Part shown: one piece after another, positions 1 to 58,516 of the stretch
How the letters are laid out: the number at the start of each line of letters is the position of its first letter
Numbering within the stretch: the first letter of the stretch is position 1
Assembly: GCA_964484145.1 (NCBI GenBank)
Contig: CAZAED010000003.1
Span: 1 to 58,516, forward strand
Source: an uncultured Candidatus Saccharibacteria bacterium
Lineage (GTDB): Bacteria; Patescibacteriota; Doudnabacteria; UBA920
Direction of reading: 5' to 3'
Length of the DNA stretch: 58,516 nt
Translations under genes and position numbers: made by a program
Notes under the pieces: model-generated
What the model was told of the DNA's origin: nothing
Seen by the model: the letters and a program-made list of their open reading frames with translations, nothing else
Database searches by the model: none

Positions 1-306
1 CCATATATTGATGAGCGAGTTATGAAAAAGGTGTTAGGTGCAAAGAAAGGCCAGCAAATTAAAACCTGGTCCAGAGCTTGCACTATTGCGCCTGAATTCG
101 TAGGCTTTACTTTTATGGTGCATAACGGTAAGACTTTTTTACCAGTATTCGTTACTGAAAACATGGTAGGACATAAGTTAGGTGAGTTTGCTTTAACCAG
201 AAAATTCCACAGACATGGCGGTAAGATGGCTAAAGACCAGGAAGCAGCAGCAGCTGCGGCAGAAAGCGCTAAACTTAAGGCCGCTAAAGAACCCGTAAAG
301 AAATAG
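1..306 (+). CDS. rpsS: 30S ribosomal protein S19, 5' end outside window
   Basis: The frame is open from nt 1 ([11 protein letters not shown]...). S19 core motifs are present: [14 protein letters not shown] and [23 protein letters not shown]. Sits directly upstream of L22. Has an Ala/Lys-rich C-terminal tail. Confidence 0.93.
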
Positions 307-359
307 TTTCAAGTTTATAAAGTTCATCAAGTTATAAAGTAGACACATATATTAATTAA

Positions 360-923
360 ATGACTAAGTCCAATACAACAGAACAGAAAGTTATAAAGGC
401 ATCTGCCCTAAATCTTCGGATTTCTCCGCGTAAGATGCGTCTTTTAACTGACTTAGTTAGAGGTATGTATGTTGACCAGGCTGTAACGGCTTTAGAATAT
501 GCGCCACAAAAAGGCGCGGAATTTTTACTCAGAGCTATAAAATCTGCAGCCGCGAACGCCGTAAATAATTTTGCTTTAAAACCGGAAAATTTGTATGTAA
601 AAACCGTTACCTGCGATATGGGAAGAGTTATGAAACGCTATTTTCCAAGAGCTCGCGGCAGCGCGTTTGTTATAAAGCGCAAAATGGCTCACGTAAATGT
701 TGAACTTTCAGAAAAGGCGCGTGGTGGTAAAGCAGCTTCCCGTTTAGAACTTTTTAAGAAAAAACAGTCTGAAAATTTAGCAAGTGAAGACAAGAAGGAT
801 GCTACAGAAAAGAAGACCGAAAGCCCGAAAATTAAACAGCATACAGTTAAGACCGACGAACAGGTTAAAATGAACAAAGCTCAAAACAAGAGAAGACTAT
901 TTAATAGAAAGAGCGGAGAGTAA
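360..923 (+). CDS. rplV: 50S ribosomal protein L22 with long Lys/Glu-rich C-terminal extension
   Basis: The L22 core (ISPRKMRLLTDLVRG, RARGSAFVIKRKMAHV) occupies the first ~115 aa. Operon position fits. The remaining ~70 aa are low-complexity K/E-rich sequence. Confidence 0.93.
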   Translation: MTKSNTTEQKVIKASALNLRISPRKMRLLTDLVRGMYVDQAVTALEYAPQKGAEFLLRAIKSAAANAVNNFALKPENLYVKTVTCDMGRVMKRYFPRARGSAFVIKRKMAHVNVELSEKARGGKAASRLELFKKKQSENLASEDKKDATEKKTESPKIKQHTVKTDEQVKMNKAQNKRRLFNRKSGE

Positions 924-1004
924 TATAAAATTTAGGATATAAGATGTAAGATTTAGTTTGCATACTTATATCATAAATCCTAAATCATAAATCTTACATT
1001 TATT
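921..1004 (+). repeat. stop-to-start word-hairpin, family B (TAGGATATAAGATGTAAGA / TCTTACAT..TATCCTA)
   Basis: The 5' block 921-960 contains no C and the 3' block 961-1004 contains no G. ATGTAAGATTTA pairs with TAAATCTTACAT. Confidence 0.85.
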
Positions 1005-1700
1005 ATGGGACATAAGATTAATCCAACTTCATTTAGGCTTAAAGTAACCGACACGTGGAAATCGCGCTGGTTTGTTAAGCGAGGCTTTCAAAAAGCATTA
1101 GCTGAAGACGTTGCCATTCGCGCCTACTTAGAGCAGCACTTAAAAAAGGCCGGTCTAGTTAGGCTTGAAATTGAACGCGGCGGTACCGGTCAAATTACTA
1201 TTACTGTTAAAACTACTAAACCCGGGTTAATAATTGGAAAAGGCGGCGCGGGTATAGAGGAGCTTAAAAAGAAGATTAAACAGAAGCTAAGAATTAGAAA
1301 AGAATTGCGTGTAAATATTGAAGAAGTAAGGGATATAAACTTGCAGGCACAGGTTATAGCAGACGGCATAAGTGAACAAATTGAAAAACGCGTTGCTTTT
1401 AGAAAGCTTATGAAGCAGTCGTTAGAGCAAATTATGCAGGCTGGGGCTAAGGGTGCCAAAGTTTCTATAGGCGGAAGACTTAACGGAGCAGATATAGCAA
1501 GAACAGAGCATTTGTCACAAGGCAAAATCCCACTTCATACCATTAGAGCTGATATAGATTTTGCAAGAAGTACAGCTTTTACTACCTACGGCACTGTAGG
1601 TATAAAAGTATGGATATACAGAGGAGATGTATTTGAGGAAAAGAAGTCAGTAGCAGTAAATAAACCAGCGATTGAGCCGGTTATCGCAAAAGTTAAGTAA
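1005..1700 (+). CDS. rpsC: 30S ribosomal protein S3
   Basis: MGHKINP-FRL N-terminus, KH-domain GKGG motif, operon order. Confidence 0.96.
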   Translation: MGHKINPTSFRLKVTDTWKSRWFVKRGFQKALAEDVAIRAYLEQHLKKAGLVRLEIERGGTGQITITVKTTKPGLIIGKGGAGIEELKKKIKQKLRIRKELRVNIEEVRDINLQAQVIADGISEQIEKRVAFRKLMKQSLEQIMQAGAKGAKVSIGGRLNGADIARTEHLSQGKIPLHTIRADIDFARSTAFTTYGTVGIKVWIYRGDVFEEKKSVAVNKPAIEPVIAKVK

Positions 1701-1726
1701 AGTATTTATTAATTTACTAATTAGTT

Positions 1727-2131
1727 ATGTTCATTCCGTCTAAACTTAAACACCGCAAGCATCATCGCGGTCATACAAAGGGTGTGGCTACTGCGGGTAC
1801 CAACATAGACTTTGGCCAATTTGCCTTAAAGTCTTTGGAAAATGCTTGGGTAACTGCCAGACAAATCGAGTCCGCAAGAAGAGCGATGACCCGTTACGTT
1901 CAGCGCGGCGGTAAAATTTGGATCCGCCTTTTTGCCGACAAGCCAATTACAGTTCACGGAAACGAAAGTCCTATGGGTGGCGGTAAAGGCGCGGTTGACC
2001 ACTTTGTATGTGTGGTAAAGAAAGGTAAGATTTTGTTTGAAATGGACGGCGTAACTAGAGAGCAAGCGCAAGAAGCTATGAGATTGGCAAGTTATAAGTT
2101 ACCGGTTAAGACAAAGTTTTTATCAAAGTAA
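1727..2131 (+). CDS. rplP: 50S ribosomal protein L16
   Basis: [22 protein letters not shown] and MGGGKG motifs; operon order. Confidence 0.96.
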
Positions 2132-2138
2132 TTTATTT

Positions 2139-2226
2139 TACGGATTACGGACAGAGTACGGATATACGGATCATAATAAACCCGTTATCTACGTATCCGT
2201 ATATCCGTAAGAATCCGTAATCAGTA
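2139..2226 (+). repeat. stop-to-start word-hairpin, family A ((TACGGAT)n / (ATCCGTA)n)
   Basis: Four TACGGA(T/C) words at 2139-2171 face ATCCGTA words at 2193-2220. Confidence 0.88.
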
Positions 2227-2231
2227 AAGAT

Positions 2232-2423
2232 ATGAAGTTTAAAGAACTTACAACTAAATCTGAAGCAGAGCTTAAGAAAATGCTAGAAGAATTGCGCCAC
2301 GAAGCTCATGGTCTGAAAATGAAGCTTCGCTTGAATGAATCTAAGCACAGCCATAAGCTAGCTGGAATGAAGAAAGATATCGCTAGAATATTAACTCATT
2401 TACACACGAAAACAGCGAAATAG
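2232..2423 (+). CDS. rpmC: 50S ribosomal protein L29
   Basis: 63-aa helical protein (ELR-E...LRL) between L16 and S17. Confidence 0.9.
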   Translation: MKFKELTTKSEAELKKMLEELRHEAHGLKMKLRLNESKHSHKLAGMKKDIARILTHLHTKTAK

Positions 2424-2495
2424 AAAATTAGAGAAGTAGAGAAGCAGTATCGACTAACTTTCTAATTCTCTAATTCACTAACTATCTAAATTTAT
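2424..2495 (+). repeat. stop-to-start word-hairpin, family C (TTAGAGAA / TTCTCTAA)
   Basis: ATTAGAGAAGTAGAGAAG faces CTTTCTAATTCTCTAATTC. Confidence 0.85.
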
Positions 2496-2738
2496 ATGAC
2501 ATCAGATTCTAAAAAACAGCAAATGACCGGCGAAGTGGTTTCCACCAAAATGATGAAAACCGTGGTTGTTAAGGTAGACTCAAGAAAACGCCATCCTAAA
2601 TATAAGAAAGCTTATACAGTTTCAAAGCGCTTTAAAGCCCATACAGAAGAAAAGTTTGTAGTAGGGGACAAAGTAATTATTGAAGCCTGTAAGCCAATTA
2701 GCAAAGATAAGAGATTTAAAGTAATATCTAAAGCTTAA
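2496..2738 (+). CDS. rpsQ: 30S ribosomal protein S17
   Basis: G-VVS-KM-KTVVV-V and HPKYKK motifs; operon order. Confidence 0.93.
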   Translation: MTSDSKKQQMTGEVVSTKMMKTVVVKVDSRKRHPKYKKAYTVSKRFKAHTEEKFVVGDKVIIEACKPISKDKRFKVISKA

Positions 2739-2816
2739 GAGAAATAGAAAATTTGAGAAAAAGAGAAATGGAATTAACTAACTCTCTAATTCTCTAACTC
2801 ACTAACTATCTAATTT
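2739..2816 (+). repeat. stop-to-start word-hairpin, family C
   Basis: A C-free GAGAAATAGAAAATTTGAGAAAAAGAGAAATGGAATT block is followed by a G-free AACTAACTCTCTAATTCTCTAACTCACTAACTATCTAATTT block. Confidence 0.85.
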
Positions 2817-3218
2817 ATGTTACAAGTAAGATCCTGGATTAAAATAGCAGACAATACCGGCGTTAAAATCGCTAATATTTTTGGCGGTAGCGGAAAAAAT
2901 CGCAGCCGTTTTGTTAGAGTTGGAGACGTTGTCTCAGCTTCCGCAAAACAGGTAGCGCCTAACGGCAACTACAAAAAGGGCGACAAAATTAAGGTAGCTA
3001 TAGTTAGAACCAGAAAAGAAATGCGCAGGAGTGACGGGTCTTATATTAGATTTGATGAAAATGCCGGAGTGCTTGTAAAGAAAGACGCGAAAGGTAATTT
3101 TGAAATAATCGGTACTCGTATATTCGGTCCTATTCCAAGAGAAATTCGTGATATGGCAAGTGGGTATTATGAAGATGCTTATAAGAAAATAGTATCATTA
3201 GCTCCAGAAGTTATATAG
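2817..3218 (+). CDS. rplN: 50S ribosomal protein L14
   Basis: ADNTG, VRTRKE-RR-DGSYIRFD-NA and GTRIFGPIPRE motifs ending in SLAPEVI. Slightly longer than the usual ~122 aa. Confidence 0.95.
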   Translation: MLQVRSWIKIADNTGVKIANIFGGSGKNRSRFVRVGDVVSASAKQVAPNGNYKKGDKIKVAIVRTRKEMRRSDGSYIRFDENAGVLVKKDAKGNFEIIGTRIFGPIPREIRDMASGYYEDAYKKIVSLAPEVI

Positions 3219-3303
3219 CAGATTACAGATTAAAGATTATAGATTCCAGTAAAAGCTGTATCTAAATCTGAAATCTGAAATCTGAAATCTTTAATCTATA
3301 TTT
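3219..3303 (+). repeat. stop-to-start word-hairpin, family D (CAGATTA / (AAATCTGA)n)
   Basis: CAGATTACAGATTAAAGATTATAGATT faces TCTAAATCTGAAATCTGAAATCTGAAATCTTTAATCTA. Confidence 0.88.
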
Positions 3304-3621
3304 ATGAACAAACTCAGAATTAAAAAAGGCGATACAGTAAAAGTGCTTTCCGGCAAAGACAAAGGCAAAACCGGCAAGGTTATTTCGGTAATGCCAAAAC
3401 TTGGTAAGGTTGTTGTAGAAAACGCCAATATGCATACTCGTTTTGAAAAGGCTAAAAAAGCCGGCGAGAAAGGTAAAAAAGTTACTTTTTCTTCCCCTAT
3501 GCAAATTTCGAAAGTCCAGTTAATAGATCCGCATTCAGGTAATCCAACAAGAGTAAACTATACTTTTTTAGAAAACGGTAACAAGCAAAGAACAGCTAAG
3601 GCCAGTGGAAAGGCAGTATAA
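3304..3621 (+). CDS. rplX: 50S ribosomal protein L24
   Basis: KOW motif KKGDTVKVLSGKDKGKTGKV; operon order. Confidence 0.94.
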   Translation: MNKLRIKKGDTVKVLSGKDKGKTGKVISVMPKLGKVVVENANMHTRFEKAKKAGEKGKKVTFSSPMQISKVQLIDPHSGNPTRVNYTFLENGNKQRTAKASGKAV

Positions 3622-3693
3622 TGTACGGAAGTACAGATAATACGGATCATGTGGATCTGTAAAATCTGTAAGATCCGTAATTCTGTAAATTAT
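3622..3693 (+). repeat. ~70-nt hairpin repeat, copy 1 of 3 (GTACGGAAGTACAGATAATACGGATCAT...GGATCTGTAAAATCTGTAAGATCCGTAATTCTGTA)
   Basis: Near-identical to 4234-4304 and 4977-5051. Confidence 0.92.
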
Positions 3694-4233
3694 ATGGAAA
3701 GATTACAAGAAAAATATAATAAGGAAATTGTTAAAGCTTTGAAAGAAAAGTTTGGCTTTAAGAATGTAATGGAAGTACCAAGAATTTTGAAAGTTGTTAT
3801 TAATGTGGGCGTTGGAAAAATTAAGGAAGATAAGAAGCGTATAGATTTAGTAGTTGAAGATATTGCCAAAATTGCAGGACAGGCTCCGGTAAAGAATTTG
3901 TCCCGCAAGTCTATTTCAGGTTTTAAAGTAAGACAAAACCAAATTGTAGGTTTAAGTGTTACTTTAAGAGGATATAGAATGTATAGCTTTTTAGACAAGT
4001 TGGTCAATGTGGCCTTACCAAGAGTAAGAGATTTCCAGGGTATAAGCAAAAAAGGTTTCGACGGCCGTGGTAATTATCACTTGGGAATGAAAGAGCAAAT
4101 AGTTTTTCCGGAAGTTTCTCCGGATTCTCTAGAAAATATATTCGGCTTGGAAATTTCGGTAGTCACCAACGCTAAAAGAGACGATACAGCATATGAACTT
4201 TTAAAATTAATGAAATTCCCGTTTAAAGATTAA
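3694..4233 (+). CDS. rplE: 50S ribosomal protein L5
   Basis: The L5 sequence begins at MERLQEKYNKEIV. The 15 upstream codons of the tracked ORF (from 3649) read through the intergenic repeat. NLSRKSISGFKVR and RDFQG motifs are present. Confidence 0.93.
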   Translation: MERLQEKYNKEIVKALKEKFGFKNVMEVPRILKVVINVGVGKIKEDKKRIDLVVEDIAKIAGQAPVKNLSRKSISGFKVRQNQIVGLSVTLRGYRMYSFLDKLVNVALPRVRDFQGISKKGFDGRGNYHLGMKEQIVFPEVSPDSLENIFGLEISVVTNAKRDDTAYELLKLMKFPFKD

Positions 4234-4304
4234 TGTACGGAAGTACAGATAGTACGGATCATAGGGATCTGTAAAATCTGTAGAATCCGTAATTCTGTAA
4301 ATTT
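4234..4304 (+). repeat. ~70-nt hairpin repeat, copy 2 of 3
   Basis: Differs from copy 1 at a handful of positions. Confidence 0.92.
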
Positions 4305-4499
4305 ATGGCTACAGTAGCACACATTGTCAGAGCAAAACGAAGTAGAACCAAGGCAAAATTTTCCAGTAGGATAATTCGCCGTTGTTTTCGCTGCGGTAGA
4401 AAAGCTGCTTATATTCGAGATTTTGACCTTTGTAGAATTTGTTTTAGAGAATTAGCCAGTAAGGGAGAAATCCCTGGTGTTTCAAAAGCTTCCTGGTAA
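4305..4499 (+). CDS. rpsN: 30S ribosomal protein S14, zinc-binding type Z
   Basis: 64 aa, CxxC...CxxC (CFRCGR...CRICFRE), ends in W; operon order. Confidence 0.94.
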
Positions 4500-4583
4500 A
4501 TTTTATAAATTCGTAATCCCGACAAATATCTTTAAATAATCGATAATTAGTATATTAGTATCAATTAGTATTTAGTAAAGAAT

Positions 4584-4976
4584 ATGTATACAGACCCAAT
4601 CTCAGACATGCTAACCAGAATCCGCAACGCGTTGTCCGCAAAAAAGGATGACCTTGTTTTGCCATATTCAAAGTTTAAAAAGAACTTGGCGGATTTGCTG
4701 ATGCAAGAGGGTTTTGTGGCCGGAGTAAACGAATTAGAAGGTGACCATAAAATGCTCCAAATAAATTTAAAATATTCAGGCGCGGGCGAACCGGTAATTG
4801 CAGGAATAAAGCGCGTAAGTAAACCGGGGCAGAGAATTTATTTGTCTAAAGACAGCTTGCCTAGAACTAACAGCGGCCTTGGTCTTACTGTAGTTTCTAC
4901 TTCTAAAGGTTTAATGTCAGACAGAAAAGCAAGAAAAGAAAAAGTTGGCGGAGAAGTAATATGCCAGGTTTGGTAA
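4584..4976 (+). CDS. rpsH: 30S ribosomal protein S8
   Basis: DPISDMLTRIRNA N-terminus and GGEVICQVW C-terminus. Confidence 0.96.
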   Translation: MYTDPISDMLTRIRNALSAKKDDLVLPYSKFKKNLADLLMQEGFVAGVNELEGDHKMLQINLKYSGAGEPVIAGIKRVSKPGQRIYLSKDSLPRTNSGLGLTVVSTSKGLMSDRKARKEKVGGEVICQVW

Positions 4977-5051
4977 TTAACGTACGGAAGTACAGATAAT
5001 ACGGATCATACGGATCTGTAAAATCTGTAGAATCCGTAATTCAGTATATTT
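4977..5051 (+). repeat. ~70-nt hairpin repeat, copy 3 of 3
   Basis: Same sequence family as copies 1 and 2, between rpsH and rplF. Confidence 0.92.
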
Positions 5052-5606
5052 ATGTCAAGAATTGGAAAAAAACCCATAAGCATTCCTAGCGGAGTAAAGG
5101 TAGAAAAAACTGCCGGTCTTTTAAAGGTGTCCGGTCCGAAAGGTAATTTGCAGCAGGAGATTCATCCGCTTGTAACTGTTAATATTGTAGAAAACGAAGT
5201 TACTGTTGATGTTGTAAAGAAAGAAGACAAAAAACAGAGAGCATTGTGGGGTTTGTTCCGCTCTTTAGTTTTTAATATGATAGAAGGTGTTACAAAAGGT
5301 TTTGAAAAAAAGCTCGAAGTAAATGGCGTAGGCTTTAAGGTAGCATCTCAACCTGGTAAAATAGTTATGTCCTTGGGTTTTTCTCACCCGGTTGAAGTTA
5401 CGGTTCCAAAAGATTTACAGGCTGTTGTAGAAAAGAACTTAATTACTATTACCGGAGCAGACAAACAGAGAGTTGGACAATTTGCAGCTGAAATTAGAGA
5501 GTTGAAAAAACCTGAGCCGTATAAAGGTAAAGGTATTAAATATATAGACGAAGTTATTGTTAAGAAAGCGGGTAAAGTGGTTAAAGTAGTTGGTGGAGGC
5601 AAGTAA
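5052..5606 (+). CDS. rplF: 50S ribosomal protein L6
   Basis: MSRIGKKPI-IP-GV and PEPYKGKGI-Y motifs. Confidence 0.96.
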   Translation: MSRIGKKPISIPSGVKVEKTAGLLKVSGPKGNLQQEIHPLVTVNIVENEVTVDVVKKEDKKQRALWGLFRSLVFNMIEGVTKGFEKKLEVNGVGFKVASQPGKIVMSLGFSHPVEVTVPKDLQAVVEKNLITITGADKQRVGQFAAEIRELKKPEPYKGKGIKYIDEVIVKKAGKVVKVVGGGK

Positions 5607-5687
5607 ATATAAAATTTAGGATATAAGATGTAAAATGTTAGAGCTTAGTATATCCTAAATCCTAAATCATAAACCCTATATTTTTTT
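5604..5687 (+). repeat. stop-to-start word-hairpin, family B, second copy
   Basis: The first ~30 nt are essentially identical to 921-950. The 3' block is G-poor (TATCCTAAATCCTAAATCATAAACCC). Confidence 0.88.
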
Positions 5688-6041
5688 ATGGACAAGAACA
5701 AGCACAAAATAATAAAGCGAAATGTAAGGCATAGCAGAGTTCGCGCAAAAATTTCCGGTACTGAAAAGCGCCCTCGTTTAAGCGTATACAGAAGTTTGGC
5801 AGGTATTTACGCCCAGTTAATAGACGACTCAAACGGAAAAACTTTGGCTTTTGCATCAGCGAAAGAAATTAAGTCAAAGGCAAAAAAGACCGACATTTCC
5901 AAAGAAGTTGGAAAATTATTGGCACAAAAAGCAGTCGCAAAAAAAATATCTGAATGTGTATTCGATAGAGGCGGCTTTGCCTATCATGGCAGAGTAAAAG
6001 CTTTGGCAGAAGGCGCCAGAGAAGGCGGGCTTAAATTTTAA
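5688..6041 (+). CDS. rplR: 50S ribosomal protein L18
   Basis: [17 protein letters not shown] and [23 protein letters not shown] motifs. Confidence 0.96.
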
Positions 6042-6059
6042 TTAACTTATTTTACTATT

Positions 6060-6563
6060 ATGGCTTTTGAAAAAAGACGAAGACAATCTAGGGACGGGGA
6101 ACGCGAAGTTAGAGAGTTTGACCAAAAGACGGTAGAGGTCAAGCGTGTTACTCGTGTGGTTGCCGGCGGAAAAAGAATGCGTTTTCGCGCACTGGTTGTT
6201 ATTGGCGACCATAAAGGTAAAGTAGGTATGGGTTTAAGAAAAGGTGCAGACGTTTCTGAAAGTGTAAACAAAGCAGTTAACGCAGCTAAGAAGAACATGA
6301 TTACCTTGCCGCTCATTAACGGAACTATCCCTCACGGAATTAATGTAAAGTATAAGTCTTCTAAGTTAATGTTAAAACCAGCCAGACCAGGTACCGGTGT
6401 TATTGCGGGTGGGGCAGTTCGTCAGGTTTTTGAATTAGCCGGAGTTAAGAATGTTGTTTCTAAGATGCTTGGTTCAAATAACAAAGTTAATAATATTAAA
6501 GCTGTTTTTGAAGCTTTTACTAAAATGAAGAGCAAGGAAGTATTAGCAAAGATGCGCAAGTAA
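6060..6563 (+). CDS. rpsE: 30S ribosomal protein S5
   Basis: V-RVTRVVAGGKRMRFRALVV-GD-KG-VG-G and GTGVIAGG-VR motifs. Confidence 0.96.
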   Translation: MAFEKRRRQSRDGEREVREFDQKTVEVKRVTRVVAGGKRMRFRALVVIGDHKGKVGMGLRKGADVSESVNKAVNAAKKNMITLPLINGTIPHGINVKYKSSKLMLKPARPGTGVIAGGAVRQVFELAGVKNVVSKMLGSNNKVNNIKAVFEAFTKMKSKEVLAKMRK

Positions 6564-6630
6564 ATAGCTAATAAGCGAATGAGCAATTCAGCTTATAAGC
6601 TTACTAACTTATCTGCTTATTACTAAATTT
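6564..6630 (+). repeat. stop-to-start word-hairpin, family I (AAGC..TAAGC, central AGCTTATAAGCT palindrome)
   Basis: Shares AGCTTATAAGCT with 47648-47712. Confidence 0.75.
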
Positions 6631-7107
6631 ATGTTAAAACTCCATAACCTAAAAAAACATCCTAAGTCTACACATCGCCGCAAAGTTGTTGGTCGCGGTC
6701 TTGGCAGTGGTCACGGTACATATTCCACTCGTGGTGGTAAAGGCCAAACAGCCAGAACTGGTCATAGTAAAATGCCTGCTGGTTTTGAAGGTGGTCGTCA
6801 GCCAATAGTAAGACAGTTGCCAAAACTTAGAGGCTTTAGAGCCTTAACTGCTAAGCCTTTTGCTTTGTCTCTTTCTAAATTTGACGTTTTTGCGGATGGA
6901 GCAACTGTGGATATTAAATCTTTAATTGAAAAGGGTATAATAGAAAAAGGCCAGAGTGTTAAAGTTTTGGCCGGTGAAATAAAAAAGAAATTGAATATAA
7001 AGCTTCCTGTTTCAGCATCGGCTAAAGCGGTTATAGAAAAAGCTGGCGGAACAGTAATAGAACAGAATAACACAGAAGAAAAAACAGATAAACACGGAAG
7101 TAAGTAA
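6631..7107 (+). CDS. rplO: 50S ribosomal protein L15
   Basis: VGRG-GSGHG-YSTRG-KGQ-AR-G and FEGGRQP motifs. Follows S5 directly, with no L30 between them. Confidence 0.95.
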   Translation: MLKLHNLKKHPKSTHRRKVVGRGLGSGHGTYSTRGGKGQTARTGHSKMPAGFEGGRQPIVRQLPKLRGFRALTAKPFALSLSKFDVFADGATVDIKSLIEKGIIEKGQSVKVLAGEIKKKLNIKLPVSASAKAVIEKAGGTVIEQNNTEEKTDKHGSK

Positions 7108-7166
7108 TAGTGATTGTAGTTTAGATCCGTGCCTTTCTGTAAGTATCAGTGTTAATCAGTAACGAT

Positions 7167-8456
7167 ATGAATAAAATCTTACTTATTTGGAAAACCAAGG
7201 ACTTGCGCAATAAAATTTTAATTGTGCTAGGTCTTTTGTTAATTACCCGTGTTTTAACCCATGTTCCTATTCCCGGTATTGACCCAACCGGACTTAAGGC
7301 TTTCTTTCAGAATAGCCAGTTTTTGAATTTACTTGATGTTTTTTCCGGTGGTGGTTTAACGAATTTTTCCATAGCTATGCTCGGCGTAGGTCCTTATATT
7401 ACGGCCAGTATTATTATGCAGCTTCTTACTATAATAATACCGAGTTTTGCAGAAATGCAAAAAGAAGGTGGGGAAGCAGGAAGAGCTCAGCTTAACCAGT
7501 ATACCCGATATTTAACTATTCCTTTAGCACCGCTTCAGGCTTTTGGCACAATTAGACTTCTTTCCAGCCAAGGTGCCGGTGCGATTTTAGGCAGTTTTTC
7601 ACCATTTCAATGGTTCTTGGTTTTGCTTTCAGTAACTGCTGGTACCATGCTGATAATGTGGATAGGCGAAATAATGTCTGAATTTGATATTGGAAATGGT
7701 ATTTCTTTGGTAATTTTTGCTGGTATTGTAGCAAGGGTTCCAAGCGCTATTTCACAGGCCTATCAAATCTATCAGGGTAATCCAAATGCCGTTCCAACTT
7801 TGGTTGGGTTCGTATTAGTATTTCTTGCTGTAATTGCTGGTGTTGTGCTGGTTACTGAGGCACAAAGAAATATTCCTGTGGCGTACGCAAAACGTGTGCG
7901 TGGTAACAGACTTTTTGGTGGCGTTAATACCCATTTGCCCTTAAGACTTAACCAAGCAGGAGTTATTCCAATAATTTTTGCAATTTCTATAATGCTTTTT
8001 CCGGCTATGATAGCGCAGTTTTTTGTGAACGCAAAAAGCGCTCTTATTGCTAATTATGCGCAAAAGATTATTGCCTTATTTAATGACACAGGTACATGGT
8101 TTTACGGTATTATATACTTTGTTATGATATTAGGTTTTACTTATTTCTATACCGCGGTTGTATTTAACCCTGAAGAAATTGCGGAAAATGTGCAAAAAAA
8201 TGGTGGTTTTATACCAGGACTAAGACCCGGAGCTCAGACCGCAGACTACTTGTCTTCTGTGCTAAACCGTATTACTTTAGCCGGCGCTGTATTCTTGGCT
8301 ATAATTGCTATTTTGCCGCTTGTTGCTCAAAATTTAACCGACACTAAAGCCTTAACCCTAGGCGGCACATCTCTCTTAATTGTGGTGTCCGTAGTTATTG
8401 AAATTATAAAGAAAATAGAAGCCCAGTTAACCATGCATGATTACGAAGGCTTTTAG
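7167..8456 (+). CDS. secY: preprotein translocase subunit SecY
   Basis: Ten-TM profile with SecY motifs (GVGPYITASIIMQLL, GGFIPG-RPG). The ATG at 7167 is preferred over the upstream GTG at 7149, which lies inside the intergenic repeat. Confidence 0.94.
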   Translation: MNKILLIWKTKDLRNKILIVLGLLLITRVLTHVPIPGIDPTGLKAFFQNSQFLNLLDVFSGGGLTNFSIAMLGVGPYITASIIMQLLTIIIPSFAEMQKEGGEAGRAQLNQYTRYLTIPLAPLQAFGTIRLLSSQGAGAILGSFSPFQWFLVLLSVTAGTMLIMWIGEIMSEFDIGNGISLVIFAGIVARVPSAISQAYQIYQGNPNAVPTLVGFVLVFLAVIAGVVLVTEAQRNIPVAYAKRVRGNRLFGGVNTHLPLRLNQAGVIPIIFAISIMLFPAMIAQFFVNAKSALIANYAQKIIALFNDTGTWFYGIIYFVMILGFTYFYTAVVFNPEEIAENVQKNGGFIPGLRPGAQTADYLSSVLNRITLAGAVFLAIIAILPLVAQNLTDTKALTLGGTSLLIVVSVVIEIIKKIEAQLTMHDYEGF

Positions 8457-8499
8457 TAGGTTATAGGTGTTAGCTTTTAGGTTTTAGGAATGATACAAT

Positions 8500-8534
8500 A
8501 AACCTGCCCACACGGGCAGGTTTTAAATTTTTTT
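8500..8534 (+). terminator. intrinsic terminator after secY
   Basis: AAACCTGCCC-ACAC-GGGCAGGTTTT followed by a T-rich run. Confidence 0.85.
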
Positions 8535-9161
8535 ATGATAAAAGTTATTTTGTTTGATTGCGATGGTCCTATAATAAAGCGCACTAAATACTTTAGCCAA
8601 AGAATAGAGGAAGAAAAAGCTCTTAAAATTGACCACAAAAGGCAAAAAGAGTTTTTTGATGGAGAATTTTTGGAATGTGAAGTCGGTAAAAAAGATTTAA
8701 AAGAAATATTGCCCGCATGGTTACCTACATGGGGTTGGCAAGGTACTGTAGAAGAATTGCTTAAGTATTGGTTTGAGGGCGAGGCTGAGGTAGATATTAA
8801 AATGCTTAAATACATTAAGGAATTCAGAAATAAGGATATTAAATGTTATTTAACTACCAATCAGGAAAAGTACAGAGCTGAATATCTATGGAATGTAGTA
8901 GGTTTAAATAAACATTTGGACGACATCTTCGCTTCTTGTTACGTGGGCTATATGAAGCCAAAAAAAGAATTTTGGCAGGAAGTTTCTAAAAATTTTTCGG
9001 GAATAAATAAGTCCGAGGTTTTAGTTTTAGATGACGACCAAGATATTGTGAAATCGGCCCAAGATTTTGGTTTTAACGCGGAGTTCTATACAGATTTTAA
9101 TACTTTTCGTAATCAATTAACGAAATATGAAATATTTGACAATTACTCCAATACTATCTAG
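8535..9161 (+). CDS. HAD-superfamily hydrolase
   Basis: N-terminal DxD motif (ILFDCDG) and a later DD acidic motif (VLVLDDD). The last five codons and the stop codon lie in a palindrome. Confidence 0.8.
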   Translation: MIKVILFDCDGPIIKRTKYFSQRIEEEKALKIDHKRQKEFFDGEFLECEVGKKDLKEILPAWLPTWGWQGTVEELLKYWFEGEAEVDIKMLKYIKEFRNKDIKCYLTTNQEKYRAEYLWNVVGLNKHLDDIFASCYVGYMKPKKEFWQEVSKNFSGINKSEVLVLDDDQDIVKSAQDFGFNAEFYTDFNTFRNQLTKYEIFDNYSNTI

Positions 9162-9174
9162 TATTGGAGTAATT
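9141..9174. repeat. 34-nt near-perfect palindrome spanning the HAD stop codon
   Basis: AATTACTCCAATACTA-TC-TAGTATTGGAGTAATT has 16-nt arms. The TAG stop lies at 9159-9161, inside the right arm. Confidence 0.9.
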
Positions 9175-9187
9175 GTAGTATATTAAT

Positions 9188-9721
9188 ATGGGAAAATTTA
9201 CCAACACAAGAAGGCTGTCAAAAGATCAGCAAAATGAATTGTTTATTCGTTTTTCTAAGGCTTTGGCCGCCGTGAAAAATCCAGTAGAAGCTGCTAATTT
9301 TATAAAAGATTTGTTTTCCGAGCAGGAGGCGTTAATGTTAGCACGCAGATTACAGATTGCTGAGCTATTAAATGATGGATTAACTTACGAAGATATTCGA
9401 AAGGCAATGAAGGTAAGTCATACTACAATTGCTAAGGTTCAAACTTGGTTAAGCTTGTATGGGGAGGGGTATAGGATGGTATTAAAACGAACAACGGAAA
9501 AAACAAAAAATTCTGAATTGAGTCGTCCTTGGCGAACTTTAAAGAAGAGTTACCCTATGTATTTTTGGCCGCAATTGCTTTTAGAAGAAATTGTTAAAAC
9601 AGCAAATAAGAGAGAGAAACAAAAGCTATTGAATGTTGTAAATGGTTTAAGAGAAAAAACTAAGCTCTCTAATGAACTTTTGAAGATTTTAAAATTCGAC
9701 CAAAACTCCAATACTATCTAG
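9188..9721 (+). CDS. YerC/YecD-like (TrpR-family) DNA-binding protein with C-terminal extension
   Basis: The N-terminal ~100 aa look like the TrpR-related YerC/YecD family (FF-DLFS-QE--ML--RLQIA-LL--G-TY-DI---M-VS-TTI--V). The assignment is by eye. Confidence 0.7.
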   Translation: MGKFTNTRRLSKDQQNELFIRFSKALAAVKNPVEAANFIKDLFSEQEALMLARRLQIAELLNDGLTYEDIRKAMKVSHTTIAKVQTWLSLYGEGYRMVLKRTTEKTKNSELSRPWRTLKKSYPMYFWPQLLLEEIVKTANKREKQKLLNVVNGLREKTKLSNELLKILKFDQNSNTI

Positions 9722-9730
9722 TATTGGAGA
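9705..9730. repeat. second copy of the palindrome spanning the yerC-like stop codon
   Basis: CTCCAATACTA-TC-TAGTATTGGAG has 11-nt arms. Both genes end in ...SNTI-stop. Confidence 0.9.
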
Positions 9731-9747
9731 AATAGCAGTTTTTAATT

Positions 9748-10113
9748 ATGTTAAACGAAGAATTTGAAAATTTAATAAGTGAGGCGGTGGCGGCTTTGCC
9801 CCAGAATATTCGTGAAAAGCTAAATAATGTTTCTATTACTATGGAAGAAGGGGATTCGCCGAACAATAGTTTGTTTGGTTTGTATCATGGTGTGTCGCAA
9901 ATAAAGCGCGGGTCAAGTTATGGGATGGGCGCAACGCTACCTGACAAAATTACTATTTATAAAGGCACAATAGAAAAATTTGCCGGTGATCCTTTAAACA
10001 TACCAAATATGGTTCGCCGAGTGGTTTGGCATGAAATAGGCCACCATTTTGGTTTTGACGAAGCTGGGGTTAGGCGTCTTGAAGAAAAATGGGCAAAAGA
10101 AGGGAAGATATAA
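9748..10113 (+). CDS. zincin-like metallopeptidase (small HExxH protein)
   Basis: 121 aa with HEIGHHFG near the C-terminus. Resembles the DUF1025/zincin_1 type. Confidence 0.7.
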   Translation: MLNEEFENLISEAVAALPQNIREKLNNVSITMEEGDSPNNSLFGLYHGVSQIKRGSSYGMGATLPDKITIYKGTIEKFAGDPLNIPNMVRRVVWHEIGHHFGFDEAGVRRLEEKWAKEGKI

Positions 10114-10118
10114 ATACG

Positions 10119-10147
10119 TTGACAAAAATAAAAAAAAGTGACATAAT
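10119..10147 (+). promoter_or_regulatory. sigma70-like promoter
   Basis: TTGACA-17 nt-CATAAT. Confidence 0.6.
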
Positions 10148-10182
10148 GTTTGGTTGCAGTATGATATAATTAAACTAACTAT

Positions 10183-10578
10183 ATGGCTTTAGGCAAAGCA
10201 AAAGAATTTACAATAGAACCGGATGGTAACGAGGCTAAAATTGATTATAATAGCCCCGAGTTTAAACGTGCTCTTGAGTTAGCAAGGAAAGAGGTTTTAG
10301 AAAAAAAATCTGAAGAACTACCTGAAGATAATTCTGTTTCATTAAAACCAGGCTCTGAGCAAACGGTTCAGGATTTCAGGTCGGATTCCGAATTTAAAAA
10401 GTCAGTAAGTCTAGACTCCTCAGATATGGTAGAGGTCAGAAAAAAAATACTTGGTAGAGCCCTTGAAATTTTACAAGGTAATATTCAATTAAGTCGGGAC
10501 TCAAAAGGCGAGCATACACCATATGACGTAGTGAATGACTTAATGAAACTTCAAGAATCTTTGCAAGAAAAGAAATAA
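10183..10578 (+). CDS. hypothetical acidic protein
   Basis: Intact ORF downstream of a TTGACA-17-CATAAT promoter. No recognisable motif. Confidence 0.6.
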   Translation: MALGKAKEFTIEPDGNEAKIDYNSPEFKRALELARKEVLEKKSEELPEDNSVSLKPGSEQTVQDFRSDSEFKKSVSLDSSDMVEVRKKILGRALEILQGNIQLSRDSKGEHTPYDVVNDLMKLQESLQEKK

Positions 10579-10603
10579 TTTTACTTTAAAAAAACAAAAA
10601 TAA

Positions 10604-13156
10604 ATGTCGTTTGAAATAAATACTTTTAATATAGTGCTTTTGGTATTTGTCGGCCTTTTGATTGTTTTTGTGGCCGTGTTTTTTTATTTTTACAAAAGGC
10701 ATAGGTTTCATTTAGGCCATGTTATACCCAGAACTATGGACTGGGTGTTTTTGGAAATTCAAATGCCTAAAGAAAGTAGCGAGGACAAAGACCAGCAAAA
10801 ACCAAAAAGTGAGGAAGAAAAAAAACATTTAATTGGTATAGCTGAGCAGCTATTTACAACCCTGTCCGAAAGCGGCCATAACAAAGGCTGGCTGTTAGGT
10901 AAGGACTATTATAGTTTTGAAATTGCCTGCACAGACAAAAAAATTAGCTTTTATATTAACTGCCCAAAACATTTGCAGGAATTAGTGGAGAAGCAACTTC
11001 AGGCGCAGTACCCGCACGCGTTTGTGGAAGCAGTTAAGGGGTATAACCCTTTCCAAAAAGGCGGGCAAGTGGAAGCGGAAGAGTTGGTGTTAAATAAAAA
11101 ATACTACTACCCATTTAGGACTTACAAGACTATGGAGTCCGACCCTTTAAATTCCATTACAAACGCAATGAGTAAGCTGCTGGAAAATGAGGGGGCGGCT
11201 GTGCAGTTTATATTAAGCCCGGCAGGAACAAGTTGGCAGGGAAAACCTAGGCATATGGCGCTCGAAGTTCAGCAGGGTAAGAATCCTGAACTAGTTGAGC
11301 GTGGACATTTTTACAGGGCTGTTATAGGCATGCTTAGGGGTTTGGGAGGTATTGCGTCTGGTACGAAACGAAGTCCGCAAGGGGGTTCTCATACTCATAA
11401 AGATTTAAGCGGATATTATTCGCCTATTTCGTTAACTCCAATGCAGCAGGAGATTGTAAAAAAGCTTGAAGAAAAAGCCAGCAGGCCCGGCTATAAAGTA
11501 AATGTAAGACTTGTAACTTCATCTACCACGCCTGGGCAGGCTCATAGTCATATGCGTAATTTAATGGGCGCGTTTTTACAGTACAACATGCCTCCGTTTA
11601 ACGGATTTAAGCATAAAAAAAGAAGCAAAGAAGAAATTATTAAAGATTATATTTTTAGAGTTTTTAGAGACTATGGCTCTAAAACTATTTTAAATACCGA
11701 AGAACTGGCAAGTTTATGGCATTTGCCAACGCCGTACATAGAAACGCCAAACATAAAGTGGCTTATTTCCAAAAAAGCTCCGCCGCCTTTAAATATTCAC
11801 ACGGAAGGTTTGTTAATAGGAAAAAATATTTATAGGGGAGTGGAGACGCCAATTTTTATGGGTAGGGAAGACAGGCGCAGACATACTTATGTGCTTGGTC
11901 GTACCGGGAGCGGTAAATCTGTTTTGCTGGCGAATATGGCAATACAGGATATTCGCAATGGCGAGGGTTTGTGCGTTATAGACCCTCATGGCGACTTAAT
12001 ACAAGATATTTTACAAAATGTTCCAAAGGAAAGAGCCGAAGACATTATTGTGTTTGAGCCGTTTGATATGGACAGGCCACTTGGGCTTAATATGCTAGAG
12101 GTAGATAGCGAGGAGCAAAAAGATTTTGCCGTTCAGGAAATGATATCTATTTTCTATAAATTAGTTACCGACCCTGCAATGCTTGGGCCTATGTTTGAGC
12201 ATAATATGCGTAACGCTATGCTTACACTTATGGCAGACGAAGAACACCCAGGTACTATAACGGACATCCCGAGAATTTTTACAGATACCGACTTTCAAAA
12301 ATACAAAGTGGAAAAACTTAAAGACCCGGTTGTAAAACTTTTTTGGGAAAAAGAAATGGCTAAAACTTCTGACTTCCATAAGAGCGAAATGCTTGGATAT
12401 TTAATTTCCAAAGTCGGGCGTTTTGTGGAAAATACTATGATGCGCAATATAGTTGGTCAAAGTAAAAGTGGTTTTAACTTTAGAAAAGTTATGGACGAAG
12501 GAAAGGTTTTACTGGTGAATTTGTCCAAAGGAAGGACAGGTGAAATTAACGCAAAGCTTTTGGGGCTTATACTTGTTTCTAAAATTCAAATGGCTGCGCT
12601 TTCTCGGGCAGATATACCAGAAGAAAAAAGAAAAGACTTTTATTTGTATGTAGACGAGTTTCAAAACTTTATTACGGACGCTTTTTCTTCTATTCTTTCT
12701 GAAGCCAGAAAATATAAATTAAATCTCATCATCGCGCACCAATACTTAGGGCAATTAGAAACTCAGGCCGGAGCCCAGGGGGCTGCGAGTAAGGATTTGC
12801 GTAACGCGGTGTTTGGCAACGTAGGCACCATGGTGGTCTTTAGAACCGGCGCCGAAGACAGCGAAGTTTTAGGTAAAGAATTCGCGCCTACCTTTAACCA
12901 GTTTGATTTAGTAAACATAGACCGCTATAACGCCTACGTTAGGCTTATGGTAAATGGAACTGCTAGTAAACCCTTTAACATGGCAACAATGCCGCCGCAA
13001 AAACTGGGCACAGAAGAGTTGGCAGAAAGCATACGACAGCTTTCTAGGCTTAAGCACGGAAGGCCCCGCGCGGAAGTAGAAGAAGAATTACTCGAAGCCG
13101 GTAATGTGGCTGAAAGTATGGCGGAGGGCTTGCCCGATGTGGAAAGAGGATTGTAG
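10604..13156 (+). CDS. membrane-anchored VirD4/TraD/TraG-like P-loop ATPase (type IV coupling protein-like)
   Basis: N-terminal TM helix, Walker A GRTGSGKS, DPHGDL, Walker B YLYVDEFQNF and AHQYLGQL motifs. The N-terminal ~400 aa have no recognisable domain. Confidence 0.75.
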   Translation: MSFEINTFNIVLLVFVGLLIVFVAVFFYFYKRHRFHLGHVIPRTMDWVFLEIQMPKESSEDKDQQKPKSEEEKKHLIGIAEQLFTTLSESGHNKGWLLGKDYYSFEIACTDKKISFYINCPKHLQELVEKQLQAQYPHAFVEAVKGYNPFQKGGQVEAEELVLNKKYYYPFRTYKTMESDPLNSITNAMSKLLENEGAAVQFILSPAGTSWQGKPRHMALEVQQGKNPELVERGHFYRAVIGMLRGLGGIASGTKRSPQGGSHTHKDLSGYYSPISLTPMQQEIVKKLEEKASRPGYKVNVRLVTSSTTPGQAHSHMRNLMGAFLQYNMPPFNGFKHKKRSKEEIIKDYIFRVFRDYGSKTILNTEELASLWHLPTPYIETPNIKWLISKKAPPPLNIHTEGLLIGKNIYRGVETPIFMGREDRRRHTYVLGRTGSGKSVLLANMAIQDIRNGEGLCVIDPHGDLIQDILQNVPKERAEDIIVFEPFDMDRPLGLNMLEVDSEEQKDFAVQEMISIFYKLVTDPAMLGPMFEHNMRNAMLTLMADEEHPGTITDIPRIFTDTDFQKYKVEKLKDPVVKLFWEKEMAKTSDFHKSEMLGYLISKVGRFVENTMMRNIVGQSKSGFNFRKVMDEGKVLLVNLSKGRTGEINAKLLGLILVSKIQMAALSRADIPEEKRKDFYLYVDEFQNFITDAFSSILSEARKYKLNLIIAHQYLGQLETQAGAQGAASKDLRNAVFGNVGTMVVFRTGAEDSEVLGKEFAPTFNQFDLVNIDRYNAYVRLMVNGTASKPFNMATMPPQKLGTEELAESIRQLSRLKHGRPRAEVEEELLEAGNVAESMAEGLPDVERGL

Positions 13157-13205
13157 CGCGCCGATTTATCGGCCAGCTAAGGACGCCCATAAATGGGCAC
13201 GCTAC
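13153..13205 (+). repeat. two-hairpin element, copy 1, overlapping stop codon of the ATPase gene
   Basis: The outer pair is GTAGCG...CGCTAC. It encloses hairpins GCCGAT-TT-ATCGGC and GCCCAT-AA-ATGGGC. The TAG stop is at 13154-13156. Confidence 0.88.
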
Positions 13206-13240
13206 GCATAGGTCAGAGATGAAATAAATAAGTCAAAGGC

Positions 13241-13269
13241 TTGTAGAATATATTAAGAAATAGTATAAT
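13241..13269 (+). promoter_or_regulatory. sigma70-like promoter
   Basis: TTGTAG-17 nt-TATAAT. Confidence 0.55.
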
Positions 13270-13311
13270 ATAAGCGAAATATTTAGCTTATATTAAGGAA
13301 AGGGAATTTAT

Positions 13312-13545
13312 ATGTCAGTTGAGACTCATAAACCTTCGGGTGAAAATAAAAAAGGTTTTGTTGTTGGTATTGTAGAAGACTTTTTTTTTGGTCATCATGG
13401 TGTGGCTGAAACGGCATCTGAAGTCGGAGCAGATTTAAAAGCGGGCGAGAAAACAGTAAAAGCAGTTGGCGGGGCAGTTTTAGGGGGTTTTGCTGATATT
13501 TCTGAAGGTGGCGATACTAGTTCTGCTGGACATGGGCATCATTAA
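13312..13545 (+). CDS. hypothetical small Gly/His-rich protein
   Basis: AAGGAAAGGG RBS-like purine tract and a TTGTAG-17-TATAAT promoter upstream. Ends in GHGHH. Confidence 0.55.
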   Translation: MSVETHKPSGENKKGFVVGIVEDFFFGHHGVAETASEVGADLKAGEKTVKAVGGAVLGGFADISEGGDTSSAGHGHH

Positions 13546-13620
13546 TCCACTTTTGCATAATTTTTTAGGTGTGTTATAATATATTAAATAGCTTAAAGGC
13601 TTTTTGAAACAAAAAATAAA

Positions 13621-13722
13621 ATCACTGATACACGGATAACACTGATGCCACAGATGCCTATAAATTAGGTTTATCACAAGTTTTAGAATCTGTGATATCT
13701 GTGCAATCAGTGTATCTGTGAA
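13621..13722 (+). repeat. word-hairpin, family G (CACGGATA/CACTGAT/CACAGAT vs ATCTGTG/ATCAGTG)
   Basis: The 5' arm 13621-13658 faces the 3' arm 13686-13722, which ends 6 nt before the ATG. Confidence 0.85.
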
Positions 13723-13728
13723 TATAAT

Positions 13729-14346
13729 ATGGACCAAATTTCGAATCTAGCTTTAATAGTGCAGGCAATTGAGTCAGCGGAAAAAAGTATTCAAACCGCT
13801 AAAAATTTATTGCGCGACGTAATGGGTATGCCCAATGCCAAACAGGCTTTAGAAACTTTTGCGAGTAAAGCCGGGACTTTAACTATGTCTGAGGGTGGCA
13901 AAGTAATAGAAGGTGTGTTTGACGGTCAAAATATGATAGGACCGGACAAAAAACAATACCCAGTACCGGCAAACTATGCTTCAAAGTCCAAGCTTGTTGA
14001 GGGCGACGTTCTTAAGCTTACAATTTCCGACGACGGTTCGTTTATATACAAACAAATTGGTCCGGTTGAGCGCACAAAAATGCTTGGCATTTTAATGCTT
14101 GACGACAAAGGCGACTTTAGAGTTATGGCCGAAGGTAAGCCTTATAAAATTTTACTTGCTTCTTTAACCTATTTTAAATCTGAGCCCGGCGACGAAGTTA
14201 CTATTATAGTGCCCGAAGGGCATGATTCAGATTGGGCAGCTGTGGAAAACGTTATTAAGAAGGGCTCGGGAACAAGTCATACCGATATGGAGATGGCTGA
14301 ATCCACAGGCAGAAAAATTAAGCTAGATGAAGACGAAGAAATGTAA
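13729..14346 (+). CDS. hypothetical protein
   Basis: 205-aa ORF preceded by a word-hairpin. No motif recognised. Confidence 0.7.
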   Translation: MDQISNLALIVQAIESAEKSIQTAKNLLRDVMGMPNAKQALETFASKAGTLTMSEGGKVIEGVFDGQNMIGPDKKQYPVPANYASKSKLVEGDVLKLTISDDGSFIYKQIGPVERTKMLGILMLDDKGDFRVMAEGKPYKILLASLTYFKSEPGDEVTIIVPEGHDSDWAAVENVIKKGSGTSHTDMEMAESTGRKIKLDEDEEM

Positions 14347-14470
14347 TTCACCGATACACTGATAACACAAATATCGCAGATGCTAAAAAAATATTAAACG
14401 CGGAAGCGTAGCTGAAGAAAGAAACGCTGAAGGGGTACGGAACTAAAATATTACTCGTAGTTATTTTAAT

Positions 14471-15139
14471 ATGGAAAGTGCTATAAACAATCAGTCACAG
14501 TCAAATACTTTTCAAGCTAAAGTCACAGGTTTTTTGGAAAAACAGCCTGTGATTTATCAGTTTTTACGGTTTGCTTGCATTGGGTTTTTAAATACCGCTT
14601 TAAATTTTTTAATTTTAAATTCAGTTTCAAAATTTTTGCATATTGAAAGAGGTTGGTCTTTGGGCGGAGTTTCTGCGGTTTCTTTTTGCGCCGCTGTTAT
14701 ACAAAGCTATATTTGGAACAGAACCTGGACTTTTGGCAGCGAAACAGGTGTAACTATTTGGAAAAATGTAACTAGGCTTATTTTAGTCGGGGCTTTAGGG
14801 TTTATAGGTGTAATTTTTGTTTTAATTGGTTCACGTTTTTCCGCACCGGCTATTTTTTACACTATGGCATTGGTTGTTTATTTAATTTTTGAAAGCGTCT
14901 TATGGAAGGGTTTTGGTTTTCATTTGTCGGATTGGGACCATGAAGGACATTCATTTTTAATATTTTTTGTGGTTACTTTAATAGGGCTCGGAATTAATGT
15001 TTCTTTAATATCTGTAATTTCCGCTAATTTACATTTAACCGGCTCTGATTTAGATAAAAATATAGCAGCTGCTTTAGCTACCGGCGTTTCACTGTTTTGG
15101 AATTTTGTGGGCTATAAAGTAGTAGTTTTTCGTAAATAA
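14471..15139 (+). CDS. GtrA-like family membrane protein
   Basis: FLRFACIGFLNTALNFLILN N-terminal motif, four or more TM segments, WNFVGYK-VVF C-terminal motif. Confidence 0.75.
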   Translation: MESAINNQSQSNTFQAKVTGFLEKQPVIYQFLRFACIGFLNTALNFLILNSVSKFLHIERGWSLGGVSAVSFCAAVIQSYIWNRTWTFGSETGVTIWKNVTRLILVGALGFIGVIFVLIGSRFSAPAIFYTMALVVYLIFESVLWKGFGFHLSDWDHEGHSFLIFFVVTLIGLGINVSLISVISANLHLTGSDLDKNIAAALATGVSLFWNFVGYKVVVFRK

Positions 15140-15171
15140 ATAGGTACTAAATAATGGTTATTTAATATACT

Positions 15172-15201
15172 AAACCCAAGATTTATGGGTTTTTTGTTTT
15201 T
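15172..15201 (+). terminator. intrinsic terminator after GtrA-like gene
   Basis: AAACCCA-AGATTT-ATGGGTTTTTTGTTTTT. Confidence 0.75.
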
Positions 15202-15313
15202 ATTGGAAGCGGTGGTATAATAGTATTGGCATAAATGACTTAAATGACAAAATTGAGCATAATTTATATGCAAAATGCATTTTAAATTTTGATCAATTTT
15301 GATCAATTGACTT

Positions 15314-16831
15314 ATGGCTGTATTATACAGAAAATATAGGCCCCAAACTTTTGCCCAAATTGTCGGGCAAAAGCCAATAGTCCGCACATTGCAAAATCAA
15401 ATTGCGAGCGGAGTTTTTGCTCATGCTTATTTGTTTACGGGAAGTAGAGGGGTGGGCAAGACTAGCGTTGCTAGAATATTTGCAAAGGCGGTAAATTGTG
15501 AAAGAAGAGAATTAGAGAAAGAGAGAAATAGTGAATTGGTCGGGGATGCGTGCGGGGAGTGTGCGGTTTGTAAGGCTATTGAGGCAGGTAACTTTATTGA
15601 CCTTATAGAAATTGACGCGGCTTCCAATACCGGAGTAGATAACGTTCGCGACATTATAGACCACGTAAAATTTTCGCCATCTTTAGGTAAGTATAAAGTT
15701 TTTATTATAGACGAAGTTCATATGCTCTCTAAGGGCGCTTTTAACGCGCTATTAAAAACCATAGAAGAGCCGCCCAAGCACGCTATATTTATTTTAGCTA
15801 CCACTGAAATTCAAAAAGTACCCGCAACTATAATTTCTCGAACCCAGCGGTTTGATTTTAAAGCTTATTCTGGGGCAGATATTAAAGAACATTTAAAAAC
15901 AATAATTCAAAAAGAAGGCTTGAATTATTCTGACGAGATTTTAGAATTAGTAGCCCAAAATGCCGGTGGCGGTATGCGTGATGCCTTGTCTATATTAGAC
16001 AAAATAACCACGCTAGGTCAAAGCGCAGAGGCAAGCGATGTTAGAGCGGTCTTAGGCATAACAGACGGGGCGCTGTTAAAACAAATAGTTGAACTTATTG
16101 GAGGTGGTAAGGCTCAGGAAATACCTGCTTTTTTTGAACTTCTGTTGGAAAAAGGTACAGATTTTTCTAGCTTTAATAAAGACTTGTTAGAATATTTAAG
16201 AAAGCTTTTGGTGCAAAAAATAACCGGTCAAGCAACAGAGGTTCTGGAAAATTTAACAGTGAATGATTTAATATTTGTTATTAGACTCTTTTTAAAGTCT
16301 TTTAAAGATCTGCAAACCTCGCCCAGTCCGGAAATTCCGCTATTACTTTCTGCTGTGGAGGCGGCCTTAAAAAAAAAGCCCAGTAATACACCAGCTGTAG
16401 CTCCTTTGTCTAAACCTGTAGTTACACAGCAGCCTGTTGTGAGGGTTTCCGAGCAAGCTTCCGCGGCTGTTTTAGAGCCAGTAAGTATTACCGCTTCTTA
16501 CGATGAGGCCGTCACAATAGAAGAGGTTAAAGTTTTTTGGCCAAAAGTTGTTTCAAAAATAAAAGACCAAAATGGTCCGTTAGGCAGCCTGTTAAGAGCA
16601 GCTCAAATTATAGCTATAAAGAATGGAAAAATTGTTGTTTGTGTTAAGTATCAGTTTGATATAAAAACAATAGAAAAAAATATGAGTTTTATAATCCAGG
16701 TAATTACAGAAATTAGTGGTAGAAATTTGGGCGTTGTAGGTGAATTGCCTGATAAATCGGCTGAAGCTCAAAATCCAGTCGCTGCTTTGAGTGATGCGCT
16801 TAAGATATTTGGAGGGGAAATAGTAGAATGA
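15314..16831 (+). CDS. dnaX: DNA polymerase III subunit gamma/tau
   Basis: YRP--F--IVGQ, Walker A GSRGVGKTS, a Cys cluster and DEVHMLS motifs. Carries a word-repeat insertion in the zinc module. Confidence 0.93.
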   Translation: MAVLYRKYRPQTFAQIVGQKPIVRTLQNQIASGVFAHAYLFTGSRGVGKTSVARIFAKAVNCERRELEKERNSELVGDACGECAVCKAIEAGNFIDLIEIDAASNTGVDNVRDIIDHVKFSPSLGKYKVFIIDEVHMLSKGAFNALLKTIEEPPKHAIFILATTEIQKVPATIISRTQRFDFKAYSGADIKEHLKTIIQKEGLNYSDEILELVAQNAGGGMRDALSILDKITTLGQSAEASDVRAVLGITDGALLKQIVELIGGGKAQEIPAFFELLLEKGTDFSSFNKDLLEYLRKLLVQKITGQATEVLENLTVNDLIFVIRLFLKSFKDLQTSPSPEIPLLLSAVEAALKKKPSNTPAVAPLSKPVVTQQPVVRVSEQASAAVLEPVSITASYDEAVTIEEVKVFWPKVVSKIKDQNGPLGSLLRAAQIIAIKNGKIVVCVKYQFDIKTIEKNMSFIIQVITEISGRNLGVVGELPDKSAEAQNPVAALSDALKIFGGEIVE

Positions 16832-16940
16832 CAAGAATGAGCAAGATTGACATGAATGACATGAATAGAATACACTATTAATAGACATTAATAAATTCTT
16901 GACAATCTTGTTCGATCATTTAAATCTTGTCAATTAAACT
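16826..16940 (+). repeat. word-hairpin, family E (GACAAGAAT/GAGCAAGATT vs ATTCTTGAC/ATCTTGTC), includes dnaX stop codon
   Basis: The 23-mer GAATGACAAGAATGAGCAAGATT (16826-16848) recurs exactly at 51957-51979. The 3' arm is AATTCTTGACAATCTTGTTCGATCATTTAAATCTTGTCAATT. Confidence 0.88.
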
Positions 16941-18608
16941 GTGCTTGAAACAAAAGAACAAAAACAATACTTTGGAATAGTTGTGGTACTAATAATTTCT
17001 TTAATTGGCGTTTCGGTTTGGAACCGCACGTCTTTTACCTTTACAGACAAAAAGAATTACACGAATCAGAATAGTGAGGTTGAAATGGCCCGCAAGTATT
17101 TGGCCTACGTAAATAGTTTGCCTATAGACAAGGCTGCTAGTAAAGACTTATTCCAAACAATAATTACAGACAAAGAAATAAAACAGGAAGTTGTAATGGC
17201 TTTAGGGTCAGACAAGCCTGTTAATATGCCCGCGGTGGATTCTAGTAGTTTTAAAATACAGCAAGTTTCAGGTAAGCCCGCCATGGAAAAATATTTAAGC
17301 GATACGGTAAGTAAGACTTTAGATTTTAATACTCAAGCCACGCAAATTCAAACCGCGCTTTTTACCGGGGACCAAAATAGTTTAGAAAAAGCAAAAACGC
17401 TTTATAATGCTTATAAACAAGAGTTGCTAGCTGTGGAAGTTCCTAAAGAAGCTCAAAATTTACATGAAAATTTAGTTTTAACCATGGAGAGTTATGGAAA
17501 ATTGCTGAATACTTCTCAAAATTATGACCCTGGGGATTATACAAAAAATGACGCGATTTGGCCTGAAGTGTACCAAAATTACGCAGTTATAAATAATGCG
17601 GCAAAAAATTATGTCGAAGGTTTAACAAAATTAACCACTAAGTATCAAATAGCGGAAATTAATATACCGCTAAATATTGTCGACTCCTCATTGCCAACGA
17701 AAAATCCGTTTATAAAAACCGCGAACGCATTTTTAGGTATTGGCGACGTAACTGTTACAGTCGGCGACATACCAAGAATTATTATGGACGCGATAAAAGA
17801 AGGGCTTAGAAGCGCCTTTGTTTCTTTTATGGGTACTATGCTTAACAAGCTAATTGCCAAAATTGAGAGCAATTATATGATTGCCAATTTTTTGTACTAC
17901 TCGGATGCGCTCGTGGCCGGCCAGTACACCGACGACTACTTAAATAAGTATGTTGCGCTGCAGTCTGACAGGCAAATAATAAAGCGGTTTATACCTCAGT
18001 TTTCCTGTGGAAGAAATACAGCAGACTTACGCCCTGTTTTTGAAGCACAAGCTAAAGATTATTTGGGTTTTGTTCCTCAAAATATTAGCCCCAATGACCC
18101 GGATTATTATTCCAAAATGGCAAAAGTAGGGGATTTTATGGCCTCTCCAACCGGCTGGCAGGTTTATTATCAGGATATTGCTGACGAGGCTGAAGCTGAA
18201 GCGGAAAAAAATGCGGACAGGGAATTAACAAGTTCCGGACTTAAGGCAGCCAGAGACCAGCTAAAAAGTGGTTTAGCTAAGTCCGTAAGCAGTTTAGTTA
18301 GCGCGCAAAGAGCTAGTTTTACTTCGCTTTTACAGTTAGGGGCTCAGAACGCGGATGGGATAATTAGCGGTTTTGTTAGTCAGCTTACTCAAACTTTAAT
18401 TAATAACTTCGTTTTTAAAGGAGTTACCGGGGGACCTGCTTCCGGGGTGGGTGTATTAAAAGAACAAGCGACTTGTGTTGCAGTGGCTCAAATTCAGCCA
18501 ATTTTAGCTTTAGATCAGACAGAGTACATACAGCCTCCTCCTCCGCCAACGACAGACCAGATATTTTGTCAGGAAAACCCTGCTGATTCAAGGTGTTCTC
18601 CCAGATAA
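16941..18608 (+). CDS. hypothetical membrane-anchored protein
   Basis: GTG start, one N-terminal TM helix, Pro-rich Cys-containing C-terminus, terminator downstream. Confidence 0.65.
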   Translation: MLETKEQKQYFGIVVVLIISLIGVSVWNRTSFTFTDKKNYTNQNSEVEMARKYLAYVNSLPIDKAASKDLFQTIITDKEIKQEVVMALGSDKPVNMPAVDSSSFKIQQVSGKPAMEKYLSDTVSKTLDFNTQATQIQTALFTGDQNSLEKAKTLYNAYKQELLAVEVPKEAQNLHENLVLTMESYGKLLNTSQNYDPGDYTKNDAIWPEVYQNYAVINNAAKNYVEGLTKLTTKYQIAEINIPLNIVDSSLPTKNPFIKTANAFLGIGDVTVTVGDIPRIIMDAIKEGLRSAFVSFMGTMLNKLIAKIESNYMIANFLYYSDALVAGQYTDDYLNKYVALQSDRQIIKRFIPQFSCGRNTADLRPVFEAQAKDYLGFVPQNISPNDPDYYSKMAKVGDFMASPTGWQVYYQDIADEAEAEAEKNADRELTSSGLKAARDQLKSGLAKSVSSLVSAQRASFTSLLQLGAQNADGIISGFVSQLTQTLINNFVFKGVTGGPASGVGVLKEQATCVAVAQIQPILALDQTEYIQPPPPPTTDQIFCQENPADSRCSPR

Positions 18609-18621
18609 TATATATTTTTAC

Positions 18622-18650
18622 AAAAAACCGCTGTAAATGGCGGTTTTTGT
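18622..18650 (+). terminator. intrinsic terminator
   Basis: AAAAACCGC-TGTAAATG-GCGGTTTTTGT. Confidence 0.85.
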
Positions 18651-18741
18651 GTTATAATATGTATAAGTTTAATTATTTTTTGTAATAAGCCTTGTTAATA
18701 TTTTGTATAATAAATACAAAATAATTAACTAAAAAGATTCT

Positions 18742-20022
18742 ATGGAAAATCCTTCAGAAATAAAGGAATTTGAAAATTCTAATCCTGCTCCGGAGCATAA
18801 AGTTACCGAAACAAAACAAGTTCCGCCCCACCACCATAATTCGCTTTTTGTGGTGGTTATTGTTTTAAGTTTGTTGTTTGGCTCAATTGGAGGTTCGGCT
18901 AGTACAATGTTTTTAATAAAAAACGGCAAGCTAATAGGAACGGACAAAACTGGTATTCTAAGTAGTAAAAAAGTTACTCTACAAGAAGATTCTGCAATTA
19001 TAGATGTAGTTAAGAAATCCAGACCGGCTGTAGTTTCTATAGTTATAAGTAAAGATTTAAGTAAATTGCCGGGTTATGGAATGAACCCGTTTGGTAACGA
19101 CTTCTTTTCTCCAATTTTTGGTTTTCCTTCTTCTGGTAATAATTCGGGCGGACCCGATGTTCAGCAAGTTGGAGCAGGAAGCGGATTTTTTGTTTCAGCC
19201 GACGGACTTATTTTAACTAACAGGCATGTGGTGGAAGATACCTCGGCTAGTTATACGGTTTTAACTAATGACGGCAAAAAATACGACGCCACTGTTTTAG
19301 CGCGCGACCCTGTTAATGACTTAGCAATTGTAAAAATAGATATTAAGGACGCGGCATTTTTACAACTTTCAGATTCGTCTAAATTGGAGGTGGGTCAGCA
19401 CGTGGTAGCTATTGGTAATGCTTTGGGTGAATATCAGAATTCGGTAACTAGCGGTATAGTTAGCGGTATTGGCCGCAGTATAACCGCAGGCGGAGAAAGT
19501 GGTAGTGAGAGTTTAGAAGGTGTTATTCAAACAGATGCGGCCATAAACCCCGGTAATAGCGGAGGACCGCTTTTAGATTTAGATGGGCAAGTGGTAGGCA
19601 TAAACACAGCCGTTGACCAACAAGGTCAATTGGTAGGTTTTGCTATACCTTCAAACGACGCGCAAAAAGATTTAACCAGCTTTCAAAAAAACGGTAAAAT
19701 TAGCAGGCCAATGTTAGGGGTTAGATATATTATGATAACCCAGGCTTTGGCAGACAGCCAAAAATTACCCCGTTCTTACGGCGCTTTAGTTGTAAGAGGT
19801 GAAAAGGTAACAGATTTTTCTGTTTTGCCCGGCAGTCCCGCGGACAAAGCCGGAATAGTTGAGAACGATATTATTTTAGCAGTCGGCGGAGTTAAAGTAG
19901 ACGGTGAAAATACTTTAGCCAAGCTTTTAAAACCGTTTAATACCGGGGACGAGATTACTTTAAAAATTTATCATAAAGGGGACGAGAAGACTATTAAGGT
20001 GAAGCTTGAGGATAGCAAGTAA
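18742..20022 (+). CDS. htrA: HtrA/DegP-family serine protease with PDZ domain
   Basis: Catalytic-triad contexts TNRHVV, DLAIVK and GNSGGPL, plus a C-terminal PDZ-like region. Confidence 0.9.
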   Translation: MENPSEIKEFENSNPAPEHKVTETKQVPPHHHNSLFVVVIVLSLLFGSIGGSASTMFLIKNGKLIGTDKTGILSSKKVTLQEDSAIIDVVKKSRPAVVSIVISKDLSKLPGYGMNPFGNDFFSPIFGFPSSGNNSGGPDVQQVGAGSGFFVSADGLILTNRHVVEDTSASYTVLTNDGKKYDATVLARDPVNDLAIVKIDIKDAAFLQLSDSSKLEVGQHVVAIGNALGEYQNSVTSGIVSGIGRSITAGGESGSESLEGVIQTDAAINPGNSGGPLLDLDGQVVGINTAVDQQGQLVGFAIPSNDAQKDLTSFQKNGKISRPMLGVRYIMITQALADSQKLPRSYGALVVRGEKVTDFSVLPGSPADKAGIVENDIILAVGGVKVDGENTLAKLLKPFNTGDEITLKIYHKGDEKTIKVKLEDSK

Positions 20023-20075
20023 AATTATTTTAATTAACCTAATTATTCTAAATAATTTCTAAATACTAATTTCTA

Positions 20076-20462
20076 ATGTCTAAAACCCTAGGGATCGACT
20101 ATGGCACAAAGAGGATTGGTTTGGCGATTTCTGATGAGTCGCAGACTTTTGCGCGGGAGCTTAGTATACTTTCACCAAAGGAGTTTTGGGATAAAATCTT
20201 GGCTATTATTGAAGAACATCAGATTACCCAAATCGTCCTTGGTTGGCCGCTTAATATGAGTGGGGAAATGACTAAAAAAACCAAAGAAGTGGAAAATTTT
20301 AAACAGAAATTAGAGAAAATGGTGGAAATTAAAGTGGTAATTATAGACGAGCGTTTATCATCGACTTTTGCTCAAAACATCAGCGGCAGTAAAAAAAACT
20401 TAGACAGCTTCGCTGCACAAATATTACTTCAAAATTATTTGAATAAACAAAAAACTAAATGA
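20076..20462 (+). CDS. ruvX: Holliday junction resolvase-like RuvX/YqgF
   Basis: LGIDYGTKRIGLAISD N-terminus, DERLSS motif, ~130 aa. Confidence 0.88.
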   Translation: MSKTLGIDYGTKRIGLAISDESQTFARELSILSPKEFWDKILAIIEEHQITQIVLGWPLNMSGEMTKKTKEVENFKQKLEKMVEIKVVIIDERLSSTFAQNISGSKKNLDSFAAQILLQNYLNKQKTK

Positions 20463-20905
20463 GTTTAAATTTAGGATCGCAAAAACAGAATAGTGATTTG
20501 CAGAAATACCCTAATAAAATAATAGATAACACAACGCATAATTTTGTCTCATTCTTTTATATTTTATTCGTTATACTTTTTGCTTTTTTTGTTGATGGAA
20601 GCCCGGCGTCGTATGACGGGAATTGGTGGGGAATTGGCAGAACTGTAACTTTTTGGTCTGTGCTTTTTGTAAACATAATCACGGGACTTATTTTAACTAA
20701 TATATTGGCGCCTTTGAGAAGGCGGATATTTAATGAGGTATTAATATTATTTATTTATTTGGTAATAATTATATTAAAATTTGGACCGTTGTCTTTATAC
20801 TCGAATTATTACTCAAACGAGTATATAAATTATTTACTCGCAGGAATTCCTTTTTTGTTAGTTTTATTAGTCTCAACGTTCAAATATTTTTTCAGAAATA
20901 AATAA
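20459..20905 (+). CDS. hypothetical membrane protein
   Basis: ATGA overlap with ruvX; four predicted TM helices. Confidence 0.65.
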   Translation: MSLNLGSQKQNSDLQKYPNKIIDNTTHNFVSFFYILFVILFAFFVDGSPASYDGNWWGIGRTVTFWSVLFVNIITGLILTNILAPLRRRIFNEVLILFIYLVIIILKFGPLSLYSNYYSNEYINYLLAGIPFLLVLLVSTFKYFFRNK

Positions 20906-21973
20906 ATGTCAGAATTTCGACAAAATCCAATAACTAAATCTTGGGTGCTTGTAGCCCCGGGGCGTAATAAGCGGCCGGATCAGTATAAGACTTACAGTGT
21001 TATGCATGGTGTGCCGGAATACGACGAAAAATGTGTTTTTTGTCCTGGAAACGAAAATTTAAACCCAGAAATTGAAAGATTTAGTTTTAATGGAGATTTG
21101 TTACCATCACCACGCCAGCCCTCCTTCGCCAAGGCTTCGGAGGGCACTCCGTCTTTAAAAAATTTTGGTATGTCGGAGTGGGAAATTCGTATTATCCCAA
21201 ATAAATTTGCGTCACTTGAACATTCTGCCAGTTATAGCCATAAAGAATTTTATATTTCGCACAGTGGCGACGGCGACCACGAAGTTATTATTACCAGAAA
21301 ACACAACGAACCTGTTGCGCTCCAGTCTATTGGCTTAGTAGAAAGCACTTTAAAAGTTTTTATAAGAAGAATAAATGAATTAGACAAGCATAAAGAATTA
21401 GCCTACATACAGCTTTTTCACAACCATGGTCGCGACGCCGGGGCAAGTATAATTCACCCTCACTACCAGCTTATGGCTACGCCAATAGTGCCTTCCCATA
21501 TTCACGACGAAATAGTTGGGTGTCAGCATTATTTTGGGGTTCATGGTACAGACATTTACGGCGATATGCTCAAAGAGGAGTTAAAAGTAAAAGACAGAAT
21601 TTTGTATGAAAGCGACCACTTTGTAGTTTTGTCCGCTTATGCCTCACGTCAGCCTTTTGAAACTTGGATTATTCCAAAGCGCCAGTCCGCTAGGTTTGAA
21701 GAAATGACACCTGACGAAATTAAACACCTTTCTTTTGTGCTAAAAGTAACACTTGGGCAACTATACACCAAACTTTCCGACCCGCCGCTTAATTTTTATG
21801 TTCACAACATGCCGCTTAGACGCGAAAGTAAAACTTACAACGAACACGCTTACCGTTGGCACCTTACAATTTTTCCGAGAATTACCATGTGGGCCGGCTT
21901 CGAATTCGCAACCGGCATTCCCGTAAACCCTATTCCACCCGAGGTAACGGCTAAGTTTTTGAAAGGGGAATAA
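20906..21973 (+). CDS. galT: galactose-1-phosphate uridylyltransferase-family (HIT-like) nucleotidyltransferase
   Basis: CVFCPGNE zinc motif and HPHYQL (HxHxQ) active-site motif. Contains a GC-rich hairpin insertion. Confidence 0.8.
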   Translation: MSEFRQNPITKSWVLVAPGRNKRPDQYKTYSVMHGVPEYDEKCVFCPGNENLNPEIERFSFNGDLLPSPRQPSFAKASEGTPSLKNFGMSEWEIRIIPNKFASLEHSASYSHKEFYISHSGDGDHEVIITRKHNEPVALQSIGLVESTLKVFIRRINELDKHKELAYIQLFHNHGRDAGASIIHPHYQLMATPIVPSHIHDEIVGCQHYFGVHGTDIYGDMLKEELKVKDRILYESDHFVVLSAYASRQPFETWIIPKRQSARFEEMTPDEIKHLSFVLKVTLGQLYTKLSDPPLNFYVHNMPLRRESKTYNEHAYRWHLTIFPRITMWAGFEFATGIPVNPIPPEVTAKFLKGE

Positions 21974-22013
21974 GCAGAACAATTAACAATTGACGATTAA
22001 CAATTAACATAAA
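21974..22013 (+). repeat. family F words (ACAATTAACAATTGACGATTAACAATTAAC), 5'-type block only
   Basis: The same words follow tktN (24734-24768) and overlap the pfkB stop (29707-29737). Their complement precedes dinB (43066-43098). Confidence 0.8.
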
Positions 22014-22697
22014 ATGAAAAAATTAATTATTGCTAACTGGAAACTTAATCCAACCACTTTAAAAGAAGCACAGAAACTTGCTGCTGCTATTCAAAGAACA
22101 AAAAAGAATACTGTAGTTTTGTGTCCGCCGACAATTTATTTATCGCAAATTCAATACCCTTTAGTTGGGTCGCAAGATTCTTTTTGGGAAGAGAAGGGGG
22201 CTTTTACCGGACAGGTCAGCCCCTTACAGTTAAAAACACTTAAAATAAAATACTCTATAATCGGCCATAGTGAAAAACGAGCAACTGGGGAGAGTGATGA
22301 AATGGTAAACGCAAAAGTTAAGGCAGCACTTTTGCATGGTATTATACCTGTACTATGCGTTGGTTTTGGAACAACAGTAGAGCAAGATGACCTTGAAGTG
22401 ACCGATGTTTTAAAACAGCAACTTGATATAGATTTAAAAGGTATAGATGCTACGAAGGTAGTGGTAGCATATGAGCCTGTCTGGGCAATTGGTACAGGCA
22501 AAGTCGCAAGTCCGGAACACGCGGAGACCGTAGGGCTTTTTATAAAAAATCGCTATGGTGTAAAAAAAGTTTTGTACGGCGGCAGTGTTAGCCCTACTAA
22601 CGCCAAAGGCTTTTTAGACCAGAGAAATGTAGATGGACTTTTGGTTGGTGGTGCGAGTTTGGTACCTATGTACTTTAATACTATTATTAACTTGTAG
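22014..22697 (+). CDS. tpiA: triosephosphate isomerase
   Basis: ANWK, GHSE-R and AYEPVWAIGTG motifs. Confidence 0.93.
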   Translation: MKKLIIANWKLNPTTLKEAQKLAAAIQRTKKNTVVLCPPTIYLSQIQYPLVGSQDSFWEEKGAFTGQVSPLQLKTLKIKYSIIGHSEKRATGESDEMVNAKVKAALLHGIIPVLCVGFGTTVEQDDLEVTDVLKQQLDIDLKGIDATKVVVAYEPVWAIGTGKVASPEHAETVGLFIKNRYGVKKVLYGGSVSPTNAKGFLDQRNVDGLLVGGASLVPMYFNTIINL

Positions 22698-22748
22698 TGC
22701 GCCGATTTATCGGCCATTATCAGCAAGGCCCATAAATGGGCACGCTAC
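22694..22748 (+). repeat. two-hairpin element, copy 2, overlapping tpiA stop codon
   Basis: GTAGTGCGCCGATTTATCGGCC...GGCCCATAAATGGGCACGCTAC, with the TAG stop at 22695-22697. The C-to-T change in the outer stem keeps pairing as G-U. Confidence 0.88.
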
Positions 22749-22757
22749 ACATACAAT

Positions 22758-23204
22758 ATGATATATATAGCCTCGGATCATGCTGGTTACGAGTTAAAAA
22801 ACAAAATTATCAGCCACTTAAAAGAAACCGGGCAGGAAGTTGAAGATTGCGGACCTTTTGTGTTTGACAAAGACGACGATTACCCGGATTTTTGCTACCC
22901 TTGTGCTGTTAAGGTAGGTCAAAATCCAGGCAGTATGGGAATAGTTTTGGGTATGAGTGGTAACGGCGAAGCTATTGTTGCAAATAAAGCCAAAGGGGTC
23001 AGAGCCGCACATTATTACGGCGGGCATGAAGAAATTGTAAAATTAGCGCGTCAGCACAACAACGCAAACGTACTTTCTATAGGCGCAAAGTTTATTTCTG
23101 AGGACGAAGTTTTAAGAGCGGTGGACTTGTTTATAGAAACCGGGTTTGAAGGTGGAAGACACAAAAGAAGAATTGACAAGATTGACATTCTTGAACAAGA
23201 ATGA
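22758..23204 (+). CDS. rpiB: ribose-5-phosphate isomerase B
   Basis: IYIASDHAGYELK N-terminus and GGRH-RRI-KI C-terminal motif. Confidence 0.92.
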   Translation: MIYIASDHAGYELKNKIISHLKETGQEVEDCGPFVFDKDDDYPDFCYPCAVKVGQNPGSMGIVLGMSGNGEAIVANKAKGVRAAHYYGGHEEIVKLARQHNNANVLSIGAKFISEDEVLRAVDLFIETGFEGGRHKRRIDKIDILEQE

Positions 23205-23229
23205 CAAGAATGACAAACTAATTACACAT

Positions 23230-23868
23230 ATGGCTATTATCCTTCCAGCGATTTTAGAAAAAACTAAGGAAGCTTTTGAACAAAGGCTTGCTTTGGTTTG
23301 TAAAATCCCGGGTGTTACAAAAATTCAGGTAGATTTTGGGGATGGGGAATTTATAGAAAATAAGCTTTTAGAAGCAGGAGAGATGGATACTTTAAACCCG
23401 GCCTTTGAATGGGAAGCGCATTTAATGGTAAAAAATCCTAACGACTTTTTAGACTATCAAATTTGCGGGTTTAAAACTTTAATTGTGCATTATGAGGCTT
23501 TTGAAAATTCGGACGATCTTAAAAAATCGTTGGCCGATATTAAGGGTATGGGCTTTAAAACCGGTGTTGCAATTAATCCAGACACAATGGTAAATGTTTT
23601 AAAAGAAGTGTCAGCTGACCAATATCTTATTATGTCTGTTGTTCCAGGCAAGCAAGGTCAAGCGTTTTTACCATCTACAATAGATAGAATAAAAGAATTA
23701 CGCGCCATTTACCCCCATGCTATAATAGAAGTAGACGGCGGAGTAAACGAAACCAACATAAAAAGTATAAAACAAGCCGGTGCGGATTTAATATGCGTAG
23801 GCTCGGCTTTAGTAAAGGCGGAGAATTTAAACATTGCTTATGAAAGTTTAAATAAAATGATGGTGTAA
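23230..23868 (+). CDS. rpe: ribulose-phosphate 3-epimerase-like
   Basis: HLMV, NPDT, MSVVPGKQGQAF and VDGGVN motifs. The ATG at 23230 avoids the overlap with rpiB that the tracked ORF start (23146) implies. Confidence 0.8.
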   Translation: MAIILPAILEKTKEAFEQRLALVCKIPGVTKIQVDFGDGEFIENKLLEAGEMDTLNPAFEWEAHLMVKNPNDFLDYQICGFKTLIVHYEAFENSDDLKKSLADIKGMGFKTGVAINPDTMVNVLKEVSADQYLIMSVVPGKQGQAFLPSTIDRIKELRAIYPHAIIEVDGGVNETNIKSIKQAGADLICVGSALVKAENLNIAYESLNKMMV

Positions 23869-23878
23869 AAATCAAAAA

Positions 23879-24733
23879 ATGCAAAAATTGGGGGTTAACG
23901 AATTAAAATACAAATCAAACGACATTAGGCAGGATATTATAGAAATGTTGCTTGCCGCGGGGAGCGGACACAGTGCCGGGCCTTTAGGTATGGCCGATGT
24001 TTTTGCTTGCTTGTATTTTAATGTAATGGAGCATGACCCTCGGGATCCTAAACTGGAAAACCGTGACCGTTTAATACTTTCGTGTGGGCATATAAATCCG
24101 GTTTTGTATGCAAGCTTAGCCGAGGCCGGATATTTTAGAAAAGAAGAACTTTTAACTTTAAGAAAATTTGGTACCAGGCTTCACGGACACCCACATAATT
24201 TAGCTTTGCCCGGCATAGAAACATCGTCCGGTCCTTTGGCGCAAGGCACCAGCCAAGCCTGCGGAATGGCTTACGGACTTTTAATGGATAGGAAAAAATC
24301 CCAAAGAATTTATTTAATTATGTCCGACGGTGAACAGCAGGAAGGCCAAACCTGGGAAGCGGTTATGTTTGCCGGTAAATATAAACTTCATAACATAACC
24401 GCAATAATGGATAGGAATAATATTCAAATAGATGGTTATACCGAAGATGTTATGCCTTTAGAAAAACTTAAAGAAAAATACGAAGCTTTTAACTGGCATG
24501 TGCTTGAAGTAGACGGGCATAACCACCAGCAAATTATAGACGCCTGCAATGAAGCAAAAGCTATTTACGAAAAACCAACGTTGATCATTGCGCATACTAT
24601 ACCCGGCAAAGGGGTAGATTTTATGGAATACGACTACAAGTGGCACGGCACTCCACCGAACAAAGAACAGGCAAAAATAGCGCTAGATGAACTTAGAACT
24701 TTGCGGGGGCAAATAACTAGCGAACATCAGTAG
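23879..24733 (+). CDS. transketolase, N-terminal (TPP-binding PP domain) subunit
   Basis: GSGHSAGPLGMADV, GHP and SDGE-QEGQ-WEA motifs. 284 aa, the size of a split transketolase N half. Confidence 0.9.
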   Translation: MQKLGVNELKYKSNDIRQDIIEMLLAAGSGHSAGPLGMADVFACLYFNVMEHDPRDPKLENRDRLILSCGHINPVLYASLAEAGYFRKEELLTLRKFGTRLHGHPHNLALPGIETSSGPLAQGTSQACGMAYGLLMDRKKSQRIYLIMSDGEQQEGQTWEAVMFAGKYKLHNITAIMDRNNIQIDGYTEDVMPLEKLKEKYEAFNWHVLEVDGHNHQQIIDACNEAKAIYEKPTLIIAHTIPGKGVDFMEYDYKWHGTPPNKEQAKIALDELRTLRGQITSEHQ

Positions 24734-24839
24734 AGAACAATTAACAATTAACGATTGACAATTAACTCTAAGCAAAGCGTGTTACCTAGTTTGCTTTGCG
24801 ATCGCTAATATCTAAAATCTATCAACTAACAACTAATCT

Positions 24840-27029
24840 ATGGAAATTCTATTATTTCTTCTCGTTGTAATTTTGATTTTTTGGTTGCTTTCTGTAAGCA
24901 GCCGAGTTTCTGCGTTGGAAAAAAAGCTTTCGGGTAAGTATGTGCAAGAGGCGGAAAAAAAACCTGCAGAAGCGGTGCATTCTGCGGCTTTGCCAAAATG
25001 GTCAGATGTAAAATCTTTTGCAGCCGAAACTAAAAATACAGCCTTTAGCCAAACTTCGGACAGTATAGAAATAAAACAGCCAGAGAGAATAGAAACTCAT
25101 AAAAAGACAGATGCCGAACAAACTGAAGATGCCGTAGGCTGGCTTAATAAAATTGGCGTGGTGGCGTTGGTTTTAGGTATGGGTTTCTTTTTTAAATATG
25201 CCATTGACCAGGGCTGGATAAACGAGTGGACAAGAATTATTATAGGCTTTATTTTTAGCGGTTTGCTAGTTTATTTGGGAGAATTATGGAAAGGCAAATT
25301 TGGTAGCAAGGCTCACGCGCTTGTGGGTGGCGGCATTGCATTGTTTTATTTTACAATTTACGCAGGATATAATTTTTACCATATTTTTCCCCAAATTATT
25401 GCTTTCGCTTTAATGCTTGGCGTGGCCGCAATGTCGGTTTGGCTTTCTTTTAAAAATTCTTCATTGGTTTTGGGAATTTTAGGCTTTTTTGGGGCATATG
25501 GAGCGCCGCCGCTTTTAGGTACCGGCACAAACCAGCAGACACAACTATTTGTATTTTTAACTGTTATGAACTTGGCAGCACTTGCAATTGGCTTAAGAAA
25601 ATATTGGATGGAACTCTTAGCTTTAGCTTTGGTTGGTAGTACAATAGATTTTGGGCTTTGGGGTATGGCATATTCAAACCAGGCTAATACTTTAACCAGT
25701 GTATTTTTTGTAATTATTACGACTCTTATTTTGGTAGTAGGCAGCGCAGGGTTAACTAAGTATCACAGCGAAAAGAAAACTTTACCAAATGGGGTAGATA
25801 ACAATTTAGGCGTTTTCGGGTTTTTAGCCGGTTTATTTTATTTTACTTCCATTGTGCTTTTACTTAACGAAAATTTTCATAGCCTATTAGCGCCCATAGC
25901 TTTGCTTGGTAGCGTAATTTTCTTTTTTAGTTATGCGTTGGTGGATAGGCTTGAGTATAAAACGGCTAACTTTTTACTTTCGTTTGTTGCTTCCACGTTT
26001 TTAGTTAGCGCGGCTATTTGGCATTTTGACGGCAAGGCGCTCGGCCTTTGTTTGCTAGCAATTAGCCTTCTTGGCTCTACAATTGGAACTTTAGTTAAGA
26101 GAGAAGAGCTTAGAACTTGGAGTCTTTTAGTTTTATTTATTGCATTATTTAAGTCCTTAATTGAACCCTATGGTGCTGACGAAAAAACTTTTCTGTTTAA
26201 CGCCAAGTTTGGTTTAATGTTTGCTAATACTTTAGGCCTTTTGTTTATAGGTTGGCTTTATGAAAAAGTTAATGTTTCGGAAAATGAAAAAAAATTAGAA
26301 ACTGGCCTTCAAATAGCAGCGGCTGTTGCTTTGTGGGTAGCTTTGTCTTGGGACATTAGTTCTTCTTTTAAGTCCGCCGGCAGTTTGGCCGCCAGTCAGT
26401 ATATGACTTTGTGGTGGGTGGTTTACCCAGGAGCCTTAGCTTTTGCCGCGGCTTCAGCAAAAAGAAAAGGACTTTTTTCGGTCGCTATAATTATGCTCGC
26501 AGCGGCTTTCTTTAAAGTTCTATTTTTGGACTATTCACCGGAGCCACTTTTGTTTTACAACGGCAAATTCGCACTTATGGTTTTAACTTCTGTGGTTATG
26601 CTTTTCTGCGCTAGTCTTTACGCTAAGTTTGACGAAAAGGACCAGAGTATAGACGTACTTAAAGTTATTGCCAGTTTGCTTTTTTGGTTTGCGGTTTCCT
26701 GGGAAATAGTAAAACACTATGAGCTAGCAACTTCCCAAAATGCGCGCAATTTGTACTTAAGCCTTTGGTGGATAGTTTACGCCGTGTTCTTAATGTTTTT
26801 AAGTAATATGGCTAAATCCGGCGTATTTAGAAAAGTGGCGATTTTGCTTTTCGGCTTTAGTATAGTAAAAGTATTTTTGTACGACGTACAGGCTTTAGAC
26901 ACCGCTTACCGCATAATTTCTTTTGTTGCCTTAGGCGCAATTTTGTTAGGAGTTTCCTTTACCTACAAAAGAAATAAAGAAAAAATCACGCATTTTTTGG
27001 AAGGGGAGAATGAAAAAAACGAGCCTTAA
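24840..27029 (+). CDS. large polytopic membrane protein (DUF2339-like)
   Basis: N-terminal TM helix, a soluble linker, then about 20 TM helices. The family name is a by-eye guess. Confidence 0.7.
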   Translation: MEILLFLLVVILIFWLLSVSSRVSALEKKLSGKYVQEAEKKPAEAVHSAALPKWSDVKSFAAETKNTAFSQTSDSIEIKQPERIETHKKTDAEQTEDAVGWLNKIGVVALVLGMGFFFKYAIDQGWINEWTRIIIGFIFSGLLVYLGELWKGKFGSKAHALVGGGIALFYFTIYAGYNFYHIFPQIIAFALMLGVAAMSVWLSFKNSSLVLGILGFFGAYGAPPLLGTGTNQQTQLFVFLTVMNLAALAIGLRKYWMELLALALVGSTIDFGLWGMAYSNQANTLTSVFFVIITTLILVVGSAGLTKYHSEKKTLPNGVDNNLGVFGFLAGLFYFTSIVLLLNENFHSLLAPIALLGSVIFFFSYALVDRLEYKTANFLLSFVASTFLVSAAIWHFDGKALGLCLLAISLLGSTIGTLVKREELRTWSLLVLFIALFKSLIEPYGADEKTFLFNAKFGLMFANTLGLLFIGWLYEKVNVSENEKKLETGLQIAAAVALWVALSWDISSSFKSAGSLAASQYMTLWWVVYPGALAFAAASAKRKGLFSVAIIMLAAAFFKVLFLDYSPEPLLFYNGKFALMVLTSVVMLFCASLYAKFDEKDQSIDVLKVIASLLFWFAVSWEIVKHYELATSQNARNLYLSLWWIVYAVFLMFLSNMAKSGVFRKVAILLFGFSIVKVFLYDVQALDTAYRIISFVALGAILLGVSFTYKRNKEKITHFLEGENEKNEP

Positions 27030-27038
27030 TATAAAACA

Positions 27039-27329
27039 ATGCCAGAAAAAAAGATACTAAATATGGAAGATATGCCCGACAAAAACCGGCGTGAAGAGGC
27101 GGAAAAAGTGGCTTTAATATATCTTATTGCGTTACAAGCCAAAGAATTGAAGGTTGGCCAGGAACAATATGACGAATTTATGAAAATATTTCATAAAGCC
27201 CCAGGTATTAAAGCAAAGTTAGGTTGTTTTGAAACAGAGCAGGCAAAATTAGCGGGTTTTAAAAAGCCCTCAAGTCAGGAATTAAAAAGCGAAACAATAA
27301 AATTTTATCACTCAGTATCAGATTTATAA
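27039..27329 (+). CDS. hypothetical protein
   Basis: 96-aa ORF whose TAATG overlaps the next gene. Confidence 0.6.
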   Translation: MPEKKILNMEDMPDKNRREEAEKVALIYLIALQAKELKVGQEQYDEFMKIFHKAPGIKAKLGCFETEQAKLAGFKKPSSQELKSETIKFYHSVSDL

Positions 27330-28303
27330 TGCATCTAAATCCAAAAATCGGAAAAACAGATATCGAACAAGAACCAACTCGTAAAGGGTATGGTTTGGGT
27401 GTTTTGGATTTGGGCGCGGAAGACCAAAATATTGTTGTGCTTACGGCAGACTTGGCAGAGAGTACTATGGTTTTGGATTTTGCAAAAAAATATCCGGAAA
27501 GGTTTGTTGAGTGCGGAGTAGCAGAACAGAATATGATGGGCGTGGCAGCGGGGCTTGCTCTTTATGGCAAAACTGCTTTTGTCTCAAGTTATGCAACTTT
27601 TTCCCCAGGCCGCAGTTGGGATCAGCTTAGAGTTAGTGTCTGCTACAGCATGGCTAATGTAAAGGTTGCCGGCGCGCATACGGGTATTTCAGTCGGTCCT
27701 GACGGCGCAACACATCAGGCTTTAGAGGACGTGGCTATGACAAGGGTATTACCAAATTTAACCGTAGTCGTGCCGTGCGACTCCATAGAAGCCCGTAAAG
27801 CCACAGTTACTTTGGGAAGAATGGTAGGGCCGGCTTATTTTAGACTTGGAAGGTCTAAAACTCCGGTTATTACAACAGAAGAAACTGCTTTTAAAGTTGG
27901 TAAAGCGGAAGTGTTTAGGGAAGGAAAAGACGTCGCTATAATTGCTTCGGGTCCTGTTTTGTACAACGGGCTGTTAGCCGCAATAGAACTAGAGAAAGAA
28001 GGACTAAGTGTTATGGTAGTTAACAACCACACAATAAAGCCAATTGATGCTGAAACAATCATTACTGCTGCAAAAAAATGCGGAGCAGTAGTAACTTTAG
28101 AAGAACACCAAACCCAAGGCGGCTGTGGTAGCGCTGTGTGTGAAGTTCTTGCTATGAACTACCCTGTGCCGGTTGAAATGATAGGTATGCCAAACAGCTT
28201 TGGCGAGTCCGGCCAGCCGGAAGAGTTAATAGAAAAATATGGAATGGGGGTTAAGAGTATTAATGAAGCGGTGAGGAGAGTAATAAAGAGGAAGGTAGAA
28301 TAA
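27329..28303 (+). CDS. transketolase, C-terminal (Pyr + C-terminal domain) subunit
   Basis: ECGVAEQNMMGVAAG and GPDGATHQALEDVAM motifs. Confidence 0.92.
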   Translation: MHLNPKIGKTDIEQEPTRKGYGLGVLDLGAEDQNIVVLTADLAESTMVLDFAKKYPERFVECGVAEQNMMGVAAGLALYGKTAFVSSYATFSPGRSWDQLRVSVCYSMANVKVAGAHTGISVGPDGATHQALEDVAMTRVLPNLTVVVPCDSIEARKATVTLGRMVGPAYFRLGRSKTPVITTEETAFKVGKAEVFREGKDVAIIASGPVLYNGLLAAIELEKEGLSVMVVNNHTIKPIDAETIITAAKKCGAVVTLEEHQTQGGCGSAVCEVLAMNYPVPVEMIGMPNSFGESGQPEELIEKYGMGVKSINEAVRRVIKRKVE

Positions 28304-28354
28304 TTTCTAATAACTAATTTGTAATTTTAACTAATTTGTATTTTCTAAAAAAGA

Positions 28355-28660
28355 GTGAAAATTTTTTCCTTACAAACAAAAAAGCATTTGATGGGATGGA
28401 GTGCGGTTTTGGGAGTTGTGATCCTAAAAATTATTAATAACAATGTAAAAATACCAGCTTTGTGTGAATCAGATGTTTTGGGTCTTTTTGACGAATGCAC
28501 CGCGTTTGGGTGGCCAATCCGGACAAAGTTTGGGGGTGTGATGCTAGGATACGATTTAGTACCGAGTATATTAAATTTTATATTTTGGTTTTTTATAAGC
28601 TTAATCATTTTATCTTTAACTAGACATTTTAGAAAAAATAAGGAAGTAAAGAGTAAATAA
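28355..28660 (+). CDS. hypothetical small membrane protein
   Basis: GTG-start ORF on the gene-dense strand with a hydrophobic C-terminal segment. An equally long antisense ORF exists. Confidence 0.4.
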   Translation: MKIFSLQTKKHLMGWSAVLGVVILKIINNNVKIPALCESDVLGLFDECTAFGWPIRTKFGGVMLGYDLVPSILNFIFWFFISLIILSLTRHFRKNKEVKSK

Positions 28661-28695
28661 TATTTAGCTGTTAGGCTACTTACTACTTACCCCCT

Positions 28696-29712
28696 ATGTT
28701 CGACATTATCTCCATCGGCGACGCGACAATAGACACATTCCTTTTTATTCACGATATTGAAATAAAAGATATCGAAGGCAAAAAAAAGGCGCTTTTGAAT
28801 TGGGGAGACAAATTGCCGGTAGACGAAATGTATAAGTCAGTGGCCGGTAATGCTGCTAACAATGCCGTAGGAAGCGCAAAATTGGGGCTTAGGACAGCGT
28901 ATTACACGGTACTTGCACACGACGTAGGCGGCAGAGAAATTATTCATAAAATGCAAAAAGAGGGTGTGTCTACCCGCTATATTGTTATAGATGAAAAACA
29001 CAGCACAAACGCTTCTTTTGTTTTAAGTTTTAAGGGGGAGCGGACTATTTTTGTTTACCATCAACATAGAAAATATAAATTGCCTAATTTTGTGCATTCA
29101 AATTGGGTATATTTAACCAGCATGGGTCAGAATTTTGAAAGCATATATAAAGATTTAGCAAAATATTTAGACCGCTTTCGTGTAAAGTTAGGCTTTAACC
29201 CGGGTACTTTTCAGTTAAGGGCCGGTGTAAAAGCCAATGAATTAATGCTTAAACGCACCAATGTGCTATCATTAAATGTAGAGGAAGCGCAAGGATGGGT
29301 AGGAGAATGCGGGCGGGATCCGGAAGAATTATGCCGCAAACTTTCTAAACTTGGGCCAAAAGCTATTGCGCTAACCGATGGTCGCCGCGGGGCTTATTCC
29401 TATAGCGCCGAGGGTTTCTATTATATTTCGGAATACCCAGGCCCGCGGTTAGAGGCCACCGGAGCGGGGGATAGTTTTACTACCGCGTATATTGCAGCTT
29501 TAAACCATGGGCTTTCTCACCACGATGCTTTAATGTGGGGGCCGGTTAATGCCGGAAGTGTGGTACAAAAAGTAGGACCGCAAGCCGGGCTATTAACTCG
29601 CCATGAAATAGAAATGAAACTAAAAAAATTAAAAAGTTTTAAGCCAATTGCTATAACTAATGACAAAATAAAAAAGAAGGTAGAGGATATAGTTAAGGGG
29701 AAGGACGATTAA
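28696..29712 (+). CDS. PfkB-family carbohydrate kinase
   Basis: GD-T-D N-terminus, NN (AANNAVG), and TGAGDSFTTAYIAAL anion-hole motif. Confidence 0.88.
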   Translation: MFDIISIGDATIDTFLFIHDIEIKDIEGKKKALLNWGDKLPVDEMYKSVAGNAANNAVGSAKLGLRTAYYTVLAHDVGGREIIHKMQKEGVSTRYIVIDEKHSTNASFVLSFKGERTIFVYHQHRKYKLPNFVHSNWVYLTSMGQNFESIYKDLAKYLDRFRVKLGFNPGTFQLRAGVKANELMLKRTNVLSLNVEEAQGWVGECGRDPEELCRKLSKLGPKAIALTDGRRGAYSYSAEGFYYISEYPGPRLEATGAGDSFTTAYIAALNHGLSHHDALMWGPVNAGSVVQKVGPQAGLLTRHEIEMKLKKLKSFKPIAITNDKIKKKVEDIVKGKDD

Positions 29713-29757
29713 CAATTAACTATTGACGATTAACTAGCCGCACGTTGTCATTTTACA

Positions 29758-30357
29758 ATGACAAAAAATATGAAAAACAAAATTACCCCAATAGTTTTAG
29801 GAGCAATTTCAGGGTTCGCTTCGTATTATTTACCAAAGGTCCTTGGTGTTGGCGAGGAATGGGCAGCTTACGTTTTCTTTTCCCTTCCGGGATTTATTTT
29901 CGGAGTTTGCTTATACATTTTTTTGTCTAGAAGAATTTGGGAGAAGTCAGTAAAAATTTTAAAGCTGATTGGGTTTGCGCTTATTTGCGGATTGGCTTAT
30001 TATTTAGCTGTTATTACAACAATTAAGACTTCGGACGAATATACGAATTATACAAATTTTTTTATAGGGGGGATGGTAGGGGGTTTGGTTACTTTAATTG
30101 CTTATAATTTTTTAATTATTCGCGTCAAAGGAAGCCAGTTTTTGTATGCTGTTGTGTTAAGTGGTATTTTGTCAGTGGGTTGGCCTTTAAGTGAGGTTAT
30201 TGATAAAATTATTTATGGCAATAATTTTGGTTTTGACATAGCGTATAAAGGTTTTAATGAAGAGTTAGCTTATATTTGTCTGTTTTTAGTTTGGCAAACC
30301 GGTATGTTTTGGGCTTTAAGTTATATATTTGAAAAAAATAATAAAACGGTTAATTAA
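29758..30357 (+). CDS. hypothetical membrane protein
   Basis: 199 aa with five or six TM helices. Confidence 0.7.
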   Translation: MTKNMKNKITPIVLGAISGFASYYLPKVLGVGEEWAAYVFFSLPGFIFGVCLYIFLSRRIWEKSVKILKLIGFALICGLAYYLAVITTIKTSDEYTNYTNFFIGGMVGGLVTLIAYNFLIIRVKGSQFLYAVVLSGILSVGWPLSEVIDKIIYGNNFGFDIAYKGFNEELAYICLFLVWQTGMFWALSYIFEKNNKTVN

Positions 30358-30363
30358 AACAAA

Positions 30364-31389
30364 ATGAACAAAATAAAACTCGCAATAAATGGTTTTGGGA
30401 GAATTGGCAGACAGGCTTTTAAAATTGCCATTGAAAAACCGGAAATAGAAGTGGTGGGTATTAATGACTTAACTTCAACCGAAGTTTTGGCACATTTACT
30501 TCAGTACGACAGCAATTACGGAAAATTTAAGCATAAAGTTTCTTTTGACTCAAATCATATAATTGCAGACGGCATAAAGTATCCGGTTTTTACGGAAAAA
30601 GAGCCGCAAGCTTTGCCCTGGGGCCGTTTACAGGTAGACGTTGTTATAGAATCTACCGGCCGTTTTACAGACAGCGAAAAAGCTTCGGCGCACATAAAAG
30701 CCGGAGCTAAAAAAGTTATAATATCCGCCCCTGCTAAAGACGAAGGCATTACCCCAACTATTGTACTTGGCGTAAACCAAGAAGACTACCATAAACAAAA
30801 CATAATTAGTAACGCTTCTTGCACAACAAACTGCATAACTCCGGTGTTAGATGTTTTGCATAAAAAATTTGGTGTGGAAAAAGCATTTATGTCCACTATT
30901 CACAGCTACACGGCTGAACAGAATTTGGTAGACGGCCCGCCGCCTGGTGGTAAGAGTACCGATTTACGTAGAGCCCGCGCAGCTGCAGTAAATATAATTC
31001 CTACTTCAACCGGCGCGGCAATATCGGCTACCCAGGCTATACCAAGCCTTAAAGGAAAGTTTGACGGCATTGCGTTTAGAGTTCCAACTCCGGTAGGTAG
31101 TCTTTCTGATTTTACCTTGCTCCTTAAGAAAAACACCACCAAAGAAGAAGTCAACGAAGCTTTTGAAGAAGCTGCAGAATTACCGCACTACAAAGGTATT
31201 TTAATTGCATCGCGTGATCAGCTAGTTTTACAGGACATAGTCGGCAACCCAGCTTCGTCTATTGTAGACCTTTCTCTTACCCAAGTTATTGACGGAAATT
31301 TTGTAAAAGTAATTGCTTGGTATGACAATGAGTTTGGGTATAGTAACAGGTTGGTTGAAGAAGTTGTGTTAGTGGGAAAAAATAAATAA
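30364..31389 (+). CDS. gap: glyceraldehyde-3-phosphate dehydrogenase
   Basis: INGFGRIGR, SNASCTTNC and WYDNE-GYS motifs. Confidence 0.96.
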   Translation: MNKIKLAINGFGRIGRQAFKIAIEKPEIEVVGINDLTSTEVLAHLLQYDSNYGKFKHKVSFDSNHIIADGIKYPVFTEKEPQALPWGRLQVDVVIESTGRFTDSEKASAHIKAGAKKVIISAPAKDEGITPTIVLGVNQEDYHKQNIISNASCTTNCITPVLDVLHKKFGVEKAFMSTIHSYTAEQNLVDGPPPGGKSTDLRRARAAAVNIIPTSTGAAISATQAIPSLKGKFDGIAFRVPTPVGSLSDFTLLLKKNTTKEEVNEAFEEAAELPHYKGILIASRDQLVLQDIVGNPASSIVDLSLTQVIDGNFVKVIAWYDNEFGYSNRLVEEVVLVGKNK

Positions 31390-31474
31390 TTGACAAAAAT
31401 GACAAAAATAAGCTGCAGTTTGCATAAATAATCTTGTCAATCTTTTAATTCTTTTATATCTTGTCAATCAATCT
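31390..31474 (+). repeat. word-hairpin, family E with CTGCAG-containing loop
   Basis: TTGACAAAAATGACAAAAATAAG-CTGCAG-...ATCTTGTCAATC...ATCTTGTCAATC. Confidence 0.85.
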
Positions 31475-32692
31475 ATGGCCATAAAATATTTAAAATCCTC
31501 TTCAATAAAAAATAAAACCGTACTTTTACGGGTTGACGTTAACGTGCCTATTGAAAATGGCAAGGTTAGCGACAGTTTTAGAATTGAGCAGGTTGTGCCA
31601 ACCATAAAACATTTACTTAAAAACAAAAATAAAGTTATAGTCTGCGGGCATTTGGGCAGGCCAAAGGGTAAGTGGAACGAAGAGTTTACTTTAAAACCCG
31701 CGGCAAAGCTTATGGCAGACTTGCTAGAACTTAAGTTTGTGGAAACAGACCACCGCGTTCCTGACTACAACATTTCTCATTTAATTTTTTACACCGGAAA
31801 ACTTATAGAAGACAAACATCAGAAGCAAATAAAAGCCATTTCGGAAAAAGATGTGGTGTTTTTAGAGAATTTGCGTTTTTACGAAGGCGAAGAAGAGAAC
31901 GACGCAATGTTTGCCAAGAAATTATCTAGTCTGGCTGACGTTTATGTAAACGACGCTTTTGGCGTAGACCATAGGGCCGCTGCTTCAGTGGTCGGCATAA
32001 CCAAATATTTAACGCCTTATTGTGGGTTACTTCTTGAAACTGAGATAAAATCGCTGGACGCGCTTATAAAACATCCAAAAAGTCCATTTGTGGTTATGAC
32101 CGGCGGGATAAAACTTTCAGAAAAAGTGGGGGCACTTGAAAATTTGGGTAAAAAGGCGGACAAAATTTTAGTTAGCGGGGGAGTGGCAAACCTAATTTTT
32201 AAAACCAAAGGTTTTGAAATTGGAATTTCGCGGGTAGAAGAAAGTATGGAAAAGGTTGCTATGCAAATTGCTAAGAATTATAAAAATAAATTGGTTTTGC
32301 CGCTGGACGTAGTTGTTGCCAACAAAAATTTAGAAAATATTCGTTCTTGCGCCCCTTACGAGGTTAGAGAAAACGAGCAAATTCTAGACGCCGGACCTAA
32401 AACTATTTTGGAATTCTCTAAACATATAAAAGCGGCTAAAACCATAGTTTGGAGCGGGCCCTTAGGGCTTTTTGAAAAAAAGCCTTTTCACCATGCAACT
32501 TTTGCTTTAGCTAGGCTTATTGGTGGTCGGGGTAAAGGCAAAGCATTTGTAGTAGCCGGAGGGGGCGACACAGTAGACGCAATACGGCAAGCTCACCAAT
32601 TTGAAAATATAGACCACGTCTCCACCGGCGGCGGAGCTATGCTTGAATACCTAGCCGGTAAAAAACTGCCAGGGATAGAAGCGTTGAAATAA
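31475..32692 (+). CDS. pgk: phosphoglycerate kinase
   Basis: LLRVD-NVP, HLGRPKG, NLRF and STGGGA-LE-L-GK-LPG motifs. Confidence 0.95.
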   Translation: MAIKYLKSSSIKNKTVLLRVDVNVPIENGKVSDSFRIEQVVPTIKHLLKNKNKVIVCGHLGRPKGKWNEEFTLKPAAKLMADLLELKFVETDHRVPDYNISHLIFYTGKLIEDKHQKQIKAISEKDVVFLENLRFYEGEEENDAMFAKKLSSLADVYVNDAFGVDHRAAASVVGITKYLTPYCGLLLETEIKSLDALIKHPKSPFVVMTGGIKLSEKVGALENLGKKADKILVSGGVANLIFKTKGFEIGISRVEESMEKVAMQIAKNYKNKLVLPLDVVVANKNLENIRSCAPYEVRENEQILDAGPKTILEFSKHIKAAKTIVWSGPLGLFEKKPFHHATFALARLIGGRGKGKAFVVAGGGDTVDAIRQAHQFENIDHVSTGGGAMLEYLAGKKLPGIEALK

Positions 32693-32699
32693 AAATAAA

Positions 32700-34403
32700 G
32701 TGTTTAAATTTATAAAAAAAATAAGGGTTGTTTTAAGATTAAACCACATAATTTTTGTGTTTTTTAAAGCTGGGTTTTCGGGTTTAATATCACGCTATGG
32801 TTTTAAAAGGCATGTGCACCCATTAAAAAGGCATAAAGGTAAAGAAGAAGAGCAGGAGTTGGTTTTAGCGTTAAATTTTAGGCTTGCTTTAGAATCTTTG
32901 GGCCCGGTTTTTGTAAAGTTCGGACAAATTTTGAGCACGAGGTCAGATTTTTTGCCTAAAACTTTTATTAATCAGTTAGAAAAATTACAGGCAAAAGTTC
33001 CGCCTTTTAAATATGAAAAAGCTGTTGAAACTATTGAAAACGAGTTCCAAAAACCGTTAAAAAAACTTTTTAAAGAGTTTGGTGAAAAACCATTTGCATC
33101 TGCCTCACTCGGCCAAGTCTACAAAGCTAAACTACATACCGGCGAAGTAGTTGCGGTAAAGGTGCAAAGACCAAAGGCAAAAGAGCAAATTCTGCTAGAC
33201 ACTGAAGTGCTTTTAGCTATCGCTCATATAGCGGAAAAATATTCCTCCGATGCTAAAAAATTTAATTTGCTGGAAACAGTACAGGAATTTAGGCGCTGGA
33301 CTTTAAACGAACTAGACTATAGAAAAGAAGCCACCAACTGCGAAATTTTTACCAACTTTTTTAAAAAAGACAAAAATATTTACGGACCTAAAGTTTTTTG
33401 GGATTATACTTCGGAAAGCGTGTTGTGTCTTGAATTTGTGGAAGGTAAGCAAGTTTCCGAGGTAATTAAGGATTTAGATTATCCACAAGAAGAAAAGGCC
33501 CAGCTAGCCAGACACGTTGCTGACGCGTTTATACGCCAATTTTTTGAATATGGTTTCTTTCACGCTGACCCGCATCCGGGCAATGTTTTTGTTTTGCCGG
33601 ACAATAAAATTTTATTTTTAGACTTTGGCATGGTCGGATTTTTAGATGAAAGCTTAACTGCGCTTGGCTCTGCTATGTTTTTGGCCTTGATTCAGAAAGA
33701 CACTCAAAACCTGGTAGACTTGTTTATAAAAATGGAAGAAAACTACGACGAAAGATTAAAGGAACAAAAGGTAGAAGATTTGGTAAATATTAACAACCTA
33801 AGGAAAGAATTAAACGTACTTATTCTGCAGTGGTCTTCTGGCATGTCCGGACAGGGTAATAATTTTACCAAACTATTTTCAGAAATGCTTAATATTGCAG
33901 TGCAAAATGGTATTAGCGTGCCAACAGACTTAACTATGATGGGTAAAGCAATTGTTACTTTAGATGTTGTGGCAAAACAATTAAGTAGCGACTTTAAAAT
34001 AGAGGAGTGGGAAAAATCTACCCTACAAAGAATTGTTAAACGAAAGCTTTCGGCAAAAAATTTGCAATCACGTGCCCAGAATATGGGACTAATTATAGAA
34101 GACTTAATTAAGCGTTTGCCGGCCAGCTCTTCTTCTATTGTAAGTAATATAGAAAAGGGTCGTTTTGGTATGGAAATAAACACTCAGCAGTTAGTAGACT
34201 ATGAAAGGCTTTTAAACGCAAATTCTAAAATTAGTAGCTATGGCACGTTGCTCGGTGCTATTATTTTAGCCTCAGCTTTAATTTATCAGGTCACAAACCA
34301 ACCCAAATTTTTTGGCTTTACCATAGCTCAAATAGGGCTTTATGGAAGTGTTATTTTAATTGCTTTATTTTTTCTTGGCAATCTAAAAAAAGGAAATGAC
34401 TAA
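32700..34403 (+). CDS. ABC1/UbiB-family atypical kinase
   Basis: LGP-FVKFGQ-LSTR-D, ASLGQVYKA and HADPHPGN motifs; C-terminal TM helices; GTG start. Confidence 0.88.
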   Translation: MFKFIKKIRVVLRLNHIIFVFFKAGFSGLISRYGFKRHVHPLKRHKGKEEEQELVLALNFRLALESLGPVFVKFGQILSTRSDFLPKTFINQLEKLQAKVPPFKYEKAVETIENEFQKPLKKLFKEFGEKPFASASLGQVYKAKLHTGEVVAVKVQRPKAKEQILLDTEVLLAIAHIAEKYSSDAKKFNLLETVQEFRRWTLNELDYRKEATNCEIFTNFFKKDKNIYGPKVFWDYTSESVLCLEFVEGKQVSEVIKDLDYPQEEKAQLARHVADAFIRQFFEYGFFHADPHPGNVFVLPDNKILFLDFGMVGFLDESLTALGSAMFLALIQKDTQNLVDLFIKMEENYDERLKEQKVEDLVNINNLRKELNVLILQWSSGMSGQGNNFTKLFSEMLNIAVQNGISVPTDLTMMGKAIVTLDVVAKQLSSDFKIEEWEKSTLQRIVKRKLSAKNLQSRAQNMGLIIEDLIKRLPASSSSIVSNIEKGRFGMEINTQQLVDYERLLNANSKISSYGTLLGAIILASALIYQVTNQPKFFGFTIAQIGLYGSVILIALFFLGNLKKGND

Positions 34404-36373
34404 TGCAGAATGATGATTTAAAAATTCCCAAACCTCATAAAATTGGCAATATGTCTTTTTCTGTTTCTAAAGTTAATGCAGAAAAAAAAGATATACAACC
34501 ATTGGTACAAAAAGATGGGGCTGCTTTGCCGGTAAATAATCTTGCAAAGCCGGTGGCAGCGCAGCCGGTTTTTAAACCTGTGGTGGCTAACAACATTCCA
34601 CAAAGAGTTTTGCGACCACAGGCTAACCCTTTAATTGTTCGCGAGCCAATGCCCAAGCCCAAAGTTTTACAGCCACTCTCAAACACCCTTGCGCCCCAAA
34701 CTCCTGTGCCGCATCCACATACCGAATCACTGCCGCCGGTTTTTCCTAAGCACGAACAATCTCAAGATTCACTTATAAAAAAAACAACAACCAAAAAAGT
34801 TGTGTTGGTTATTTTAGACGGTTTTGGAGTGGCGCCTGCTGCTACCGGTAATGCTATTTTTAGAGCCCGTATTCCTAATTTAAATAACATGGTAAATAAT
34901 TACCCTTCTTTAACTCTGCAGGCCAGCGGCCCTTTAGTTGGTCTTCCTTGGGGCCAAATGGGTAATAGCGAAAGCGGGCATTTAAATATTGGAGCGGGTA
35001 GAATTGTGGGCGAAGACTTGCCGCGCATAACTATGGCTATACAAAACGGCGAGTTTTTTAAAAATCCGGTATTGCGTGGAGCTATTGAACACGCCAAAAA
35101 GAACAATTCAAAATTGCATTTGTTAGGTTTGGTGAGCGGCGGCGGAGTGCATAGTTTAGACGAACATATGTTCGCGCTTTTAGGCCTTTCGGCGGAAATG
35201 AACTTAAGCCGAATTTTTATTCATATGTTTACCGACGGTCGCGACACAGCGGAAAGGGTGGCTATGGAAGAGCTAGGTAAAGTTAAAGAAAGAATAAACC
35301 GAATTGGCGTTGGGGTAATCGCATCTGTTGGCGGCCGGTTTTATACTATGGATAGGGGAGGACACTGGAACCAAACTGAAAGTACTTACCAGGTTTTGGT
35401 AAACGGTAATGGCCCTAAGGCTGCTTCGGCCGAAGAAGTTATTTCAAATTCTTACCAAAAACAAATTTTTGACGAAATGATAGTGCCTACGGTTATAACT
35501 AATTTTGATCAAAAACCAGTGGCGCAAATTGAGGACAACGACGCGGTTATTTTCTTTAATTTTCGTCAGGACAGAGCACTACAATTAACGGAAATGTTTT
35601 TAGCGCCGCAAAATGTGCCGACTGAATTTAGGCATCCGGCTTTGCAAAATTTGTATTTTTGCACCATGACAGAATATTCGCAAAATTTGCAAACAGCAAA
35701 AATTGCTTTCCCACCAATGGATTTAAAAAATAATTTAGCCGAAGTACTTTCTAAAAACCATTTTACTCAGTTTCATATTGCGGAGAGCGAAAAGTACGCA
35801 CACGTAACTTCGTTTTTTAACTGCGGTAAAACAGACCCTTACCCAGGTGAAGAAAGGCATATTGTCACAAGTCCTAATAATGCGCGTAATTATACCGATA
35901 GTCCTCAAATGTCTGCTGAGGAACTGACCGATATACTCACCCAAAAAATTACCGGCACAAATACTAATTTTTTTGTGGCTAATTATGCAAATTGCGATAT
36001 GGTGGGCCATACGGGTAATTTACAGGCCTCAATTAAAGCTGTAGAGTTTATAGATCAATGTATAAAACAAGTTATGGACGCGGCGCTTTTAACAGATGCT
36101 ACATTAATTATTACGGCAGATCATGGCAACGTAGAAGAAATGATATCTTCACAAACCGGAGAAATAGATAAAGATCATACCACTAACCCAGTGCCTTGCC
36201 TTTTAATTAGCAATAGTTTAAAGTTTAAGAGTCCTTTAGGCCTTAATTTTGAAAGTTTGTCCGGGGAGATGCCAAATGGCGTAATTTCCGACATTGCCCC
36301 GACTATATTAGGATTATTAGACTTAGAAAAGCCGGAAGAAATGACGGGGATAAATTTATTGGAAATTATTTAG
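34403..36373 (+). CDS. gpmI: 2,3-bisphosphoglycerate-independent phosphoglycerate mutase with ~130-aa Pro-rich N-terminal extension
   Basis: The iPGM core starts at VVLVILDGFG. NSE-GH-N-GAGR and ADHGN motifs are present. The TAATG overlap with the upstream gene supports the far-upstream start. Confidence 0.88.
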   Translation: MQNDDLKIPKPHKIGNMSFSVSKVNAEKKDIQPLVQKDGAALPVNNLAKPVAAQPVFKPVVANNIPQRVLRPQANPLIVREPMPKPKVLQPLSNTLAPQTPVPHPHTESLPPVFPKHEQSQDSLIKKTTTKKVVLVILDGFGVAPAATGNAIFRARIPNLNNMVNNYPSLTLQASGPLVGLPWGQMGNSESGHLNIGAGRIVGEDLPRITMAIQNGEFFKNPVLRGAIEHAKKNNSKLHLLGLVSGGGVHSLDEHMFALLGLSAEMNLSRIFIHMFTDGRDTAERVAMEELGKVKERINRIGVGVIASVGGRFYTMDRGGHWNQTESTYQVLVNGNGPKAASAEEVISNSYQKQIFDEMIVPTVITNFDQKPVAQIEDNDAVIFFNFRQDRALQLTEMFLAPQNVPTEFRHPALQNLYFCTMTEYSQNLQTAKIAFPPMDLKNNLAEVLSKNHFTQFHIAESEKYAHVTSFFNCGKTDPYPGEERHIVTSPNNARNYTDSPQMSAEELTDILTQKITGTNTNFFVANYANCDMVGHTGNLQASIKAVEFIDQCIKQVMDAALLTDATLIITADHGNVEEMISSQTGEIDKDHTTNPVPCLLISNSLKFKSPLGLNFESLSGEMPNGVISDIAPTILGLLDLEKPEEMTGINLLEII

Positions 36374-36445
36374 TTGGTAGTAAATAGTAGGTAGTAAGTA
36401 GCCTGCATGACTACCAACTACCCACTACCAACTACTTACTAACCT
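36374..36445 (+). repeat. word-hairpin, family H (GGTAGTAAGTAG / CTACTTACTACC-type)
   Basis: A C-free 5' arm faces a G-free 3' arm, ACTACCAACTACCCACTACCAACTACTTACTAACC. Confidence 0.88.
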
Positions 36446-38161
36446 ATGAAAATTTGGAAACTAAAAAATACTATACCTGCCGAACTATCGGAAATATACA
36501 AAGATTACCCAACCTTGCTTGCCCAATTGCTTTTTGATAGAGGGCTTAGGGAAAAAGAAGAAATTCAAAAATTTATTACTGCTAATTACCAAGAGGGCTT
36601 AAACAGCCCCTTTTTGTTCGGTGATATGGAAAAAGCGGTTAACAGAATTTGGCAGGCTATAGAAAGTAACGAAAAAATTACTATTTACGGGGACTATGAC
36701 GCAGATGCTGTAACAGCAAACGCTGTTCTTAGGCAGACTTTTAGTTATTTGGGAGCAAATGCGGATAGCTATATTCCGGACAGATTTGCGGAAGGTTATG
36801 GGGTTAACTTAGAAGCACTTTTTAAAATTAAGGCCAACGGGACTTCTTTAATTATTACAGTAGATTGTGGGACTAACTCTGTAGATGCGGCCGAATGGGC
36901 GAAAGAAAACGGAGTCGATTTTATAATTACCGACCACCACGAAATAATTGGAGAAACGCCAAAAGCTTTTGCGCTAATAAACCCTAAAAACCCAAATGAC
37001 AAGTATCCAGACGACCAAATTGTAGGCGTGGGGGTTGCGTTCAAAATCGCTCAAGCGATTTTGACAAGTGAAAAGTGTAAAGTGCAAAGTAAAAAGTACA
37101 TCGAAGGCTATGAAAAGTGGCTACTTGATTTAGTGGCGATTGGTACGGTGGCGGACTGCCATAAACTTTTGGGGGAGAATAGGGTTTTTGTAAAATACGG
37201 CCTAAAAGTTTTGCAAAAAACCAAATGGGTTGGTCTTAAGGCGCTTATTGAATCTTCAAAGTTGGATTTTAGTAAGCAGCCGCCTGACACCTACAGTTTG
37301 GGTTTTGTTATAGCACCGCGGCTTAACGCGGCCGGACGACTTGAACATGCTAACGTAGCCTTAAATTTGTTGCTCGAAGCTGACCCTGAAAAAGCAAAAG
37401 AAATGGCGCAAAATTTAGAAGAAATAAATTTGCGAAGGCAGGAAATAACCGCGCGCATTATGAGCGAGGCCAGAGAGCAGGCAGAAACTATAAAGCATAG
37501 AAAAGTTTTGGTAATGATGTCTCAGGGCTGGCATAAGGGGGTGGTAGGCTTGGTAGCCGGCAAGATAGCAGAAGAGTTTTATAAGCCCACAATAGTTTTA
37601 GAAAAGGGTGAGGTTGAGGCTACCGGTTCAGCTAGAAGTGTAGGTGAATTTAATGTGGTAGAAGCTTTAAAGTATTCAAGTAGCCACTTAATTCGTTTTG
37701 GTGGACATAAGCAAGCGGCTGGACTTACGCTGAATATAGAAAATTTTGAAATATTCTACCAAACTCTTCTGGATTTTGCTGAGAATAATGCTAATGGCGA
37801 CCAAGGTCCTGTTTTATATCTTGATTCTGAACTTTCCGCGGAAGACTTACAACTTACAACTTACAACTTAATAACTGCTCTGGAGCCTTTTGGAGTTGGT
37901 AACCCCAAGCCCAAATTTTTAGTAAAAAATGTTAAAATAATAAGTAAGAAAACAGTAGGGCAAAAAGCTCAGCATTTACAATTACAAATTTTAGCTGGTG
38001 AAAAACAAATATCTTGCATTGCCTTTAATTTCGGCGACAGATCAAATAGCTTAAATATACACGACGAAATAGATTTGGCTTGCGAGCTTTTGCTCGACAG
38101 TTGGAACGGTCGGGAAAATTTAAAATTAAGAATAATAGATATTAGAAATAATTTAAATTAA
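36446..38161 (+). CDS. recJ: single-stranded-DNA-specific exonuclease RecJ
   Basis: DHH-family motifs (GDYDADAV, VDCG, ITDHHE), GGH--AAG and GVGNPKP motifs. Confidence 0.93.
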   Translation: MKIWKLKNTIPAELSEIYKDYPTLLAQLLFDRGLREKEEIQKFITANYQEGLNSPFLFGDMEKAVNRIWQAIESNEKITIYGDYDADAVTANAVLRQTFSYLGANADSYIPDRFAEGYGVNLEALFKIKANGTSLIITVDCGTNSVDAAEWAKENGVDFIITDHHEIIGETPKAFALINPKNPNDKYPDDQIVGVGVAFKIAQAILTSEKCKVQSKKYIEGYEKWLLDLVAIGTVADCHKLLGENRVFVKYGLKVLQKTKWVGLKALIESSKLDFSKQPPDTYSLGFVIAPRLNAAGRLEHANVALNLLLEADPEKAKEMAQNLEEINLRRQEITARIMSEAREQAETIKHRKVLVMMSQGWHKGVVGLVAGKIAEEFYKPTIVLEKGEVEATGSARSVGEFNVVEALKYSSSHLIRFGGHKQAAGLTLNIENFEIFYQTLLDFAENNANGDQGPVLYLDSELSAEDLQLTTYNLITALEPFGVGNPKPKFLVKNVKIISKKTVGQKAQHLQLQILAGEKQISCIAFNFGDRSNSLNIHDEIDLACELLLDSWNGRENLKLRIIDIRNNLN

Positions 38162-38240
38162 TTTAAGCATATAAACATCTAAGCATACAAGCATGCGAAG
38201 TTACTTCTATGATTAAATGCTTTAATGTTTATATGTTTTA
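38162..38240 (+). repeat. word-hairpin (AAGCATATAAACAT / ATGTTTATATG)
   Basis: AAGCATATAAACATCTAAGCAT faces ATGCTTTAATGTTTATATGTTTT. Confidence 0.8.
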
Positions 38241-38672
38241 ATGAACACAATGAAACTAATTATAAATACAGACGGTGGTTCCAGAGGCAACCCTGGCCCT
38301 TCGGGCATTGGGGTGGTAATTCGAGATGAAAAAGGTATGGTTATTAGCGAGCACAAAAAATATATTGGCGAAACCACAAATAATCAGGCGGAATACAAAG
38401 CACTAATATTGGGCTTAGAAGAAGTTGGGAAAATATCCAATATCCAATATCCAATATCCAATCTTGAAGTTCGAATGGATAGTGAGCTTATAGTTAGGCA
38501 AATGCAAGGCCGTTATAAAATAAAAGACCAAGGGCTTAAACCCTTAGCTGACATTGTTTTAAAACTTTGTAAAAATTTTGAAAAAGTTGAATTTTGCCAC
38601 GTGCCAAGAGCGCAGAATTCAGACGCTGACAGGCTGGTAAATGAGGCTATAGACGAAGAGAAAAACAATTGA
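38241..38672 (+). CDS. rnhA: RNase H (type 1, RNase HI-like)
   Basis: TDGGSRGNPGPSG, NNQAEY-AL, DSEL and NS-AD-L motifs. Contains an (ATATCCA)4 tandem repeat in frame. Confidence 0.85.
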   Translation: MNTMKLIINTDGGSRGNPGPSGIGVVIRDEKGMVISEHKKYIGETTNNQAEYKALILGLEEVGKISNIQYPISNLEVRMDSELIVRQMQGRYKIKDQGLKPLADIVLKLCKNFEKVEFCHVPRAQNSDADRLVNEAIDEEKNN

Positions 38673-38750
38673 CATTTGAACATTAACAATGTTAATGCCT
38701 AGAAACTAAACGTTATATGTTAAATGTCAAAGGTAAAATGTTTGAAATAA

Positions 38751-40040
38751 CTATCGTATTTCAATTACCTTTAATTCCTCGCCGTCTAATATAAATAGCC
38801 GCCGATTTTCTTGATCGGCCATTATTTTTTTTATATTTTGTCCTTGGTACAAGACACAACTATTTTGCGCGTCGCGAGAGTCGAGTTCAAGGGCTTCAAC
38901 AACTTGATTTTTTTGCCAAATAGCGTAACCTAGGTTGCTGGCAATCAGAGGGTGGTGAATTTTTTCGCTGGTTCGAGAAATTAGCTTTTGTTGGTTTGAG
39001 CCAAAATCAAAAAAATCGATTTCGCCATTTCCATAATAAATTAAATTTGGACTGCTTTGGTCAAAGCCTATTTCTTGGGCTGCGCCTAATACTTTTGTCG
39101 TGAGCCCTACTTGGTGTAATTGTCCGTCGCCCAAAACAAAAATTTGTTTTTGTTCGGTAATAAATAGCTTTGCTTCCGAAAATTTTGGAAGTTCAGCTAT
39201 TTTGTTTATTTGGCTCGGACTATTTATTGCAAAGTTTAGTAAGATTGAACTATTTTCTTCTTTGCTTAGCACGTAACCGTCTCCAGAAAGTAAGCTAAAA
39301 TCCAGAATATTTGTAAATAATGGGTTTTTAATACCAGTTTTGGGCTCGAAGGAATATAGGGTATTTTTAGACAAAATAAAATAACTGCCACCAAGTCCAA
39401 GTATTTTATTTACATCTTTATTGTCACCGGGGATTTCTTTAATGCTGCCGCTATTTTGTTCAAATACAGAAAATTGTCTTGCCGAGGCAGAATATTCAGA
39501 ATTAATTAAATACTCTGAATCGTTGCTAAGTAGTGTAATATTTGTCCCGAGGTCTGTTAGAGGGTATTTTTTATTGCTTAAATTTTTTAAAGAAATTACA
39601 TTCAAACTGTCAGGTTTTAAGGTTAGAACTGAATTATTTTTGTAATAAAAATCTATAACGCCGGTATCTAGTTGTTTAGCTTCCGGTAAGTATTTTAGTA
39701 AATAAATTTTTCCGTCAAACGGACTGGCCCAAGTTACTTCGCCTGGGTTTACCGGCAGACGTTTTTGCCAAGAACAGTAAGTAGGGAATTCAAATTTTAA
39801 GCTGTAGTCTTTTGGTTTTAAAAAACGTAGAGTATTTACAGGTTGTTTTTTGAGTGAGCCATCCAAAAAAATATTTGGTTCTTTGGGTTCGGTTATAAAG
39901 GCCAAAATACCGGTTTTTGTTAGCGTACCTTTATGCCAATTGAAATCTAATCCCATAGAATAAAAAATTGTTGCCGGCGCTAATACTGCAAACAAAATTA
40001 GGCATATGAAAATTAGTAAGTACCTTGAGCGTTTGGACAT
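38751..40040 (-). CDS. membrane-anchored PEGA-domain-like protein
   Basis: The start is set at MSKRSRYLLIF (ATG at 40040-40038). The longer tracked ORF would overlap mreB and its promoter. Has a TM anchor followed by a PEGA-like segment (I-TEPKEPNIFLDG). Confidence 0.7.
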   Translation of the reverse strand: MSKRSRYLLIFICLILFAVLAPATIFYSMGLDFNWHKGTLTKTGILAFITEPKEPNIFLDGSLKKQPVNTLRFLKPKDYSLKFEFPTYCSWQKRLPVNPGEVTWASPFDGKIYLLKYLPEAKQLDTGVIDFYYKNNSVLTLKPDSLNVISLKNLSNKKYPLTDLGTNITLLSNDSEYLINSEYSASARQFSVFEQNSGSIKEIPGDNKDVNKILGLGGSYFILSKNTLYSFEPKTGIKNPLFTNILDFSLLSGDGYVLSKEENSSILLNFAINSPSQINKIAELPKFSEAKLFITEQKQIFVLGDGQLHQVGLTTKVLGAAQEIGFDQSSPNLIYYGNGEIDFFDFGSNQQKLISRTSEKIHHPLIASNLGYAIWQKNQVVEALELDSRDAQNSCVLYQGQNIKKIMADQENRRLFILDGEELKVIEIR

Positions 40041-40069
40041 ATACCCTAATTTTAGCCTAAAACAGGCAG

Positions 40070-40098
40070 TTGTTACAAATCCGAATGTTGTATATAAT
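40070..40098 (+). promoter_or_regulatory. sigma70-like promoter for mreB
   Basis: TTGTTA-17 nt-TATAAT. Confidence 0.6.
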
Positions 40099-40200
40099 AG
40101 ATCGGTAGCAATACTAATCATTGACAAAATTGAGCAAGATTGACATGACTGACAAGATTTGGTCATTCCTAATCTTTTAAATTTTCTCAATCTTACCACC

Positions 40201-41208
40201 TTGTTTGAATCTAAAGTCGGCATAGATTTAGGTACGGCCAACACCTTAGTTTATTTGCCTAAAAAAGGAATAATAATAAACGAACCAACAGTTGTGGCAA
40301 TTTCTTTGGCTGACAATAAAGTTTTAGCCGTGGGCCAGGAAGCTAAAGAAATGCTTGGACGAACTCCTGAAACCATAGTAGCGAGCAGGCCTATGAAGGA
40401 CGGAGTAATTGCCGACTACCGCGTGACGGAAGCCATGCTAAGGTATTTTATAAATAAAGCTTTGGGCAAGGTTCGGTTTTTTAGGCCGGAAGTTATGATT
40501 TCGGTCCCAGGTGGAATTACTTCTACTGAGCGTAGAGCAGTTATAGAAGCAGCCCAGGCCGCAGGCGCGCGCGCAGCGTACGTAATAAAAGAAACTGTAG
40601 CGGCAGCCATTGGCGCCGGAATTCCCATTGCAGAAGCTAGGGGTAATTTAATTATTGACATAGGCGGAGGCACAACAGACGTTGCCGTACTTTCTTTGGG
40701 TGGTATTGTTAATTCGACTTCGGTAAGGGTAGCTGGTAACCGTTTAGACCAGGCAATAATTGAGTACGTTAGAAAAAAACAGGGTATAGCCATTGGCGAC
40801 AGAACCGCCGAAGAAATTAAAATAAATATTGGTAGCGCTTTGCCGGTAAAAGAAGAAGAGATTATGGAAATAAAAGGGCGTGATATGGTAACTGGCCTAC
40901 CAAAGACAGTAAATGTTTCCACAAACGAAATTGTGGATGCGCTTAACGAAGAGTTGTACGAAATTGCGCGCGCAGTAAAAACCGTACTTCAGGATACTCC
41001 GCCAGAGCTTGCTTCCGACATTATAGAAAAAGGTATGGTCATGACAGGAGGTAGCGCCCTGCTTAGGAATTTAGACAAGTACATAAGCCAAAGTGTTGGT
41101 GTTCCTTGCTATGTTGCCGAAGAAGCGCTTTTGTGCGTAGCTAAAGGAACTGGCGTAGCTTTAGACAACTTAGATAGTTATAAGCGAAGTATATTGAGTG
41201 TAAGATAA
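40201..41208 (+). CDS. mreB: rod shape-determining protein MreB
   Basis: IGIDLGTANTLVY, DIGGGTTD and MTGGSALL motifs. There is no in-frame ATG near the N-terminus. A TTG at 40201 gives a canonical (M)FESKVGIDLG start. Confidence 0.9.
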   Translation: MFESKVGIDLGTANTLVYLPKKGIIINEPTVVAISLADNKVLAVGQEAKEMLGRTPETIVASRPMKDGVIADYRVTEAMLRYFINKALGKVRFFRPEVMISVPGGITSTERRAVIEAAQAAGARAAYVIKETVAAAIGAGIPIAEARGNLIIDIGGGTTDVAVLSLGGIVNSTSVRVAGNRLDQAIIEYVRKKQGIAIGDRTAEEIKINIGSALPVKEEEIMEIKGRDMVTGLPKTVNVSTNEIVDALNEELYEIARAVKTVLQDTPPELASDIIEKGMVMTGGSALLRNLDKYISQSVGVPCYVAEEALLCVAKGTGVALDNLDSYKRSILSVR

Positions 41209-41292
41209 AATAAATGACAAAAACATAACTGCAGATGTATCTAAATTTTTGTCATTTTTGCTCATTTTTTTAATTTTTGTCATTTGTTTGTC
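41209..41292 (+). repeat. word-hairpin, family E with CTGCAG loop
   Basis: AAATGACAAAAACATAA-CTGCAG-ATG...TTTTTGTCATTTTTGCTCATTTTTTTAATTTTTGTCATTTG. Confidence 0.85.
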
Positions 41293-41308
41293 TTACTTTT
41301 CCACAGAT

Positions 41309-41340
41309 ATAAAATTGCCAAACTGGCAATTTTATTTTAT
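41309..41340 (+). terminator. intrinsic terminator after mreB
   Basis: AAAATTGCCA-AAC-TGGCAATTTTATTTT. Confidence 0.8.
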
Positions 41341-41379
41341 AATAAATATAAATTCAAACACTTATAAAATCAAAATAAA

Positions 41380-41889
41380 ATGATTAACGCATTTAGGAGA
41401 TCGGCGTACTTGTTTCTTTCTGGCCTTATGGGCTTGTTAATGTTTTTTATTCTTCACAGAATAGCTGTATTTTTTTATTTGCTTTTTGCTACCTTTAGCG
41501 ACACCGCTTTTGCTTACTACAGTTTTATTTTTTGGGACTATATAACATTAAGTGTTGCCTTAATTGTCGGCGCTATTTATGGAATTTGGGTCGGCAGATA
41601 TTGGTACAAGTCCGTGTACCATGAAAATGCGCATGGAGGTTTGGTTTCGTATATTAATGCCTGGATGTGGAATGACAAGCCGGTAAAAATAGAAGTCTAT
41701 AAACATAAGCTAGAAGAGGCAACAGCAAGAATAGAGGCAGATTTGCTTAAGCTAGAAAGAGTTGAACAAGAATTTCCAATTGTCTTAAAGCCTAAAGCTA
41801 TAAAAAGAACTTTGGCTTCAGCAAAGAAACCGGCAGTAAAGCGAACTTTGAGAGCTAAAACTGTCTCTAAAGCTAAGGTTAAGGCGTAA
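41380..41889 (+). CDS. hypothetical membrane protein with Lys-rich tail
   Basis: Three TM helices, then a coiled/basic C-terminus. Confidence 0.65.
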   Translation: MINAFRRSAYLFLSGLMGLLMFFILHRIAVFFYLLFATFSDTAFAYYSFIFWDYITLSVALIVGAIYGIWVGRYWYKSVYHENAHGGLVSYINAWMWNDKPVKIEVYKHKLEEATARIEADLLKLERVEQEFPIVLKPKAIKRTLASAKKPAVKRTLRAKTVSKAKVKA

Positions 41890-41918
41890 TTTTAAAAGGC
41901 GCCAAAAGCATTCGCCAA

Positions 41919-42296
41919 ATGACACTAAAAAGCTTTTTTTTTATAACACTTTTGTCCTTTGTAGGACTTTTTGCTCTAAAATATTTTTACTTTCAGGGTA
42001 GTTTTGGTCAAGGGGAAACAGGGTACTATATTTATTTTGGATTGGTATTTTTTTTAAGTCTGGTGCTTGCCAGGCGCATAGGTGTTATAACATTTTTGGA
42101 AGCCGCGTTCGTGGCTTTTTTTTGGTTCGTGGTGTTTTTGTTTTTAGACCTGTTAATTACATCGGCATTTTTAGGGACTGTCATATTTAAGTCTTGGGAG
42201 TTTTGGATAGGGCATTTAGTTGCTTCCGGGGTTGTATTTTTATTCCATAAAAAGCGCTACATTGAAACCCGTAAAAAAATGCACGCCCACCACTAA
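41919..42296 (+). CDS. hypothetical membrane protein
   Basis: Four TM helices. Confidence 0.65.
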   Translation: MTLKSFFFITLLSFVGLFALKYFYFQGSFGQGETGYYIYFGLVFFLSLVLARRIGVITFLEAAFVAFFWFVVFLFLDLLITSAFLGTVIFKSWEFWIGHLVASGVVFLFHKKRYIETRKKMHAHH

Positions 42297-42327
42297 TAAG
42301 TAACCTTTGGTAATTGACAACATTGAT

Positions 42328-42355
42328 TTGACATTCTGACTAAAGGTGGTAAACT
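42328..42355 (+). promoter_or_regulatory. sigma70-like promoter with extended -10
   Basis: TTGACA-16 nt (ending in TGG)-TAAACT. Confidence 0.5.
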
Positions 42356-42363
42356 AGCTATAA

Positions 42364-42604
42364 TAAAATATTATAAAGCACTAAACATTCGGCCTCGCAC
42401 GCCGAAACGCTGGCAGGGGAATATCTTGCACGGTCAGCCTACGCCGTAGAAATAGGTAAAAAGAGTTCGCTATTGTTGTCTGATCGCCTATTAATCGGCA
42501 CGCTACAACATAAGTGAAAATCGAGGTGGTACCGCGGAAGCGATAATATATCGTAAACCCGACCTTGAAAACAATTTTTTGTTTTTGGGGACGGGTTTTT
42601 GTTT
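42364..42604 (+). promoter_or_regulatory. T-box-like transcription-attenuation leader
   Basis: GAGGTGGTACCGCGG at 42523-42537 matches the T-box core GGGTGGNACCGCG. The flanks UCGAGG and CCUUGA can close an antiterminator around a UGGUACC bulge. CCUUGA is also part of the 5' strand of the terminator at 42555-42598. Confidence 0.5.
42555..42604 (+). terminator. intrinsic terminator of the leader
   Basis: AAACCCGACCTTGAAAACA...TGTTTTTGGGGACGGGTTT followed by TTGTTT. Confidence 0.7.
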
Positions 42605-42634
42605 GGAAAATCTATAATTAGGGAGAAGGGATAA

Positions 42635-42901
42635 ATGTGGCATCATCATAAGGAGCCGCTGAGGGTGGGACTCTTTGGGTATGATTGGAGAGATAGAATT
42701 GTTCAGGAATTGGCAAGAGTTAGGGGGCATCAGGTTATTTGGATTGCCCATATCCACCAGGCAGGGATTGTTTTGGACTTTTTATTGGACGACCCGCCGG
42801 ACATCCTAGTTGTCCACCCTTTAGCGCGTGTTAATTTCCCTCTGCTATTGTCCCCCCAGGCGGTAGTAGTAATCGGCCCGTCTCGGGCCAAAACAAGGTG
42901 A
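42635..42901 (+). CDS. orphan 88-aa protein in high-GC island 1
   Basis: Strong RBS GGGAGAAGGG at 42621-42630, four nt before the ATG. An intrinsic terminator lies directly downstream. Composition is R/P/W/H-rich, unlike the neighbouring genes. Confidence 0.55.
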   Translation: MWHHHKEPLRVGLFGYDWRDRIVQELARVRGHQVIWIAHIHQAGIVLDFLLDDPPDILVVHPLARVNFPLLLSPQAVVVIGPSRAKTR

Positions 42902-42909
42902 CGCAAAGG

Positions 42910-42955
42910 GCGCCGTGAAGGGTTATTATGTACCCGCGCGGCGCTTGTTTTTGTT
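42910..42955 (+). terminator. intrinsic terminator after island-1 ORF
   Basis: GCGCCG...CGGCGC stem followed by TTGTTTTTGTT. Confidence 0.75.
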
Positions 42956-42982
42956 GACATAAGGTGAACTATCGTTTACTAT
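42954..42982 (+). promoter_or_regulatory. sigma70-like promoter for dinB
   Basis: TTGACA-17 nt-TACTAT. Confidence 0.5.
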
Positions 42983-43098
42983 AATATTATGAAACGAACT
43001 GGATCCTGGATATTTTTGCGGCCTTAGATGATCCTAAGCGTAAAAAATTCCGGGATAACAAAGGTGAGTTAATTGTTAATCGTAAATTGTTAATTGTT

Positions 43099-44487
43099 AT
43101 GACCCCAGTTATTATTCATTTAGATATGAACAGCTATTTTGCTTCGGTTGAGCAGCAGGACAACAAAGAATACCGAGGCAAGGTTTTGGGCGTGTGTGAG
43201 CATTTGGGCGGGATTATAATAGCCGCCAGCATAGAAGCCAAGCGTTGGGGTATAAAAACCGGTACGCCGGTTTGGGAAGCTAAAAAGCTGTATCCTAAAA
43301 TTATCCTCGTTCATACCCGCGCGGATGCTTACAGGGAGTATCACCGCAGGTTTTTAAAAGTAATGCGGGATTACAGTAATTTTGTAGAGCCGGCAAGTAT
43401 AGACGAGGCGTATGCGGACATAACAAGGGTGTGCAATATAAGATGTAAGAATGAAGATGTAAGATATGGGGACTGCTCAGAAATCTTACATCCTAAATCT
43501 TATATCTTAAATTCATTCGTTAATCCTTTTGAAGAAGCTGTAAAGGTGGCTTTGGAAATTAAGCAAAGGATGAAAAAAGAAGTGGGGGATTATTTAACTT
43601 GCTCTATAGGCATTGCGGAGAACAAACTCCTGGCAAAAATTGCGAGTGACTTAAAAAAGCCAGATGGAGTTGTAGTAGTGACGGGTGACGAGTTACGAGT
43701 TACGAGTGGGGAAGCCGAACATTTTACTATTAGTGATCTTTATAACAAGCTTAAACTAACCGACATACCGGGTATAGCTAAGCGTCAGGAAAAAAGGCTA
43801 AACGCGCTTGGAATAAAAACTTTAAAGGAGCTGCGCGATTACCCTTTAAGCAAGCTAGTGCGCGTTTTTGGCATTAACGGTTACCATTTGCACCATATGG
43901 GACAACTTAGCGGCAGCTGGAAAGCCAAAGTTAATTTTGACGAATCTATTAAATCAATCGGCCATATGTATACGCTACCTAAGGAATACAGAAAACCGGA
44001 ATTTTTTGAGCCGGTTTTGTACAAACTTTGCGAAATGGTGGGGGAGAGGCTTAGAAGGAAAAAGTTAATGGGAAATATTGTGGTGGCTTACGTGCGAGAC
44101 GGTAATTATAATTCTTATGGACATTCTGTAAAGTTATCTAACGACATTTTTGACGCAAGGGATTTGTTTTGGGAAAGTAGATATATAATAAAGAATTATC
44201 CGGATATAAATAAAATTATTGCCAATTGTAAACTTATTGGCGTAACAGTAGCAGGACTAAAGCCTTTTGTTTTGCAGCAGTCTTTGTTTAAAAAACAAAC
44301 CGCCCAGGCCTCGCTTACCCGCGCGGTAGATGTAATAAACGCCAAATATGGCAAATTTACCCTCTCCTACGCTCCTGTGTTAAAGGCAGGTAAAGTATTC
44401 CGCGATTCAGTTGGGTTTGGTAGGGTTAAAGAAGTTGGTAATGATGCCGATATTTCCATAAGGCCTGGGAAGAGTTTTAAAAGATAG
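43099..44487 (+). CDS. dinB: DNA polymerase IV (Y-family)
   Basis: IIHLDMNSYFASVEQ, SIDEAYADIT, SIGIA-NKLLAKIASD-KKPDG and the ending of the family are present. About 100 aa longer than usual because of repeat-word insertions. Confidence 0.9.
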   Translation: MTPVIIHLDMNSYFASVEQQDNKEYRGKVLGVCEHLGGIIIAASIEAKRWGIKTGTPVWEAKKLYPKIILVHTRADAYREYHRRFLKVMRDYSNFVEPASIDEAYADITRVCNIRCKNEDVRYGDCSEILHPKSYILNSFVNPFEEAVKVALEIKQRMKKEVGDYLTCSIGIAENKLLAKIASDLKKPDGVVVVTGDELRVTSGEAEHFTISDLYNKLKLTDIPGIAKRQEKRLNALGIKTLKELRDYPLSKLVRVFGINGYHLHHMGQLSGSWKAKVNFDESIKSIGHMYTLPKEYRKPEFFEPVLYKLCEMVGERLRRKKLMGNIVVAYVRDGNYNSYGHSVKLSNDIFDARDLFWESRYIIKNYPDINKIIANCKLIGVTVAGLKPFVLQQSLFKKQTAQASLTRAVDVINAKYGKFTLSYAPVLKAGKVFRDSVGFGRVKEVGNDADISIRPGKSFKR

Positions 44488-44526
44488 CTAAATTGACATA
44501 TAAAAGAGCCGGAGTATAATTAATTT

Positions 44527-44856
44527 ATGAATGCTAATAAGCAAAAAGAAACAACTTTAGACGACTTGGCAATTATGGTTGCCGAGGGTTTTATGGGTGT
44601 GAATGGGAGATTAGATAAAGTAGAAGGTAGATTGGAAAAGGTAGAAAAAGATATTACAGAAGTAAAAGAAGAAATGGGAGAATTAAAGCATAAAATGGAA
44701 GCTTTGGATTCAACAGTGAGAAATTATTTAGAATTGTCGGAAAAGCGGTATTTTGAGTTAAAAAATCGTCAGGACGTTATTGTGTCTTGGGTAAAAACCA
44801 TAGCGGATAAAACCGGAGTAAAAATAGACTTCCAAGAATTGGAAAAAATAGTTTAA
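44527..44856 (+). CDS. hypothetical coiled-coil protein
   Basis: 109-aa heptad-rich ORF followed by a strong terminator. Confidence 0.65.
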   Translation: MNANKQKETTLDDLAIMVAEGFMGVNGRLDKVEGRLEKVEKDITEVKEEMGELKHKMEALDSTVRNYLELSEKRYFELKNRQDVIVSWVKTIADKTGVKIDFQELEKIV

Positions 44857-44863
44857 AATATTT

Positions 44864-44905
44864 AAAAAACGCCAAAATGCGCCTTATGCCAGACGGCGTT
44901 TTTTA
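44864..44905 (+). terminator. intrinsic terminator
   Basis: AAAAAACGCC...GGCGTTTTTT. Confidence 0.85.
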
Positions 44906-45031
44906 AATATAAGAAAATATGGTATAATAAGTTATCTAAATTACCTAAATTTAAAATCATCAACCTCTCCCTAACCTTCTCCAAGTCTTGGAGAGGGAAA
45001 CTAAAAAGGTTAGAGCTAAGGAAACAAAAAT

Positions 45032-45298
45032 ATGCCAGACCAAGCGGAATACAAAAAAATGCTTACGGACTTAATTCAAAAGCAAATGGTGGTTTTAGGT
45101 CCCAATATTGCACTCGACAAAGCCAGGAAAGTTCCGGGTGTTAAAATAGCCGACGACGGTACGGTTTTAGACATGGACGGTAATCCGCCCATGGTACTTA
45201 AAGGCGTGGCTAACGAGTATATGGCACTGTCCGGACAAATCGCGCAAATGACATTAAACAGTCTTTTGGAAAAGTATCCTTCAATAAAAGCGCTCTAA
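45032..45298 (+). CDS. hypothetical small protein
   Basis: 88-aa ORF downstream of an extended -10 element and a structured leader. Confidence 0.6.
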   Translation: MPDQAEYKKMLTDLIQKQMVVLGPNIALDKARKVPGVKIADDGTVLDMDGNPPMVLKGVANEYMALSGQIAQMTLNSLLEKYPSIKAL

Positions 45299-45339
45299 TG
45301 TAGTTTATATTTTCTAAAACAAACATCAAAATTTAGTTA

Positions 45340-47013
45340 ATGATCATAAATATTTTACTTGTCGTTGATTTTATTATTCTTGCCATTGTTGTAACATGGT
45401 ATGTTTTTCGTTCGCTAAAAGAGCGCGATGTTTTAAGAAAACGCTTAAGCCAGAGCTTGCAGCTGCAGCAAAAAGTCTACCAAGCGCAGGTTTTAAAAGA
45501 AATTAGCGAACGTATTGGTTATAGTTTAGACACAAACAAGGTGGTAGAAATTATTACCAACTCTTTAGGTAATTTGCTGGAATACGACACGGTTTCGTAT
45601 ATGGTTTTGTCGGAAGACCATAAGGTAGTTTTTAAATGCCATGTGGAAAATACGGTTAACCATGAATTTACTTCGGAAGTTAAAGAAAAAATGCTAGCAG
45701 CTTTTTCCGCTATTTTAAACGAAGAAATAAAACCTCAAAAAATTGACGAAAGCATAACGGGAAATATTTTAGACGACAATATAAATGTTGTGGTTAAATC
45801 GTATTTTAATTTACCTGTGGTTATTGGTGAAAAATTAATTGGGCTTATAAACGTAGCTTCTTCGGAAGCAGGTCGCTATGGCGACGAGCAGGCTTCTATT
45901 TTATATACCATAACTAACCAAGCGGCTACTGCTGTAACTAAACTGCAGGCGGTTTTACATTCGGAAAAAGGCAAGCTTGAGGCTGTTATAGACTCTATTG
46001 CAGACGGAATTATTAACGTGGATTTAAACCATCAACTTTTAATTGCTAATCCGGCGGTTAAAGAAATTTTAGAAATAAACAACTTAAAGCCCGGAGAGGC
46101 TCTTACTATGTTCGACATAGTAGACGCACTTGCAGGTAAAACCGACCTTAGGACTAAAATTGACCAGGCTTTAAGCGAAGACAAAGCAATTTTTGTGCCT
46201 GACGTTGTTTTAAAAAACAAAGCTTTAGAAATTACCATTACTCCAGTTAAAACAGAAAAAAATGAAAAAATTGGCACTAACGTAGTTTTTCATGACATTA
46301 CTACTGAAAAATCTTTAGAAAAACTTCGTCAGGAATTTACTGCTATGATGGTGCACGAACTACGCGCGCCTCTAACCGCGGTTCGCTGGTCAAGCGAGTC
46401 AATGATAAAAACCTTAGCCGCTGCACAAGGCACGGACCCAGGCAAGCTTAAGGACACCTTTTTAACTATAGAAACAGCGTCGAACAATATGCTCGAGTTA
46501 GTTAACGACTTGCTAGATGTAGCAAAAATAGAAGCCGGTAAATTTGAGCTAAACATTCAAGACTACGATTTAGTAGAAACTTTAAAGCAGCAAGTTGAGG
46601 CATTTAAACCCCAGGCCGAAGCTAAGCATTTAACAATTAAATTTACTTCCCCGGAAAAGTTTAAATGTAAGTTTGACCGAGTGCGCGTGGCTCAGGTTTT
46701 GGGTAATTTAATAAGCAATGCTATAAAATATAGTGACGCAGGTGAAATTTCGGTAAATATTAACCCGGAAACAAATGCTAAGCGAGTTGTAATTGGCGTA
46801 AAAGACAACGGTATAGGAATATCGCCGGAAGATTTGCCTGTACTGTTTTCTAAGTTTAAGCAGCTTAAAAGCGGCGACAGAAGCCGTAAAGGAACTGGCC
46901 TTGGTTTGGTGGTGACTAAAGGTATAGTCGAATCTCATGGCGGTCAGGTTTGGGTAGAGAGCCAGGGGGAAAATTTAGGTTCAACATTCTACTTTTCTTT
47001 GCCGACGGAGTAA
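45340..47013 (+). CDS. sensor histidine kinase (TM-GAF-PAS-HisKA-HATPase)
   Basis: H-box MVHELRAPLT, N-box LISNAIKY, G-boxes DNGIGI and GTGLGL. Confidence 0.92.
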   Translation: MIINILLVVDFIILAIVVTWYVFRSLKERDVLRKRLSQSLQLQQKVYQAQVLKEISERIGYSLDTNKVVEIITNSLGNLLEYDTVSYMVLSEDHKVVFKCHVENTVNHEFTSEVKEKMLAAFSAILNEEIKPQKIDESITGNILDDNINVVVKSYFNLPVVIGEKLIGLINVASSEAGRYGDEQASILYTITNQAATAVTKLQAVLHSEKGKLEAVIDSIADGIINVDLNHQLLIANPAVKEILEINNLKPGEALTMFDIVDALAGKTDLRTKIDQALSEDKAIFVPDVVLKNKALEITITPVKTEKNEKIGTNVVFHDITTEKSLEKLRQEFTAMMVHELRAPLTAVRWSSESMIKTLAAAQGTDPGKLKDTFLTIETASNNMLELVNDLLDVAKIEAGKFELNIQDYDLVETLKQQVEAFKPQAEAKHLTIKFTSPEKFKCKFDRVRVAQVLGNLISNAIKYSDAGEISVNINPETNAKRVVIGVKDNGIGISPEDLPVLFSKFKQLKSGDRSRKGTGLGLVVTKGIVESHGGQVWVESQGENLGSTFYFSLPTE

Positions 47014-47017
47014 TAAT

Positions 47018-47192
47018 ATTGACAAAATCGACAGAATTGACAAAATTAGGGGGCAACTGCGGTGGAATTATGTCAATTATTTAATTATTCCCGCCTGCCA
47101 AAATTAGTCTGTTTTACATCGCCGACTTATGATTATCAATAATCTTTTATAAGATAAAGATTTGGCGGGCCGGTAAATTTTGTTCAATCCTG
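47018..47192 (+). repeat. ~175-nt dispersed structured element, copy A
   Basis: Aligns along its length with 55308-55491 with only scattered substitutions. It has a family-E hairpin, then a long-range stem CCCGCCTGCCAAA / TTTGGCGGGCCGG enclosing about 55 nt. Confidence 0.9.
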
Positions 47193-47263
47193 TTTTTTCT
47201 GCTATTATATTACTAACTAATCCCCTTAATTAAGGGAAAAATTTATAAAATAATATATTTTTT

Positions 47264-47647
47264 ATGGTAAAAATACTTGTTGCTGAGGACGATAAACTTA
47301 TTTCCGCGTCTTTATGCGATGCCTTAAAGCAAAATGGTTATGAAGCCACTCCTGCCTACGACGGCGAGGAAGCTGTTGCAAAGGCAAAGGAGCTTAAGCC
47401 CGATTTGCTACTTTTAGACATAATGATGCCAAAACTAGATGGCATTTCGGTTTTATGGGAATTAAAAAGCAATGAAGAAACAAAAAAAGTTGCGGTGGTG
47501 GTTTTAACTAATATGGGTGATATGGAAACTATTAGTAAAATTTTAGAAGCTGGTGCTACTGACTATTTACTTAAGAGCGACCAGTCCATAGACGAAGTTA
47601 TGAAAAAGGTAAGAGATGTGTTAAGTAGGGACGTAAAGCTAAGCTAA
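47264..47647 (+). CDS. single-domain response regulator (CheY-like receiver)
   Basis: ILVAEDD, LLLLDIMMP and LTN-G motifs plus the conserved K context. No output domain. Confidence 0.92.
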   Translation: MVKILVAEDDKLISASLCDALKQNGYEATPAYDGEEAVAKAKELKPDLLLLDIMMPKLDGISVLWELKSNEETKKVAVVVLTNMGDMETISKILEAGATDYLLKSDQSIDEVMKKVRDVLSRDVKLS

Positions 47648-47712
47648 TAAGAAGCACATAAGCATTTCAGCTGGTAAGCTTATAAGCTGACTTGCTTACT
47701 GCTTGTAAATCT
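47648..47712 (+). repeat. word-hairpin, family I
   Basis: AAGAAGCACATAAGCATTTCAGC...GCTGACTTGCTTACTGCTTG around AAGCTTATAAGCT. Confidence 0.8.
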
Positions 47713-48132
47713 ATGAAAATAATCCTCAAAGACGGTCGCCGCTATATTATTCGTTTTGACAAGGGCGAAGAAGTACTAACTAAGCTCGCTGAATTTATGC
47801 AAACTGAGCAGGTCGGTGCCTGTAGTTTTAGCGGGTTAGGCGCTATTACTGACCTCGAAATGGGGTATTACAATACGCATGTTAAAGACTATAGGAAGAA
47901 AGTATTTTTAGAAGATTTTGAAATTGTTTCTTTAAATGGTAACGGCAGTATTGTGGAAGGTAAGCCTTTCATTCACGCTCATGGTATGTTTGGCCGTAAC
48001 GATTTTACCACTGTGGGCGGCCATGTTTTTAAACTCGTAGTTTCTGTTACTTGCGAAATATTTTTAATTAAGCTTGACGGTATAATGCAAAGAAAAAATG
48101 TCGAAGAGTTTAATTTAAAGCTGTTAGACTAG
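47713..48132 (+). CDS. PPC/DUF296-domain protein
   Basis: G-EV---L--F-------A-FSGLGA and HAH motifs. The ATG at 47713 is preferred over the upstream TTG inside the repeat. Confidence 0.65.
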   Translation: MKIILKDGRRYIIRFDKGEEVLTKLAEFMQTEQVGACSFSGLGAITDLEMGYYNTHVKDYRKKVFLEDFEIVSLNGNGSIVEGKPFIHAHGMFGRNDFTTVGGHVFKLVVSVTCEIFLIKLDGIMQRKNVEEFNLKLLD

Positions 48133-48169
48133 CGGGGAGTGAGTAGTAAGTAGTAGATGGTATAAAAAA

Positions 48170-48832
48170 ATGGAAAACCAAAATCAACAACAAACACAGG
48201 TCTCTCAAGTTCCGGAACTCCATAAACGCCATTTTAAGTCTTTTTGGCCAATAGTTATAATTGCCGTTCTTTCCGCCTTAGTGGGCGGAATTTTGGTTTT
48301 TCTTTTATTTAACCAAGGCTTAGACGAAGAGCTAAACAGCCTCTTGCCGGGCTCCAGCTATCGCCAAACGCACGAGCAGGTAAAAGATAAGGAAAATAAT
48401 GTCCCTACCTGGCAGACTTATAAAAATGAGGAGTATGGGTTTGAATTGAAATATCCTGGAGATTGGGGCGTAATAAAAGTTTATGATGAAGATTTTTTAG
48501 TACAGCCTGATAAGGAGGGTTGTAGAAATGCTTCTACCATAACAGTTAATTGTGTAAGACTAGAGATTAATTTTAATGTTCAAACGTTCGTAGATTACGA
48601 AGCCTCTGGTAATACATTTAAGGTTATAGACCCTGAGAAATTAAAAGTCTCTGTCTTAAATAATAATTCTTTTTGGGTGCTAGAAGACGAAGCAGAAGGA
48701 ATGGAATTTAAACAGTTTATCATTAAGGATAAATACAAAAGATATTATAGTTTTACCTCTCGTATGGATGTTGATAATAAAGAGCAGCAACTTATAGACC
48801 AAATCCTTTCCACTTTTAAATTTATTGAATAA
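48170..48832 (+). CDS. hypothetical membrane-anchored protein
   Basis: One TM helix, then a beta-rich ectodomain (YKNEEYGFELKYP). Confidence 0.65.
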   Translation: MENQNQQQTQVSQVPELHKRHFKSFWPIVIIAVLSALVGGILVFLLFNQGLDEELNSLLPGSSYRQTHEQVKDKENNVPTWQTYKNEEYGFELKYPGDWGVIKVYDEDFLVQPDKEGCRNASTITVNCVRLEINFNVQTFVDYEASGNTFKVIDPEKLKVSVLNNNSFWVLEDEAEGMEFKQFIIKDKYKRYYSFTSRMDVDNKEQQLIDQILSTFKFIE

Positions 48833-48885
48833 GAGTTTTGGCTTTAAAATCTTACATCTTATATCCTAAATCTTAAATTTCTAAA

Positions 48886-49431
48886 ATGGACACTTTAGCC
48901 CACGGACTTTGGAGTAATATTATTGTTTATAAAAAGTACCCACAGAACAGCAAAATGCGCTGGGTGGCAGTGGCTTTTGGTATGCTGCCTGACTTAATTC
49001 CTTTCGCTCCTTTGTTTATTTATACTTTTTTAACCGGCAGGTTTGGCGGGCCTGAAAACTGGAACTTTAACCACTGGTCTTTAAACTGGGCGCCTTTTGC
49101 CTACAACTATACTCATTCGCTGGTAATTTTTGCTTTTACAGCTTTTTGTGTAGCACTGTATAGGAAAATCAAATACAAAGCCCAAGGTTTTAATTTGTTT
49201 TACTTTCCGATGCTTGCGTGGGGCTTTCATATTTTGCTAGACATGCCAACTCACCCGAATTTTTACAATACCCCGTTTTTGTTCCCAATTTCAGACTACA
49301 AATTAAGTTGGGGTCTTAGTTGGGGGCATTGGGCAATTTTAATTCCGCAATATGTCTTTTTTGCGGTTTGGTACAGCTGGTGGTTCCTACAGAAACGTAA
49401 AAAATCGACAAATCCTATGAGTAATAGTTAG
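48886..49431 (+). CDS. hypothetical membrane protein (possibly YdjM/DUF457-like)
   Basis: MDTLAHGLW start, His-containing TM segments. The family guess is weak. Confidence 0.6.
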   Translation: MDTLAHGLWSNIIVYKKYPQNSKMRWVAVAFGMLPDLIPFAPLFIYTFLTGRFGGPENWNFNHWSLNWAPFAYNYTHSLVIFAFTAFCVALYRKIKYKAQGFNLFYFPMLAWGFHILLDMPTHPNFYNTPFLFPISDYKLSWGLSWGHWAILIPQYVFFAVWYSWWFLQKRKKSTNPMSNS

Positions 49432-49516
49432 GTAATTCTACAGAAAACTACAGAATCTAAAAACAAAGTTTTGTGGCGCGATTCTGTAGTTTTCTGTAGT
49501 GTATTTATGTTGTTGT
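49432..49516 (+). repeat. word-hairpin, family K (CTACAGAA / TTCTGTAG)
   Basis: ATTCTACAGAAAACTACAGAATC faces GATTCTGTAGTTTTCTGTAG. Confidence 0.88.
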
Positions 49517-49990
49517 ATGTTTTATGTAGTCGCTCACAACATCCGTTCACTTTTTAATGTTGGCTCGTTGTTTCGCACAGCCGACGCTTTTTCTGTAAGT
49601 AAGATATATTTAACCGGTTATACGCCAACGCCGGAAATTTTCAAACACAGAATTAAAATAAACAAAACCGCGCTCGGAGCGGAAGAGTTCGTACCTTGGG
49701 AACATAAAATTTCGCCTGTAAGAGTAATAAAAGATTTAAAACGAAAAAATAAAAAAATTCAAATTATTGCGTTGGAAAATAACATAAAAGGTAAAACTGT
49801 AAAGTTAAATAAATTTAAACCCAAATTTCCCTTAGTGTTAATATTAGGCGAGGAAGTGGGTGGTGTGGATAAATCTTTGCTTAAAATGGCAGACAAAGTG
49901 GTAGAAATTCCTATGTTTGGTAAAAAAGAAAGCTTAAATGTTTCTGTGGCTTTTGGTGTCGCGGCTTACCATATTGCAACAAGCCGGTAA
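49517..49990 (+). CDS. SpoU/TrmH-family RNA 2'-O-methyltransferase
   Basis: HNIRS-FN-GS-FRTADAF, LILG-E--G and IPM-G--ESLNVSVA motifs. The ATG at 49517 lies after the repeat arm. Confidence 0.85.
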   Translation: MFYVVAHNIRSLFNVGSLFRTADAFSVSKIYLTGYTPTPEIFKHRIKINKTALGAEEFVPWEHKISPVRVIKDLKRKNKKIQIIALENNIKGKTVKLNKFKPKFPLVLILGEEVGGVDKSLLKMADKVVEIPMFGKKESLNVSVAFGVAAYHIATSR

Positions 49991-50050
49991 TAAACACTAA
50001 TATTTTAAAGGCTCAATCGAATGAGTCTTTAAAAATTCTCAAATTATGCC

Positions 50051-50079
50051 TTGAAAGAAGGCTTTTTTTAATGTAGAAT
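50051..50079 (+). promoter_or_regulatory. sigma70-like promoter in front of high-GC island 2
   Basis: TTGAAA-17 nt-TAGAAT. Confidence 0.6.
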
Positions 50080-50106
50080 TACAATCACATTCCAGGGAGG
50101 AAGATT

Positions 50107-50163
50107 ATGAAAATGGATCTAAATCCCGGAAAATTTAGTGTAAAGGACGTGCTATGGATGTAA
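50107..50163 (+). CDS. candidate 18-codon upstream ORF (MKMDLNPGKFSVKDVLWM)
   Basis: GGGAGGA at 50095-50101 sits five nt upstream of this ATG. Its stop overlaps the start of the 290-aa ORF (ATGGATGTAA). Confidence 0.35.
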   Translation: MKMDLNPGKFSVKDVLWM

Positions 50164-51026
50164 ACCAAAGACATTCTGTTGCCGTGTATGGCGCCGTACA
50201 GGCAACTTTCTCCGAGGAGACTGTGGAATTGCTGAGGAGTGGAGTGGCGTTTGTCGGAGCATCTCATGAAATCAGGTCGGGGTTTAATCTCCCGCCAACT
50301 GCCAGGGTCGTGGTGTATTGTAGTAAAGAGCTTGGACAACCCCGAGTCAACTTGCTCAAAAATGCCGCGGCCAAAATGCCCAATGTGCAATTGGTGGAAG
50401 CGTTCCACCAATCTGATATGGAGACGAAGCTTCAGGGGGTGTTGAGTCCCGTTTTAACACCGCCACTCAGACCTGATGGTGGATTGCAGGCAGATGCTCC
50501 TAGCGTACCAACAACATCACTCCCTTCACCAACACCGCCGCCGCCTTCTAACGGCAAACCGGAGCTCAAGCTCCCACCGCACGGACTGAGATGGAGTTTG
50601 ACTGAGTTCGTGTTCAATAATCTTGACAGGGACTTTCGTTCTGTTGGTGGCGAGGTCGAGCGTCTGTTTGGCCTTGCGAAACAGAACGGTTACCCTGAAG
50701 CTACTGAAAGCGGAGTCGGACAAGCTTTTCGCAAATTCCGCCAGGCAAATGGGTTGTCACAGCCCCGTCCCCGGCGCGGCAAGCTGGCTCAAGCACCGGT
50801 CTTGGTAGATTTGGGATACGTCGAAGTACCGGCGGTTGCTGAATTTTTACAGGACATTCAGAAGATGGGCCAAGGTCTCGCCGTTTTTGTGTCAGCGCTC
50901 GAAAAGGAGCGCGCGGGGAACAAGCGGACCATCGAGGAACTCGAGAGACGGATTAAGATACTTGAGGGAAAACTCGAGAATGCCAAGCAGGCCGCCGATC
51001 TGCTGGCAGCACTTCGGGGGCAATAG
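50154..51026 (+). CDS. orphan 290-aa protein in high-GC island 2 (alpha/beta N-domain, Pro-rich linker, C-terminal coiled coil)
   Basis: This is the only ORF spanning the island. A TTGAAA-17-TAGAAT promoter lies upstream and a strong terminator downstream. The nested alternative-frame ORFs are typical GC-rich shadows. Confidence 0.65.
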   Translation: MDVNQRHSVAVYGAVQATFSEETVELLRSGVAFVGASHEIRSGFNLPPTARVVVYCSKELGQPRVNLLKNAAAKMPNVQLVEAFHQSDMETKLQGVLSPVLTPPLRPDGGLQADAPSVPTTSLPSPTPPPPSNGKPELKLPPHGLRWSLTEFVFNNLDRDFRSVGGEVERLFGLAKQNGYPEATESGVGQAFRKFRQANGLSQPRPRRGKLAQAPVLVDLGYVEVPAVAEFLQDIQKMGQGLAVFVSALEKERAGNKRTIEELERRIKILEGKLENAKQAADLLAALRGQ

Positions 51027-51052
51027 AAGTTGCTTCAGATCCACAAACAACC

Positions 51053-51094
51053 GAAACGAGCGTGCTATATGGAGGAATAGCACGCCGTTTTTAT
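51053..51094 (+). terminator. intrinsic terminator after island-2 ORF
   Basis: AACG-A-GCGTGCTA...TAGCACGC-CGTTTTTATTT. Confidence 0.85.
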
Positions 51095-51211
51095 TTGGAA
51101 ATGTTAAAAAATTTCGTTAAAACAAATAAATATGTTGTAATTAATTGTTTGCTATTTAACCCCAGATATTCTTTTAGGTTTTTTTATTTTGTCTGTGGAT
51201 AGAATATTCAG

Positions 51212-51237
51212 ATATTGGATATTGGATATTGGATATT
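51212..51237. repeat. (ATATTGG)3.7 tandem repeat, reverse complement of the (ATATCCA)4 repeat inside rnhA
   Basis: Exact 7-nt periodicity. Confidence 0.9.
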
Positions 51238-51281
51238 AAGAAAGACCAATAAAATGGCTATTTTTTTGTTTGTAAATAGTT

Positions 51282-51310
51282 TTGACCGGTGTTAAAAGGT
51301 GGGGTATAAT
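51282..51310 (+). promoter_or_regulatory. sigma70-like promoter of the dcw cluster
   Basis: TTGACC-17 nt-TATAAT. Confidence 0.65.
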
Positions 51311-51316
51311 TGTTTT

Positions 51317-51521
51317 AGATGTTTAAAAGTGGTATTTGGTGGGAAAAAGTGGGGAATATGGTGGAAAACCCCCAGTACCAGTCGCTACGACATAAATGTC
51401 GGCTCCGGTACGGGGCGCTACGCGAACTAAAACATCTTAAATTTGTAGTCATTTTTGGCTTCCAGCCCTGGCTTTTTAAGAAAACCGGGGCTGGTCTCTC
51501 CTTTAAAAAGACACGGTTAAT
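51317..51521 (+). promoter_or_regulatory. ~200-nt GC-rich structured leader of mraZ
   Basis: A G-tract region at 51338-51368, hairpin 51370-51415 (CCCC-A-GTACC.../GGTACGGGG with inner CGACA-TAAA-TGTCG), and a 10-bp hairpin 51462-51494 (CCAGCCCTGG / CCGGGGCTGG). Confidence 0.6.
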
Positions 51522-51953
51522 ATGTTTATAGGTGAATACCAAGCAAGTATAGACGAAAAAGGCAGAATTTCAGTTCCCGCCAAATTTAGAACAGAACTTA
51601 AAAAGAAAGTGGTGGTTACAAGAGGCTTAGACAATTCTTTATTCCTTTATTCAATGGACGAATGGAAGAAGCTTGCCGAGAAATTATCTGGACTACCTAT
51701 AGCGAAAGCCAACACCAGAGCATTTAGCCGTTTAATGCTTGCCGGAGCTATGGACTGCGAAATAGACAAACAGGGCAGAATTATTTTACCAAACTACTTA
51801 AAAGAATTTGCGAAAATAGGCAAGAAGGCAATTATAGCAGGACTCTATAACCGTATAGAAATTTGGAGTGAAGAGTTGTGGACAGCGTACAAACAGCAGA
51901 CAGAAGCTGCGAGTAACCAAATAGCAGAACAGTTGGGAAGTTTAGGAGTGTAG
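51522..51953 (+). CDS. mraZ: transcriptional regulator MraZ
   Basis: MFIGEY---D-KGR-S-PAKFR and a second DKQGRI-LP repeat. Confidence 0.93.
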   Translation: MFIGEYQASIDEKGRISVPAKFRTELKKKVVVTRGLDNSLFLYSMDEWKKLAEKLSGLPIAKANTRAFSRLMLAGAMDCEIDKQGRIILPNYLKEFAKIGKKAIIAGLYNRIEIWSEELWTAYKQQTEAASNQIAEQLGSLGV

Positions 51954-52026
51954 GATGAATGACAAGAATGAGCAAGATTTAAATGATTGACAAGATTTAA
52001 TACAAATCCGGCCCAATTTTAATTCA

Positions 52027-52974
52027 ATGACTTATGAACATATTCCAGTATTACTTAATGAGGTTATATTTTACCTTCAGCCTAAGGCCGGTGAGAATTT
52101 TGTGGACGCGACGCTAGGAGGGGGTGGGTACACAAGGGCTATACTAGACAAAATTCAGCCAGGGGGCAGGGTGCTGGCTATAGATCTTGATAAAGACGCC
52201 TTAAAGAATACAGAAGTGGGAATGCAGAATGCAGAATTAGAGAAAAACTTAGTTTTACATCACGGGAACTTTCAAAACATAAACAAAATAACAAAAGAAC
52301 ATGTATTTAGTAATATTTCAGGCATTGTGGCAGATTTGGGACTTTCGTCATATGAACTTGACCAATCTACCCGAGGATTTAGTTTTCAAAAAAAAGAACC
52401 GCTAGATATGCGGTTTGACCAGAGTCAGCCGGAAGACGCGAAATACATTTTAAATAACTACGACGAAGAAAGATTAAGAAAAATTTTTGAAGACTACGGA
52501 GAGGAAAAGTTTAGTCGCCAGATAGCAAGAAGGGTGACGAGTGACAGGTTACGGGTGACTGGGGGTATAAAACACACCCATGAGTTATATCAAATTATCC
52601 AAGATGCCTTACCAAAACCGGTTAAACATAAGGCAGACGACAGTGCTAGAAGAATATTCCAGGCTTTAAGAATAGCAGTTAACCATGAATTAGCTTCGCT
52701 CGAGGAATTTTTACCTAAAGCATTCGACATTTTAAACCCAGGCGGCAGGCTAGTAATAGTAAGCTTCCATTCTTTAGAAGACAGGCAGGTAAAACAGTAT
52801 TTTAACAGTTTAACAAAAGGATGTGTTTGTCCAATAGATTTCCCTCAGTGTGTGTGCGGTAAAAATCCGCAAGGAAAATTATTAACTAAGAAAATTGTTA
52901 CGGCTTCCGAGCAAGAATTGTTAGATAACCCAAGGTCTAAGCCGGCAAAATTAAGAGCAATAGTTAAATTATAA
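52027..52974 (+). CDS. rsmH: 16S rRNA (cytosine1402-N4)-methyltransferase RsmH
   Basis: H-PVL--E, DATLGGGGY, DLG-SS-QLD, FSF and SFHSLEDR-VK motifs. Confidence 0.94.
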   Translation: MTYEHIPVLLNEVIFYLQPKAGENFVDATLGGGGYTRAILDKIQPGGRVLAIDLDKDALKNTEVGMQNAELEKNLVLHHGNFQNINKITKEHVFSNISGIVADLGLSSYELDQSTRGFSFQKKEPLDMRFDQSQPEDAKYILNNYDEERLRKIFEDYGEEKFSRQIARRVTSDRLRVTGGIKHTHELYQIIQDALPKPVKHKADDSARRIFQALRIAVNHELASLEEFLPKAFDILNPGGRLVIVSFHSLEDRQVKQYFNSLTKGCVCPIDFPQCVCGKNPQGKLLTKKIVTASEQELLDNPRSKPAKLRAIVKL

Positions 52975-53081
52975 CTGATTATTGATAATTAATAACTTAT
53001 AACATCCGCCAAAAGCTCAAAAGGGAGCATTTAGGCGGATCCGCCTCTGGCGGAAAAAACCAAAATAAAAACAAAAAATAT

Positions 53082-53450
53082 ATGATAAAAACAGACGTTT
53101 TACAAAATTTATTTCTTCAAACTCGCCCACAACTCTCCGCATCTAAAAGAAATTTTGGCGTAGAGCAACAAGCCAGGCCTTGGCTAGTTTACGCAGTAAT
53201 CGCGGTTAATGCAGCCTTACTTTTAAGCTATTTATTGGGAGTTAATGCAAGGGCTTCTACTGGGTACGAAATAAAAGAAATGCAAAAGCAAGTTTTAAAA
53301 TTAAACGAAGAGCAAAAGGCTCTTAATTTAAAACTTTCTGAGGCCACAGCTATTTCGGTATTAACTGACGATTTTTCTAGAAATGGTTTTGTGCAGGCCG
53401 GCGCGCCGATTTTTGTAACAATGCAGGCTCCTGCTACCGCAATGAAATAA
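53082..53450 (+). CDS. FtsL-like cell-division protein
   Basis: Position between rsmH and ftsI; a single TM helix followed by a coiled coil. Confidence 0.6.
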   Translation: MIKTDVLQNLFLQTRPQLSASKRNFGVEQQARPWLVYAVIAVNAALLLSYLLGVNARASTGYEIKEMQKQVLKLNEEQKALNLKLSEATAISVLTDDFSRNGFVQAGAPIFVTMQAPATAMK

Positions 53451-53452
53451 TA

Positions 53453-53563
53453 TTCACGGATAGACGAATTACACTGATGACACAGATACTATGATAAAAC
53501 GGGTTCATAGATGGGGTTGTAATAAGAATCTGTGGAATTTGTGGTATCCGTGTATTTGTGAAT
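53453..53563 (+). repeat. word-hairpin, family G
   Basis: TTCACGGATAGACGAATTACACTGATGACACAGATACT faces GAATCTGTGGAATTTGTGGTATCCGTGTATTTGTGAAT. Confidence 0.88.
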
Positions 53564-53571
53564 AATAATCT

Positions 53572-55311
53572 ATGGCGCTACGAAAAATAAAAAATCCATT
53601 AGACACAAGAAGCAGTTTATTGGCTGCTTTTTTTATACTGTGTTTTTTTGTAATTTTACTTCGGTTGGCTAATTTGCAAATTTTGCACGGCTCAGAAAAC
53701 AAAAGCAAGGCGGAGTCACAAAGAAATATGGTATTAAAGCTTTTGCCTACCAGAGGTGAAATAAACTTAGTTGAAAGTTCAACGCAGCAACTTTTGCCGG
53801 TAGCTACCAACATAGAAAAACCTTTGGTTTATGGTGTGCCCGCGGATGTGCAAAATCCGGTTTTAGCTGCCGCAAGCCTTTCTGCAATTTTAAATGTAGA
53901 TCAAAATGAGTTGTTAACTAAGTTAGCTAACAAGCAAAAAAAATATGTAGTTTTAAAAAAACAGTTAAGCGAGGAAGAAGTAAATAAAATTAAGGAGCTT
54001 AAATTAAGCGGTATTTTTTTTGACGGCGAAGGTTTTAGGTTATACCCGCAAGGCAATTTGCTCTCGCAGGTTTTGGGTTTTGTAGGGTATAAAGGCGACA
54101 CAAAGCAAGGGGTTTATGGTCTTGAAAGTTATTTTGAAAGCGAACTTTCCGGCAAAGAAGGTCTGCTTAAGCAAGAAGGTGATATAAGCGGCGCTTGGAT
54201 ATTTGGTGGAAACAGGCAAATAGAGGAAGCTAAAGATGGCGACTCTTTAATTTTAACTATAGACAAAAATATTCAGTACGAAGCGCAGAAAGTTTTAAAA
54301 GACACTGTTGAAAAAAATGAAGCTGACAGCGGAACCGTAATTATTGCGGACCCAAAAACCGGCAAAATTTTAGCCATGGCTGGGTTTCCGGATTTTGACC
54401 CAAACAAATTTAACGAAGTAACCGACCCCGCTGCCTTTAACAACGAAGCCACGAGCGGCGTGTATGAACCGGGTAGCGTGTTTAAACCTTTAACCATGGC
54501 CGCGGCAATAAACGAAGGTAAAATTACACCGGACACCACTTTTGTAGACGAAGGGTTTGTTAAAATAGACGACAAAACCATAAAGAATTCAGACCCAAAG
54601 CCTAGAGGATTGCAAACAATGACTCAGGCGTTAGAGGAGTCTTTAAACACAGGTTTAATATTTGCCAAAGACCAAATCGGTAACCAAAAGTTTTTAGAAT
54701 ATGTAAAGCGTTTTGGTTTTGGCGAAAAAACCGGTATTGAATTAATGGAAAAGAAGGGGAATTTAGACAACTTAAAAGCAAATATTAATGTAAACTATGC
54801 GACTGCAAGTTTTGGTCAGGGTTTAACAGTAACGCCTATTCAGCTAATACAAGCTTTTTCGGTTTTTTCTAATAGCGGAAAAATGATAAAACCCTATATT
54901 GTGGCAAGTAAAATTTCACCCGAGGGGCAAAGGAAAGACATAAAACCTACTGTGGTTAGGGAAGTAATTTCTCCTCAGACCGCTAATACAGTTACCGCAA
55001 TGATGGTAAATGTAGTAGAAAATGGCCATGGCAAAAGAGCCGGGGTGCCCGGGTACTATATTGCAGGTAAAACTGGCACAGCTCAAGTGTCGAGACAAAA
55101 TGGTCTTGGTTATGAAGAGAATGTTAACATTGGTACCTTTATAGGTTTTGGACCGGTGGAAGACCCGAGATTTTTAATGCTGGTTCGTGTAGACAAACCT
55201 AAGACGGTCAAGTTCGCGGAAAGTACGGCTGCGCCGGCTTTTGGACAACTTGCACAGTATCTTTTAAACTATTATCAGGTACCACCGACAAGAGAAATAA
55301 AGAAGAAATGA
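53572..55311 (+). CDS. ftsI: penicillin-binding protein (FtsI/PBP2-type transpeptidase)
   Basis: TM anchor, PBP dimerisation region, SVFKP (SxxK), SLN (SxN-like) and KTGTA motifs. Confidence 0.9.
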   Translation: MALRKIKNPLDTRSSLLAAFFILCFFVILLRLANLQILHGSENKSKAESQRNMVLKLLPTRGEINLVESSTQQLLPVATNIEKPLVYGVPADVQNPVLAAASLSAILNVDQNELLTKLANKQKKYVVLKKQLSEEEVNKIKELKLSGIFFDGEGFRLYPQGNLLSQVLGFVGYKGDTKQGVYGLESYFESELSGKEGLLKQEGDISGAWIFGGNRQIEEAKDGDSLILTIDKNIQYEAQKVLKDTVEKNEADSGTVIIADPKTGKILAMAGFPDFDPNKFNEVTDPAAFNNEATSGVYEPGSVFKPLTMAAAINEGKITPDTTFVDEGFVKIDDKTIKNSDPKPRGLQTMTQALEESLNTGLIFAKDQIGNQKFLEYVKRFGFGEKTGIELMEKKGNLDNLKANINVNYATASFGQGLTVTPIQLIQAFSVFSNSGKMIKPYIVASKISPEGQRKDIKPTVVREVISPQTANTVTAMMVNVVENGHGKRAGVPGYYIAGKTGTAQVSRQNGLGYEENVNIGTFIGFGPVEDPRFLMLVRVDKPKTVKFAESTAAPAFGQLAQYLLNYYQVPPTREIKKK

Positions 55312-55491
55312 CAAAATTGACATAATCGACGGAATTGACAAAATTAGGGGCACAACTGCAGTGTAATTATGTCAATTTTTTAAATTATTCCCGCCTGCCA
55401 AAATTAGTCTTTTTACATCGCCGACTTATGACTATCAATAATCTTTTATAAGATAAACATTTGGCGGGCAGGTAAATTTTGTCTATTCTGG
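55308..55491 (+). repeat. ~175-nt dispersed structured element, copy B (includes ftsI stop codon)
   Basis: See copy A. The loop carries CTGCAG at 55356-55361. The stem is CCCGCCTGCCAAA / TTTGGCGGGCAGG. Confidence 0.9.
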
Positions 55492-55555
55492 CGGCGACGC
55501 TTGCTAAAGCCAATAAAGTTTGTTAATATCAACAAAACATTATTAAAAAATTCTT

Positions 55556-56545
55556 GTGCCTCAAAAAATATTTAAACAACACGTTGAATTACATTCCCAT
55601 TTGGGTTCAGCCGTACATCCTTCCATACTGTGGGCAATTTCCCATAGGCAAGGTATAAAACTTCCTACTAAAAGCTATTGGGAGTTTGAAGATATGATAA
55701 CTATGACGGGGGAAGAAAAAAATAAAAATCTTGACCAAATGGACAAGAATTTTTTTCATTGGACAGAGCTTATTCAGTCTTCGCCGGAAGCTATAGAAGA
55801 GTCGGTTAAAGGCACTATTGCCGGCGGGTTTAGAAAAAGTAATATTGTACTACACGAACTTAGGTTTAACCCTATGAAACGTAACCGCGGGGGCGAGAGG
55901 GATTTAGACCATATTATTTTTTCCGGACTTTGGGGCGCGCAAAAAGCAACTTTGGAATACCCTCAGGTGAAAGCGGGAATAATTTTAATGATGGGCAGAA
56001 GTTTAAGCTTTAGTCAGAACGAAATTATTACTAGCAAAGCTATAAAATATAAGCACGAAGGCATAATTGGTCTAGATATTGCAGACCCTGAAAGAAAAAC
56101 TTTTTCTATGAAAAAGCATAAGGTCTTGTTTGAAAGAGCCAGAGAAGCGGGTCTTGGTGTTACAATACATACCGGCGAAGCAGGTTCGCTCGATGAGCTT
56201 AAATATGTAGTAAGGGAAATAAAGCCAAACCGAATAGGGCATGGTATTTTGTGCGTAAAGGACAAAAAGCTTATGGAAGATATTGTCGCAAATAATATTA
56301 CTTTGGAAATTTGTCCTACTTCGAATCTTCGTAATAGCGTAGTTAAAAATGTTACTGAACTAAAAAATATTATTCACACTTTGTTAAAGCATAGCGTAAA
56401 GTTTACTATAAATACCGACGGTCCTGAAATGTACAAAAGCAATATTGTTCACGAAGAAGAATTTTTGTTAAAAAATGGTATACTTACCCAAACTCAGCTA
56501 GACCAATGCACCAAATGGGCATTTGAAGCCAGCTTTATAAAATAA
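55556..56545 (+). CDS. add: adenosine deaminase-family amidohydrolase
   Basis: ELHSHLGS, HTGE, GHG and TINTD motifs; GTG start. Confidence 0.82.
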   Translation: MPQKIFKQHVELHSHLGSAVHPSILWAISHRQGIKLPTKSYWEFEDMITMTGEEKNKNLDQMDKNFFHWTELIQSSPEAIEESVKGTIAGGFRKSNIVLHELRFNPMKRNRGGERDLDHIIFSGLWGAQKATLEYPQVKAGIILMMGRSLSFSQNEIITSKAIKYKHEGIIGLDIADPERKTFSMKKHKVLFERAREAGLGVTIHTGEAGSLDELKYVVREIKPNRIGHGILCVKDKKLMEDIVANNITLEICPTSNLRNSVVKNVTELKNIIHTLLKHSVKFTINTDGPEMYKSNIVHEEEFLLKNGILTQTQLDQCTKWAFEASFIK

Positions 56546-56609
56546 AACCTTATGCTCTACTGTACTAGTACGCTAAAGCAAAAGGGTTAGGCGAAAATGA
56601 AATGAATTG

Positions 56610-56640
56610 AGCGCGGCAACCAAGGTTGGTTGCCGCGCTC
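56610..56640. terminator. bidirectional hairpin terminator between convergent add and the island-3 ORF
   Basis: GAGCGCGGCAACCAA-G-GTTGGTTGCCGCGCTC is a nearly perfect 15-bp stem. T-rich runs follow it on both strands. Confidence 0.85.
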
Positions 56641-56649
56641 TTTGATGCG

Positions 56650-57075
56650 TTACTTGGGCCGGGGCATTTCCATATACCCCAGTTTTTTCCACTCTGGTGG
56701 GAGTGGGTTGCTTACGAAGCGGAATCCGCCATTGCTTTTTGTGCTGTGCTCGACCAGCCAAATCACGGCGGGGAGATCCCTATCTCTATTGGTCGGTTCG
56801 TCGTGACGTGGTTTTTCCCCTATGGGAAACTGGTTCCGATGGAACACATGCCACCGCTTAGTTCCCCACCCTTTTTGAGGCCTGAATTCTTTGCCGACTG
56901 GCACAGCCCAACAGCGTTGTTGGGATTCGTCCGTGCAAGCGATCAGGAGAATTTTGTCCCCACGATCTTCCGCCGAGGTTACAAAACCCTCGGTAAGCCC
57001 CGAAGTGTTTTTCGGTTGCTCGGTTTGGGCGAACAGTCCGCCCAGAAAAAAACAAAAAGACGCGATCAGTTTCAT
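56650..57075 (-). CDS. orphan secreted 141-aa protein in high-GC island 3
   Basis: GAGGAGG RBS at 57087-57081, five nt from the ATG. Signal-peptide-like N-terminus MKLIASFCFFLGGLFAQ. A perfect hairpin terminator follows the stop. Confidence 0.6.
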   Translation of the reverse strand: MKLIASFCFFLGGLFAQTEQPKNTSGLTEGFVTSAEDRGDKILLIACTDESQQRCWAVPVGKEFRPQKGWGTKRWHVFHRNQFPIGEKPRHDEPTNRDRDLPAVIWLVEHSTKSNGGFRFVSNPLPPEWKKLGYMEMPRPK

Positions 57076-57116
57076 AGCGTCCTCCTCGCAAGGAGTTTAA
57101 CAGTTATAAAGGTATT

Positions 57117-57992
57117 TTACAAGGGTTTTTTGTTTGGTTTGGTAATTATTATTATGCCAAAAAATAGAGGGATAATTGCTAGTAGTTGCCACGGAGTAGG
57201 GGACTGGCGTAAAAATAAGTAGGCAAAAAATATTGTAAACAAAGGGCCAATGCAGGTTATGGCGTTAGCTTTAACTACCGGAATGCGGTGAATAGATTCC
57301 AGCCATAAAACTTTAGAAAGGCCAAAGAGCAAAATGCCGTTTATGGCTAATAGCCACCAACTACTGGCTATTTGAGGTAATGTAAAGCCTTGGTTTAACA
57401 AAAAAGCCGAAAGTAGTATGACCGGAAAGCTTATAGCAGTCCGCAGAAAAATTATGGTGTAACTGCTCGCGGTTTTGCGTGCTCTTTGCTGAAAAATATT
57501 GCCAATGGGGGAAAGTGCGGTTGAAGCTAAAAGCAGTAAATCGCCTTTGTTAACGTGCGAGCTTTTTGGTAAAAGTAAAATTAGCGCGCCTATTAACATA
57601 AGTATGGCGCCAAAAATATGTTTGCTGTCTAAATATTCTTTTTTCCAAACATTAAATACCAAATAGCTAAAGAATATTTCCATTTGAAGTATTACAGCCG
57701 CGTTGCCTGCAGTGGTGTATTTAAGTCCTATAAACTGTATAAAGTAAGAAAGTATGGAAATAAAAAAAGCGCCCCAAAATACGTCTATTAAAGTGCGCTT
57801 AACAAAAATTTGCGACCAAAGTTTTTTGTAAGTTAATATACCGGCAAAAAATACAGAAGCGGTTAAATAGCTTAAGGCTAAAGACGCCAGCGGTTTTAAA
57901 TTGGTAAATGACAGAATGGTTATAACAGGAAAAAGACTCCAAAGTATAGCCTCGGAAAGTATGTAAATTTCGCCTTTGCGGGATTCGGTCAT
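57117..57992 (-). CDS. EamA/DMT-family transporter
   Basis: Ten TM helices in two repeated halves, ~290 aa. Confidence 0.8.
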   Translation of the reverse strand: MTESRKGEIYILSEAILWSLFPVITILSFTNLKPLASLALSYLTASVFFAGILTYKKLWSQIFVKRTLIDVFWGAFFISILSYFIQFIGLKYTTAGNAAVILQMEIFFSYLVFNVWKKEYLDSKHIFGAILMLIGALILLLPKSSHVNKGDLLLLASTALSPIGNIFQQRARKTASSYTIIFLRTAISFPVILLSAFLLNQGFTLPQIASSWWLLAINGILLFGLSKVLWLESIHRIPVVKANAITCIGPLFTIFFAYLFLRQSPTPWQLLAIIPLFFGIIIITKPNKKPL

Positions 57993-58089
57993 AAAAGTTT
58001 ACGAAGTACGAATGGGTACGAACATACGAATATAAGTTAGCGGCAGTTATTTTTGTTTCGTAAGTTCGTAAAATTTCGTACTTCGTAAA
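57993..58089 (-). repeat. word-hairpin, family J ((TACGAA)n / (TTCGTA)n) upstream of the EamA gene
   Basis: TACGAAGTACGAATGGGTACGAACATACGAAT faces TTTCGTAAGTTCGTAAAATTTCGTACTTCGTAAA. Same stop-to-start layout, on the minus strand. Confidence 0.88.
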
Positions 58090-58516
58090 TTATTGAAATG
58101 TAATTACCACAATTTCCGGGTTGTTGCCAACGCGCTGGGGAGGGCCCCAAACGCCTGCTCCGGTTGTTGTATATACTTGGGTTTTATTTAAACTGTTAAG
58201 GCCAGTATGGAACTTGCCGTAAATTTTTTTGGTTATGTAGTTTAACGGCCAGACTTGACCTAAGTGGGTGTGGCCGGAAAGTTGCAGGGAAATGCCGGCT
58301 TCTGCCGCAACGTCTATATGAGAAGGCTCGTGCTTAATAAAAATACTCGGCTTTAATGAGTTTATTTTTAAATTTTTAAGTACGCCCTGCTCTTGTTCTT
58401 TTCTATGCGCCGCGCCAAAACCTACGCCAATAATTTGTACCCCGTCTACTTCTACCATCTCGTTGTTTAAAACTTTAATCCCAGCTTTGTGGAGCGCGTC
58501 AAAAAAAGGTTTTGGG
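58090..58516 (-). CDS. metallophosphoesterase, N-terminus outside window
   Basis: GHTH-GQ motif. The frame stays open upstream of the tracked Met to the window edge (...FDALHKAGIKVLNNEMVEVDG). Confidence 0.8.
   Translation of the reverse strand, partial: PKPFFDALHKAGIKVLNNEMVEVDGVQIIGVGFGAAHRKEQEQGVLKNLKINSLKPSIFIKHEPSHIDVAAEAGISLQLSGHTHLGQVWPLNYITKKIYGKFHTGLNSLNKTQVYTTTGAGVWGPPQRVGNNPEIVVITFQ

Follow-up and report, generated by a model that had tools for sequence, protein, structure and literature searches.

Correia/NEMIS, RUP/BOX, Rickettsia palindromic elements and ERIC are scattered repeats with a length of about 100 nt and inverted ends; neighbouring genes are co-transcribed with them, and mRNA processing is sometimes changed. 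REP stems of E. coli stabilise upstream mRNA and, near a stop codon, influence translation of the upstream gene. REPINs are mobilised by RAYT transposases. The malE-malF REP and the 3' inverted repeats of chloroplasts are precedents for stabiliser hairpins. Another geometry is found in E. coli atpHA, MS2 coat-replicase and the CaMV 35S leader shunt, where a stable stem has the stop codon at its base and the next start codon just past its end. In Nostoc, Elhai et al. are said to have described, in 2008, very small palindromic repeats nested in STRR. The STRR of cyanobacteria (short tandemly repeated repetitive elements) consist of 7-bp tandem words in inverted blocks; their hairpins lie between genes which are co-transcribed, e.g., hupS-hupL, and a role in transcript stability or translational coupling was proposed (PMC2670836). 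REPINs are inverted REP doublets and form hairpins in ssDNA or mRNA; a genome has several REP families, in which singlets represent remnants, and conservation is above the neutral level (PMC3116915). An earlier note on the DNA treated here knew of no described class with such a word-built stop-to-start geometry, which is incorrect in view of the STRR tandem-repeat hairpins (PMC2670836) and the REPINs (PMC3116915). REP-like elements, its nearest analogue, are a fair choice.

The window, i.e., the whole stretch of 58,516 nt which we analysed, originates from a Candidatus Doudnabacteria host, a member of the CPR with a tiny genome of about 1 Mb. According to the earlier note, ten spacers between rplV and rplO and nine regions outside this operon share a hairpin assembled from reiterated words. 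Each listed region was compared with 200 dinucleotide-preserving shuffles and assigned a z-score. Better folds than those of the shuffles emerged in 18/19 regions (z -2.2 to -8.3). This applies to all ten ribosomal-protein spacers (z -2.2 to -7.0) and to eight of the nine further regions; the claim fails for 31390-31474, which has no significant fold (z -0.7, equalled by 48/200 shuffles). For comparison, coding controls (120 segments of 80 nt, drawn at random from the coding DNA of the window) had a mean z of -0.25, with z<-2 in 9/120 (7.5%) and z<-3 in 1/120. The elements are as follows, with the regions originally listed in brackets:

930-985 (924-1004), + strand: L22-S3 word hairpin; z -3.7; words TAGGATA/TAAGATG; 85% identity to 5608-5683; family common to 5607-5687 and the solo arm 48847-48875
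2137-2228 (2132-2231), + strand: L16-L29 word hairpin; z -7.0, -39.6 kcal/mol; TACGGAT/ATCCGTA, period 8
2426-2475 (2424-2495), + strand: L29-S17 word hairpin; z -3.0; TAGAGAA/TTCTCTA; followed by 20 nt of unpaired additional 3' words; 83% identity to 2748-2818
2739-2810 (2739-2816), + strand: S17-L14 word hairpin, weaker; z -2.2; family of 2424-2495
3219-3284 (3219-3303), + strand: L14-L24 word hairpin; z -6.5; CAGATTA / AATCTGA x4, period 7
3624-3679 (3622-3693), + strand: L24-L5 word hairpin, TACGGA/TACAGAT family copy 1; z -5.9; homology from stop to start, 91-93% identical to copies 2 and 3
4236-4291 (4234-4304), + strand: L5-S14 word hairpin, TACGGA/TACAGAT family copy 2; z -6.8
4546-4581, + strand: S14-S8 solo 3' arm (ATTAGTA words), remnant of the TACGAA...TTAGTA family; 36/36 nt match to L021 copies, 97% to L014
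4983-5038 (4977-5051), + strand: S8-L6 word hairpin, TACGGA/TACAGAT family copy 3; z -5.3
5614-5667 (5607-5687), + strand: L6-L18 word hairpin; z -2.7; paralogue of 924-1004
6565-6625 (6564-6630), + strand: S5-L15 word hairpin; z -3.1; TAAGC/GCTTA; related to 47648-47712
13631-13720 (13621-13722), + strand: word hairpin in a 5' UTR; z -6.2; CACGGAT/CACTGAT/CACAGAT; promoter-like site 13552-13580 upstream, hairpin end 8 nt short of the ATG (13729)
14347-14388, + strand: solo arm right behind a stop codon; complementary to 13681-13722 (86% over 43 nt, minus orientation)
15240-15310, + strand: word hairpin flush with a dnaX-like start, behind a terminator-like stem
16829-16932 (16826-16940), + strand: word hairpin at a two-gene junction; z -4.3; AATGACA/ATTGACA
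31390-31474, + strand: listed region with words TTGACAA/TTGTCAA, without significant fold; z -0.7
36376-36444 (36374-36445), + strand: word hairpin; z -2.8; GTAGTAA / CTACCAA, period 7; better fold on the antisense strand
38165-38238 (38162-38240), + strand: word hairpin, recJ-like / RNase H-like junction; z -5.8
40120-40191, + strand: word hairpin directly upstream of the mreB-like start
41212-41257, + strand: word hairpin 3 nt past the mreB-like stop; next start ~120 nt off
47650-47706 (47648-47712), + strand: word hairpin, response-regulator / PCC-domain junction; z -3.5
48847-48875, + strand: solo 3' arm directly upstream of a start codon; complement of the 924-1004 5' arm (96.6% over 29 nt, minus orientation)
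49435-49502 (49432-49516), + strand: near-perfect word hairpin, CTACAGAA words; z -8.3
53453-53562 (53453-53563), + strand: word hairpin, ftsL-like / ftsI-like junction; z -4.8
57998-58089 (57993-58089), - strand: word hairpin between two minus-strand genes; z -8.0; TACGAA/TTCGTA family; 81% identity to L004 over 100 nt, matches also in L047, L021, L022, L012 and L014

The fold scan detected no hairpin in the spacers 307-359, 1701-1726, 4500-4583, 6042-6059 and 7108-7166; spacer 4500-4583 contains the solo 3' arm only and has, as a whole, a z of -0.7. Of the ribosomal-protein junctions 10/15 possess a hairpin versus, by an approximate hand count, 13/53 other junctions (p 0.004).

The reiteration of words is borne out. 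TACGGAT/ATCCGTA occurs 13 times in intergenic and never in coding DNA, ATTGACA/TGTCAAT 16 and 3 times, respectively. In 263 ribosomal-protein spacers out of 27 Doudnabacteria, our set of relatives, autocorrelation is maximal at lag 7 (0.38 vs 0.285 in shuffles); lags 14 and 8 are peaks as well. The elements are 55-105 nt long, and their arms consist of 7-10-nt words in tandem, most commonly of 7 nt. The stem has a median of 28 bp in total and is interrupted, with runs of median 5 bp; just 5.4% of the helix runs reach 11 bp.

In the relatives, the shuffle control which the earlier note had proposed gave z<-2 in 198/263 spacers (mean z -3.7) compared to 7.5% of the coding controls. Ribosomal-protein spacers of Doudnabacteria are mostly 60-130 nt long, those of outgroups 0-30 nt. 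The word-hairpin layout is a trait of the whole lineage, beyond one genome. Some Doudnabacteria have compact spacers (L005/L007, L017, L012; three-digit L numbers denote relatives). Therefore, the element is dispensable at every junction. Comparable word hairpins are also seen in unrelated phyla, i.e., in Gemmata and as cyanobacterial STRR.

The proposed stop-to-start geometry was confirmed. In the window, pairing begins 0-7 nt past the stop codon and ends 3-20 nt before the ATG; the word blocks extend beyond the paired part and come within a few nt of the ATG. In relatives the median distances are 3 nt from stop to stem and 10 nt from stem to start, the latter being the larger one in 154 hairpins and the smaller one in 32. 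Even in long intergenic regions the hairpins adjoin a stop or a start. The initiation context AAnTTT-ATG, which is SD-less, stays free of element pairing; an SD-like motif is present upstream of 3-6% of these genes, and T is at -1 in 90-93%.

As hypothesised in the earlier note, such hairpins could be coupling switches which sequester the next leader until a terminating ribosome melts the 5' arm, thus enforcing 1:1 coupling without an SD. The stem begins 0-5 nt past the stop in 70% of the 198 hairpins, and this distance is in reach of a terminating ribosome, given the ribosome footprint. The absence of SD sequences, the enrichment of elements in the ribosomal-protein operon and the strong conservation of retained copies point in the same direction. 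However, the start codon and a median of about 10 nt upstream are already unpaired. Elements are also situated in 5' UTRs behind promoters, without an upstream stop, and past stops without a nearby start. Inverted copies exist, some of them followed by SD-bearing leaders. At the same junction elements are missing or exchanged in close relatives, and in some lineages they are nearly absent. G·U enrichment on the mRNA strand was looked for in related spacers and in substitutions and was not found. We consider a coupling switch unlikely.

The elements constitute many dispersed sequence families with copies at non-orthologous junctions within and between genomes. The three TACGGA/TACAGAT copies of the window share 91-94% identity. 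Clusters comprise up to 21 members from 9-12 genomes and 10 junctions, and 17 additional copies reside on metagenome contigs in other gene contexts. The same words recur between genomes which are ~70% identical in ribosomal proteins; from family to family the word sequences are entirely different. An Rfam search yielded no family matching the elements. The view that they are a property of the genome and not r-protein autoregulatory leaders is upheld by these data.

Solo-arm remnants, nested 20-nt GC-rich mini-palindromes and wholesale replacement were all observed. L009 relative to L010, and L014 relative to L021, carry nested 20-21-nt CCTGCC..GGCAGG insertions. When the window is compared with L001, L058 and L059 (86-98% amino-acid identity), elements are unrelated or absent at nearly every junction; the L16-L29 spacer measures 28 nt in L001 and 18 nt in L058, the L29-S17 spacer 5 nt in L001. 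Such remnants, insertions and replacements are the behaviour of copied or mobile DNA. Neither the 20 hypothetical proteins scanned nor the gene lists of L058 and L059 contained a transposase or other mobilising gene; at the elements we saw no target-site duplications or defined ends, and in the DNA examined no RAYT gene.

Are these, then, selfish or mutational DNA palindromes without an RNA role, with words built by slippage and template switching and a geometry that reflects spacer filling? This agrees with the dispersal of the families, with the solo arms and nested insertions, and with the rapid turnover by gain, loss or replacement. It also agrees with the occurrence of both orientations, the absence of a strand-specific pairing signature and the similar hairpins of Gemmata and STRR. 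Retained copies tell otherwise. Third codon positions of L009 and L010 are 67.5% identical, yet orthologous spacers match at 603/645 positions (Fisher p 2e-48). Single spacers match at 72/72, 64/64, 71/72 and 90/91 positions, with flanking 90 nt of coding DNA 73-94% identical. Where third codon positions are at 67% identity, orthologous copies that were retained have 93-100%; they change 5-10 times slower than silent codon sites. This is impossible under neutrality, and retained copies are therefore under strong constraint. Junction-specific variants are common to both genomes; thus, independent insertion and within-genome homogenisation are excluded. Palindromes without an RNA role also do not predict that elements adjoin ORF ends where intergenic space is ample, and we hold them improbable. 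Elements are often exchanged, and at the same junction close relatives possess an unrelated one or none.

Substitutions affect 46/1080 paired and 68/700 unpaired positions (p 7e-6), i.e., stems change slower than loops. In the search for compensatory changes, also suggested earlier, we saw 2 double changes only, and the pair was kept in 15/42 single changes, about the neutral expectation. Pairing alone does not account for the constraint on loops and tails. Conservation beyond pairing, loops included, would suit a function at the DNA level, be it that the words are bound by a protein or that replication or transcription involves a cruciform or single-strand hairpin. The recurrence of words between genomes would suit it, too, and so would the antisense strand, which folds no worse, and better in 175/263 spacers. 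On the other hand, element boundaries track stop and start codons, and these belong to translation, not to DNA; as word sequences differ wholly between families, one protein that binds them all is unlikely. This makes a DNA-level function very improbable. Mismatches are A·C in 80 and G·T in 34 cases, an excess caused by A>T strand skew. Both orientations occur with a bias of ~70:30 (by arm composition and the reading of flanking genes), and of 307/322 links in the operon set; this bias is inseparable from replication direction.

The operon is one with leader autoregulation elsewhere, and T-rich tracts follow some hairpins (5607-5687). Nevertheless, intrinsic terminators or attenuators, internal promoters and r-protein autoregulatory leaders are extremely improbable. 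The stems are AT-rich and without the GC-stem plus U-tract form, and a promoter/terminator scan gave no strong match in the operon spacers; the sole strong terminator-like match of the operon region, 8500-8523, is behind secY. No Rfam leader family was matched, and sequences are unlike at orthologous junctions of the window and L001, L058 and L059.

By analogy, the elements might be mRNA processing or stabiliser hairpins only, which confer differential cistron stability and have no role in initiation. They are located at ORF 3' ends, upstream of terminator-like stems and at ORF 5' ends; their stable but interrupted stems would limit cleavage by double-strand-specific RNases, and the same role was proposed for STRR (PMC2670836). 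By itself, stabilisation does not explain the ~10-nt gap before the start and the preservation of AAnTTT-ATG, and as the sole function it appears quite unlikely. Gap and preserved context are explicable by selection on the initiation region.

On balance, we lean to the view that the spacers hold short intergenic palindromic repeats, the Doudnabacteria counterpart of REP/REPIN and most closely of STRR, the mRNA fold of which is kept by selection. The elements would spread at the DNA level and be transcribed within polycistronic mRNAs. They would be tolerated at first, and then retained by selection, as the hairpin folds out of the way and leaves stop and next start at a spatial distance of ~13 nt. 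An insertion of 70-100 nt would thus leave termination-reinitiation coupling of SD-less cistrons intact, and the stem would also cap cistron ends against exonucleases. The better antisense folds, pair retention at about the neutral level, the negative search for a mobilising gene, the compact spacers of some Doudnabacteria and the constraint on loops and tails speak against this view. Still, we propose mobile REP/STRR-like elements, selected for an mRNA fold that brings stop and start close to each other and protects the ends of cistrons.

How do these elements compare with known systems? With hairpin coupling and ribosome shunting they share the stop-stem-start geometry; those cases are single, locus-specific and experimentally shown, whereas here we deal with interchangeable repeat families. 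Like the MITE-type repeats of small or streamlined genomes they are non-coding, dispersed, of ~100 nt and with inverted ends. Each of those families is defined by one consensus, with inverted repeats at its termini and duplicated target sites; here we have many families made of words, and duplications were not seen. Short extragenic imperfect palindromes, families, solo remnants and above-neutral conservation are reminiscent of REP/BIME/REPIN. Unlike these, there is no single REP core, the arms are word arrays, whole stop-to-start spacers are replaced, and the examined DNA showed no RAYT gene. Closest are the STRR, with tandem 7-nt words in inverted blocks and intergenic hairpins, and the CCTGCC..GGCAGG insertions resemble the repeats reportedly nested in them in Nostoc. 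We know of no report for STRR of slow change in retained copies combined with wholesale replacement. STRR are from large Nostocales genomes, whereas the present host is a CPR bacterium with ~1 Mb; the words differ from the STRR consensus, and 8-10-nt periods are common, too. Further, in contrast to STRR, the elements fill most junctions of a ribosomal-protein operon with SD-less genes.

The word hairpins, i.e., intergenic palindromic elements of 55-105 nt whose arms are tandem arrays of 7-10-nt words, are real. Of 19 regions proposed in the earlier note, 18 fold with z-scores of -2.2 to -8.3 against 200 dinucleotide-preserving shuffles each; the sole failure is 31390-31474 (z -0.7). In a coding control, random 80-nt segments of the window had a mean z of -0.25, and 1 of 120 fell below -3. 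The reiteration of words between genes is equally clear, with 13 intergenic and no coding occurrences of TACGGAT/ATCCGTA in the window. Hairpins are missing from five operon spacers (307-359, 1701-1726, 4500-4583, 6042-6059, and 7108-7166). Among 263 Doudnabacteria spacers of 45-200 nt, z is below -2 in 198 and below -3 in 167. A typical element has 28 bp over a 76-nt span; its helices are short (median 5 bp), and helix runs of at least 11 bp account for only 5.4% in the Doudnabacteria elements. The autocorrelation at lag 7 is 0.38 vs. 0.285 in shuffles, and smaller peaks appear at 14 and 8; the word period that fits best is 7 or 14 in 97 of the 263 spacers and 8-10 in 93. A tandem heptamer array, (GATATTG)n, is located between genes at about 51207-51237, and is closely matched on the opposite strand inside an RNase H-like coding sequence (38432-38468).

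The S10/spc operon of the window extends from S19 to L15 plus SecY and lacks L30; about 50 housekeeping genes come after it. Nearly all genes are on the + strand and the GC content is about 38%; a tRNA/tmRNA scan of the window returned none. An L5 protein scan with one genome per species groups the window with Candidatus Doudnabacteria (CPR/Patescibacteria); a search for an exact match to the L14 protein of the window gave no record. Ribosomal-protein loci of other genomes are designated L001 to L059. The 16 operon proteins of L001 are 86-98% identical to those of the window, and 26 further Doudnabacteria loci share 65-85% identity. The close relatives L058 and L059 were added through their SecY homologues (88-89% identical to the window). 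The DNA compared comprises 58 kb of the window genome and 12-21-kb pieces from relatives. A VirD4/TraG-type protein of 850 aa (T4SS-DNA_transf, DUF8128) is encoded a few genes 3' of secY in the window (10604-13156), and is kept downstream of secY in L058 (16143-18686) and L059 (13262-15814) as well.

The same 15 operon junctions measure 60-130 nt in most Doudnabacteria and 0-30 nt in outgroups (Firmicutes, Bacteroidota, other CPR). Despite being Doudnabacteria, L005/L007, L017, L012, and L025 have largely compact spacers. The layout had been taken for a property of the genome and not for a set of ribosomal-protein leaders; indeed, it is a lineage-wide trait made up of dispersed repeat families. 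Full-text literature searches turned up no account of elements like these in Doudnabacteria, Patescibacteria, or CPR. Hairpins built in the same way from heptamer words, e.g., GTTATCAGTTGTCGGTTATCAGTTGTCAG ... CTGATAACTGACAAC, are also seen in ribosomal-protein operon spacers of Gemmata (L033, L057) and of Parcubacteria GW2011_GWB1_42_6, a member of another CPR phylum (L056). Thus, the phenomenon is not limited to Doudnabacteria or cyanobacteria.

How are the hairpins placed? As claimed, the 5' arm starts at or close to the stop codon: pairing begins a median of 3 nt after it, and within 5 nt in 70%. Pairing ends a median of 10 nt ahead of the next start codon in the Doudnabacteria spacers. 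The stem-to-start gap exceeds the stop-to-stem gap in 154 cases, and the reverse is true in 32 (p 2e-20). In the window and 29 related loci, SD-like motifs precede only 3-6% of ribosomal-protein genes. Instead, these genes have in common an AAnTTT-ATG start context, in which position -1 is T in 90-93% and G hardly occurs from -7 to -1; this context is the same for long and short spacers. By eye, SD-like GGAG/AGGA precedes several window genes that follow promoter-like sites (13312, 42635, 45032, and 50154). Even where an intergenic region of the window is long, the hairpins adjoin an ORF end, which may be a lone start or a lone stop:

13631-13720, hairpin just before a start codon, without a nearby upstream stop
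15240-15310, hairpin just before a start codon, without a nearby upstream stop
40120-40191, hairpin just before a start codon, without a nearby upstream stop
41212-41257, hairpin just after a stop codon, next start 120-170 nt away
about 47018, hairpin just after a stop codon, next start 120-170 nt away
about 55322, hairpin just after a stop codon, next start 120-170 nt away

The stop-to-start layout is therefore the special case of two ORF ends lying close together. The geometry described in the earlier note holds there.

The hairpins are copied. Three window spacers (3622-3693, 4234-4304, and 4977-5051) are 91-94% identical to each other from stop codon through start codon; the pairs 924-1004/5607-5687 and 2424-2495/2739-2816 are 85% and 83-84% identical, respectively. 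Arms also occur alone:

48847-48875, solo arm complementary to the 5' arm of 924-1004
14347-14388, solo arm
4546-4581, solo arm matching copies in L021 at 36 of 36 nt

The ribosomal proteins of L021 are only about 75% identical to those of the window. BLASTN clustering of 321 spacers yielded families of up to 21 members, a size counted in the sampled operons alone, which extend over 9-12 genomes and up to 10 junctions. A metagenome scan with one ATTAGTA-family arm as query added 17 copies beside other genes; as read from the flanking ORFs and six-frame translations, about 11 are oriented with the neighboring genes and 4-5 opposite. Among these copies are solo arms as well as copies that precede SD-bearing leaders. 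The TACGGA/TACAGAT element of the window had no match in a metagenome scan of its own, and its pattern is missing from the 59 other loci.

Replacement is swift. Despite 86-98% residue identity in ribosomal proteins, the window, L001, L058, and L059 differ at almost every junction, where their elements are unrelated or missing, as two spacers illustrate:

L16-L29 spacer: window 100 nt, L001 28 nt, L058 18 nt, L059 40 nt
L29-S17 spacer: window 72 nt, L001 5 nt, L058 101 nt, L059 10 nt

The sister pair L009/L010 has different elements at 4 of 12 long junctions. By eye, without a computed identity, the L14-L24 element of L010 resembles the S5-L15 element of L009; if real, this likeness would mean copying between junctions. 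Two L009 hairpins have a CCTGCC-N7-9-GGCAGG palindrome of 20-21 nt inserted at the apex, which is lacking in L010. A CCTGCC..GGCAGG mini-palindrome sits within an arm in L014 and is lacking in L021; a 50-nt version is present in L021 and lacking in L022. No transposase-like domains were detected in 20 hypothetical proteins scanned, nor among the genes listed for L058 and L059. No target-site duplications are visible at occupied and empty junctions of the window, L001, L058, and L059, which are alignable only in coding sequence. The very small GC-rich palindromes nested in word hairpins, i.e., CCTGCC-N-GGCAGG (20-21 nt) and GGCGGATCCGCCTCTGGCGGAAA, bring to mind the small dispersed repeats of Nostoc. 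They are located as follows:

window, 8503-8520 and about 53033-53057
other loci, L009, L014, L021, L002, L003, and L022

The CCTGCC-N-GGCAGG copy of the window doubles as a terminator-like stem after secY.

An unexpected picture emerges when retained copies are aligned. Only alignments of at least 88% identity were accepted as orthologous spacers, as a 75% threshold in global pairwise alignment gave spurious homology for AT-rich spacers, e.g., at window/L001 junctions. Across 16 genes of L009 and L010, third codon positions are 67.5% identical, first and second positions 95.9%. Eight orthologous spacers of this pair are identical at 603 of 645 nt (Fisher p 2e-48 vs. third positions), among them:

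L24-L5, 72 of 72 nt identical
L5-S14, 64 of 64 nt identical
L6-L18, 71 of 72 nt identical
S19-L22, 90 of 91 nt identical

At the third-position rate the probability of 72/72 is 5e-13. The adjoining 90 nt of coding sequence are only 73-94% identical. Three paralogous copies hold their junction-specific differences in L009 and L010 alike, which excludes both independent insertion and within-genome homogenization as causes of the identity. Other pairs, whose third positions are identical at a fraction of 0.54-0.71, behave in the same way, with 93/99, 88/92, 96/100, 94/105, and 82/89 identical nucleotides. In 16 orthologous pairs taken together, substitutions affect 46 of 1080 paired vs. 68 of 700 unpaired nucleotides (p 7e-6). 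Thus, stems are more constrained, and loops and tails are constrained too. Elements in place are under organism-level purifying selection.

Does this selection act on RNA? Fold strength, mismatch asymmetry, and covariation revealed no mRNA-strand-specific signature. The antisense strand is the better fold in 175 of 263 spacers. In strand-neutral folds 80 A·C mismatches face 34 G·T, a ratio of 2.35, and the composition of the mismatched positions (A far in excess of T) predicts 2.39. The A·C excess is thus due to strand skew and not to selection, and the asymmetry between G·U and A·C is no evidence against a role as RNA. Covariation in orthologous spacers rests on too few changes to speak for or against the pairing proposed in the earlier note; only two double compensatory changes were seen. 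Single stem changes keep a pair in 15 of 42 instances, about the neutral expectation. In 69% of cases purines are more abundant in the 5' arm than in the 3' arm, and orientation is shared by 307 of the 322 links that join family members in the operon set. This bias may be ascribed to transcription or to replication because the sampled operons all probably run with replication. We infer that selection acts at the transcript level since element boundaries track stop and start codons and the SD-less initiation context is kept.

The most economical model is a stem which folds out of the way. A 70-100-nt insertion between tightly coupled SD-less cistrons would be tolerated only when folded as a self-contained stem, which would hold stop and start about 13 nt apart without pairing to neighboring initiation regions. 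Once an element is present, mutations that loosen the stem would be harmful. The same stem may cap cistron ends against exonucleases, which would also explain why copies lie in 5' UTRs and at 3' ends. The unmasking model of the earlier note, in which the terminating ribosome melts the 5' arm and frees the next leader, is a special, stronger version of this model. The observation of that note is confirmed, and its interpretation is supported in part; the unmasking model leaves unexplained the copies outside stop-to-start contexts, the unpaired start region, and the dispensability of the element at any given junction. We consider it unlikely. Similarly doubtful, in our estimate, is that the elements are interchangeable 'intercistronic cassettes' of SD-less translation, each of which would serve as termination context for the upstream cistron and as initiation region for the downstream one; a terminating ribosome or 30S subunit would cross the hairpin base to the next start, a bacterial analogue of ribosome shunting. 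If true, this would explain the conservation of every nucleotide alongside the swapping of whole cassettes, and the logic might extend to the heptamer hairpins of Nostocales and Gemmata.

The genomes of CPR bacteria are among the smallest and most streamlined of any cells. Yet in this lineage a structured repeat takes up 60-130 nt at most junctions of the most highly expressed operon, with retained copies steadier than silent sites. Streamlining would hardly permit this unless expression depends on the elements or they are highly successful as parasites. They offer a natural system to study how SD-less cistrons in operons are translated, and point to small mobile DNA, nested palindromes of 20 nt among it, in organisms without a known mobilizing enzyme. 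Annotators should take word hairpins neither for terminators nor for leaders.

Three further kinds of repeats were noticed. One is an intercistronic element that spans about 137 nt; four GC-rich hairpins stand in a row, and AAGGAAT comes after them, about 9 nt ahead of ATG:

window, 44951-45031
L001, spacers L24-L5, L6-L18, and S5-L15
L002, eight spacers
L013 and L023
stems 1-2, TTCTCCCC..GGGGAGA and GTCACCC..GGGTGAC
stems 3-4, GAGAGGTT..AACCTCTC and CCCTCTCC..GGAGAGGG

In its stems, SD-like sequences are paired to anti-SD-like ones, and compensatory changes are seen in hairpin 2. Copies in L002 contain nested insertions about 25-135 nt long; Rfam has no match to the element. A 171-nt repeat (47015-47183 and 55313-55482, 92% identical) begins right after the stop codons of a histidine-kinase and an ftsI-like gene; a TTGACA-word hairpin is followed by a long CCCGCC...GGCGGG stem. 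A two-hairpin repeat, GCCGATTTATCGGCC ... GCCCATAAATGGGCACGCTAC (13158-13210 and 22699-22753, 86% identical), directly 3' of stop codons, is without Rfam match; similar pieces exist near 42500 and 51420.

Several known classes do not apply to the word hairpins. Operon spacer stems are AT-rich and lack the GC-rich stem and U tract of intrinsic terminators; the only strong terminator-like match in 1-9000 is 8500-8523, after secY, the others being weak 5-7-bp stems inside coding sequences. A consensus scan found no strong promoters in the operon spacers, and TTGACA words have no -10 boxes at the right spacing to act as internal promoters. Rfam families, ribosomal-protein leaders included, gave no gathering-score matches in the window and 10 related loci. 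Integron attC sites came to mind because of the ORF-hairpin-ORF layout; by eye, the hairpin ends have no conserved core, and the genes on either side belong to an ordinary, conserved ribosomal-protein operon and are not cassettes. TIGR-Tas arrays occur in CPR and phages. Such an array adjoins a tas gene and has units with box C/D motifs and dual spacers (PMC12045711); the elements here are single, dispersed among housekeeping genes, and no Tas-like gene is present among the window proteins or in the L058/L059 gene lists.

The word hairpins, then, are dispersed palindromic repeats with word-array arms. They lie next to ORF ends and, like mobile DNA, undergo copying, nesting, and replacement. 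Contrary to the earlier note, comparable classes have been described (PMC2670836; PMC3116915). MITEs are characterized by terminal inverted repeats, flanking target-site duplications, and a related autonomous IS element. The REP-like analogy drawn in that note is apt: REPINs are hairpins of inverted doublets; a genome has several families of them, singlets are remnants, and their conservation exceeds the neutral level (PMC3116915). The Doudnabacteria elements likewise are many-copy extragenic imperfect palindromes with doublet hairpins, families, singlet remnants, and above-neutral conservation. A REP family has one conserved core of about 16-25 nt and its own RAYT gene. The closest described class are the STRR of cyanobacteria, 7-bp tandem repeats which form hairpins between co-transcribed genes, e.g., hupS-hupL, for which transcript stability or translation coupling was suggested and never settled (PMC2670836). 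Shared are the tandem 7-bp unit, although periods of 8-10 are also common here, and the inverted, hairpin-forming blocks between genes. The host differs, Doudnabacteria instead of heterocystous cyanobacteria, as do the words (TACGGAT, TACGAA, TTAGC, etc.) from the STRR consensus words. The function of STRR hairpins has been a puzzle since 1990, and they are now tied to a second and a third phylum. In this unexpected host the elements combine swift replacement with very slow change of retained copies, and so the question whether STRR and REP elements are parasites, stabilizers, or coupling devices becomes testable.

Follow-up and report, generated by a model that had tools for sequence, protein, structure and literature searches.

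Initiation largely without Shine-Dalgarno pairing, a canonical anti-Shine-Dalgarno tail in relatives and an extended rpsU Shine-Dalgarno in a Doudnabacteria genome

Introduction

Among Bacteroidia, the ribosomes of Flavobacterium johnsoniae are blind to the Shine-Dalgarno (SD) sequence, and rpsU, the gene for bS21, carries an SD that takes part in an autoregulatory loop (PMC7797042, PMC9976891, PMC13000453, PMC13000457). In Flavobacteriia, natural covariation between the SD and the anti-SD (ASD) has been used to argue that the two pair at rpsU (PMC7797042). Within the CPR, Tsurumaki et al. (2022, PMC9297842) reported a Parcubacteria subgroup whose members have no anti-SD motif. A survey of bacteria in which SDs are scarce and the ASD is conserved makes no mention of CPR, Patescibacteria or Parcubacteria, and neither a sharp split by gene GC nor an order-wide rpsU SD forms part of its description. 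Our literature search found no description of an rpsU SD for CPR, and, apart from Tsurumaki et al. (2022), nothing that connects Doudnabacteria or Patescibacteria with the use of SDs.

The Doudnabacteria genome described here resembles each of these systems in part. As in Bacteroidia, a genome-wide lack of SDs goes together with a fully canonical anti-SD (here read in relatives), the start region is A-rich and weakly structured, and rpsU has an unusually long, clade-conserved SD whose extension covaries with a variant 16S tail. As in the Parcubacteria of Tsurumaki et al., SD-ASD helices are not expected at most genes of this CPR lineage, but all relatives whose 16S tail was read have retained the anti-SD motif. 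With SD-scarce, ASD-conserved bacteria in general, the genome shares SD-independent initiation, a kept ASD, and low structure and AU-richness at the start; bS1 is also encoded. Judged by sequence features, it would belong to this known class, with the addition of a Bacteroidia-like feature at rpsU.

Results

Locus and gene map

The analysed MAG comprises 1.16 Mb in 57 contigs with a GC content of 0.39, and the window, meaning the whole stretch of 58,516 nucleotides that was analysed, is its contig C3. Within the window, rpsQ and both of its flanking spacers (rpmC-rpsQ and rpsQ-rplN) sit in the S10/spc ribosomal-protein cluster, where Pfam matches identify L22, S3, L16, L29, S17, L14, L24, L5, L15 and SecY (Table 1). 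A search of the whole window with Rfam gave no family at the gathering score.

Table 1. Features of the window, with coordinates counted from its first nucleotide.
Feature	Coordinates	Strand	Details
rplV-rpsC spacer (family B), C-free 5' block followed by G-free 3' block, hairpin	921..1004	+	z -2.4
rpmC (uL29), gene 5' of the first spacer	2232..2423	+	Pfam Ribosomal_L29, E 5e-11
rpmC-rpsQ spacer, hairpin, leader ending TAAATTTAT-ATG, no SD	2424..2495	+	inverted repeats I5, I6, I10
Arms of the rpmC-rpsQ spacer	purine-rich 5' arm ~2421-2443; G-free 3' arm 2453-2495	+	43-nt G-free run
rpsQ (uS17)	2496..2738	+	Pfam Ribosomal_S17, E 4e-23
C-free block, 5' arm of the rpsQ-rplN spacer hairpin, A/G-rich words	2739..2775	+	0 C in 37 nt
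G-free block, 3' arm and rplN leader, ending CTAATTT-ATG	2776..2816	+	0 G in 41 nt
rplN (uL14), start without SD	2817..3218	+	Pfam Ribosomal_L14; dG +2.9
r-protein genes rplX to rplO with hairpin spacers between them	3219..6630	+	folds z -2.6 to -5.2
Hairpin spacers from rplX to rplO	3219-3303, 3622-3693, 4234-4304, 4977-5051, 5607-5687, 6564-6630	+	
Family H spacer	C-free 36374-36401; G-free 36410-36445	+	8-nt loop; ATG at 36446
High-GC island 1, 88-aa ORF	42620..42901	+	strong SD AGGGAGAAGGG, 4 nt, ATG at 42635
High-GC island 2, 290-aa ORF	50138..51026	+	moderate SD AAAGGA (50154, dG -6.7); GC 0.54
High-GC island 3, 141-aa ORF	56650..57092	-	GAGGAGG, 5 nt, ATG at 57075

Start sites

A hexamer-trained ORF caller gave 1147 genes, 1113 of them complete and with starts refined by a PWM. 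This in-house combination biases the start logo towards its own motif, a bias mitigated by a homology-anchored set of r-protein starts and by control windows. Pairing energies were calculated with the 10-nt ASD core ACCUCCUUUC; the full 16-nt tail was dropped because control windows then scored as often as true upstream windows.

The logo of the 1113 starts carries no SD signal. At -5 to -12 G is depleted rather than enriched (0.09-0.16 vs a background of 0.197), A reaches 0.40-0.51 at -4 to -11 and T 0.63 at -1, and the commonest strings 5' of the start are the hexamer AAATTT and the triplet TTT. Five pre-start strings had been singled out in an earlier, sequence-only reading of the window, and all five end in TTTATG or TTTATATG. 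That reading had also noted the absence of a GGAGG-like tract before the r-protein genes and secY, which holds: at 14 of the 15 starts listed (360 to 7167), dG with the ASD core lies between -2.6 and +3.0 kcal/mol. The fifteenth, a TTG start assigned to rplE at 3739 (dG -5.1), had been wrongly chosen, and the homology-anchored ATG at 3694 gives +0.6. For rpsQ the leader scores +2.0, and from rplX to rplO all starts lack an SD by their dG values, with T at -1 in most.

Genome-wide, SD-like pairing is no commoner before the 918 genes with GC < 0.43 than at control positions (dG <= -7 in 1.4-7.6% vs 2.7-4.3%). The same SD-less pattern is found in a 400-kb sample of a second genus of the family (G017), and homology-anchored r-protein starts from 30 genomes reach dG <= -7 kcal/mol in only 5.6% of 251 cases. 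Weak AAAGGA-type sites precede rplA and rpsF, and rpsR has no SD. Applied to SD-rich CPR genomes, the same code finds SDs in 27-56%. The absence of SDs is thus real and lineage-wide, and the SD-independent initiation proposed from the window alone extends to the genome and its relatives. A G-free leader had been taken there as what S1-dependent or SD-independent initiation would favour; SD-independence stands, and a short-form bS1 (411 aa, three or more S1 domains) is encoded, but the G-free leader does not hold up as a dedicated initiation device.

A trough in MFE and GC extends from about -15 to +20 around starts, where GC falls to 0.26; in 30-nt windows the MFE is -1.3 around the start, vs -2.4 upstream and -3.0 in coding sequence. 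A crude index calculated for 301 CPR genomes, the ratio of AGGAG-N4-10-ATG counts to counts of the reversed motif, served only to choose genomes; on it our genome scores 1.24, near the bottom, its family 1.0-2.6 and SD-rich families 3-5, with many families equally low. The prfB gene is a single 367-aa open frame with no programmed frameshift, and hence says nothing on use of the ASD in elongation.

Spacer blocks and hairpins

The C-free and G-free blocks that had drawn attention to this window hold to the nucleotide, with 0 C in 921-960, 2739-2775 and 36374-36401 and 0 G in 961-1004, 2776-2816 and 36410-36445. They are the two arms of inverted repeats that fold as long hairpins (z -1.6 to -6.5 vs dinucleotide shuffles). 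Around rpsQ, the rpmC-rpsQ spacer folds at -17.7 kcal/mol (z -3.1), and the pairing of 2739-2775 with 2776-2816 is a weak fold (z -1.6). The 3' arms of these neighbouring spacers are near copies of each other, 2776-2816 and 2453-2489 being 95% identical (blastn 94.6% over 37 nt), and a further copy lies on contig C48. Such arms recur genome-wide as dispersed copies of about 30 nt, part of them within genes: the family B spacer has ~17 arm-length copies in the genome and family H ~16, part of the latter also within genes. Among co-directional spacers of 40-200 nt, 183 of 404 fold with z < -3 genome-wide, as do five of the seven r-protein spacers examined here.

The sequence-only reading had noted, in families B, C and H, a C-free block after the stop and a G-free block before the next start; as a rule this does not survive the genome-wide count. 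In 355 co-directional spacers of 50-200 nt, that order occurs in 28 (7.1 expected from shuffles) and the opposite order in 16 (7.9 expected), a 28:16 split with a binomial p = 0.10. The G/C skew index per spacer is symmetric, 118 vs 118, and among the 183 strong hairpins the 5' arm holds most of the G in 68 and most of the C in 97. Block composition against shuffles therefore gives no asymmetry that is fixed genome-wide, the outcome that the reading itself had named as refuting it, and a fixed polarity with the purine arm first was rejected on the same three counts. What precedes starts is AU-rich and poor in G and C alike (G 0.115 and C 0.134 in the 20 nt directly before them) rather than specifically G-free.

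The median gap is 5 nt between the stop and the stem and 11 nt between the stem and the next start. Leaders in hairpin-bearing spacers are predicted to be paired up to about -12 (P ~0.65), falling to ~0.5 at -8 to -2, so that in these spacers, according to the folding model, the description of the leader as unstructured would be valid only for its last ~10 nt and the first codons. The sense strand of the spacers folds better than the antisense strand by only 0.9 kcal/mol.

When the same operon is followed through 30 genomes of the order, long spacers with hairpins turn up sporadically within the family; at order level most are missing and the median r-protein operon spacer is 9 nt. Even close relatives differ in whether a given junction carries a hairpin, and one relative, with a uL5 that is 96% identical, has unrelated words in place of the hairpin words. 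Relatives in the family and order with compact spacers of 1-20 nt (e.g. L011, L016, L019 and L023) are equally SD-less, and the hairpins are separable from SD-lessness because r-protein starts lack SDs both with and without them. The C-free and G-free blocks are thus complementary arms of dispersed hairpin repeats with fast turnover. They resemble REP, MITE and RPE-like palindromes and heptanucleotide repeats in their imperfect inverted-repeat arms, their grouping into families, their presence in many spacers and sometimes in genes, and their variability among relatives; unlike REP, MITE or RPE-like elements, their arms are arrays of 6-9 nt words and not a fixed element. Because these are dispersed hairpin-repeat arms without fixed polarity, and relatives with compact spacers are equally SD-less, the blocks are not a dedicated initiation device and are of little consequence for initiation.

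The anti-SD tail and the rpsU leader

No 16S gene is assembled in the MAG, and we infer its tail from relatives. Same-genus, family and order relatives carry the canonical 16S tail GGAUCACCUCCUUUCU, and GGATCACCTCCTTTCT stands at the 16S 3' end in 13 of 13 relatives with a readable end (a single one from the same genus, six others from the family and six at order level). Loss of CCTCCT from the 16S 3' end was thus found in none of these 13; the tail, suggested by the sequence-only reading as a place to check, shows the opposite of ASD loss.

Within bulk genes, O/E against synonymous-codon shuffles is 0.44-0.73 for the five hexamers with the highest complementarity to the ASD, and 40 permutations of the same composition have a median O/E of 0.98 (Mann-Whitney p = 0.0006). 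This avoidance suggests that ordinary ribosomes can pair with SD-like hexamers; codon-pair bias and restriction systems are among the alternative causes that may lie behind it.

The rpsU gene of our genome lies on contig C23 (18051-18293, minus strand), with GAAAGGGGUG 8 nt before its TTG start. An extended SD precedes rpsU in 28 of the 28 relatives with an assignable start, at dG -8.6 to -13, in the form GAAAG(A/G)GGUGA or a close variant, with a spacing to the start codon that is usually 6-8 nt (range 4-12). In these leaders a 12-nt block is conserved and its flanks are not. Compared with the 5.6% of 251 other r-protein starts, this gives a Fisher p = 2e-28, in a set of kin that are not independent. 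Five rpsU leaders searched against Rfam returned only spurious miRNA-like matches to perfect hairpins. A hairpin mimicking the anti-SD occurs in the rpsU leaders of some relatives only, and we do not claim it as conserved.

In a wider CPR sample, a strong rpsU SD is kept in the SD-poor families f22, f27, f87 and f91. Family f22 has the variant 16S tail UUACCUCC in three of three genomes; four of its nine rpsU SDs read GGAGGUAA and none GGUGA. The home order has the tail UCACCUCC and GGUG in the rpsU SD in 25 of 28. GGUGA vs GGUAA in the rpsU SD thus tracks UCACC vs UUACC in the tail, and by this covariation the anti-SD tail appears to be used by rpsU.

Across 301 CPR genomes, bS21 was undetected in 58, including 15 of 15 in family f13. 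The sample, used for both the AGGAG index and the bS21 survey, includes G181, on which no claim depends. In our CPR sample, degenerate ASD cores were seen only in f13, with ATCTCC (AUCUCC) or AACTCC (AACUCC), and f44, with TTATTTCT (UUAUUUCU), both families without a detectable bS21; in two further genomes without bS21 the tail is canonical. With two apparent events, the link of ASD decay to loss of bS21 is suggestive only.

GC-rich genes led by SD sequences

Genes with GC >= 0.46 (n = 89, mostly short) have an SD in 28-43% of cases, vs 3-9% at control positions, and at a canonical spacing that peaks at 5-9 nt. They are scattered over 19 contigs. Genome-wide, dG <= -8 is reached by 62 genes, vs 28-32 at controls, and ~40-60 genes have good SDs. 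In G017, SDs precede 26% of genes in the top GC decile vs 4-6% in the lower three GC quartiles.

The three high-GC islands of the window fit this pattern. Strong SDs had been attributed to all three of their ORFs, which is right for two (42635 and 57075) and too generous for the moderate site at 50154; the observation that high-GC ORFs are SD-led generalises to the whole genome and to the second genus. The ORF of island 3 has a signal-peptide-like N-terminus. Among the 20 strongest SD-led genes, no common function was found: ten have no Pfam match, and the matches include pilin-like, DUF378, PEP-CTERM, transketolase, amidohydrolase, tRNA-editing, response regulator, LuxR and hexapeptide transferase. 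Miscalled ORFs may account for some of the GC-rich "genes", as may recent import of genes together with their SDs.

Discussion

From the observed anatomy, statistics, conservation and covariation, we consider it probable that the hairpin-arm blocks are incidental and that initiation has two tiers, with a free and functional ASD that most mRNAs do not need. The spacer blocks are arms of hairpins built from dispersed short-word repeats that have colonised the spacers of the home Doudnabacteria family, and their sequence and polarity would be incidental to initiation. Bulk genes, including the r-protein genes examined except rpsU, would start without SD-ASD pairing, at sites set apart by weak structure and AU-richness between about -15 and +20, by U at -1 and by A-rich sequence at -4 to -11. 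Help would come from bS1 and possibly from pairing of U(-1) with A37 of the initiator tRNA. The canonical anti-SD tail would be kept, presumably accessible, and used for a small class of mRNAs. In this class rpsU, with its order-wide extended SD, would probably be under feedback control, putatively autoregulatory; the other members, ~5% of genes, would be mostly GC-rich, short and lineage-specific, and would use an SD because a GC-rich start provides no unstructured, AU-rich stretch on which ribosomes could land.

The nearest competitor transfers the Bacteroidia-type system to these genomes: the platform of bS21, bS18 and bS6 would hide the anti-SD, mature ribosomes would be SD-blind, and only bS21-deficient ones would read SDs. 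On this view rpsU would regulate itself through its SD, and specialised ribosomes would have the GC-rich SD-led genes as their regulon. An SD-poor genome, a canonical ASD and an extended rpsU SD make up the same triad as in Flavobacteriia (PMC7797042, PMC9976891), SD and ASD covary at rpsU, and degenerate ASD cores coincide with undetectable bS21 in f13 and f44. We nevertheless regard this reading as unlikely. Bacteroidia have a bS21 with a weakly basic C-terminal domain, whereas the C-terminal part here is strongly basic (pI 12.0), and the protein is nearer to proteobacterial bS21: phmmer gives E 0.056 to the F. johnsoniae bS21 of 7JIL vs ~6e-6 to E. coli-type bS21. By a tentative offset count of our own, positions ~54-57 may read R-T-Q-I, the Bacteroidia signature being Tyr54, which we count neither for nor against. 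In the Bacteroidia-type system, whose ribosomes do not recognise SDs in vitro and have the tail docked on the platform, the tail is bound by bS18 (Phe50, Asn56, Gln58 and Lys37) and by Trp100 and Arg103 in the C-terminal helix of bS6; the partner proteins here are a bS18 of 86 aa and a bS6 of 163 aa with a long C-terminal extension. Good SDs are found on ~40-60 genes, and about 5% of genes, GC-rich ones, are SD-led, vs essentially one gene in Bacteroidia. The avoidance of strong SD hexamers in genes suggests pairing by ordinary ribosomes, and the canonical ASD of two bS21-less genomes also speaks against this reading. The start contexts differ as well, with U at -1 and A at -4 to -11 here vs A at -3, -6, -12 and -13 in Bacteroidia, and prfB here has no SD-dependent frameshift site. 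The system is not filed as Bacteroidia-type because its bS21 does not carry the C-terminal signature, and since membership fails on the features tested, the model of a free, functional ASD is preferred.

Translational coupling by hairpins is an established principle in other operons, and the stop-to-start hairpins could in theory replace the SD: a ribosome on the upstream cistron would melt the 5' arm and free the 3' arm as a leader, or, in a variant, the hairpin would bring stop and start together and couple translation along the r-protein operon. The geometry is suitable, as the stems leave a median of 5 nt to the stop and of 11 nt to the start, pairing is predicted to weaken from 0.65 to ~0.5 at -8 to -2, and most of the r-protein spacers examined fold strongly. 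Yet SD-lessness is just as complete with spacers of 1-20 nt, hairpins come and go at the same junction, with words swapped at 96% uL5 identity, arm polarity is not fixed and copies also lie within genes. The sense strand has little advantage over the antisense strand, and a ribosome terminating on the upstream cistron would get no further than the first few base pairs. We thus hold a coupling role of this kind to be improbable; it is possible as an add-on and cannot be the basis of SD-independence. That wrong start calls and chance C-free or G-free runs in AT-rich DNA explain everything is hardly credible and largely refuted by controls: an in-house gene caller was used and ~15 of 355 shuffled AT-rich spacers show both runs in order, but 44 do so in the real spacers, threefold more, homology-anchored r-protein starts lack SDs in 30 genomes, control windows behave like upstream windows, and the same code recovers SDs in SD-rich CPR genomes.

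The two-tier reading can be widened, tentatively and with considerable doubt, to several CPR lineages, Doudnabacteria included. These would have arrived independently at bulk SD-independent initiation with a mainly regulatory anti-SD, serving the rpsU loop and a GC-rich accessory set; the anti-SD, otherwise universally conserved, would decay only once bS21 is lost, and the r-protein solution would be unlike the Tyr54 pocket of Bacteroidia.

For annotation, gene callers and expression designs that assume an SD will misplace starts in these genomes, and the AU-rich, U(-1) context together with the GC-dependent split is a better start rule. The main interest lies in the kept ASD, the order-wide rpsU SD and the GC-rich SD-led gene class. 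An rpsU SD that covaries with the rRNA tail in a lineage unrelated to Bacteroidia bears on why the anti-SD is almost never lost, and the two bS21-less families with decayed tails make the idea of its retention testable by comparative genomics. It is suggested that the anti-SD is retained for a few regulatory mRNAs even where SDs are otherwise unused.

The anti-SD core and bS21

Degenerate anti-SD cores at the 16S 3' tail, namely AUCUCC, AACUCC and UUAUUUCU, were seen, in the CPR genomes sampled, only in families in which no bS21 gene was detected; CCUCC is retained in all bS21-bearing genomes sampled and also in two bS21-less genomes (L188 and L190).

Shine-Dalgarno sites at rpsU and other genes

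In several relatives (L071, L072, L076 and L078), as in the MAG to which the window belongs (L084), the leader of rpsU, the bS21 gene, carries an anti-SD-like stretch, CACCCC, CAUCC or CACCUC, located 10-15 nt 5' of the SD and immediately downstream of a TATAAT-like box. Judged from sequence, this stretch and the SD can form a small hairpin, which would hide the SD; the stretch is missing from the rpsU leaders of many other relatives. In the CPR family f22 (L098-L102, L267-L270), an extended -10 box (TGATATAAT) precedes rpsU by about 30 nt, and the rpsU mRNA is therefore probably monocistronic with a very short leader; the SD of this gene fits a variant 16S tail (UUACCUCC).

Apart from rpsU, moderate SD-like sites were found at rplA and rpsF, and none at rpsR or at those r-protein genes of the window that were examined. 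Few genes of normal GC in the window have an SD-like start, a 77-aa ORF being one of them. The SD-led, GC-rich genes clustered on another contig of the MAG, C5, look like an island, and its members include a LuxR-family regulator and a secreted protein with a PEP-CTERM tail, a feature that is, to our knowledge, unexpected in a CPR genome.

Coordinates of the features discussed (dG, pairing energy with the anti-SD core, kcal/mol)
Feature	Location	Strand	Locus	Description
16S, degenerate anti-SD core			L171-L178, L180 (family f13); L189 (family f44)	
rpsU leader	C23, about 18294-18330	minus	L084	candidate SD-masking hairpin
SD-led GC-rich cluster	C5, 33312-33983, 41491-42237, 42510-43115			GC 0.52-0.58
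rplA (uL1)	C6, 32534-33214			moderate AAAGGA-type SD-like site, dG about -8.7
rpsF (bS6)	C18, 996-1487			moderate AAAGGA-type SD-like site
77-aa ORF	window, 13295-13545			Gly/Val/His-rich, C-terminal HGHH; AAGGAAAGGGA 7 nt before ATG, dG -7.5
prfB	C6, 40126-41175		L138	one uninterrupted frame

Gene order and spacer turnover

No programmed +1 frameshift site is present in prfB of this MAG. Within the window (6041-6631), the order is rplR, rpsE, rplO, with rpsE directly adjoining rplO and the uL30 gene missing in between; absence of uL30 has been reported for CPR bacteria generally. When positions 2424-5051 are compared with L002, from a genome whose uL5 is 96% identical, hairpin spacers occur at the same junctions, whereas the words composing them are entirely different; the content of the spacers thus changes far faster than the genes do.

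Follow-up and report, generated by a model that had tools for sequence, protein, structure and literature searches.

Transcriptional T-box riboswitches generally need a long Stem I platform to capture their tRNA quickly enough (PMC7583486). Those with a short Stem I (classes III and IV; Actinobacterial ileS) are mostly translational and depend on a K-turn and on a Stem II S-turn (PMC7583486, PMC10482949). All known class III T-boxes are Ile-specific, and in the class III structure from Nocardia farcinica the specifier, A16-U17-C18-A19, is located in the apical loop (PMC10482949). As a rule, the specifier consists of a codon followed by a 3' purine, C being preferred at the third codon position, and the discriminator domain has been defined structurally by the signature 5'-RRRxG-Stem III-AA-3' (PMC7583486). 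The models described by TBDB are limited to that of Rfam and a translational one for Actinobacteria. Our search of the literature, which was limited and is no proof of absence, returned no report connecting T-box riboswitches with CPR, Patescibacteria, Saccharibacteria, or Parcubacteria.

The leader described here, which precedes an 88-aa ORF in a CPR genome, is very likely a real tRNA-sensing T-box riboswitch, in a stripped-down form that fits none of the four described T-box classes. It is located in the window, i.e., the whole stretch of DNA that was analyzed (58,516 nt); the sequence is also found in SRR14092373 and SRR14092386. Judged from published descriptions and the published structure, its architecture most resembles class III (Actinobacterial ileS), but it is more reduced and carries an intrinsic terminator. 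Upstream of the leader, a consensus scan identified a sigma-70-type promoter with 10 of 12 consensus matches and an additional TG (TTGACA-16-TGgTAAACT), from which transcription would start near 42362-42364. The arrangement TTGACA-16-TAAACT recurs in two related loci, L003 and L006; in a third one, L010, it takes the closely similar form TTGACC...TAAAAT. The features of the locus are compiled in Table 1.

Table 1. Positions of the promoter, the leader elements, and the adjoining features in the window
Feature	Position	Strand	Sequence or pairing	Remarks
Promoter	42328..42355	+	TTGACA 42328-42333, 16-nt spacer, TAAACT 42350-42355	TG-extended
Miniature Stem I	42377..42411	+		35 nt in total
Stem I base helix	42377-42379 with 42409-42411	+	AGC with GCU	closes asymmetric internal loop
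Stem I 6-bp helix	42388-42393 with 42401-42406	+	UUCGGC/GCCGAA	RNAalifold
Stem I apical heptaloop	42394-42400	+	CUCGCAC	YUCGCAC across copies
Candidate specifier	42396-42398	+	CGC + purine A42399	inferred
Miniature Stem II	42413..42429	+	GCAGGG/UCUUGC, 6 bp	RNAalifold, pair table, RF00230 Stem II columns
Stem IIA/B pseudoknot	42430..42457	+		hand-anchored pair table
Stem IIA	42430-42434 with 42443-42447	+	ACGGU with GCCGU	4-5 bp; RNAalifold
Stem IIB	42437-42441 with 42453-42457	+	loop GCCUA with UAGGU	4-5 bp
Discriminator, 5' part	42458..42520	+		purine string, Stem III, AA
Purine string	42458-42465	+	AAAAAGAG	fits RRRxG as AAGAG
Stem III	42466-42518	+		long lineage-specific apical insertion
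AA 3' of Stem III	42519-42520	+	AA	
Antiterminator	42521..42568	+		A1, 7-nt bulge, A2
Helix A1	42521-42526 with 42563-42568	+	UCGAGG with CCUUGA	5 Watson-Crick pairs, 1 G-U
T-box bulge	42527-42533	+	UGGUACC, 7 nt	invariant in window, L003, L010
Helix A2	42534-42537 with 42559-42562	+	GCGG with CCGA	hand-anchored pair table
Hairpin inserted in A2	42540-42554	+	GCGAUA-AUA-UAUCGU	
Intrinsic terminator	42555..42604	+	U-tract UUUUUGUUU 42596-42604	hairpin 42555-42598, then U-tract
Ribosome-binding site	42621-42630	+	GGGAGAAGGG	strong
88-aa ORF	42635-42901	+		T-box-regulated candidate gene
Terminator-like GC-rich hairpin	42908..42953	+	hairpin + UUGUUUUUG	read from sequence; pattern scanner did not list it on + strand
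dinB promoter	42954..42982	+	TTGACA-17-TACTAT	unit boundary, outside riboswitch
LexA-box-like element	42966-42977	+	GAACTATCGTTT	overlaps dinB promoter; conserved in L003, L007

A preliminary description of the sequence had pointed out a T-box core, a helix closing an antiterminator, and a competing terminator, and all three proved correct. The core, GAGGUGGUACCGCGG (corresponding to GAGGTGGTACCGCGG), is read at 42523-42537. The 12-mer GGTGGNACCGCG occurs once in the 58.5-kb window; with one mismatch allowed, at least one match appeared in 20 of 100 shuffles of the window, and the motif by itself is therefore weak evidence. It is taken beyond chance by its location in an intergenic leader close to a promoter, by the overlap of its pairing partner with the terminator, and most of all by being conserved in the orthologous leaders (RF00230 E values of 1e-11 and 3e-7). 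The strands UCGAGG and CCUUGA proposed to form helix A1 are complementary, CCUUGA is invariant across all three leaders available, and it belongs, as claimed, to the 5' strand of the terminator hairpin, which is directly followed by UUGUUU (42599-42604). Specifically, the 5' strand of the terminator includes the 3' strands of both A2 and A1 (CCGA plus CCUUGA, 42559-42568), which both folds need. Folding of the RNA was in accordance with the mutually exclusive arrangement that had been proposed. The terminator hairpin alone amounts to -22 kcal/mol; for the full-length window leader, the minimum free energy is -46.5 kcal/mol versus -33.4 kcal/mol for the antiterminator fold, and in all three genomes the terminator is favored by approximately 13 kcal/mol in the full-length RNA. 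In the nascent RNA, i.e., before the 3' strand of the terminator is available, the unconstrained minimum-free-energy structure consists of A1, the 7-nt bulge, and A2 in three of three genomes.

The part of the discriminator preceding A1 carries the RRRxG-Stem III-AA signature, which reads AAGAG, Stem III, and AA in the window and in L003 and AUGAG, Stem III, and GAA in L010, with one pyrimidine in the purine string of the latter. Stem III is variable in sequence and length (6 to 7 bp in L003 and L010) and is maintained via compensatory changes. The pair at the base of A2, which elsewhere is G-U and acts as aminoacyl sensor, is G-U in L003, G-C in L010, and G-A, i.e., unpaired, in the window.

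At the Rfam gathering thresholds, the window produced no match. In a permissive scan, the window leader aligned end to end with RF00230 (T-box; gathering score, 93 bits), scoring a nonsignificant 16.5 bits (E = 0.18). A genome search with the neighboring DinB protein yielded 10 loci, all of them from CPR MAGs labelled Doudnabacteria or Saccharibacteria, and the leader is present in two, L003 (DinB 82% identical) and L010 (52%). The order mreB, 169-aa protein, 125-aa membrane protein, leader, small ORF, and dinB is common to the window and these two loci. Both orthologous leaders align with RF00230 over model positions 1 to 219, that of L003 with 38.2 bits (E = 3e-7) and that of L010 with 55.4 bits (E = 1.1e-11), the sole large discrepancy being 84 to 87 nt of Stem I that are replaced by 17 to 24 nt. 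These alignments settle the homology of the leader to the T-box family. The window copy carries 41 additional nt at the Stem III apex as well as an inserted hairpin within A2, and its low score is due to these lineage-specific insertions and the missing Stem I, not to absent homology. None of the three copies reaches the gathering score; since all scores lie below this cut-off, threshold-based standard annotation would miss the element.

The preliminary description had proposed a T-box leader in front of a gene other than an aaRS gene, a claim for which the orthologous RF00230 matches, the covariation including that of IIA/B, and the exclusive folds now speak in this CPR genome. It had also held that, failing both a significant RF00230 match and a Stem I/specifier architecture, the core would be a coincidental 12-nt match within a generic attenuator. 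The window copy alone indeed gives no significant match, and the appearance of the one-mismatch motif in the window shuffles would suit such a coincidence as well. The idea is nonetheless effectively refuted by the orthologous leaders, which align over the whole model, and is further contradicted by the exact motif in all copies and by a multihelix architecture that covaries; we regard it as extremely improbable.

The covariation set consists of three independent leader sequences (window, L003, and L010), so that covariation has little statistical power. Within this set, RNAalifold recovers the short 5' hairpin, the second hairpin, Stem IIA, Stem III, and the terminator, with 10 pairs changed on both sides. 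As MAFFT misplaced parts of L010, elements were anchored by hand and their pairs tabulated. Every helix is conserved and covaries, with compensatory changes in Stem I (two), Stem II (one), IIB (two), the terminator (three pairs by RNAalifold), and also Stem III. Apart from the leader, no T-box-like signals were detected in the window; the CPR loci lacking the leader had none at all. A metagenome scan with the pattern GCTGGCNGGGGANNATCNNGCNCGG, representing the invariant Stem II region, returned at least 120 matches; among the matches listed, all were in high-GC coding sequence (a conserved ...RWPGxIxPG motif), and none had a T-box downstream of GCTGGCNGGGGANNATCNNGCNCGG; viral contigs scanned with a pattern of the 5' half of the leader gave no match. 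In L006 and the corresponding contig L137, the small ORF and the promoter are kept and the T-box is replaced by approximately 90 nt of unrelated sequence that is not a decayed copy. Since absence thus takes the form of full replacement rather than of a decayed leader, the element appears to be under selection where it is present.

In the 5' half, the preliminary description had been unable to fold a canonical Stem I, and rightly so: a long Stem I with an elbow-binding platform (K-turn, internal specifier loop, and distal double-T-loop) is absent from the leader, RF00230 deleting 84 to 87 nt in this region. The miniature Stem I contains an asymmetric internal loop formed by ACUAAACA (5' side) and AC (3' side); two pairs of its helix are compensatory (C-G to U-A), and the loop sequence UCGCAC is invariant in the three copies. 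A K-turn at the base of Stem I was not found, the tandem G-A being not conserved (GA on the 3' strand in L010 only, AC in the window and L003). Stem II, with one compensatory change (A-U to G-C), is capped by a GNRNA-type pentaloop, i.e., GAAUA (42419-42423) in the window and GAGAA in L010. It lacks an S-turn (AGUA/GAA loop-E) in all three copies, only the GAA half being recognizable and the AGUA half being deleted by RF00230. In the pseudoknot that follows, pairs 1 and 5 of IIB changed on both sides (G-U to U-A; A-U, G-C, or U-A), and a CCGU element at the position of the F-box is F-box-like.

The heptaloop of Stem I has a format like that of an anticodon loop, namely, a pyrimidine, U, three nucleotides, a purine, and one more nucleotide. 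The triplet in this format, together with the purine that follows, constitutes the candidate specifier CGC-A. It conforms to both regularities noted above for specifiers, a 3' purine after the codon and C in third place, and its distance from the base of Stem I is similar to that of A16-U17-C18-A19 of N. farcinica (approximately 16 to 21 nt). The UGGU of the bulge requires A73 as the discriminator base of the tRNA. Among the tRNAs compatible with A73 are those for Arg, Ala, Ile, and Leu. No tRNA genes were found in the window or in any related locus obtained. Our best guess for the sensed tRNA is a tRNA-Arg reading CGC.

Two GAA-NNN sequences had been put forward as specifier candidates at positions that are one base off; GAAUAUC extends from 42419 to 42425 and GAAAUAG from 42449 to 42455. 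According to the pair table, the former sits in the apical loop of Stem II and the latter corresponds to the linker and the 3' strand of the IIA/B pseudoknot, and both were rejected.

The leader could also be a functional T-box whose specifier lies elsewhere, either AUC (Ile, 42423-42425), on the 3' edge of the loop of Stem II, or GCA (Ala) in the heptaloop, with different roles for the 5' hairpins. AUC is conserved in three of three copies and would echo the Actinobacterial ileS T-boxes, in agreement with the Ile specificity of all known class III members; tRNA-Ile has A73, which fits UGGU. In the RNAalifold structure, however, the C of AUC pairs inside Stem II and its U is part of the closing G-U pair, the next nucleotide is a pyrimidine instead of a conserved purine, and RF00230 places the AUC hairpin at Stem II, not at Stem I, in all three copies. 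As for GCA, its next nucleotide is C, and it violates the third-position preference. We therefore consider a specifier outside CGC unlikely and retain CGC-A as the candidate.

Compared with class III, as represented by the ileS T-boxes of N. farcinica and Mycobacterium tuberculosis (Actinobacterial T-boxes with an "ultrashort Stem I"), the leader shares a short Stem I without an elbow-binding double-T-loop platform, and its candidate specifier likewise occupies an apical loop as a codon with a 3' purine (C-G-C-A here, A16-U17-C18-A19 there). In both, Stem II comes directly afterwards, and a compact IIA/B pseudoknot and then a canonical discriminator follow (PMC10482949, PMC7583486). As differences, the apical loop comprises 7 nt rather than 5 to 6 nt, a 17-nt hairpin topped by a GNRNA-type pentaloop takes the place of a Stem II helix of approximately 40 nt with an S-turn, and a canonical K-turn is missing. 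Class III members mostly sequester the Shine-Dalgarno sequence, whereas the output here is an intrinsic terminator. Moreover, the candidate triplet differs from AUC, the leader precedes a gene other than ileS, and the host belongs to the CPR rather than to the Actinobacteria.

With class I (Bacillus subtilis tyrS type; RF00230), the leader has in common the T-box sequence, the competition of A1, bulge, and A2 with an intrinsic terminator, Stem III with its flanking purines, the IIA/B pseudoknot, and an identical order of domains. Unlike in class I, approximately 85 nt of Stem I (K-turn, S-turn specifier loop, AG bulge, and distal loop) are reduced to a hairpin of approximately 20 nt, the Stem II S-turn is deleted, and the downstream gene does not encode an aaRS, a biosynthetic enzyme, or a transporter. 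The glycine-specific class II (glyQS) is likewise minimal and transcriptional, but its reduction is the opposite one, glyQS retaining the elbow platform on a long Stem I while having no Stem II or IIA/B at all. The specifier of glyQS, GGC, is GC-rich, as is the CGC proposed here; with a GC-rich specifier, the codon-anticodon helix could be strong and depend less on lateral support, according to an argument made in PMC7583486.

Taken together, we put the probability that the leader is a real, functional T-box of a new minimal architectural variant at roughly three in four. In favor of this reading, we weighed the end-to-end RF00230 matches, the synteny at 52 to 82% DinB identity, the compensatory pairs, the energetics of the two folds, the RRRxG-Stem III-AA signature, and the class III-like format of the specifier; against it, that no copy attains 93 bits, the E value of 0.18 for the window, the sample of three sequences, the variable A2 base pair, the lack of a tRNA gene in the loci searched, and a gene unlinked to amino acids. 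In the proposed mechanism, transcription would start near 42362 from the conserved sigma-70-type promoter, and the 5' half (42377-42457) would fold into Stem I, the GNRNA-capped Stem II, and the IIA/B pseudoknot, with the Stem I hairpin presenting CGC and the 3' purine in the anticodon-loop-like heptaloop. By analogy with class III, these elements may create a groove holding the anticodon stem-loop of a single tRNA. The 3' half would serve as a canonical discriminator composed of the purine string, Stem III, AA, A1, UGGUACC, and A2. With an uncharged tRNA bound, the free NCCA end of that tRNA (ACCA) would pair with UGGU and stabilize the antiterminator, letting RNA polymerase proceed into the 88-aa gene; with a charged tRNA or none, formation of the more stable terminator (42555-42604) would halt transcription.

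A leader derived from a T-box that no longer senses tRNA could serve as a constitutive or protein-dependent attenuator, with the 5' hairpins acting in RNA stability or protein binding. Such a loss of sensing would account for the missing modules described as essential (long Stem I, S-turn, and K-turn), for a sensor pair at the base of A2 that is not kept as G-U, and for a target gene unrelated to amino acids, and L006 manages without any T-box. Yet the invariant parts are the tRNA-contacting ones (UGGUACC, the purine string, and the heptaloop codon with its purine), and IIA/B is preserved by compensatory changes across genomes that are otherwise approximately 50% diverged. A plain attenuator has no need of a bulge, a purine string, a heptaloop, or a pseudoknot, and lineages lacking the function lost the whole element and left no relic. 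We consider the loss of tRNA sensing rather unlikely and favor a T-box that would still respond to tRNA.

Whether such a T-box deserves a class of its own is a more tentative matter, on which we lean slightly to the negative side. A fifth class ("mini T-box") would be characterized by heptaloop decoding, a GNRNA-capped Stem II, and IIA/B, by the lack of K-turn, S-turn, and platform, and by a cotranscriptional terminator; it would be the first T-box in the CPR as far as found and would couple the charging of one tRNA, probably tRNA-Arg, to the clade-specific protein of 88 aa and not to the supply of amino acids. A natural leader that is devoid of platform, K-turn, and S-turn yet operates an intrinsic terminator would put to the test how small the tRNA-decoding unit of a riboswitch can be, and a decoding module of approximately 80 nt would be an attractive scaffold for engineering. 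T-box regulation would extend to the ultrasmall CPR bacteria, in which regulatory RNAs are almost unstudied, and Rfam gathering thresholds miss T-box variants of this kind.

The preliminary description had taken the 88-aa ORF for an orphan, which has to be corrected, as homologs exist in three other lineages. They occupy the same position in L003 (63% identity), L006 (49%), and L010 (29%) and show in-frame indels and a coding-type substitution pattern. Judged by such sequence features, the ORF is a real gene, restricted to four lineages. As a single query against 5.8 billion proteins, it retrieved only itself. A profile of the four sequences retrieved P0002-P0004 from the same 5.8 billion proteins; the contigs of these proteins, L133-L141, are 97 to 99.7% identical to L003, L006, and L010 and thus add no lineage. 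An exhaustive HMMER search of 1.84 billion representatives revealed no lineage of the family beyond the window, L003, L006, and L010. The protein had no family match in Pfam, NCBIfam, or PADLOC, and the family profile gave only nonsignificant matches to Rossmann N termini in the PDB (E = 0.045 or worse). The AlphaFold2 model of the protein features an alternating beta-alpha pattern at low confidence (pLDDT of 51). No link of the gene to amino acid metabolism was found, and family search assigned it to neither aaRSs, biosynthesis, nor transporters. If the T-box reading is true, induction upon tRNA uncharging would provide the first functional handle on this otherwise unannotated family.

The ribosome-binding site of the gene lies 17 nt past the terminator and takes part in neither fold. 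Downstream of the ORF, hairpins with U-runs equivalent to that at 42908-42953 are also present in L003 and L010. Because the small gene has its own terminator-like hairpin and dinB a separate promoter with a LexA-like box, the T-box would control a single small gene, i.e., a monocistronic unit. The LexA-box-like GAACTATCGTTT is a box of the Gram-positive type (Cheo box) and recurs in L003 (3811-3822) and L007 (3880-3891); its conservation suggests classical SOS regulation of dinB in this clade.

The slot between the gene for the 125-aa membrane protein and dinB is variable and was also surveyed in L005, L007, and L009. Its content is either the T-box plus the small ORF, the same ORF behind a leader that is no T-box (L006), a gene for a GNAT-type acetyltransferase, or nothing. 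The acetyltransferase is found in L004 (approximately 3415-3800) and in L008, which additionally has an ORF of 267 aa (slot positions in L008, 2518-2922 and 2989-3792). The leader of approximately 90 nt in L006 (3470-3590, equal to 1377-1500 of L137) contains only an AU-rich hairpin (AAAGAUCCUUU...AAAGGAUUUUU), which may be a simple attenuator substituting for the T-box. In L003 (3233-3271, equal to approximately 1290-1328 of L133), a near-perfect palindrome of approximately 38 nt, AATTCCGCCAAAGGCGGATCCGCCTTTGGCGGAAT, is inserted downstream of the -10 box, just ahead of the T-box leader; it is confined to the L003 lineage, and a miniature mobile element and an operator are both conceivable.

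Elsewhere in the window, a 497-aa ORF without known function (38751-40244, minus strand), one of two minus-strand ORFs of at least 180 aa listed, overlaps with its 5' end the start region of mreB. A perfectly palindromic LexA-box-like sequence, GAACATATGTTC, at 35162-35173 lies within the phosphoglycerate mutase ORF (34403-36373) and is probably fortuitous. An 850-aa protein with domains of VirD4/TrwB-type coupling proteins of type IV secretion is encoded at 10604-13156, amid the housekeeping genes secY, dnaX, htrA, recJ, iPGM, mreB, and PBP2.

Follow-up and report, generated by a model that had tools for sequence, protein, structure and literature searches.

Organisation of the locus

The stretch of DNA analysed here (58,516 nt, hereafter the window) holds, immediately upstream of dinB, a discrete unit of atypical composition which comprises its own promoter, a structured leader, a small ORF with a strong Shine-Dalgarno (SD) sequence and a terminator. 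A single cassette of this kind had been proposed in the original prediction, and as a description of a unit it holds. The features of the region are as follows.

42328–42355, + strand: cassette promoter (−35 TTGACA at 42328–33, 16-nt spacer, extended −10 TGgTAAACT at 42347–55)
42372–42606, + strand: putative T-box riboswitch leader with decoding module, discriminator and intrinsic terminator (from Rfam, covariation and fold)
42388–42406, + strand: ultrashort Stem I, a 6-bp hairpin (UUCGGC/GCCGAA) with a 7-nt apical loop, CUCGCAC, at 42394–42400 (from covariation)
42413–42429, + strand: Stem II, a minimal 5-bp hairpin (GCAGG/CUUGC) with the purine-rich loop GGAAUAU (from covariation)
42430–42457, + strand: Stem IIA/B pseudoknot (IIA ACGG 42430–33 with CCGU 42444–47; IIB GCCUA 42437–41 with UAGGU 42453–57)
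42461–42520, + strand: Stem III (stem 42466–42518 from the MFE fold; flanks AAGAG 42461–65 and AA 42519–20)
42521–42567, + strand: T-box sequence and antiterminator, helix A1 (CGAGG 42522–26 with CCUUG 42563–67)
42527–33, + strand: antiterminator bulge UGGUACC
42535–37 and 42559–61, + strand: antiterminator helix A2 (CGG with CCG)
42555–42606, + strand: intrinsic terminator competing with the antiterminator (19-bp interrupted stem, 42555–74 with 42579–98, then UUUUUGUUU)
42621–42630, + strand: SD-like GGGAGAAGGG, 4 nt upstream of the ATG
42635–42901, + strand: ORF88 gene, ATG start, encoding an 88-aa protein
42910–42955, + strand: cassette terminator (GCGCCG 42910–15 with CGGCGC 39–44, inner GGGU/ACCC pair, then UUGUUUUUGUU)
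42954–42982, + strand: dinB promoter, outside the cassette (TTGACA-17-TACTAT, from a promoter scan)
42964–79, + strand: palindromic operator GTGAAC-TATC-GTTTAC in the dinB promoter, a conserved box

The cassette promoter agrees with the consensus at 10 of 12 positions and has the upstream TG, and a TTGACA...GTGGTAAACT layout is also present in L002 and L005 (L-numbers denote related loci, W is the locus in this window and L001 an independent assembly of W). From these matches we infer promoter function, with transcription starting near 42362. The SD sequence is left free by the upstream terminator and is unpaired with the discriminator in a fold of 42520–42670, and purine-rich SDs occupy the equivalent site in L002, L005, L009 and L016. 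That this ribosome-binding site is unlike those of native genes, as had been suggested, is borne out by a crude census in which 55 of 67 ORFs lacked an SD core of at least 4 nt within 22 nt of the start. The ORF itself has exactly the sequence previously given, and the terminator predicted to follow it is real: its hairpin folds at −27.3 kcal/mol (RNAfold), a U-tract follows, and matching hairpins lie downstream of the ORF in L002, L009, L005 and L016. Part of this U-tract also belongs to the −35 element of the dinB promoter, the operator box of which is conserved ahead of dinB in ten related loci. The operator resembles the Gram-positive LexA box (GAAC-N4-GTTC), and dinB is presumably under SOS-box control.

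Composition and integrity of the region

The GC content of 42390–42960 is 48.5% (46.9% in the leader and 50.6% in ORF88), with a peak of 54.5% for any 200-nt window in the region, against 35.5% and 39.8% in the flanks and 38.5% in the entire window. The reported jump in GC is real, but its size (50–58% against flanks in the mid-30s) was overstated. About 25 further 200-nt stretches of the window, mreB among them, also reach at least 46%, and the presence of a T-box leader in the region accounts for part of the rise. ORF88 is nonetheless a true gene-level outlier, with a GC3 of 0.528 that places it in the top three of 67 crude ORFs (mean 0.355, sd 0.059). The tetranucleotide deviation is moderate (z about 2), as compared with 5–5.8 for the second island, and it is this island 2 which is the real compositional outlier of the window.

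A compositional step of this sort might reflect an assembly chimera in which DNA from a higher-GC organism was joined into the contig, and the step is the only support for such an event. An independent 1621-nt assembly (L001; Logan SRR14092371) spans 42342–43962 at 99.94% identity, and the gene order across both junctions is the same in independent MAGs and JGI contigs from a related species, and in at least four independent assemblies of a sister species. The elements also interlock with their neighbours, the overlap of the terminator U-tract with the dinB −35 being an example. These comparisons make a chimeric join at the cassette unlikely, and as an explanation of the locus we give it next to no weight.

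A divergent T-box leader

The leader had been recognised as part of the unit, but its identity was missed. T-boxes are the textbook case of tRNA-sensing RNAs, and on the evidence of covariation and folding the segment 42372–42606 is a divergent, miniaturised T-box riboswitch with mutually exclusive antiterminator and terminator helices. The Rfam T-box family (RF00230) was the sole sensible match to the W leader, aligned end to end at 16.5 bits, and the L009 leader, also aligned end to end, scored 55.4 bits (E 1e-11); there were no matches at gathering level (threshold 93 bits) in the window, L002, L009, L016 or L005. The alignments skip 84–87 Stem I positions of the model, where ~17–23 nt stand instead.

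Covariation was assessed in an alignment of the four orthologous leaders (W, L002, L009 and L016). The share of paired cells is 96.7% for the antiterminator fold and 95.1% for the terminator fold, compared with 29–55% in controls in which the partners were slid by 1–3 columns. Pairs changed on both sides number four and eight in the respective states, and the observed covariation score was reached by none of 500 shuffles; these statistics are thin because the leaders found number just four. The MFE z-score of the leader is −3.98 and the terminator is part of the MFE structure. Among lineages the decoding module is 69–83% identical, with compensatory substitutions. A metagenome scan with the Stem II/IIA pattern returned five matches, four of which were chance occurrences on high-GC contigs and one a true new member (L016), and a covariance model of the decoding module run over 195 kb found no copies besides its four training sequences. 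Within the window, there is no second motif like the GGUGGUACCGCGG at 42524–36.

Every cell of Stem I is paired, with compensatory changes from C-G to U-A. Stem I is not extended and bears no distal platform (AG bulge, distal loop) for docking the tRNA elbow, the distance from the predicted transcription start to Stem II being only ~40 nt. At the base of Stem I the helix AGC/GCU is present, though the K-turn (GA motif) is not: all four leaders carry AA in place of GA on the 5′ strand, and on the 3′ strand L009 and L016 have GA but W and L002 read AC. All cells of Stem II are likewise paired, with A-U replaced by G-C at one pair and a one-sided change at another. Rfam places its loop (GAA...UA) at S-turn consensus positions; with just 5 bp and a GGARWAU loop, an S-turn is not recognisable. 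Pairing in the pseudoknot is 93.8% for IIA and 94.4% for IIB, and IIB has two pairs changed on both sides, its variants being GCCUA/UAGGU, UCCUU/AAGGA and GCCCUU/AAGGGU.

Stem III is the most variable element. In W it is enlarged by some 38 nt that are specific to the window, in L002 and L009 it is formed by paired but non-homologous sequences, and in L016 there is none. The published flank motif 5′-RRRxG ... AA-3′ (PMC7583486) fits both W (AAGAG-[42466–42518]-AA) and L002 (AAGAG-UCCUAA..UUAGGA-AA), with a partial match in L009, while L016 keeps the purines without the stem. Stem III has been reported as indispensable (PMC7583486), and its loss from L016 therefore counts against the T-box explanation.

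The discriminator is better conserved. In W, GAGGUGGUACCGCG at 42523–36 agrees at 12 of 14 positions with the T-box consensus AGGGUGGNACCGCG, a 14-nt sequence with a UGGN bulge (PMC11297988), and the corresponding AAGGUGGUACCGCG of L002, L009 and L016 agrees at 13 of 14. Pairing of helices A1 and A2 is complete (100%) throughout the four leaders, although conservation does not extend to the basal G-U pair of A2. Their 3′ strand (42559–67) doubles as the 5′ strand of the terminator, which is 94.6% paired, has four pairs changed on both sides among the four lineages, and was also found by a terminator scan and in the fold of 42520–42670.

Specifier and tRNA identity

The Stem I loop reads YUCGCAM in all four lineages, in which the only invariant triplets are UCG, CGC and GCA. 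Specifier codons usually have C as the third base and are followed by a purine (PMC7583486, PMC7778990). The specifier is most likely CGC (Arg) at 42396–98, followed by the conserved purine A42399, because this is the sole invariant triplet that satisfies both rules. The candidate sits in a terminal rather than an internal loop; in the short-Stem-I T-boxes of ileS genes the codon occupies nt 16–18, with the purine A19 next to it and the apical-loop C14 adjoining (PMC7583486, PMC10651847). The T-box bulge UGGU would in addition require a tRNA with discriminator A. A tRNA search found no tRNA genes in the window or in 13 related loci, and there are no aminoacyl-tRNA synthetase (aaRS) genes in the window.

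ORF88 is a protein-coding gene

The description of the ORF as an orphan needs amending, since orthologues under purifying selection are found at the same chromosomal position in two other lineages, one represented by L002/L017 (P0004; 60% identity) and the other by L005/L021 (P0005; 52%). Across the three lineages (W, L002 and L005), pS is 0.74–0.85 (saturated) as against a pN of 0.26–0.34, dN is 0.31–0.44, the frame is intact, and both SD and stop are conserved. By these measures ORF88 is a real gene under purifying selection. One might instead dismiss the ORF as spurious and take 42600–42960 for a structured non-coding RNA, or simply for a 3′ continuation of the leader, given that high GC in low-GC genomes often marks structured RNA and that protein homologues do not extend beyond a tiny clade. 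This is very improbable in view of the coding constraint, and the segment shows no folding advantage over shuffled sequence (z −0.93) and has no Rfam match.

Searches with the protein (word-indexed, 5.8 billion proteins; HMMER, 1.84 billion representatives) recovered only ORF88 itself, the two orthologue clusters and two artefacts, the latter (P0002 and P0003) being caused by low-complexity repeats; there was no homologue outside the clade in collections of 5.8 billion or 1.8 billion proteins. Nor were there significant family matches in Pfam, NCBIfam, PHROGs, PADLOC or PDB sequences, the defence and phage libraries (PADLOC and PHROGs) giving no matches. A resemblance by eye to the N-terminal part of the 290-aa island-2 protein (ORF290) had led to the suggestion of a small shared family, which found no statistical support and was rejected: BLASTP produced no alignment at E≤100, the ORF88-family profile scored ORF290 no better than it scored 300 shuffles, and the N-terminal domain of ORF290 had no homologues at all, and hence no profile of it could be built. 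Weak NCBIfam matches to DinB (E 0.03) raised the possibility that ORF88, or the ORF in L009, derives from a duplicated and since decayed N-terminal part of dinB; we rejected this, as pairwise BLASTP was not significant.

AF2 models of ORF88 have a pLDDT of 60 from the single sequence and 63 with a 3-sequence MSA. They predict a small alpha/beta protein with the topology beta1-alpha1-beta2-alpha2-beta3-(alpha3)-beta4, the fold of which is only weakly Rossmann/receiver-like. Foldseek searches of the PDB gave nothing at E≤0.001, and the top matches were receiver domains (Spo0A, NarL, DesR) aligned with the first ~56 residues (TM 0.5, rmsd 1.6–2.1), a likeness that is not significant (E 0.03–0.3, model pLDDT 63). 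As in CheY-like receiver or Rossmann-like half-domains, acidic residues (D17 and D20) follow beta1. Residues conserved in the ORF88 protein are H3, H5, H39, H61, D17, D20 and D56. In contrast, the phospho-acceptor Asp site of receiver domains, at the end of beta3, is His61 in ORF88, which at only 88 aa lacks alpha4-beta5-alpha5, and there was no Pfam match to Response_reg (PF00072) at E≤1.

Distribution and residence of the cassette

The order mreB-m169-m125-cassette-dinB is common to W, L002/L017/L018, L009 and L016, and the cassette is always flanked by a membrane-protein gene and dinB. Relatives differ in what the slot contains, which may be the full cassette, a version without the T-box, a T-box followed by unrelated ORFs, or nothing. 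ORF88 is kept without a T-box in L005, showing that the pairing of RNA and cargo is loose, and only a residual hairpin is left in L006. Nothing occupies the m125-dinB slot in L004 and L008, whereas other genes fill it in L003 and L007. Wherever the T-box is present, the promoter, SD and both terminators are intact. We considered whether the ORFs following the T-box in L009 and L016 are divergent homologues of ORF88 and obtained no support for this, BLASTP having found nothing and HMM support being absent (the L009 ORF scored 4.8 bits against the ORF88 family HMM, inside the shuffle range, for which the maximum was 5.4). By eye, the L009 ORF and ORF88 both have GLFG[YF], V[IV]W and PxxIVxxP at similar spacing.

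Recent horizontal import of a T-box and small ORF from a higher-GC, SD-using donor, with island 2 inserted independently, would fit the GC3 of ORF88, its strong SD in a window where most ORFs have none, the empty or differently occupied slots of some relatives, and the strong compositional deviation of island 2. T-boxes are moreover typical of Firmicutes and Actinobacteria, and a literature search found no papers on T-boxes in CPR, Patescibacteria, Saccharibacteria or Parcubacteria. Against such an import, lineages whose DinB proteins are only 52% identical share one insertion site, leaders are more alike between closer relatives, the L002 orthologue of ORF88 is native-like (GC 41.6%, GC3 0.39), and L005 and L006 provide a decay series. 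The borders contain no repeats, integrase or other mobility genes, ORF88 has no homologue outside the clade in the protein collections searched, and no relation of the cassette to island 2 was detected. Taken together, the shared slot, the relatedness of the leaders, the decay intermediates and the native-like GC3 in L002 indicate old residence with decay and not recent arrival. They point to a cassette that is old in the clade and eroding in several lineages, and disfavour the independently inserted foreign cassette of the original prediction; we regard recent import as rather unlikely.

Erosion might have gone further. The T-box could be a decaying relic that has lost its former gene (for example, one for an aaRS) and is now followed by fortuitous or young ORFs without a regulatory role. 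In favour of a relic, the ORFs downstream of the T-box are of three kinds, unrelated to one another, depending on the lineage; the T-box is gone from L005, Stem III from L016 and everything from many relatives; the K-turn and S-turn motifs are degenerate; and Stem III has expanded in W. Such a history is improbable, however, because the decoding module has kept its identity, with compensatory substitutions, across deep lineages, and because both alternative helices are 95–100% paired, which is unexpected for neutral sequence in AT-rich genomes. Purifying selection on ORF88 is clear, and the intact signals that accompany every T-box also argue against decay.

Proposed mechanism

The reading that we favour, and consider likely, is that of an old CPR transcription unit composed of a sigma-70-type promoter, a miniaturised T-box, an 88-aa gene and a terminator, which probably serves a response to arginine starvation. 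The analysis establishes the RNA architecture, the covariation, the constraint on the coding sequence and the synteny, whereas the direction of regulation, the role of ORF88 and the identity of the tRNA are inferred. In such a model, the nascent leader would fold into a decoding module of ~85 nt consisting of the 6-bp Stem I, minimal Stem II and the Stem IIA/B pseudoknot, and the 7-nt, anticodon-loop-like loop of Stem I would display the codon, most likely CGC (arginine), for pairing with the anticodon of the cognate tRNA. If that tRNA is uncharged, its 3′-ACCA end would pair with the UGGU of the T-box bulge and stabilise the A1/A2 antiterminator, with further backing from Stem III and its purine flanks. 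RNA polymerase would then pass the terminator at 42555–42606, and ORF88 would be translated from its strong SD. With charged tRNA the terminator would form and transcription would end upstream of ORF88. The product would be a small cytoplasmic alpha/beta protein confined to a few related lineages, and the logic of the control suggests that it acts in a response to starvation for an amino acid, probably arginine.

Significance and comparison with known T-boxes

It is conceivable, and we suggest it only tentatively, that the leader is the first recognised member of a class of mini T-boxes native to CPR/Patescibacteria, acting through a terminator without elbow platform, K-turn or S-turn and coupled via arginine to small effectors. 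If so, the anticodon would be read by a mimic of the anticodon stem-loop, in which a 7-nt loop (Y-U-NNN-R-N) engages in a loop-loop kiss, and the charging of tRNA(Arg) would be coupled to fast-evolving small effector proteins in place of genes for amino-acid metabolism. For metabolically dependent cells this would be a minimal starvation-response module, placed beside an SOS-controlled error-prone polymerase. In the current view, terminator T-boxes need a long Stem I for quick capture of tRNA, and forms with a short Stem I occur only in actinobacteria, where control is translational and slower. According to reviews, a long, elbow-binding Stem I is in general a requirement of terminator-type T-boxes, which counts against the minimal form as a transcriptional switch. 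A terminator T-box with a module of ~85 nt would put the long-Stem-I rule to the test, define a smaller functional core and help the engineering of tRNA sensors. The known range of T-boxes would then take in the CPR radiation as well; because they escape Rfam thresholds there, riboswitch censuses of CPR genomes may undercount. The clade-specific cargo, together with the unrelated small ORFs found elsewhere, suggests that T-box control can be attached outside amino-acid metabolism. Even if the T-box were merely a decaying relic, the compositional island would be explained and its reading as a foreign cassette corrected.

With canonical transcriptional T-boxes (RF00230; for example Bacillus tyrS and glyQS) the W leader shares the T-box sequence and UGGNACC bulge, the competition of A1/A2 with a terminator followed by a U-tract, the Stem IIA/B pseudoknot, a Stem III flanked by RRRxG...AA, a candidate specifier followed by a purine, and its 5′ position. 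It differs in that the canonical Stem I spans ~90 nt and has an elbow-binding platform, whereas that of W is a 19-nt hairpin without one, and in that the candidate specifier lies in an apical 7-nt loop and not in an internal loop. Neither a K-turn nor an S-turn is clearly present, the scores (16.5–55 bits) fall below the 93-bit threshold, and the host is a CPR bacterium. Canonical cargoes are aaRS, biosynthesis and transport genes, whereas the cargo here is a clade-restricted 88-aa protein with no amino-acid-related assignment, a difference that we count against the T-box explanation.

Parallels in decoding architecture exist with the translational (class II) T-boxes of actinobacterial ileS genes (Mycobacterium, Nocardia), compared here by their descriptions in PMC10651847 and PMC7583486; an 'ultrashort' Stem I in ileS T-boxes is attributed to Sherwood 2015, as cited in PMC7583486. 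Like these, W has a truncated Stem I without elbow platform and an apical (candidate) specifier, and a compact decoding module of ~85–100 nt (Stem I, II and IIA/B) is common to both. The ileS T-boxes sequester the SD, have a long Stem II with S-turn, a K-turn and an AUC (Ile) specifier, and control ileS, whereas in W the SD is left free by a bona fide intrinsic terminator, Stem II has only 5 bp, the loop is of CGC type and the cargo is an orphan. In place of an SD sequestrator, W has the 19-bp hairpin and UUUUUGUUU, which end ~15 nt before the SD. What lies upstream of ORF88 thus appears, from its predicted structure, to be an ultrashort-Stem-I T-box that acts via a terminator, in a CPR bacterium and with a non-canonical cargo.

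The leader of island 1 is a T-box riboswitch

The GC-rich cassette of island 1 lies between m125, encoding a 125-aa membrane protein (41919-42296), and dinB (43087-44487; IMS and IMS_C domains), and its leader is a T-box riboswitch. The T-box motif GAGGUGGUACCGCGG (consensus AGGGUGGNACCGCG; PMC11297988) occurs once in the window, at 42523-37, and the surrounding elements are as follows:

42328-33 and 42350-55: promoter, TTGACA, 16-nt spacer, TAAACT with upstream TG
42377-79 / 42409-11: base helix, AGC / GCU
42388-93 / 42401-06: Stem I, UUCGGC / GCCGAA, loop CUCGCAC
42413-17 / 42425-29: Stem II, GCAGG / CUUGC, loop GGAAUAU
42430-33 / 42444-47: Stem IIA, ACGG / CCGU
42437-41 / 42453-57: Stem IIB, GCCUA / UAGGU, makes a pseudoknot
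42466-42518: Stem III, flanked by AAGAG and AA
42522-26 / 42563-67: antiterminator helix A1, CGAGG / CCUUG
42527-33: T-box bulge, UGGUACC
42535-37 / 42559-61: antiterminator helix A2, CGG / CCG
42555-74 / 42579-98: leader terminator, then UUUUUGUUU
42621-30: Shine-Dalgarno (SD) sequence of ORF88, GGGAGAAGGG
42635-42901: ORF88, 88 aa
42910-55: terminator of the cassette, GC-rich hairpin with U-tract

The flanks of Stem III fit the RRRxG...AA motif described for this element (PMC7583486). The 3′ strands of A1 and A2 are used again in the leader terminator, which forms part of the MFE fold of the leader (z -3.98), and the SD lies 3′ of this terminator, unsequestered; the expression platform is therefore transcriptional.

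Rfam returned no match in this leader at gathering thresholds. A permissive scan aligned the T-box model over its full length to 42372-42569 with a score of only 16.5 bits, with Stem I collapsed and a large insertion inside Stem III, and the orthologous leader of locus L009, which is without that insertion, scored 55.4 bits (E 1e-11); the 93-bit cut-off was passed by none of the orthologous leaders. The additional ~38 nt of Stem III, relative to L009 and the sister-species locus L002, are specific to the window. The T-box of L016 is without any Stem III, although the T-boxes studied so far reportedly cannot do without this stem. L002 (5236-5269) and L017 (2790-2823) carry between promoter and T-box a perfect 34-nt palindrome, ATTCCGCCAAAGGCGGATCCGCCTTTGGCGGAAT, which is absent from the window and may be either a small mobile hairpin or an extra regulatory stem.

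Comparative support for the switch

Scanning a genome collection with DinB and one metagenome with a Stem II/IIA pattern yielded three more leaders, all upstream of dinB: L002 (also L017-L020), L009 and L016. In the resulting four-sequence alignment, 96.7% of cells are paired in the antiterminator-state structure (4 pairs changed on both sides) and 95.1% in the terminator-state structure (8 pairs). The observed covariation score was reached by none of 500 shuffles, and pairing was only 29-55% in controls with partners slid by 1-3 columns. Compensatory changes are present in each of Stem I, Stem II, IIB and the terminator, and in L002 and L009 the place of Stem III is taken by unrelated sequence that still pairs. 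Four sequences make for thin statistics, but a functional switch would predict just this pattern.

Which tRNA would be sensed

The Stem I apical loop, the sole conserved unpaired stretch of the decoding module, reads CUCGCAC in the window, UUCGCAC in L002 and L009, and UUCGCAA in L016; we observe that its Y-U-NNN-R-N layout is that of an anticodon loop. The only invariant triplets are UCG, CGC and GCA, and of these only CGC ends in the favoured C and is followed by a purine. The bulge UGGU demands discriminator A, disfavouring Ser and His tRNAs, which have G73 and C73, respectively. In short-Stem-I ileS T-boxes the codon is formed by nucleotides 16-18, followed by the purine A19, beside the apical-loop residue C14 (PMC7583486, PMC10651847), and the CGC-A of our leader is in the same register. 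Because of this register, the third-position C with its purine and the discriminator preference, we lean towards a putative tRNA-Arg (ACG/ICG or GCG) as the cognate. There are no tRNA genes in the window or in 13 loci searched.

ORF88 and its product

The 88-aa translation originally predicted is that of ORF88, which is a real gene. Its orthologues share 60% (P0004; L002/L017) and 52% (P0005; L005/L021) identity, pS is saturated (0.74-0.85, Nei-Gojobori) with pN of 0.26-0.34, and dN/dS is ~0.15 where computable; the region folds no better than shuffled sequence. The strong SD is, as had been proposed, atypical, because 55 of the 67 window ORFs have no SD core (at least 4 nt, within 22 nt of the start) in a crude census that reads every long ORF from its first start codon. 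A strong purine-rich SD precedes every ORF of the T-box slot, the interval between m125 and dinB (window, L002, L005, L009 and L016).

No homologue outside three lineages was found among 5.8 billion clustered proteins, an exhaustive HMMER search of 1.84 billion representatives likewise returned none, and there were no significant matches in Pfam, NCBIfam, PHROGs, PADLOC or PDB sequences. An AF2 model from a three-sequence MSA (pLDDT 63) has beta-alpha-beta-alpha-beta-(alpha)-beta topology. Its top PDB matches in Foldseek (E 0.03-0.3) are to response-regulator receivers, over their first half, and to N-termini of Rossmann type; they suggest a three-layer alpha/beta fold but are no evidence of membership. 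Invariant residues include H3, H5, H39, H61, D17, D20 and D56. Island 1 is a T-box-controlled small-protein operon, and by regulatory logic its product would serve a response to amino-acid starvation, probably of arginine.

The postulated family shared by ORF88 and the 290-aa protein of island 2 did not survive: neither BLASTP nor a profile search with shuffled controls supported a similarity. The only homologue of the 290-aa protein is P0007, and the two have no more in common than their C-terminal ~160 aa, a Pro-rich linker plus coiled coil. Nowhere in the window does tetranucleotide composition deviate more strongly than in island 2 (50000-51100; GC 52-54%; z 5-5.8). An 18-codon uORF, MKMDLNPGKFSVKDVLWM (50107-50163; SD GGGAGGAAG), lies ahead of its ORF (50154-51026) and at its end overlaps the main ATG, an arrangement suggestive of translational coupling; a terminator follows at about 51055-51095.

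Origin of the cassette

An independent assembly (L001, Logan SRR14092371) covers 42342-43962 at 99.94%, and both cassette junctions are spanned by sister-species assemblies, so that a chimeric contig is unlikely. The GC jump is genuine but smaller than the 50-58% versus mid-30s first claimed: 42390-42960 has 48.5% and its flanks 35.5% and 39.8% (window, 38.5%). ORF88 has 50.6%, the richest 200-nt window of the island 54.5%, and some 25 other such windows, mreB among them, reach at least 46%. With a GC3 of 0.528 against 0.355 +/- 0.059, ORF88 is one of only three gene-level outliers; tetranucleotide deviation is moderate (z ~2, and 5.8 for island 2).

Uncultured Patescibacteria MAGs that bear the label Saccharibacteria or Doudnabacteria are the nearest relatives of the window, and all relatives keep the order mreB-m169-m125-[slot]-dinB-...-HK557.

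Content of the slot in the window and related loci
Window, L002 lineage: T-box, ORF88, terminator
L009: T-box, unrelated 89-aa ORF
L016: T-box (no Stem III), unrelated 110-aa ORF
L005: promoter, AU-rich hairpin, ORF88; T-box absent
L006: similar hairpin only
L003 (5413-5800), L007 (4545-4930): GNAT acetyltransferase gene (Pfam Acetyltransf_7, E 2e-13)
L004, L008: essentially empty

Given the GNAT genes, the slot is a hotspot for small accessory genes; that of L007 holds an additional ORF of ~270 aa. The original prediction of a foreign cassette, with its own terminator, holds as regards a discrete, variable cassette, but is not supported as regards recent foreign origin: leader similarity tracks relatedness (0.76 for the window and L002, 0.77 for L009 and L016, 0.66-0.72 across the pairs), the L002 orthologue of ORF88 has a native-like GC3 of 0.39, and the borders of the cassette have neither mobility genes nor terminal repeats. 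A horizontal origin in the deep past is conceivable, but the simplest history is that of an old resident with repeated erosion and cargo turnover.

Other features of the window

A palindrome, GTGAAC-N4-GTTTAC (42964-42979), overlaps the -10 of the dinB promoter and is conserved in ten related loci (just upstream of dinB in L002-L009 and L016), with a GTATAC half in most. Its resemblance to GAAC-N4-GTTC, the LexA (Cheo) box of Gram-positive bacteria, makes it the probable SOS box of this CPR clade. Its core recurs at 9861, 31727, 35162/35173 and 55856. A ydjM-like gene lies at 48886-49431; ydjM is SOS-regulated in E. coli. Directly upstream of dinB, L006 has a heptamer tandem repeat, (CTCACTA)n (5945-6000).

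Another 88-aa ORF (45032-45298; no Pfam match) is far better conserved than its neighbours (99% identity with L002, 61-93% in all other relatives). Just downstream of it come a GAF-PAS histidine kinase (45340-47013) and then a stand-alone receiver (47264-47647). Ahead of mraZ (51522-51953) are a short tandem repeat of GGATATT (about 51205-51228) and, at about 51330-51420, a GC-rich stretch that may be structured; Rfam gave no match at gathering threshold in 51200-51430. A third GC-rich patch (56500-57100, about 50.5%) contains overlapping ORFs on opposite strands:

56626-57222, plus: 198-aa ORF, no Pfam match
56650-57075, minus: 141-aa ORF, GC3 0.57

Comparison with known T-boxes

The island 1 T-box is without a distal Stem I platform, a canonical K-turn or a recognisable Stem II S-turn. 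A long Stem I is generally required by transcriptional T-boxes, and a short or 'ultrashort' Stem I is a feature of translational (Actinobacterial) ones (reviews, including PMC11297988). The literature that we searched makes no mention of T-boxes in CPR lineages, an absence that is not proof of novelty. Unlike the Actinobacterial translational T-boxes, island 1 uses an intrinsic terminator despite its minimal Stem I. The RNA belongs to a known class of riboswitches, of which it is an architecturally new form, in a phylum where one was not expected.
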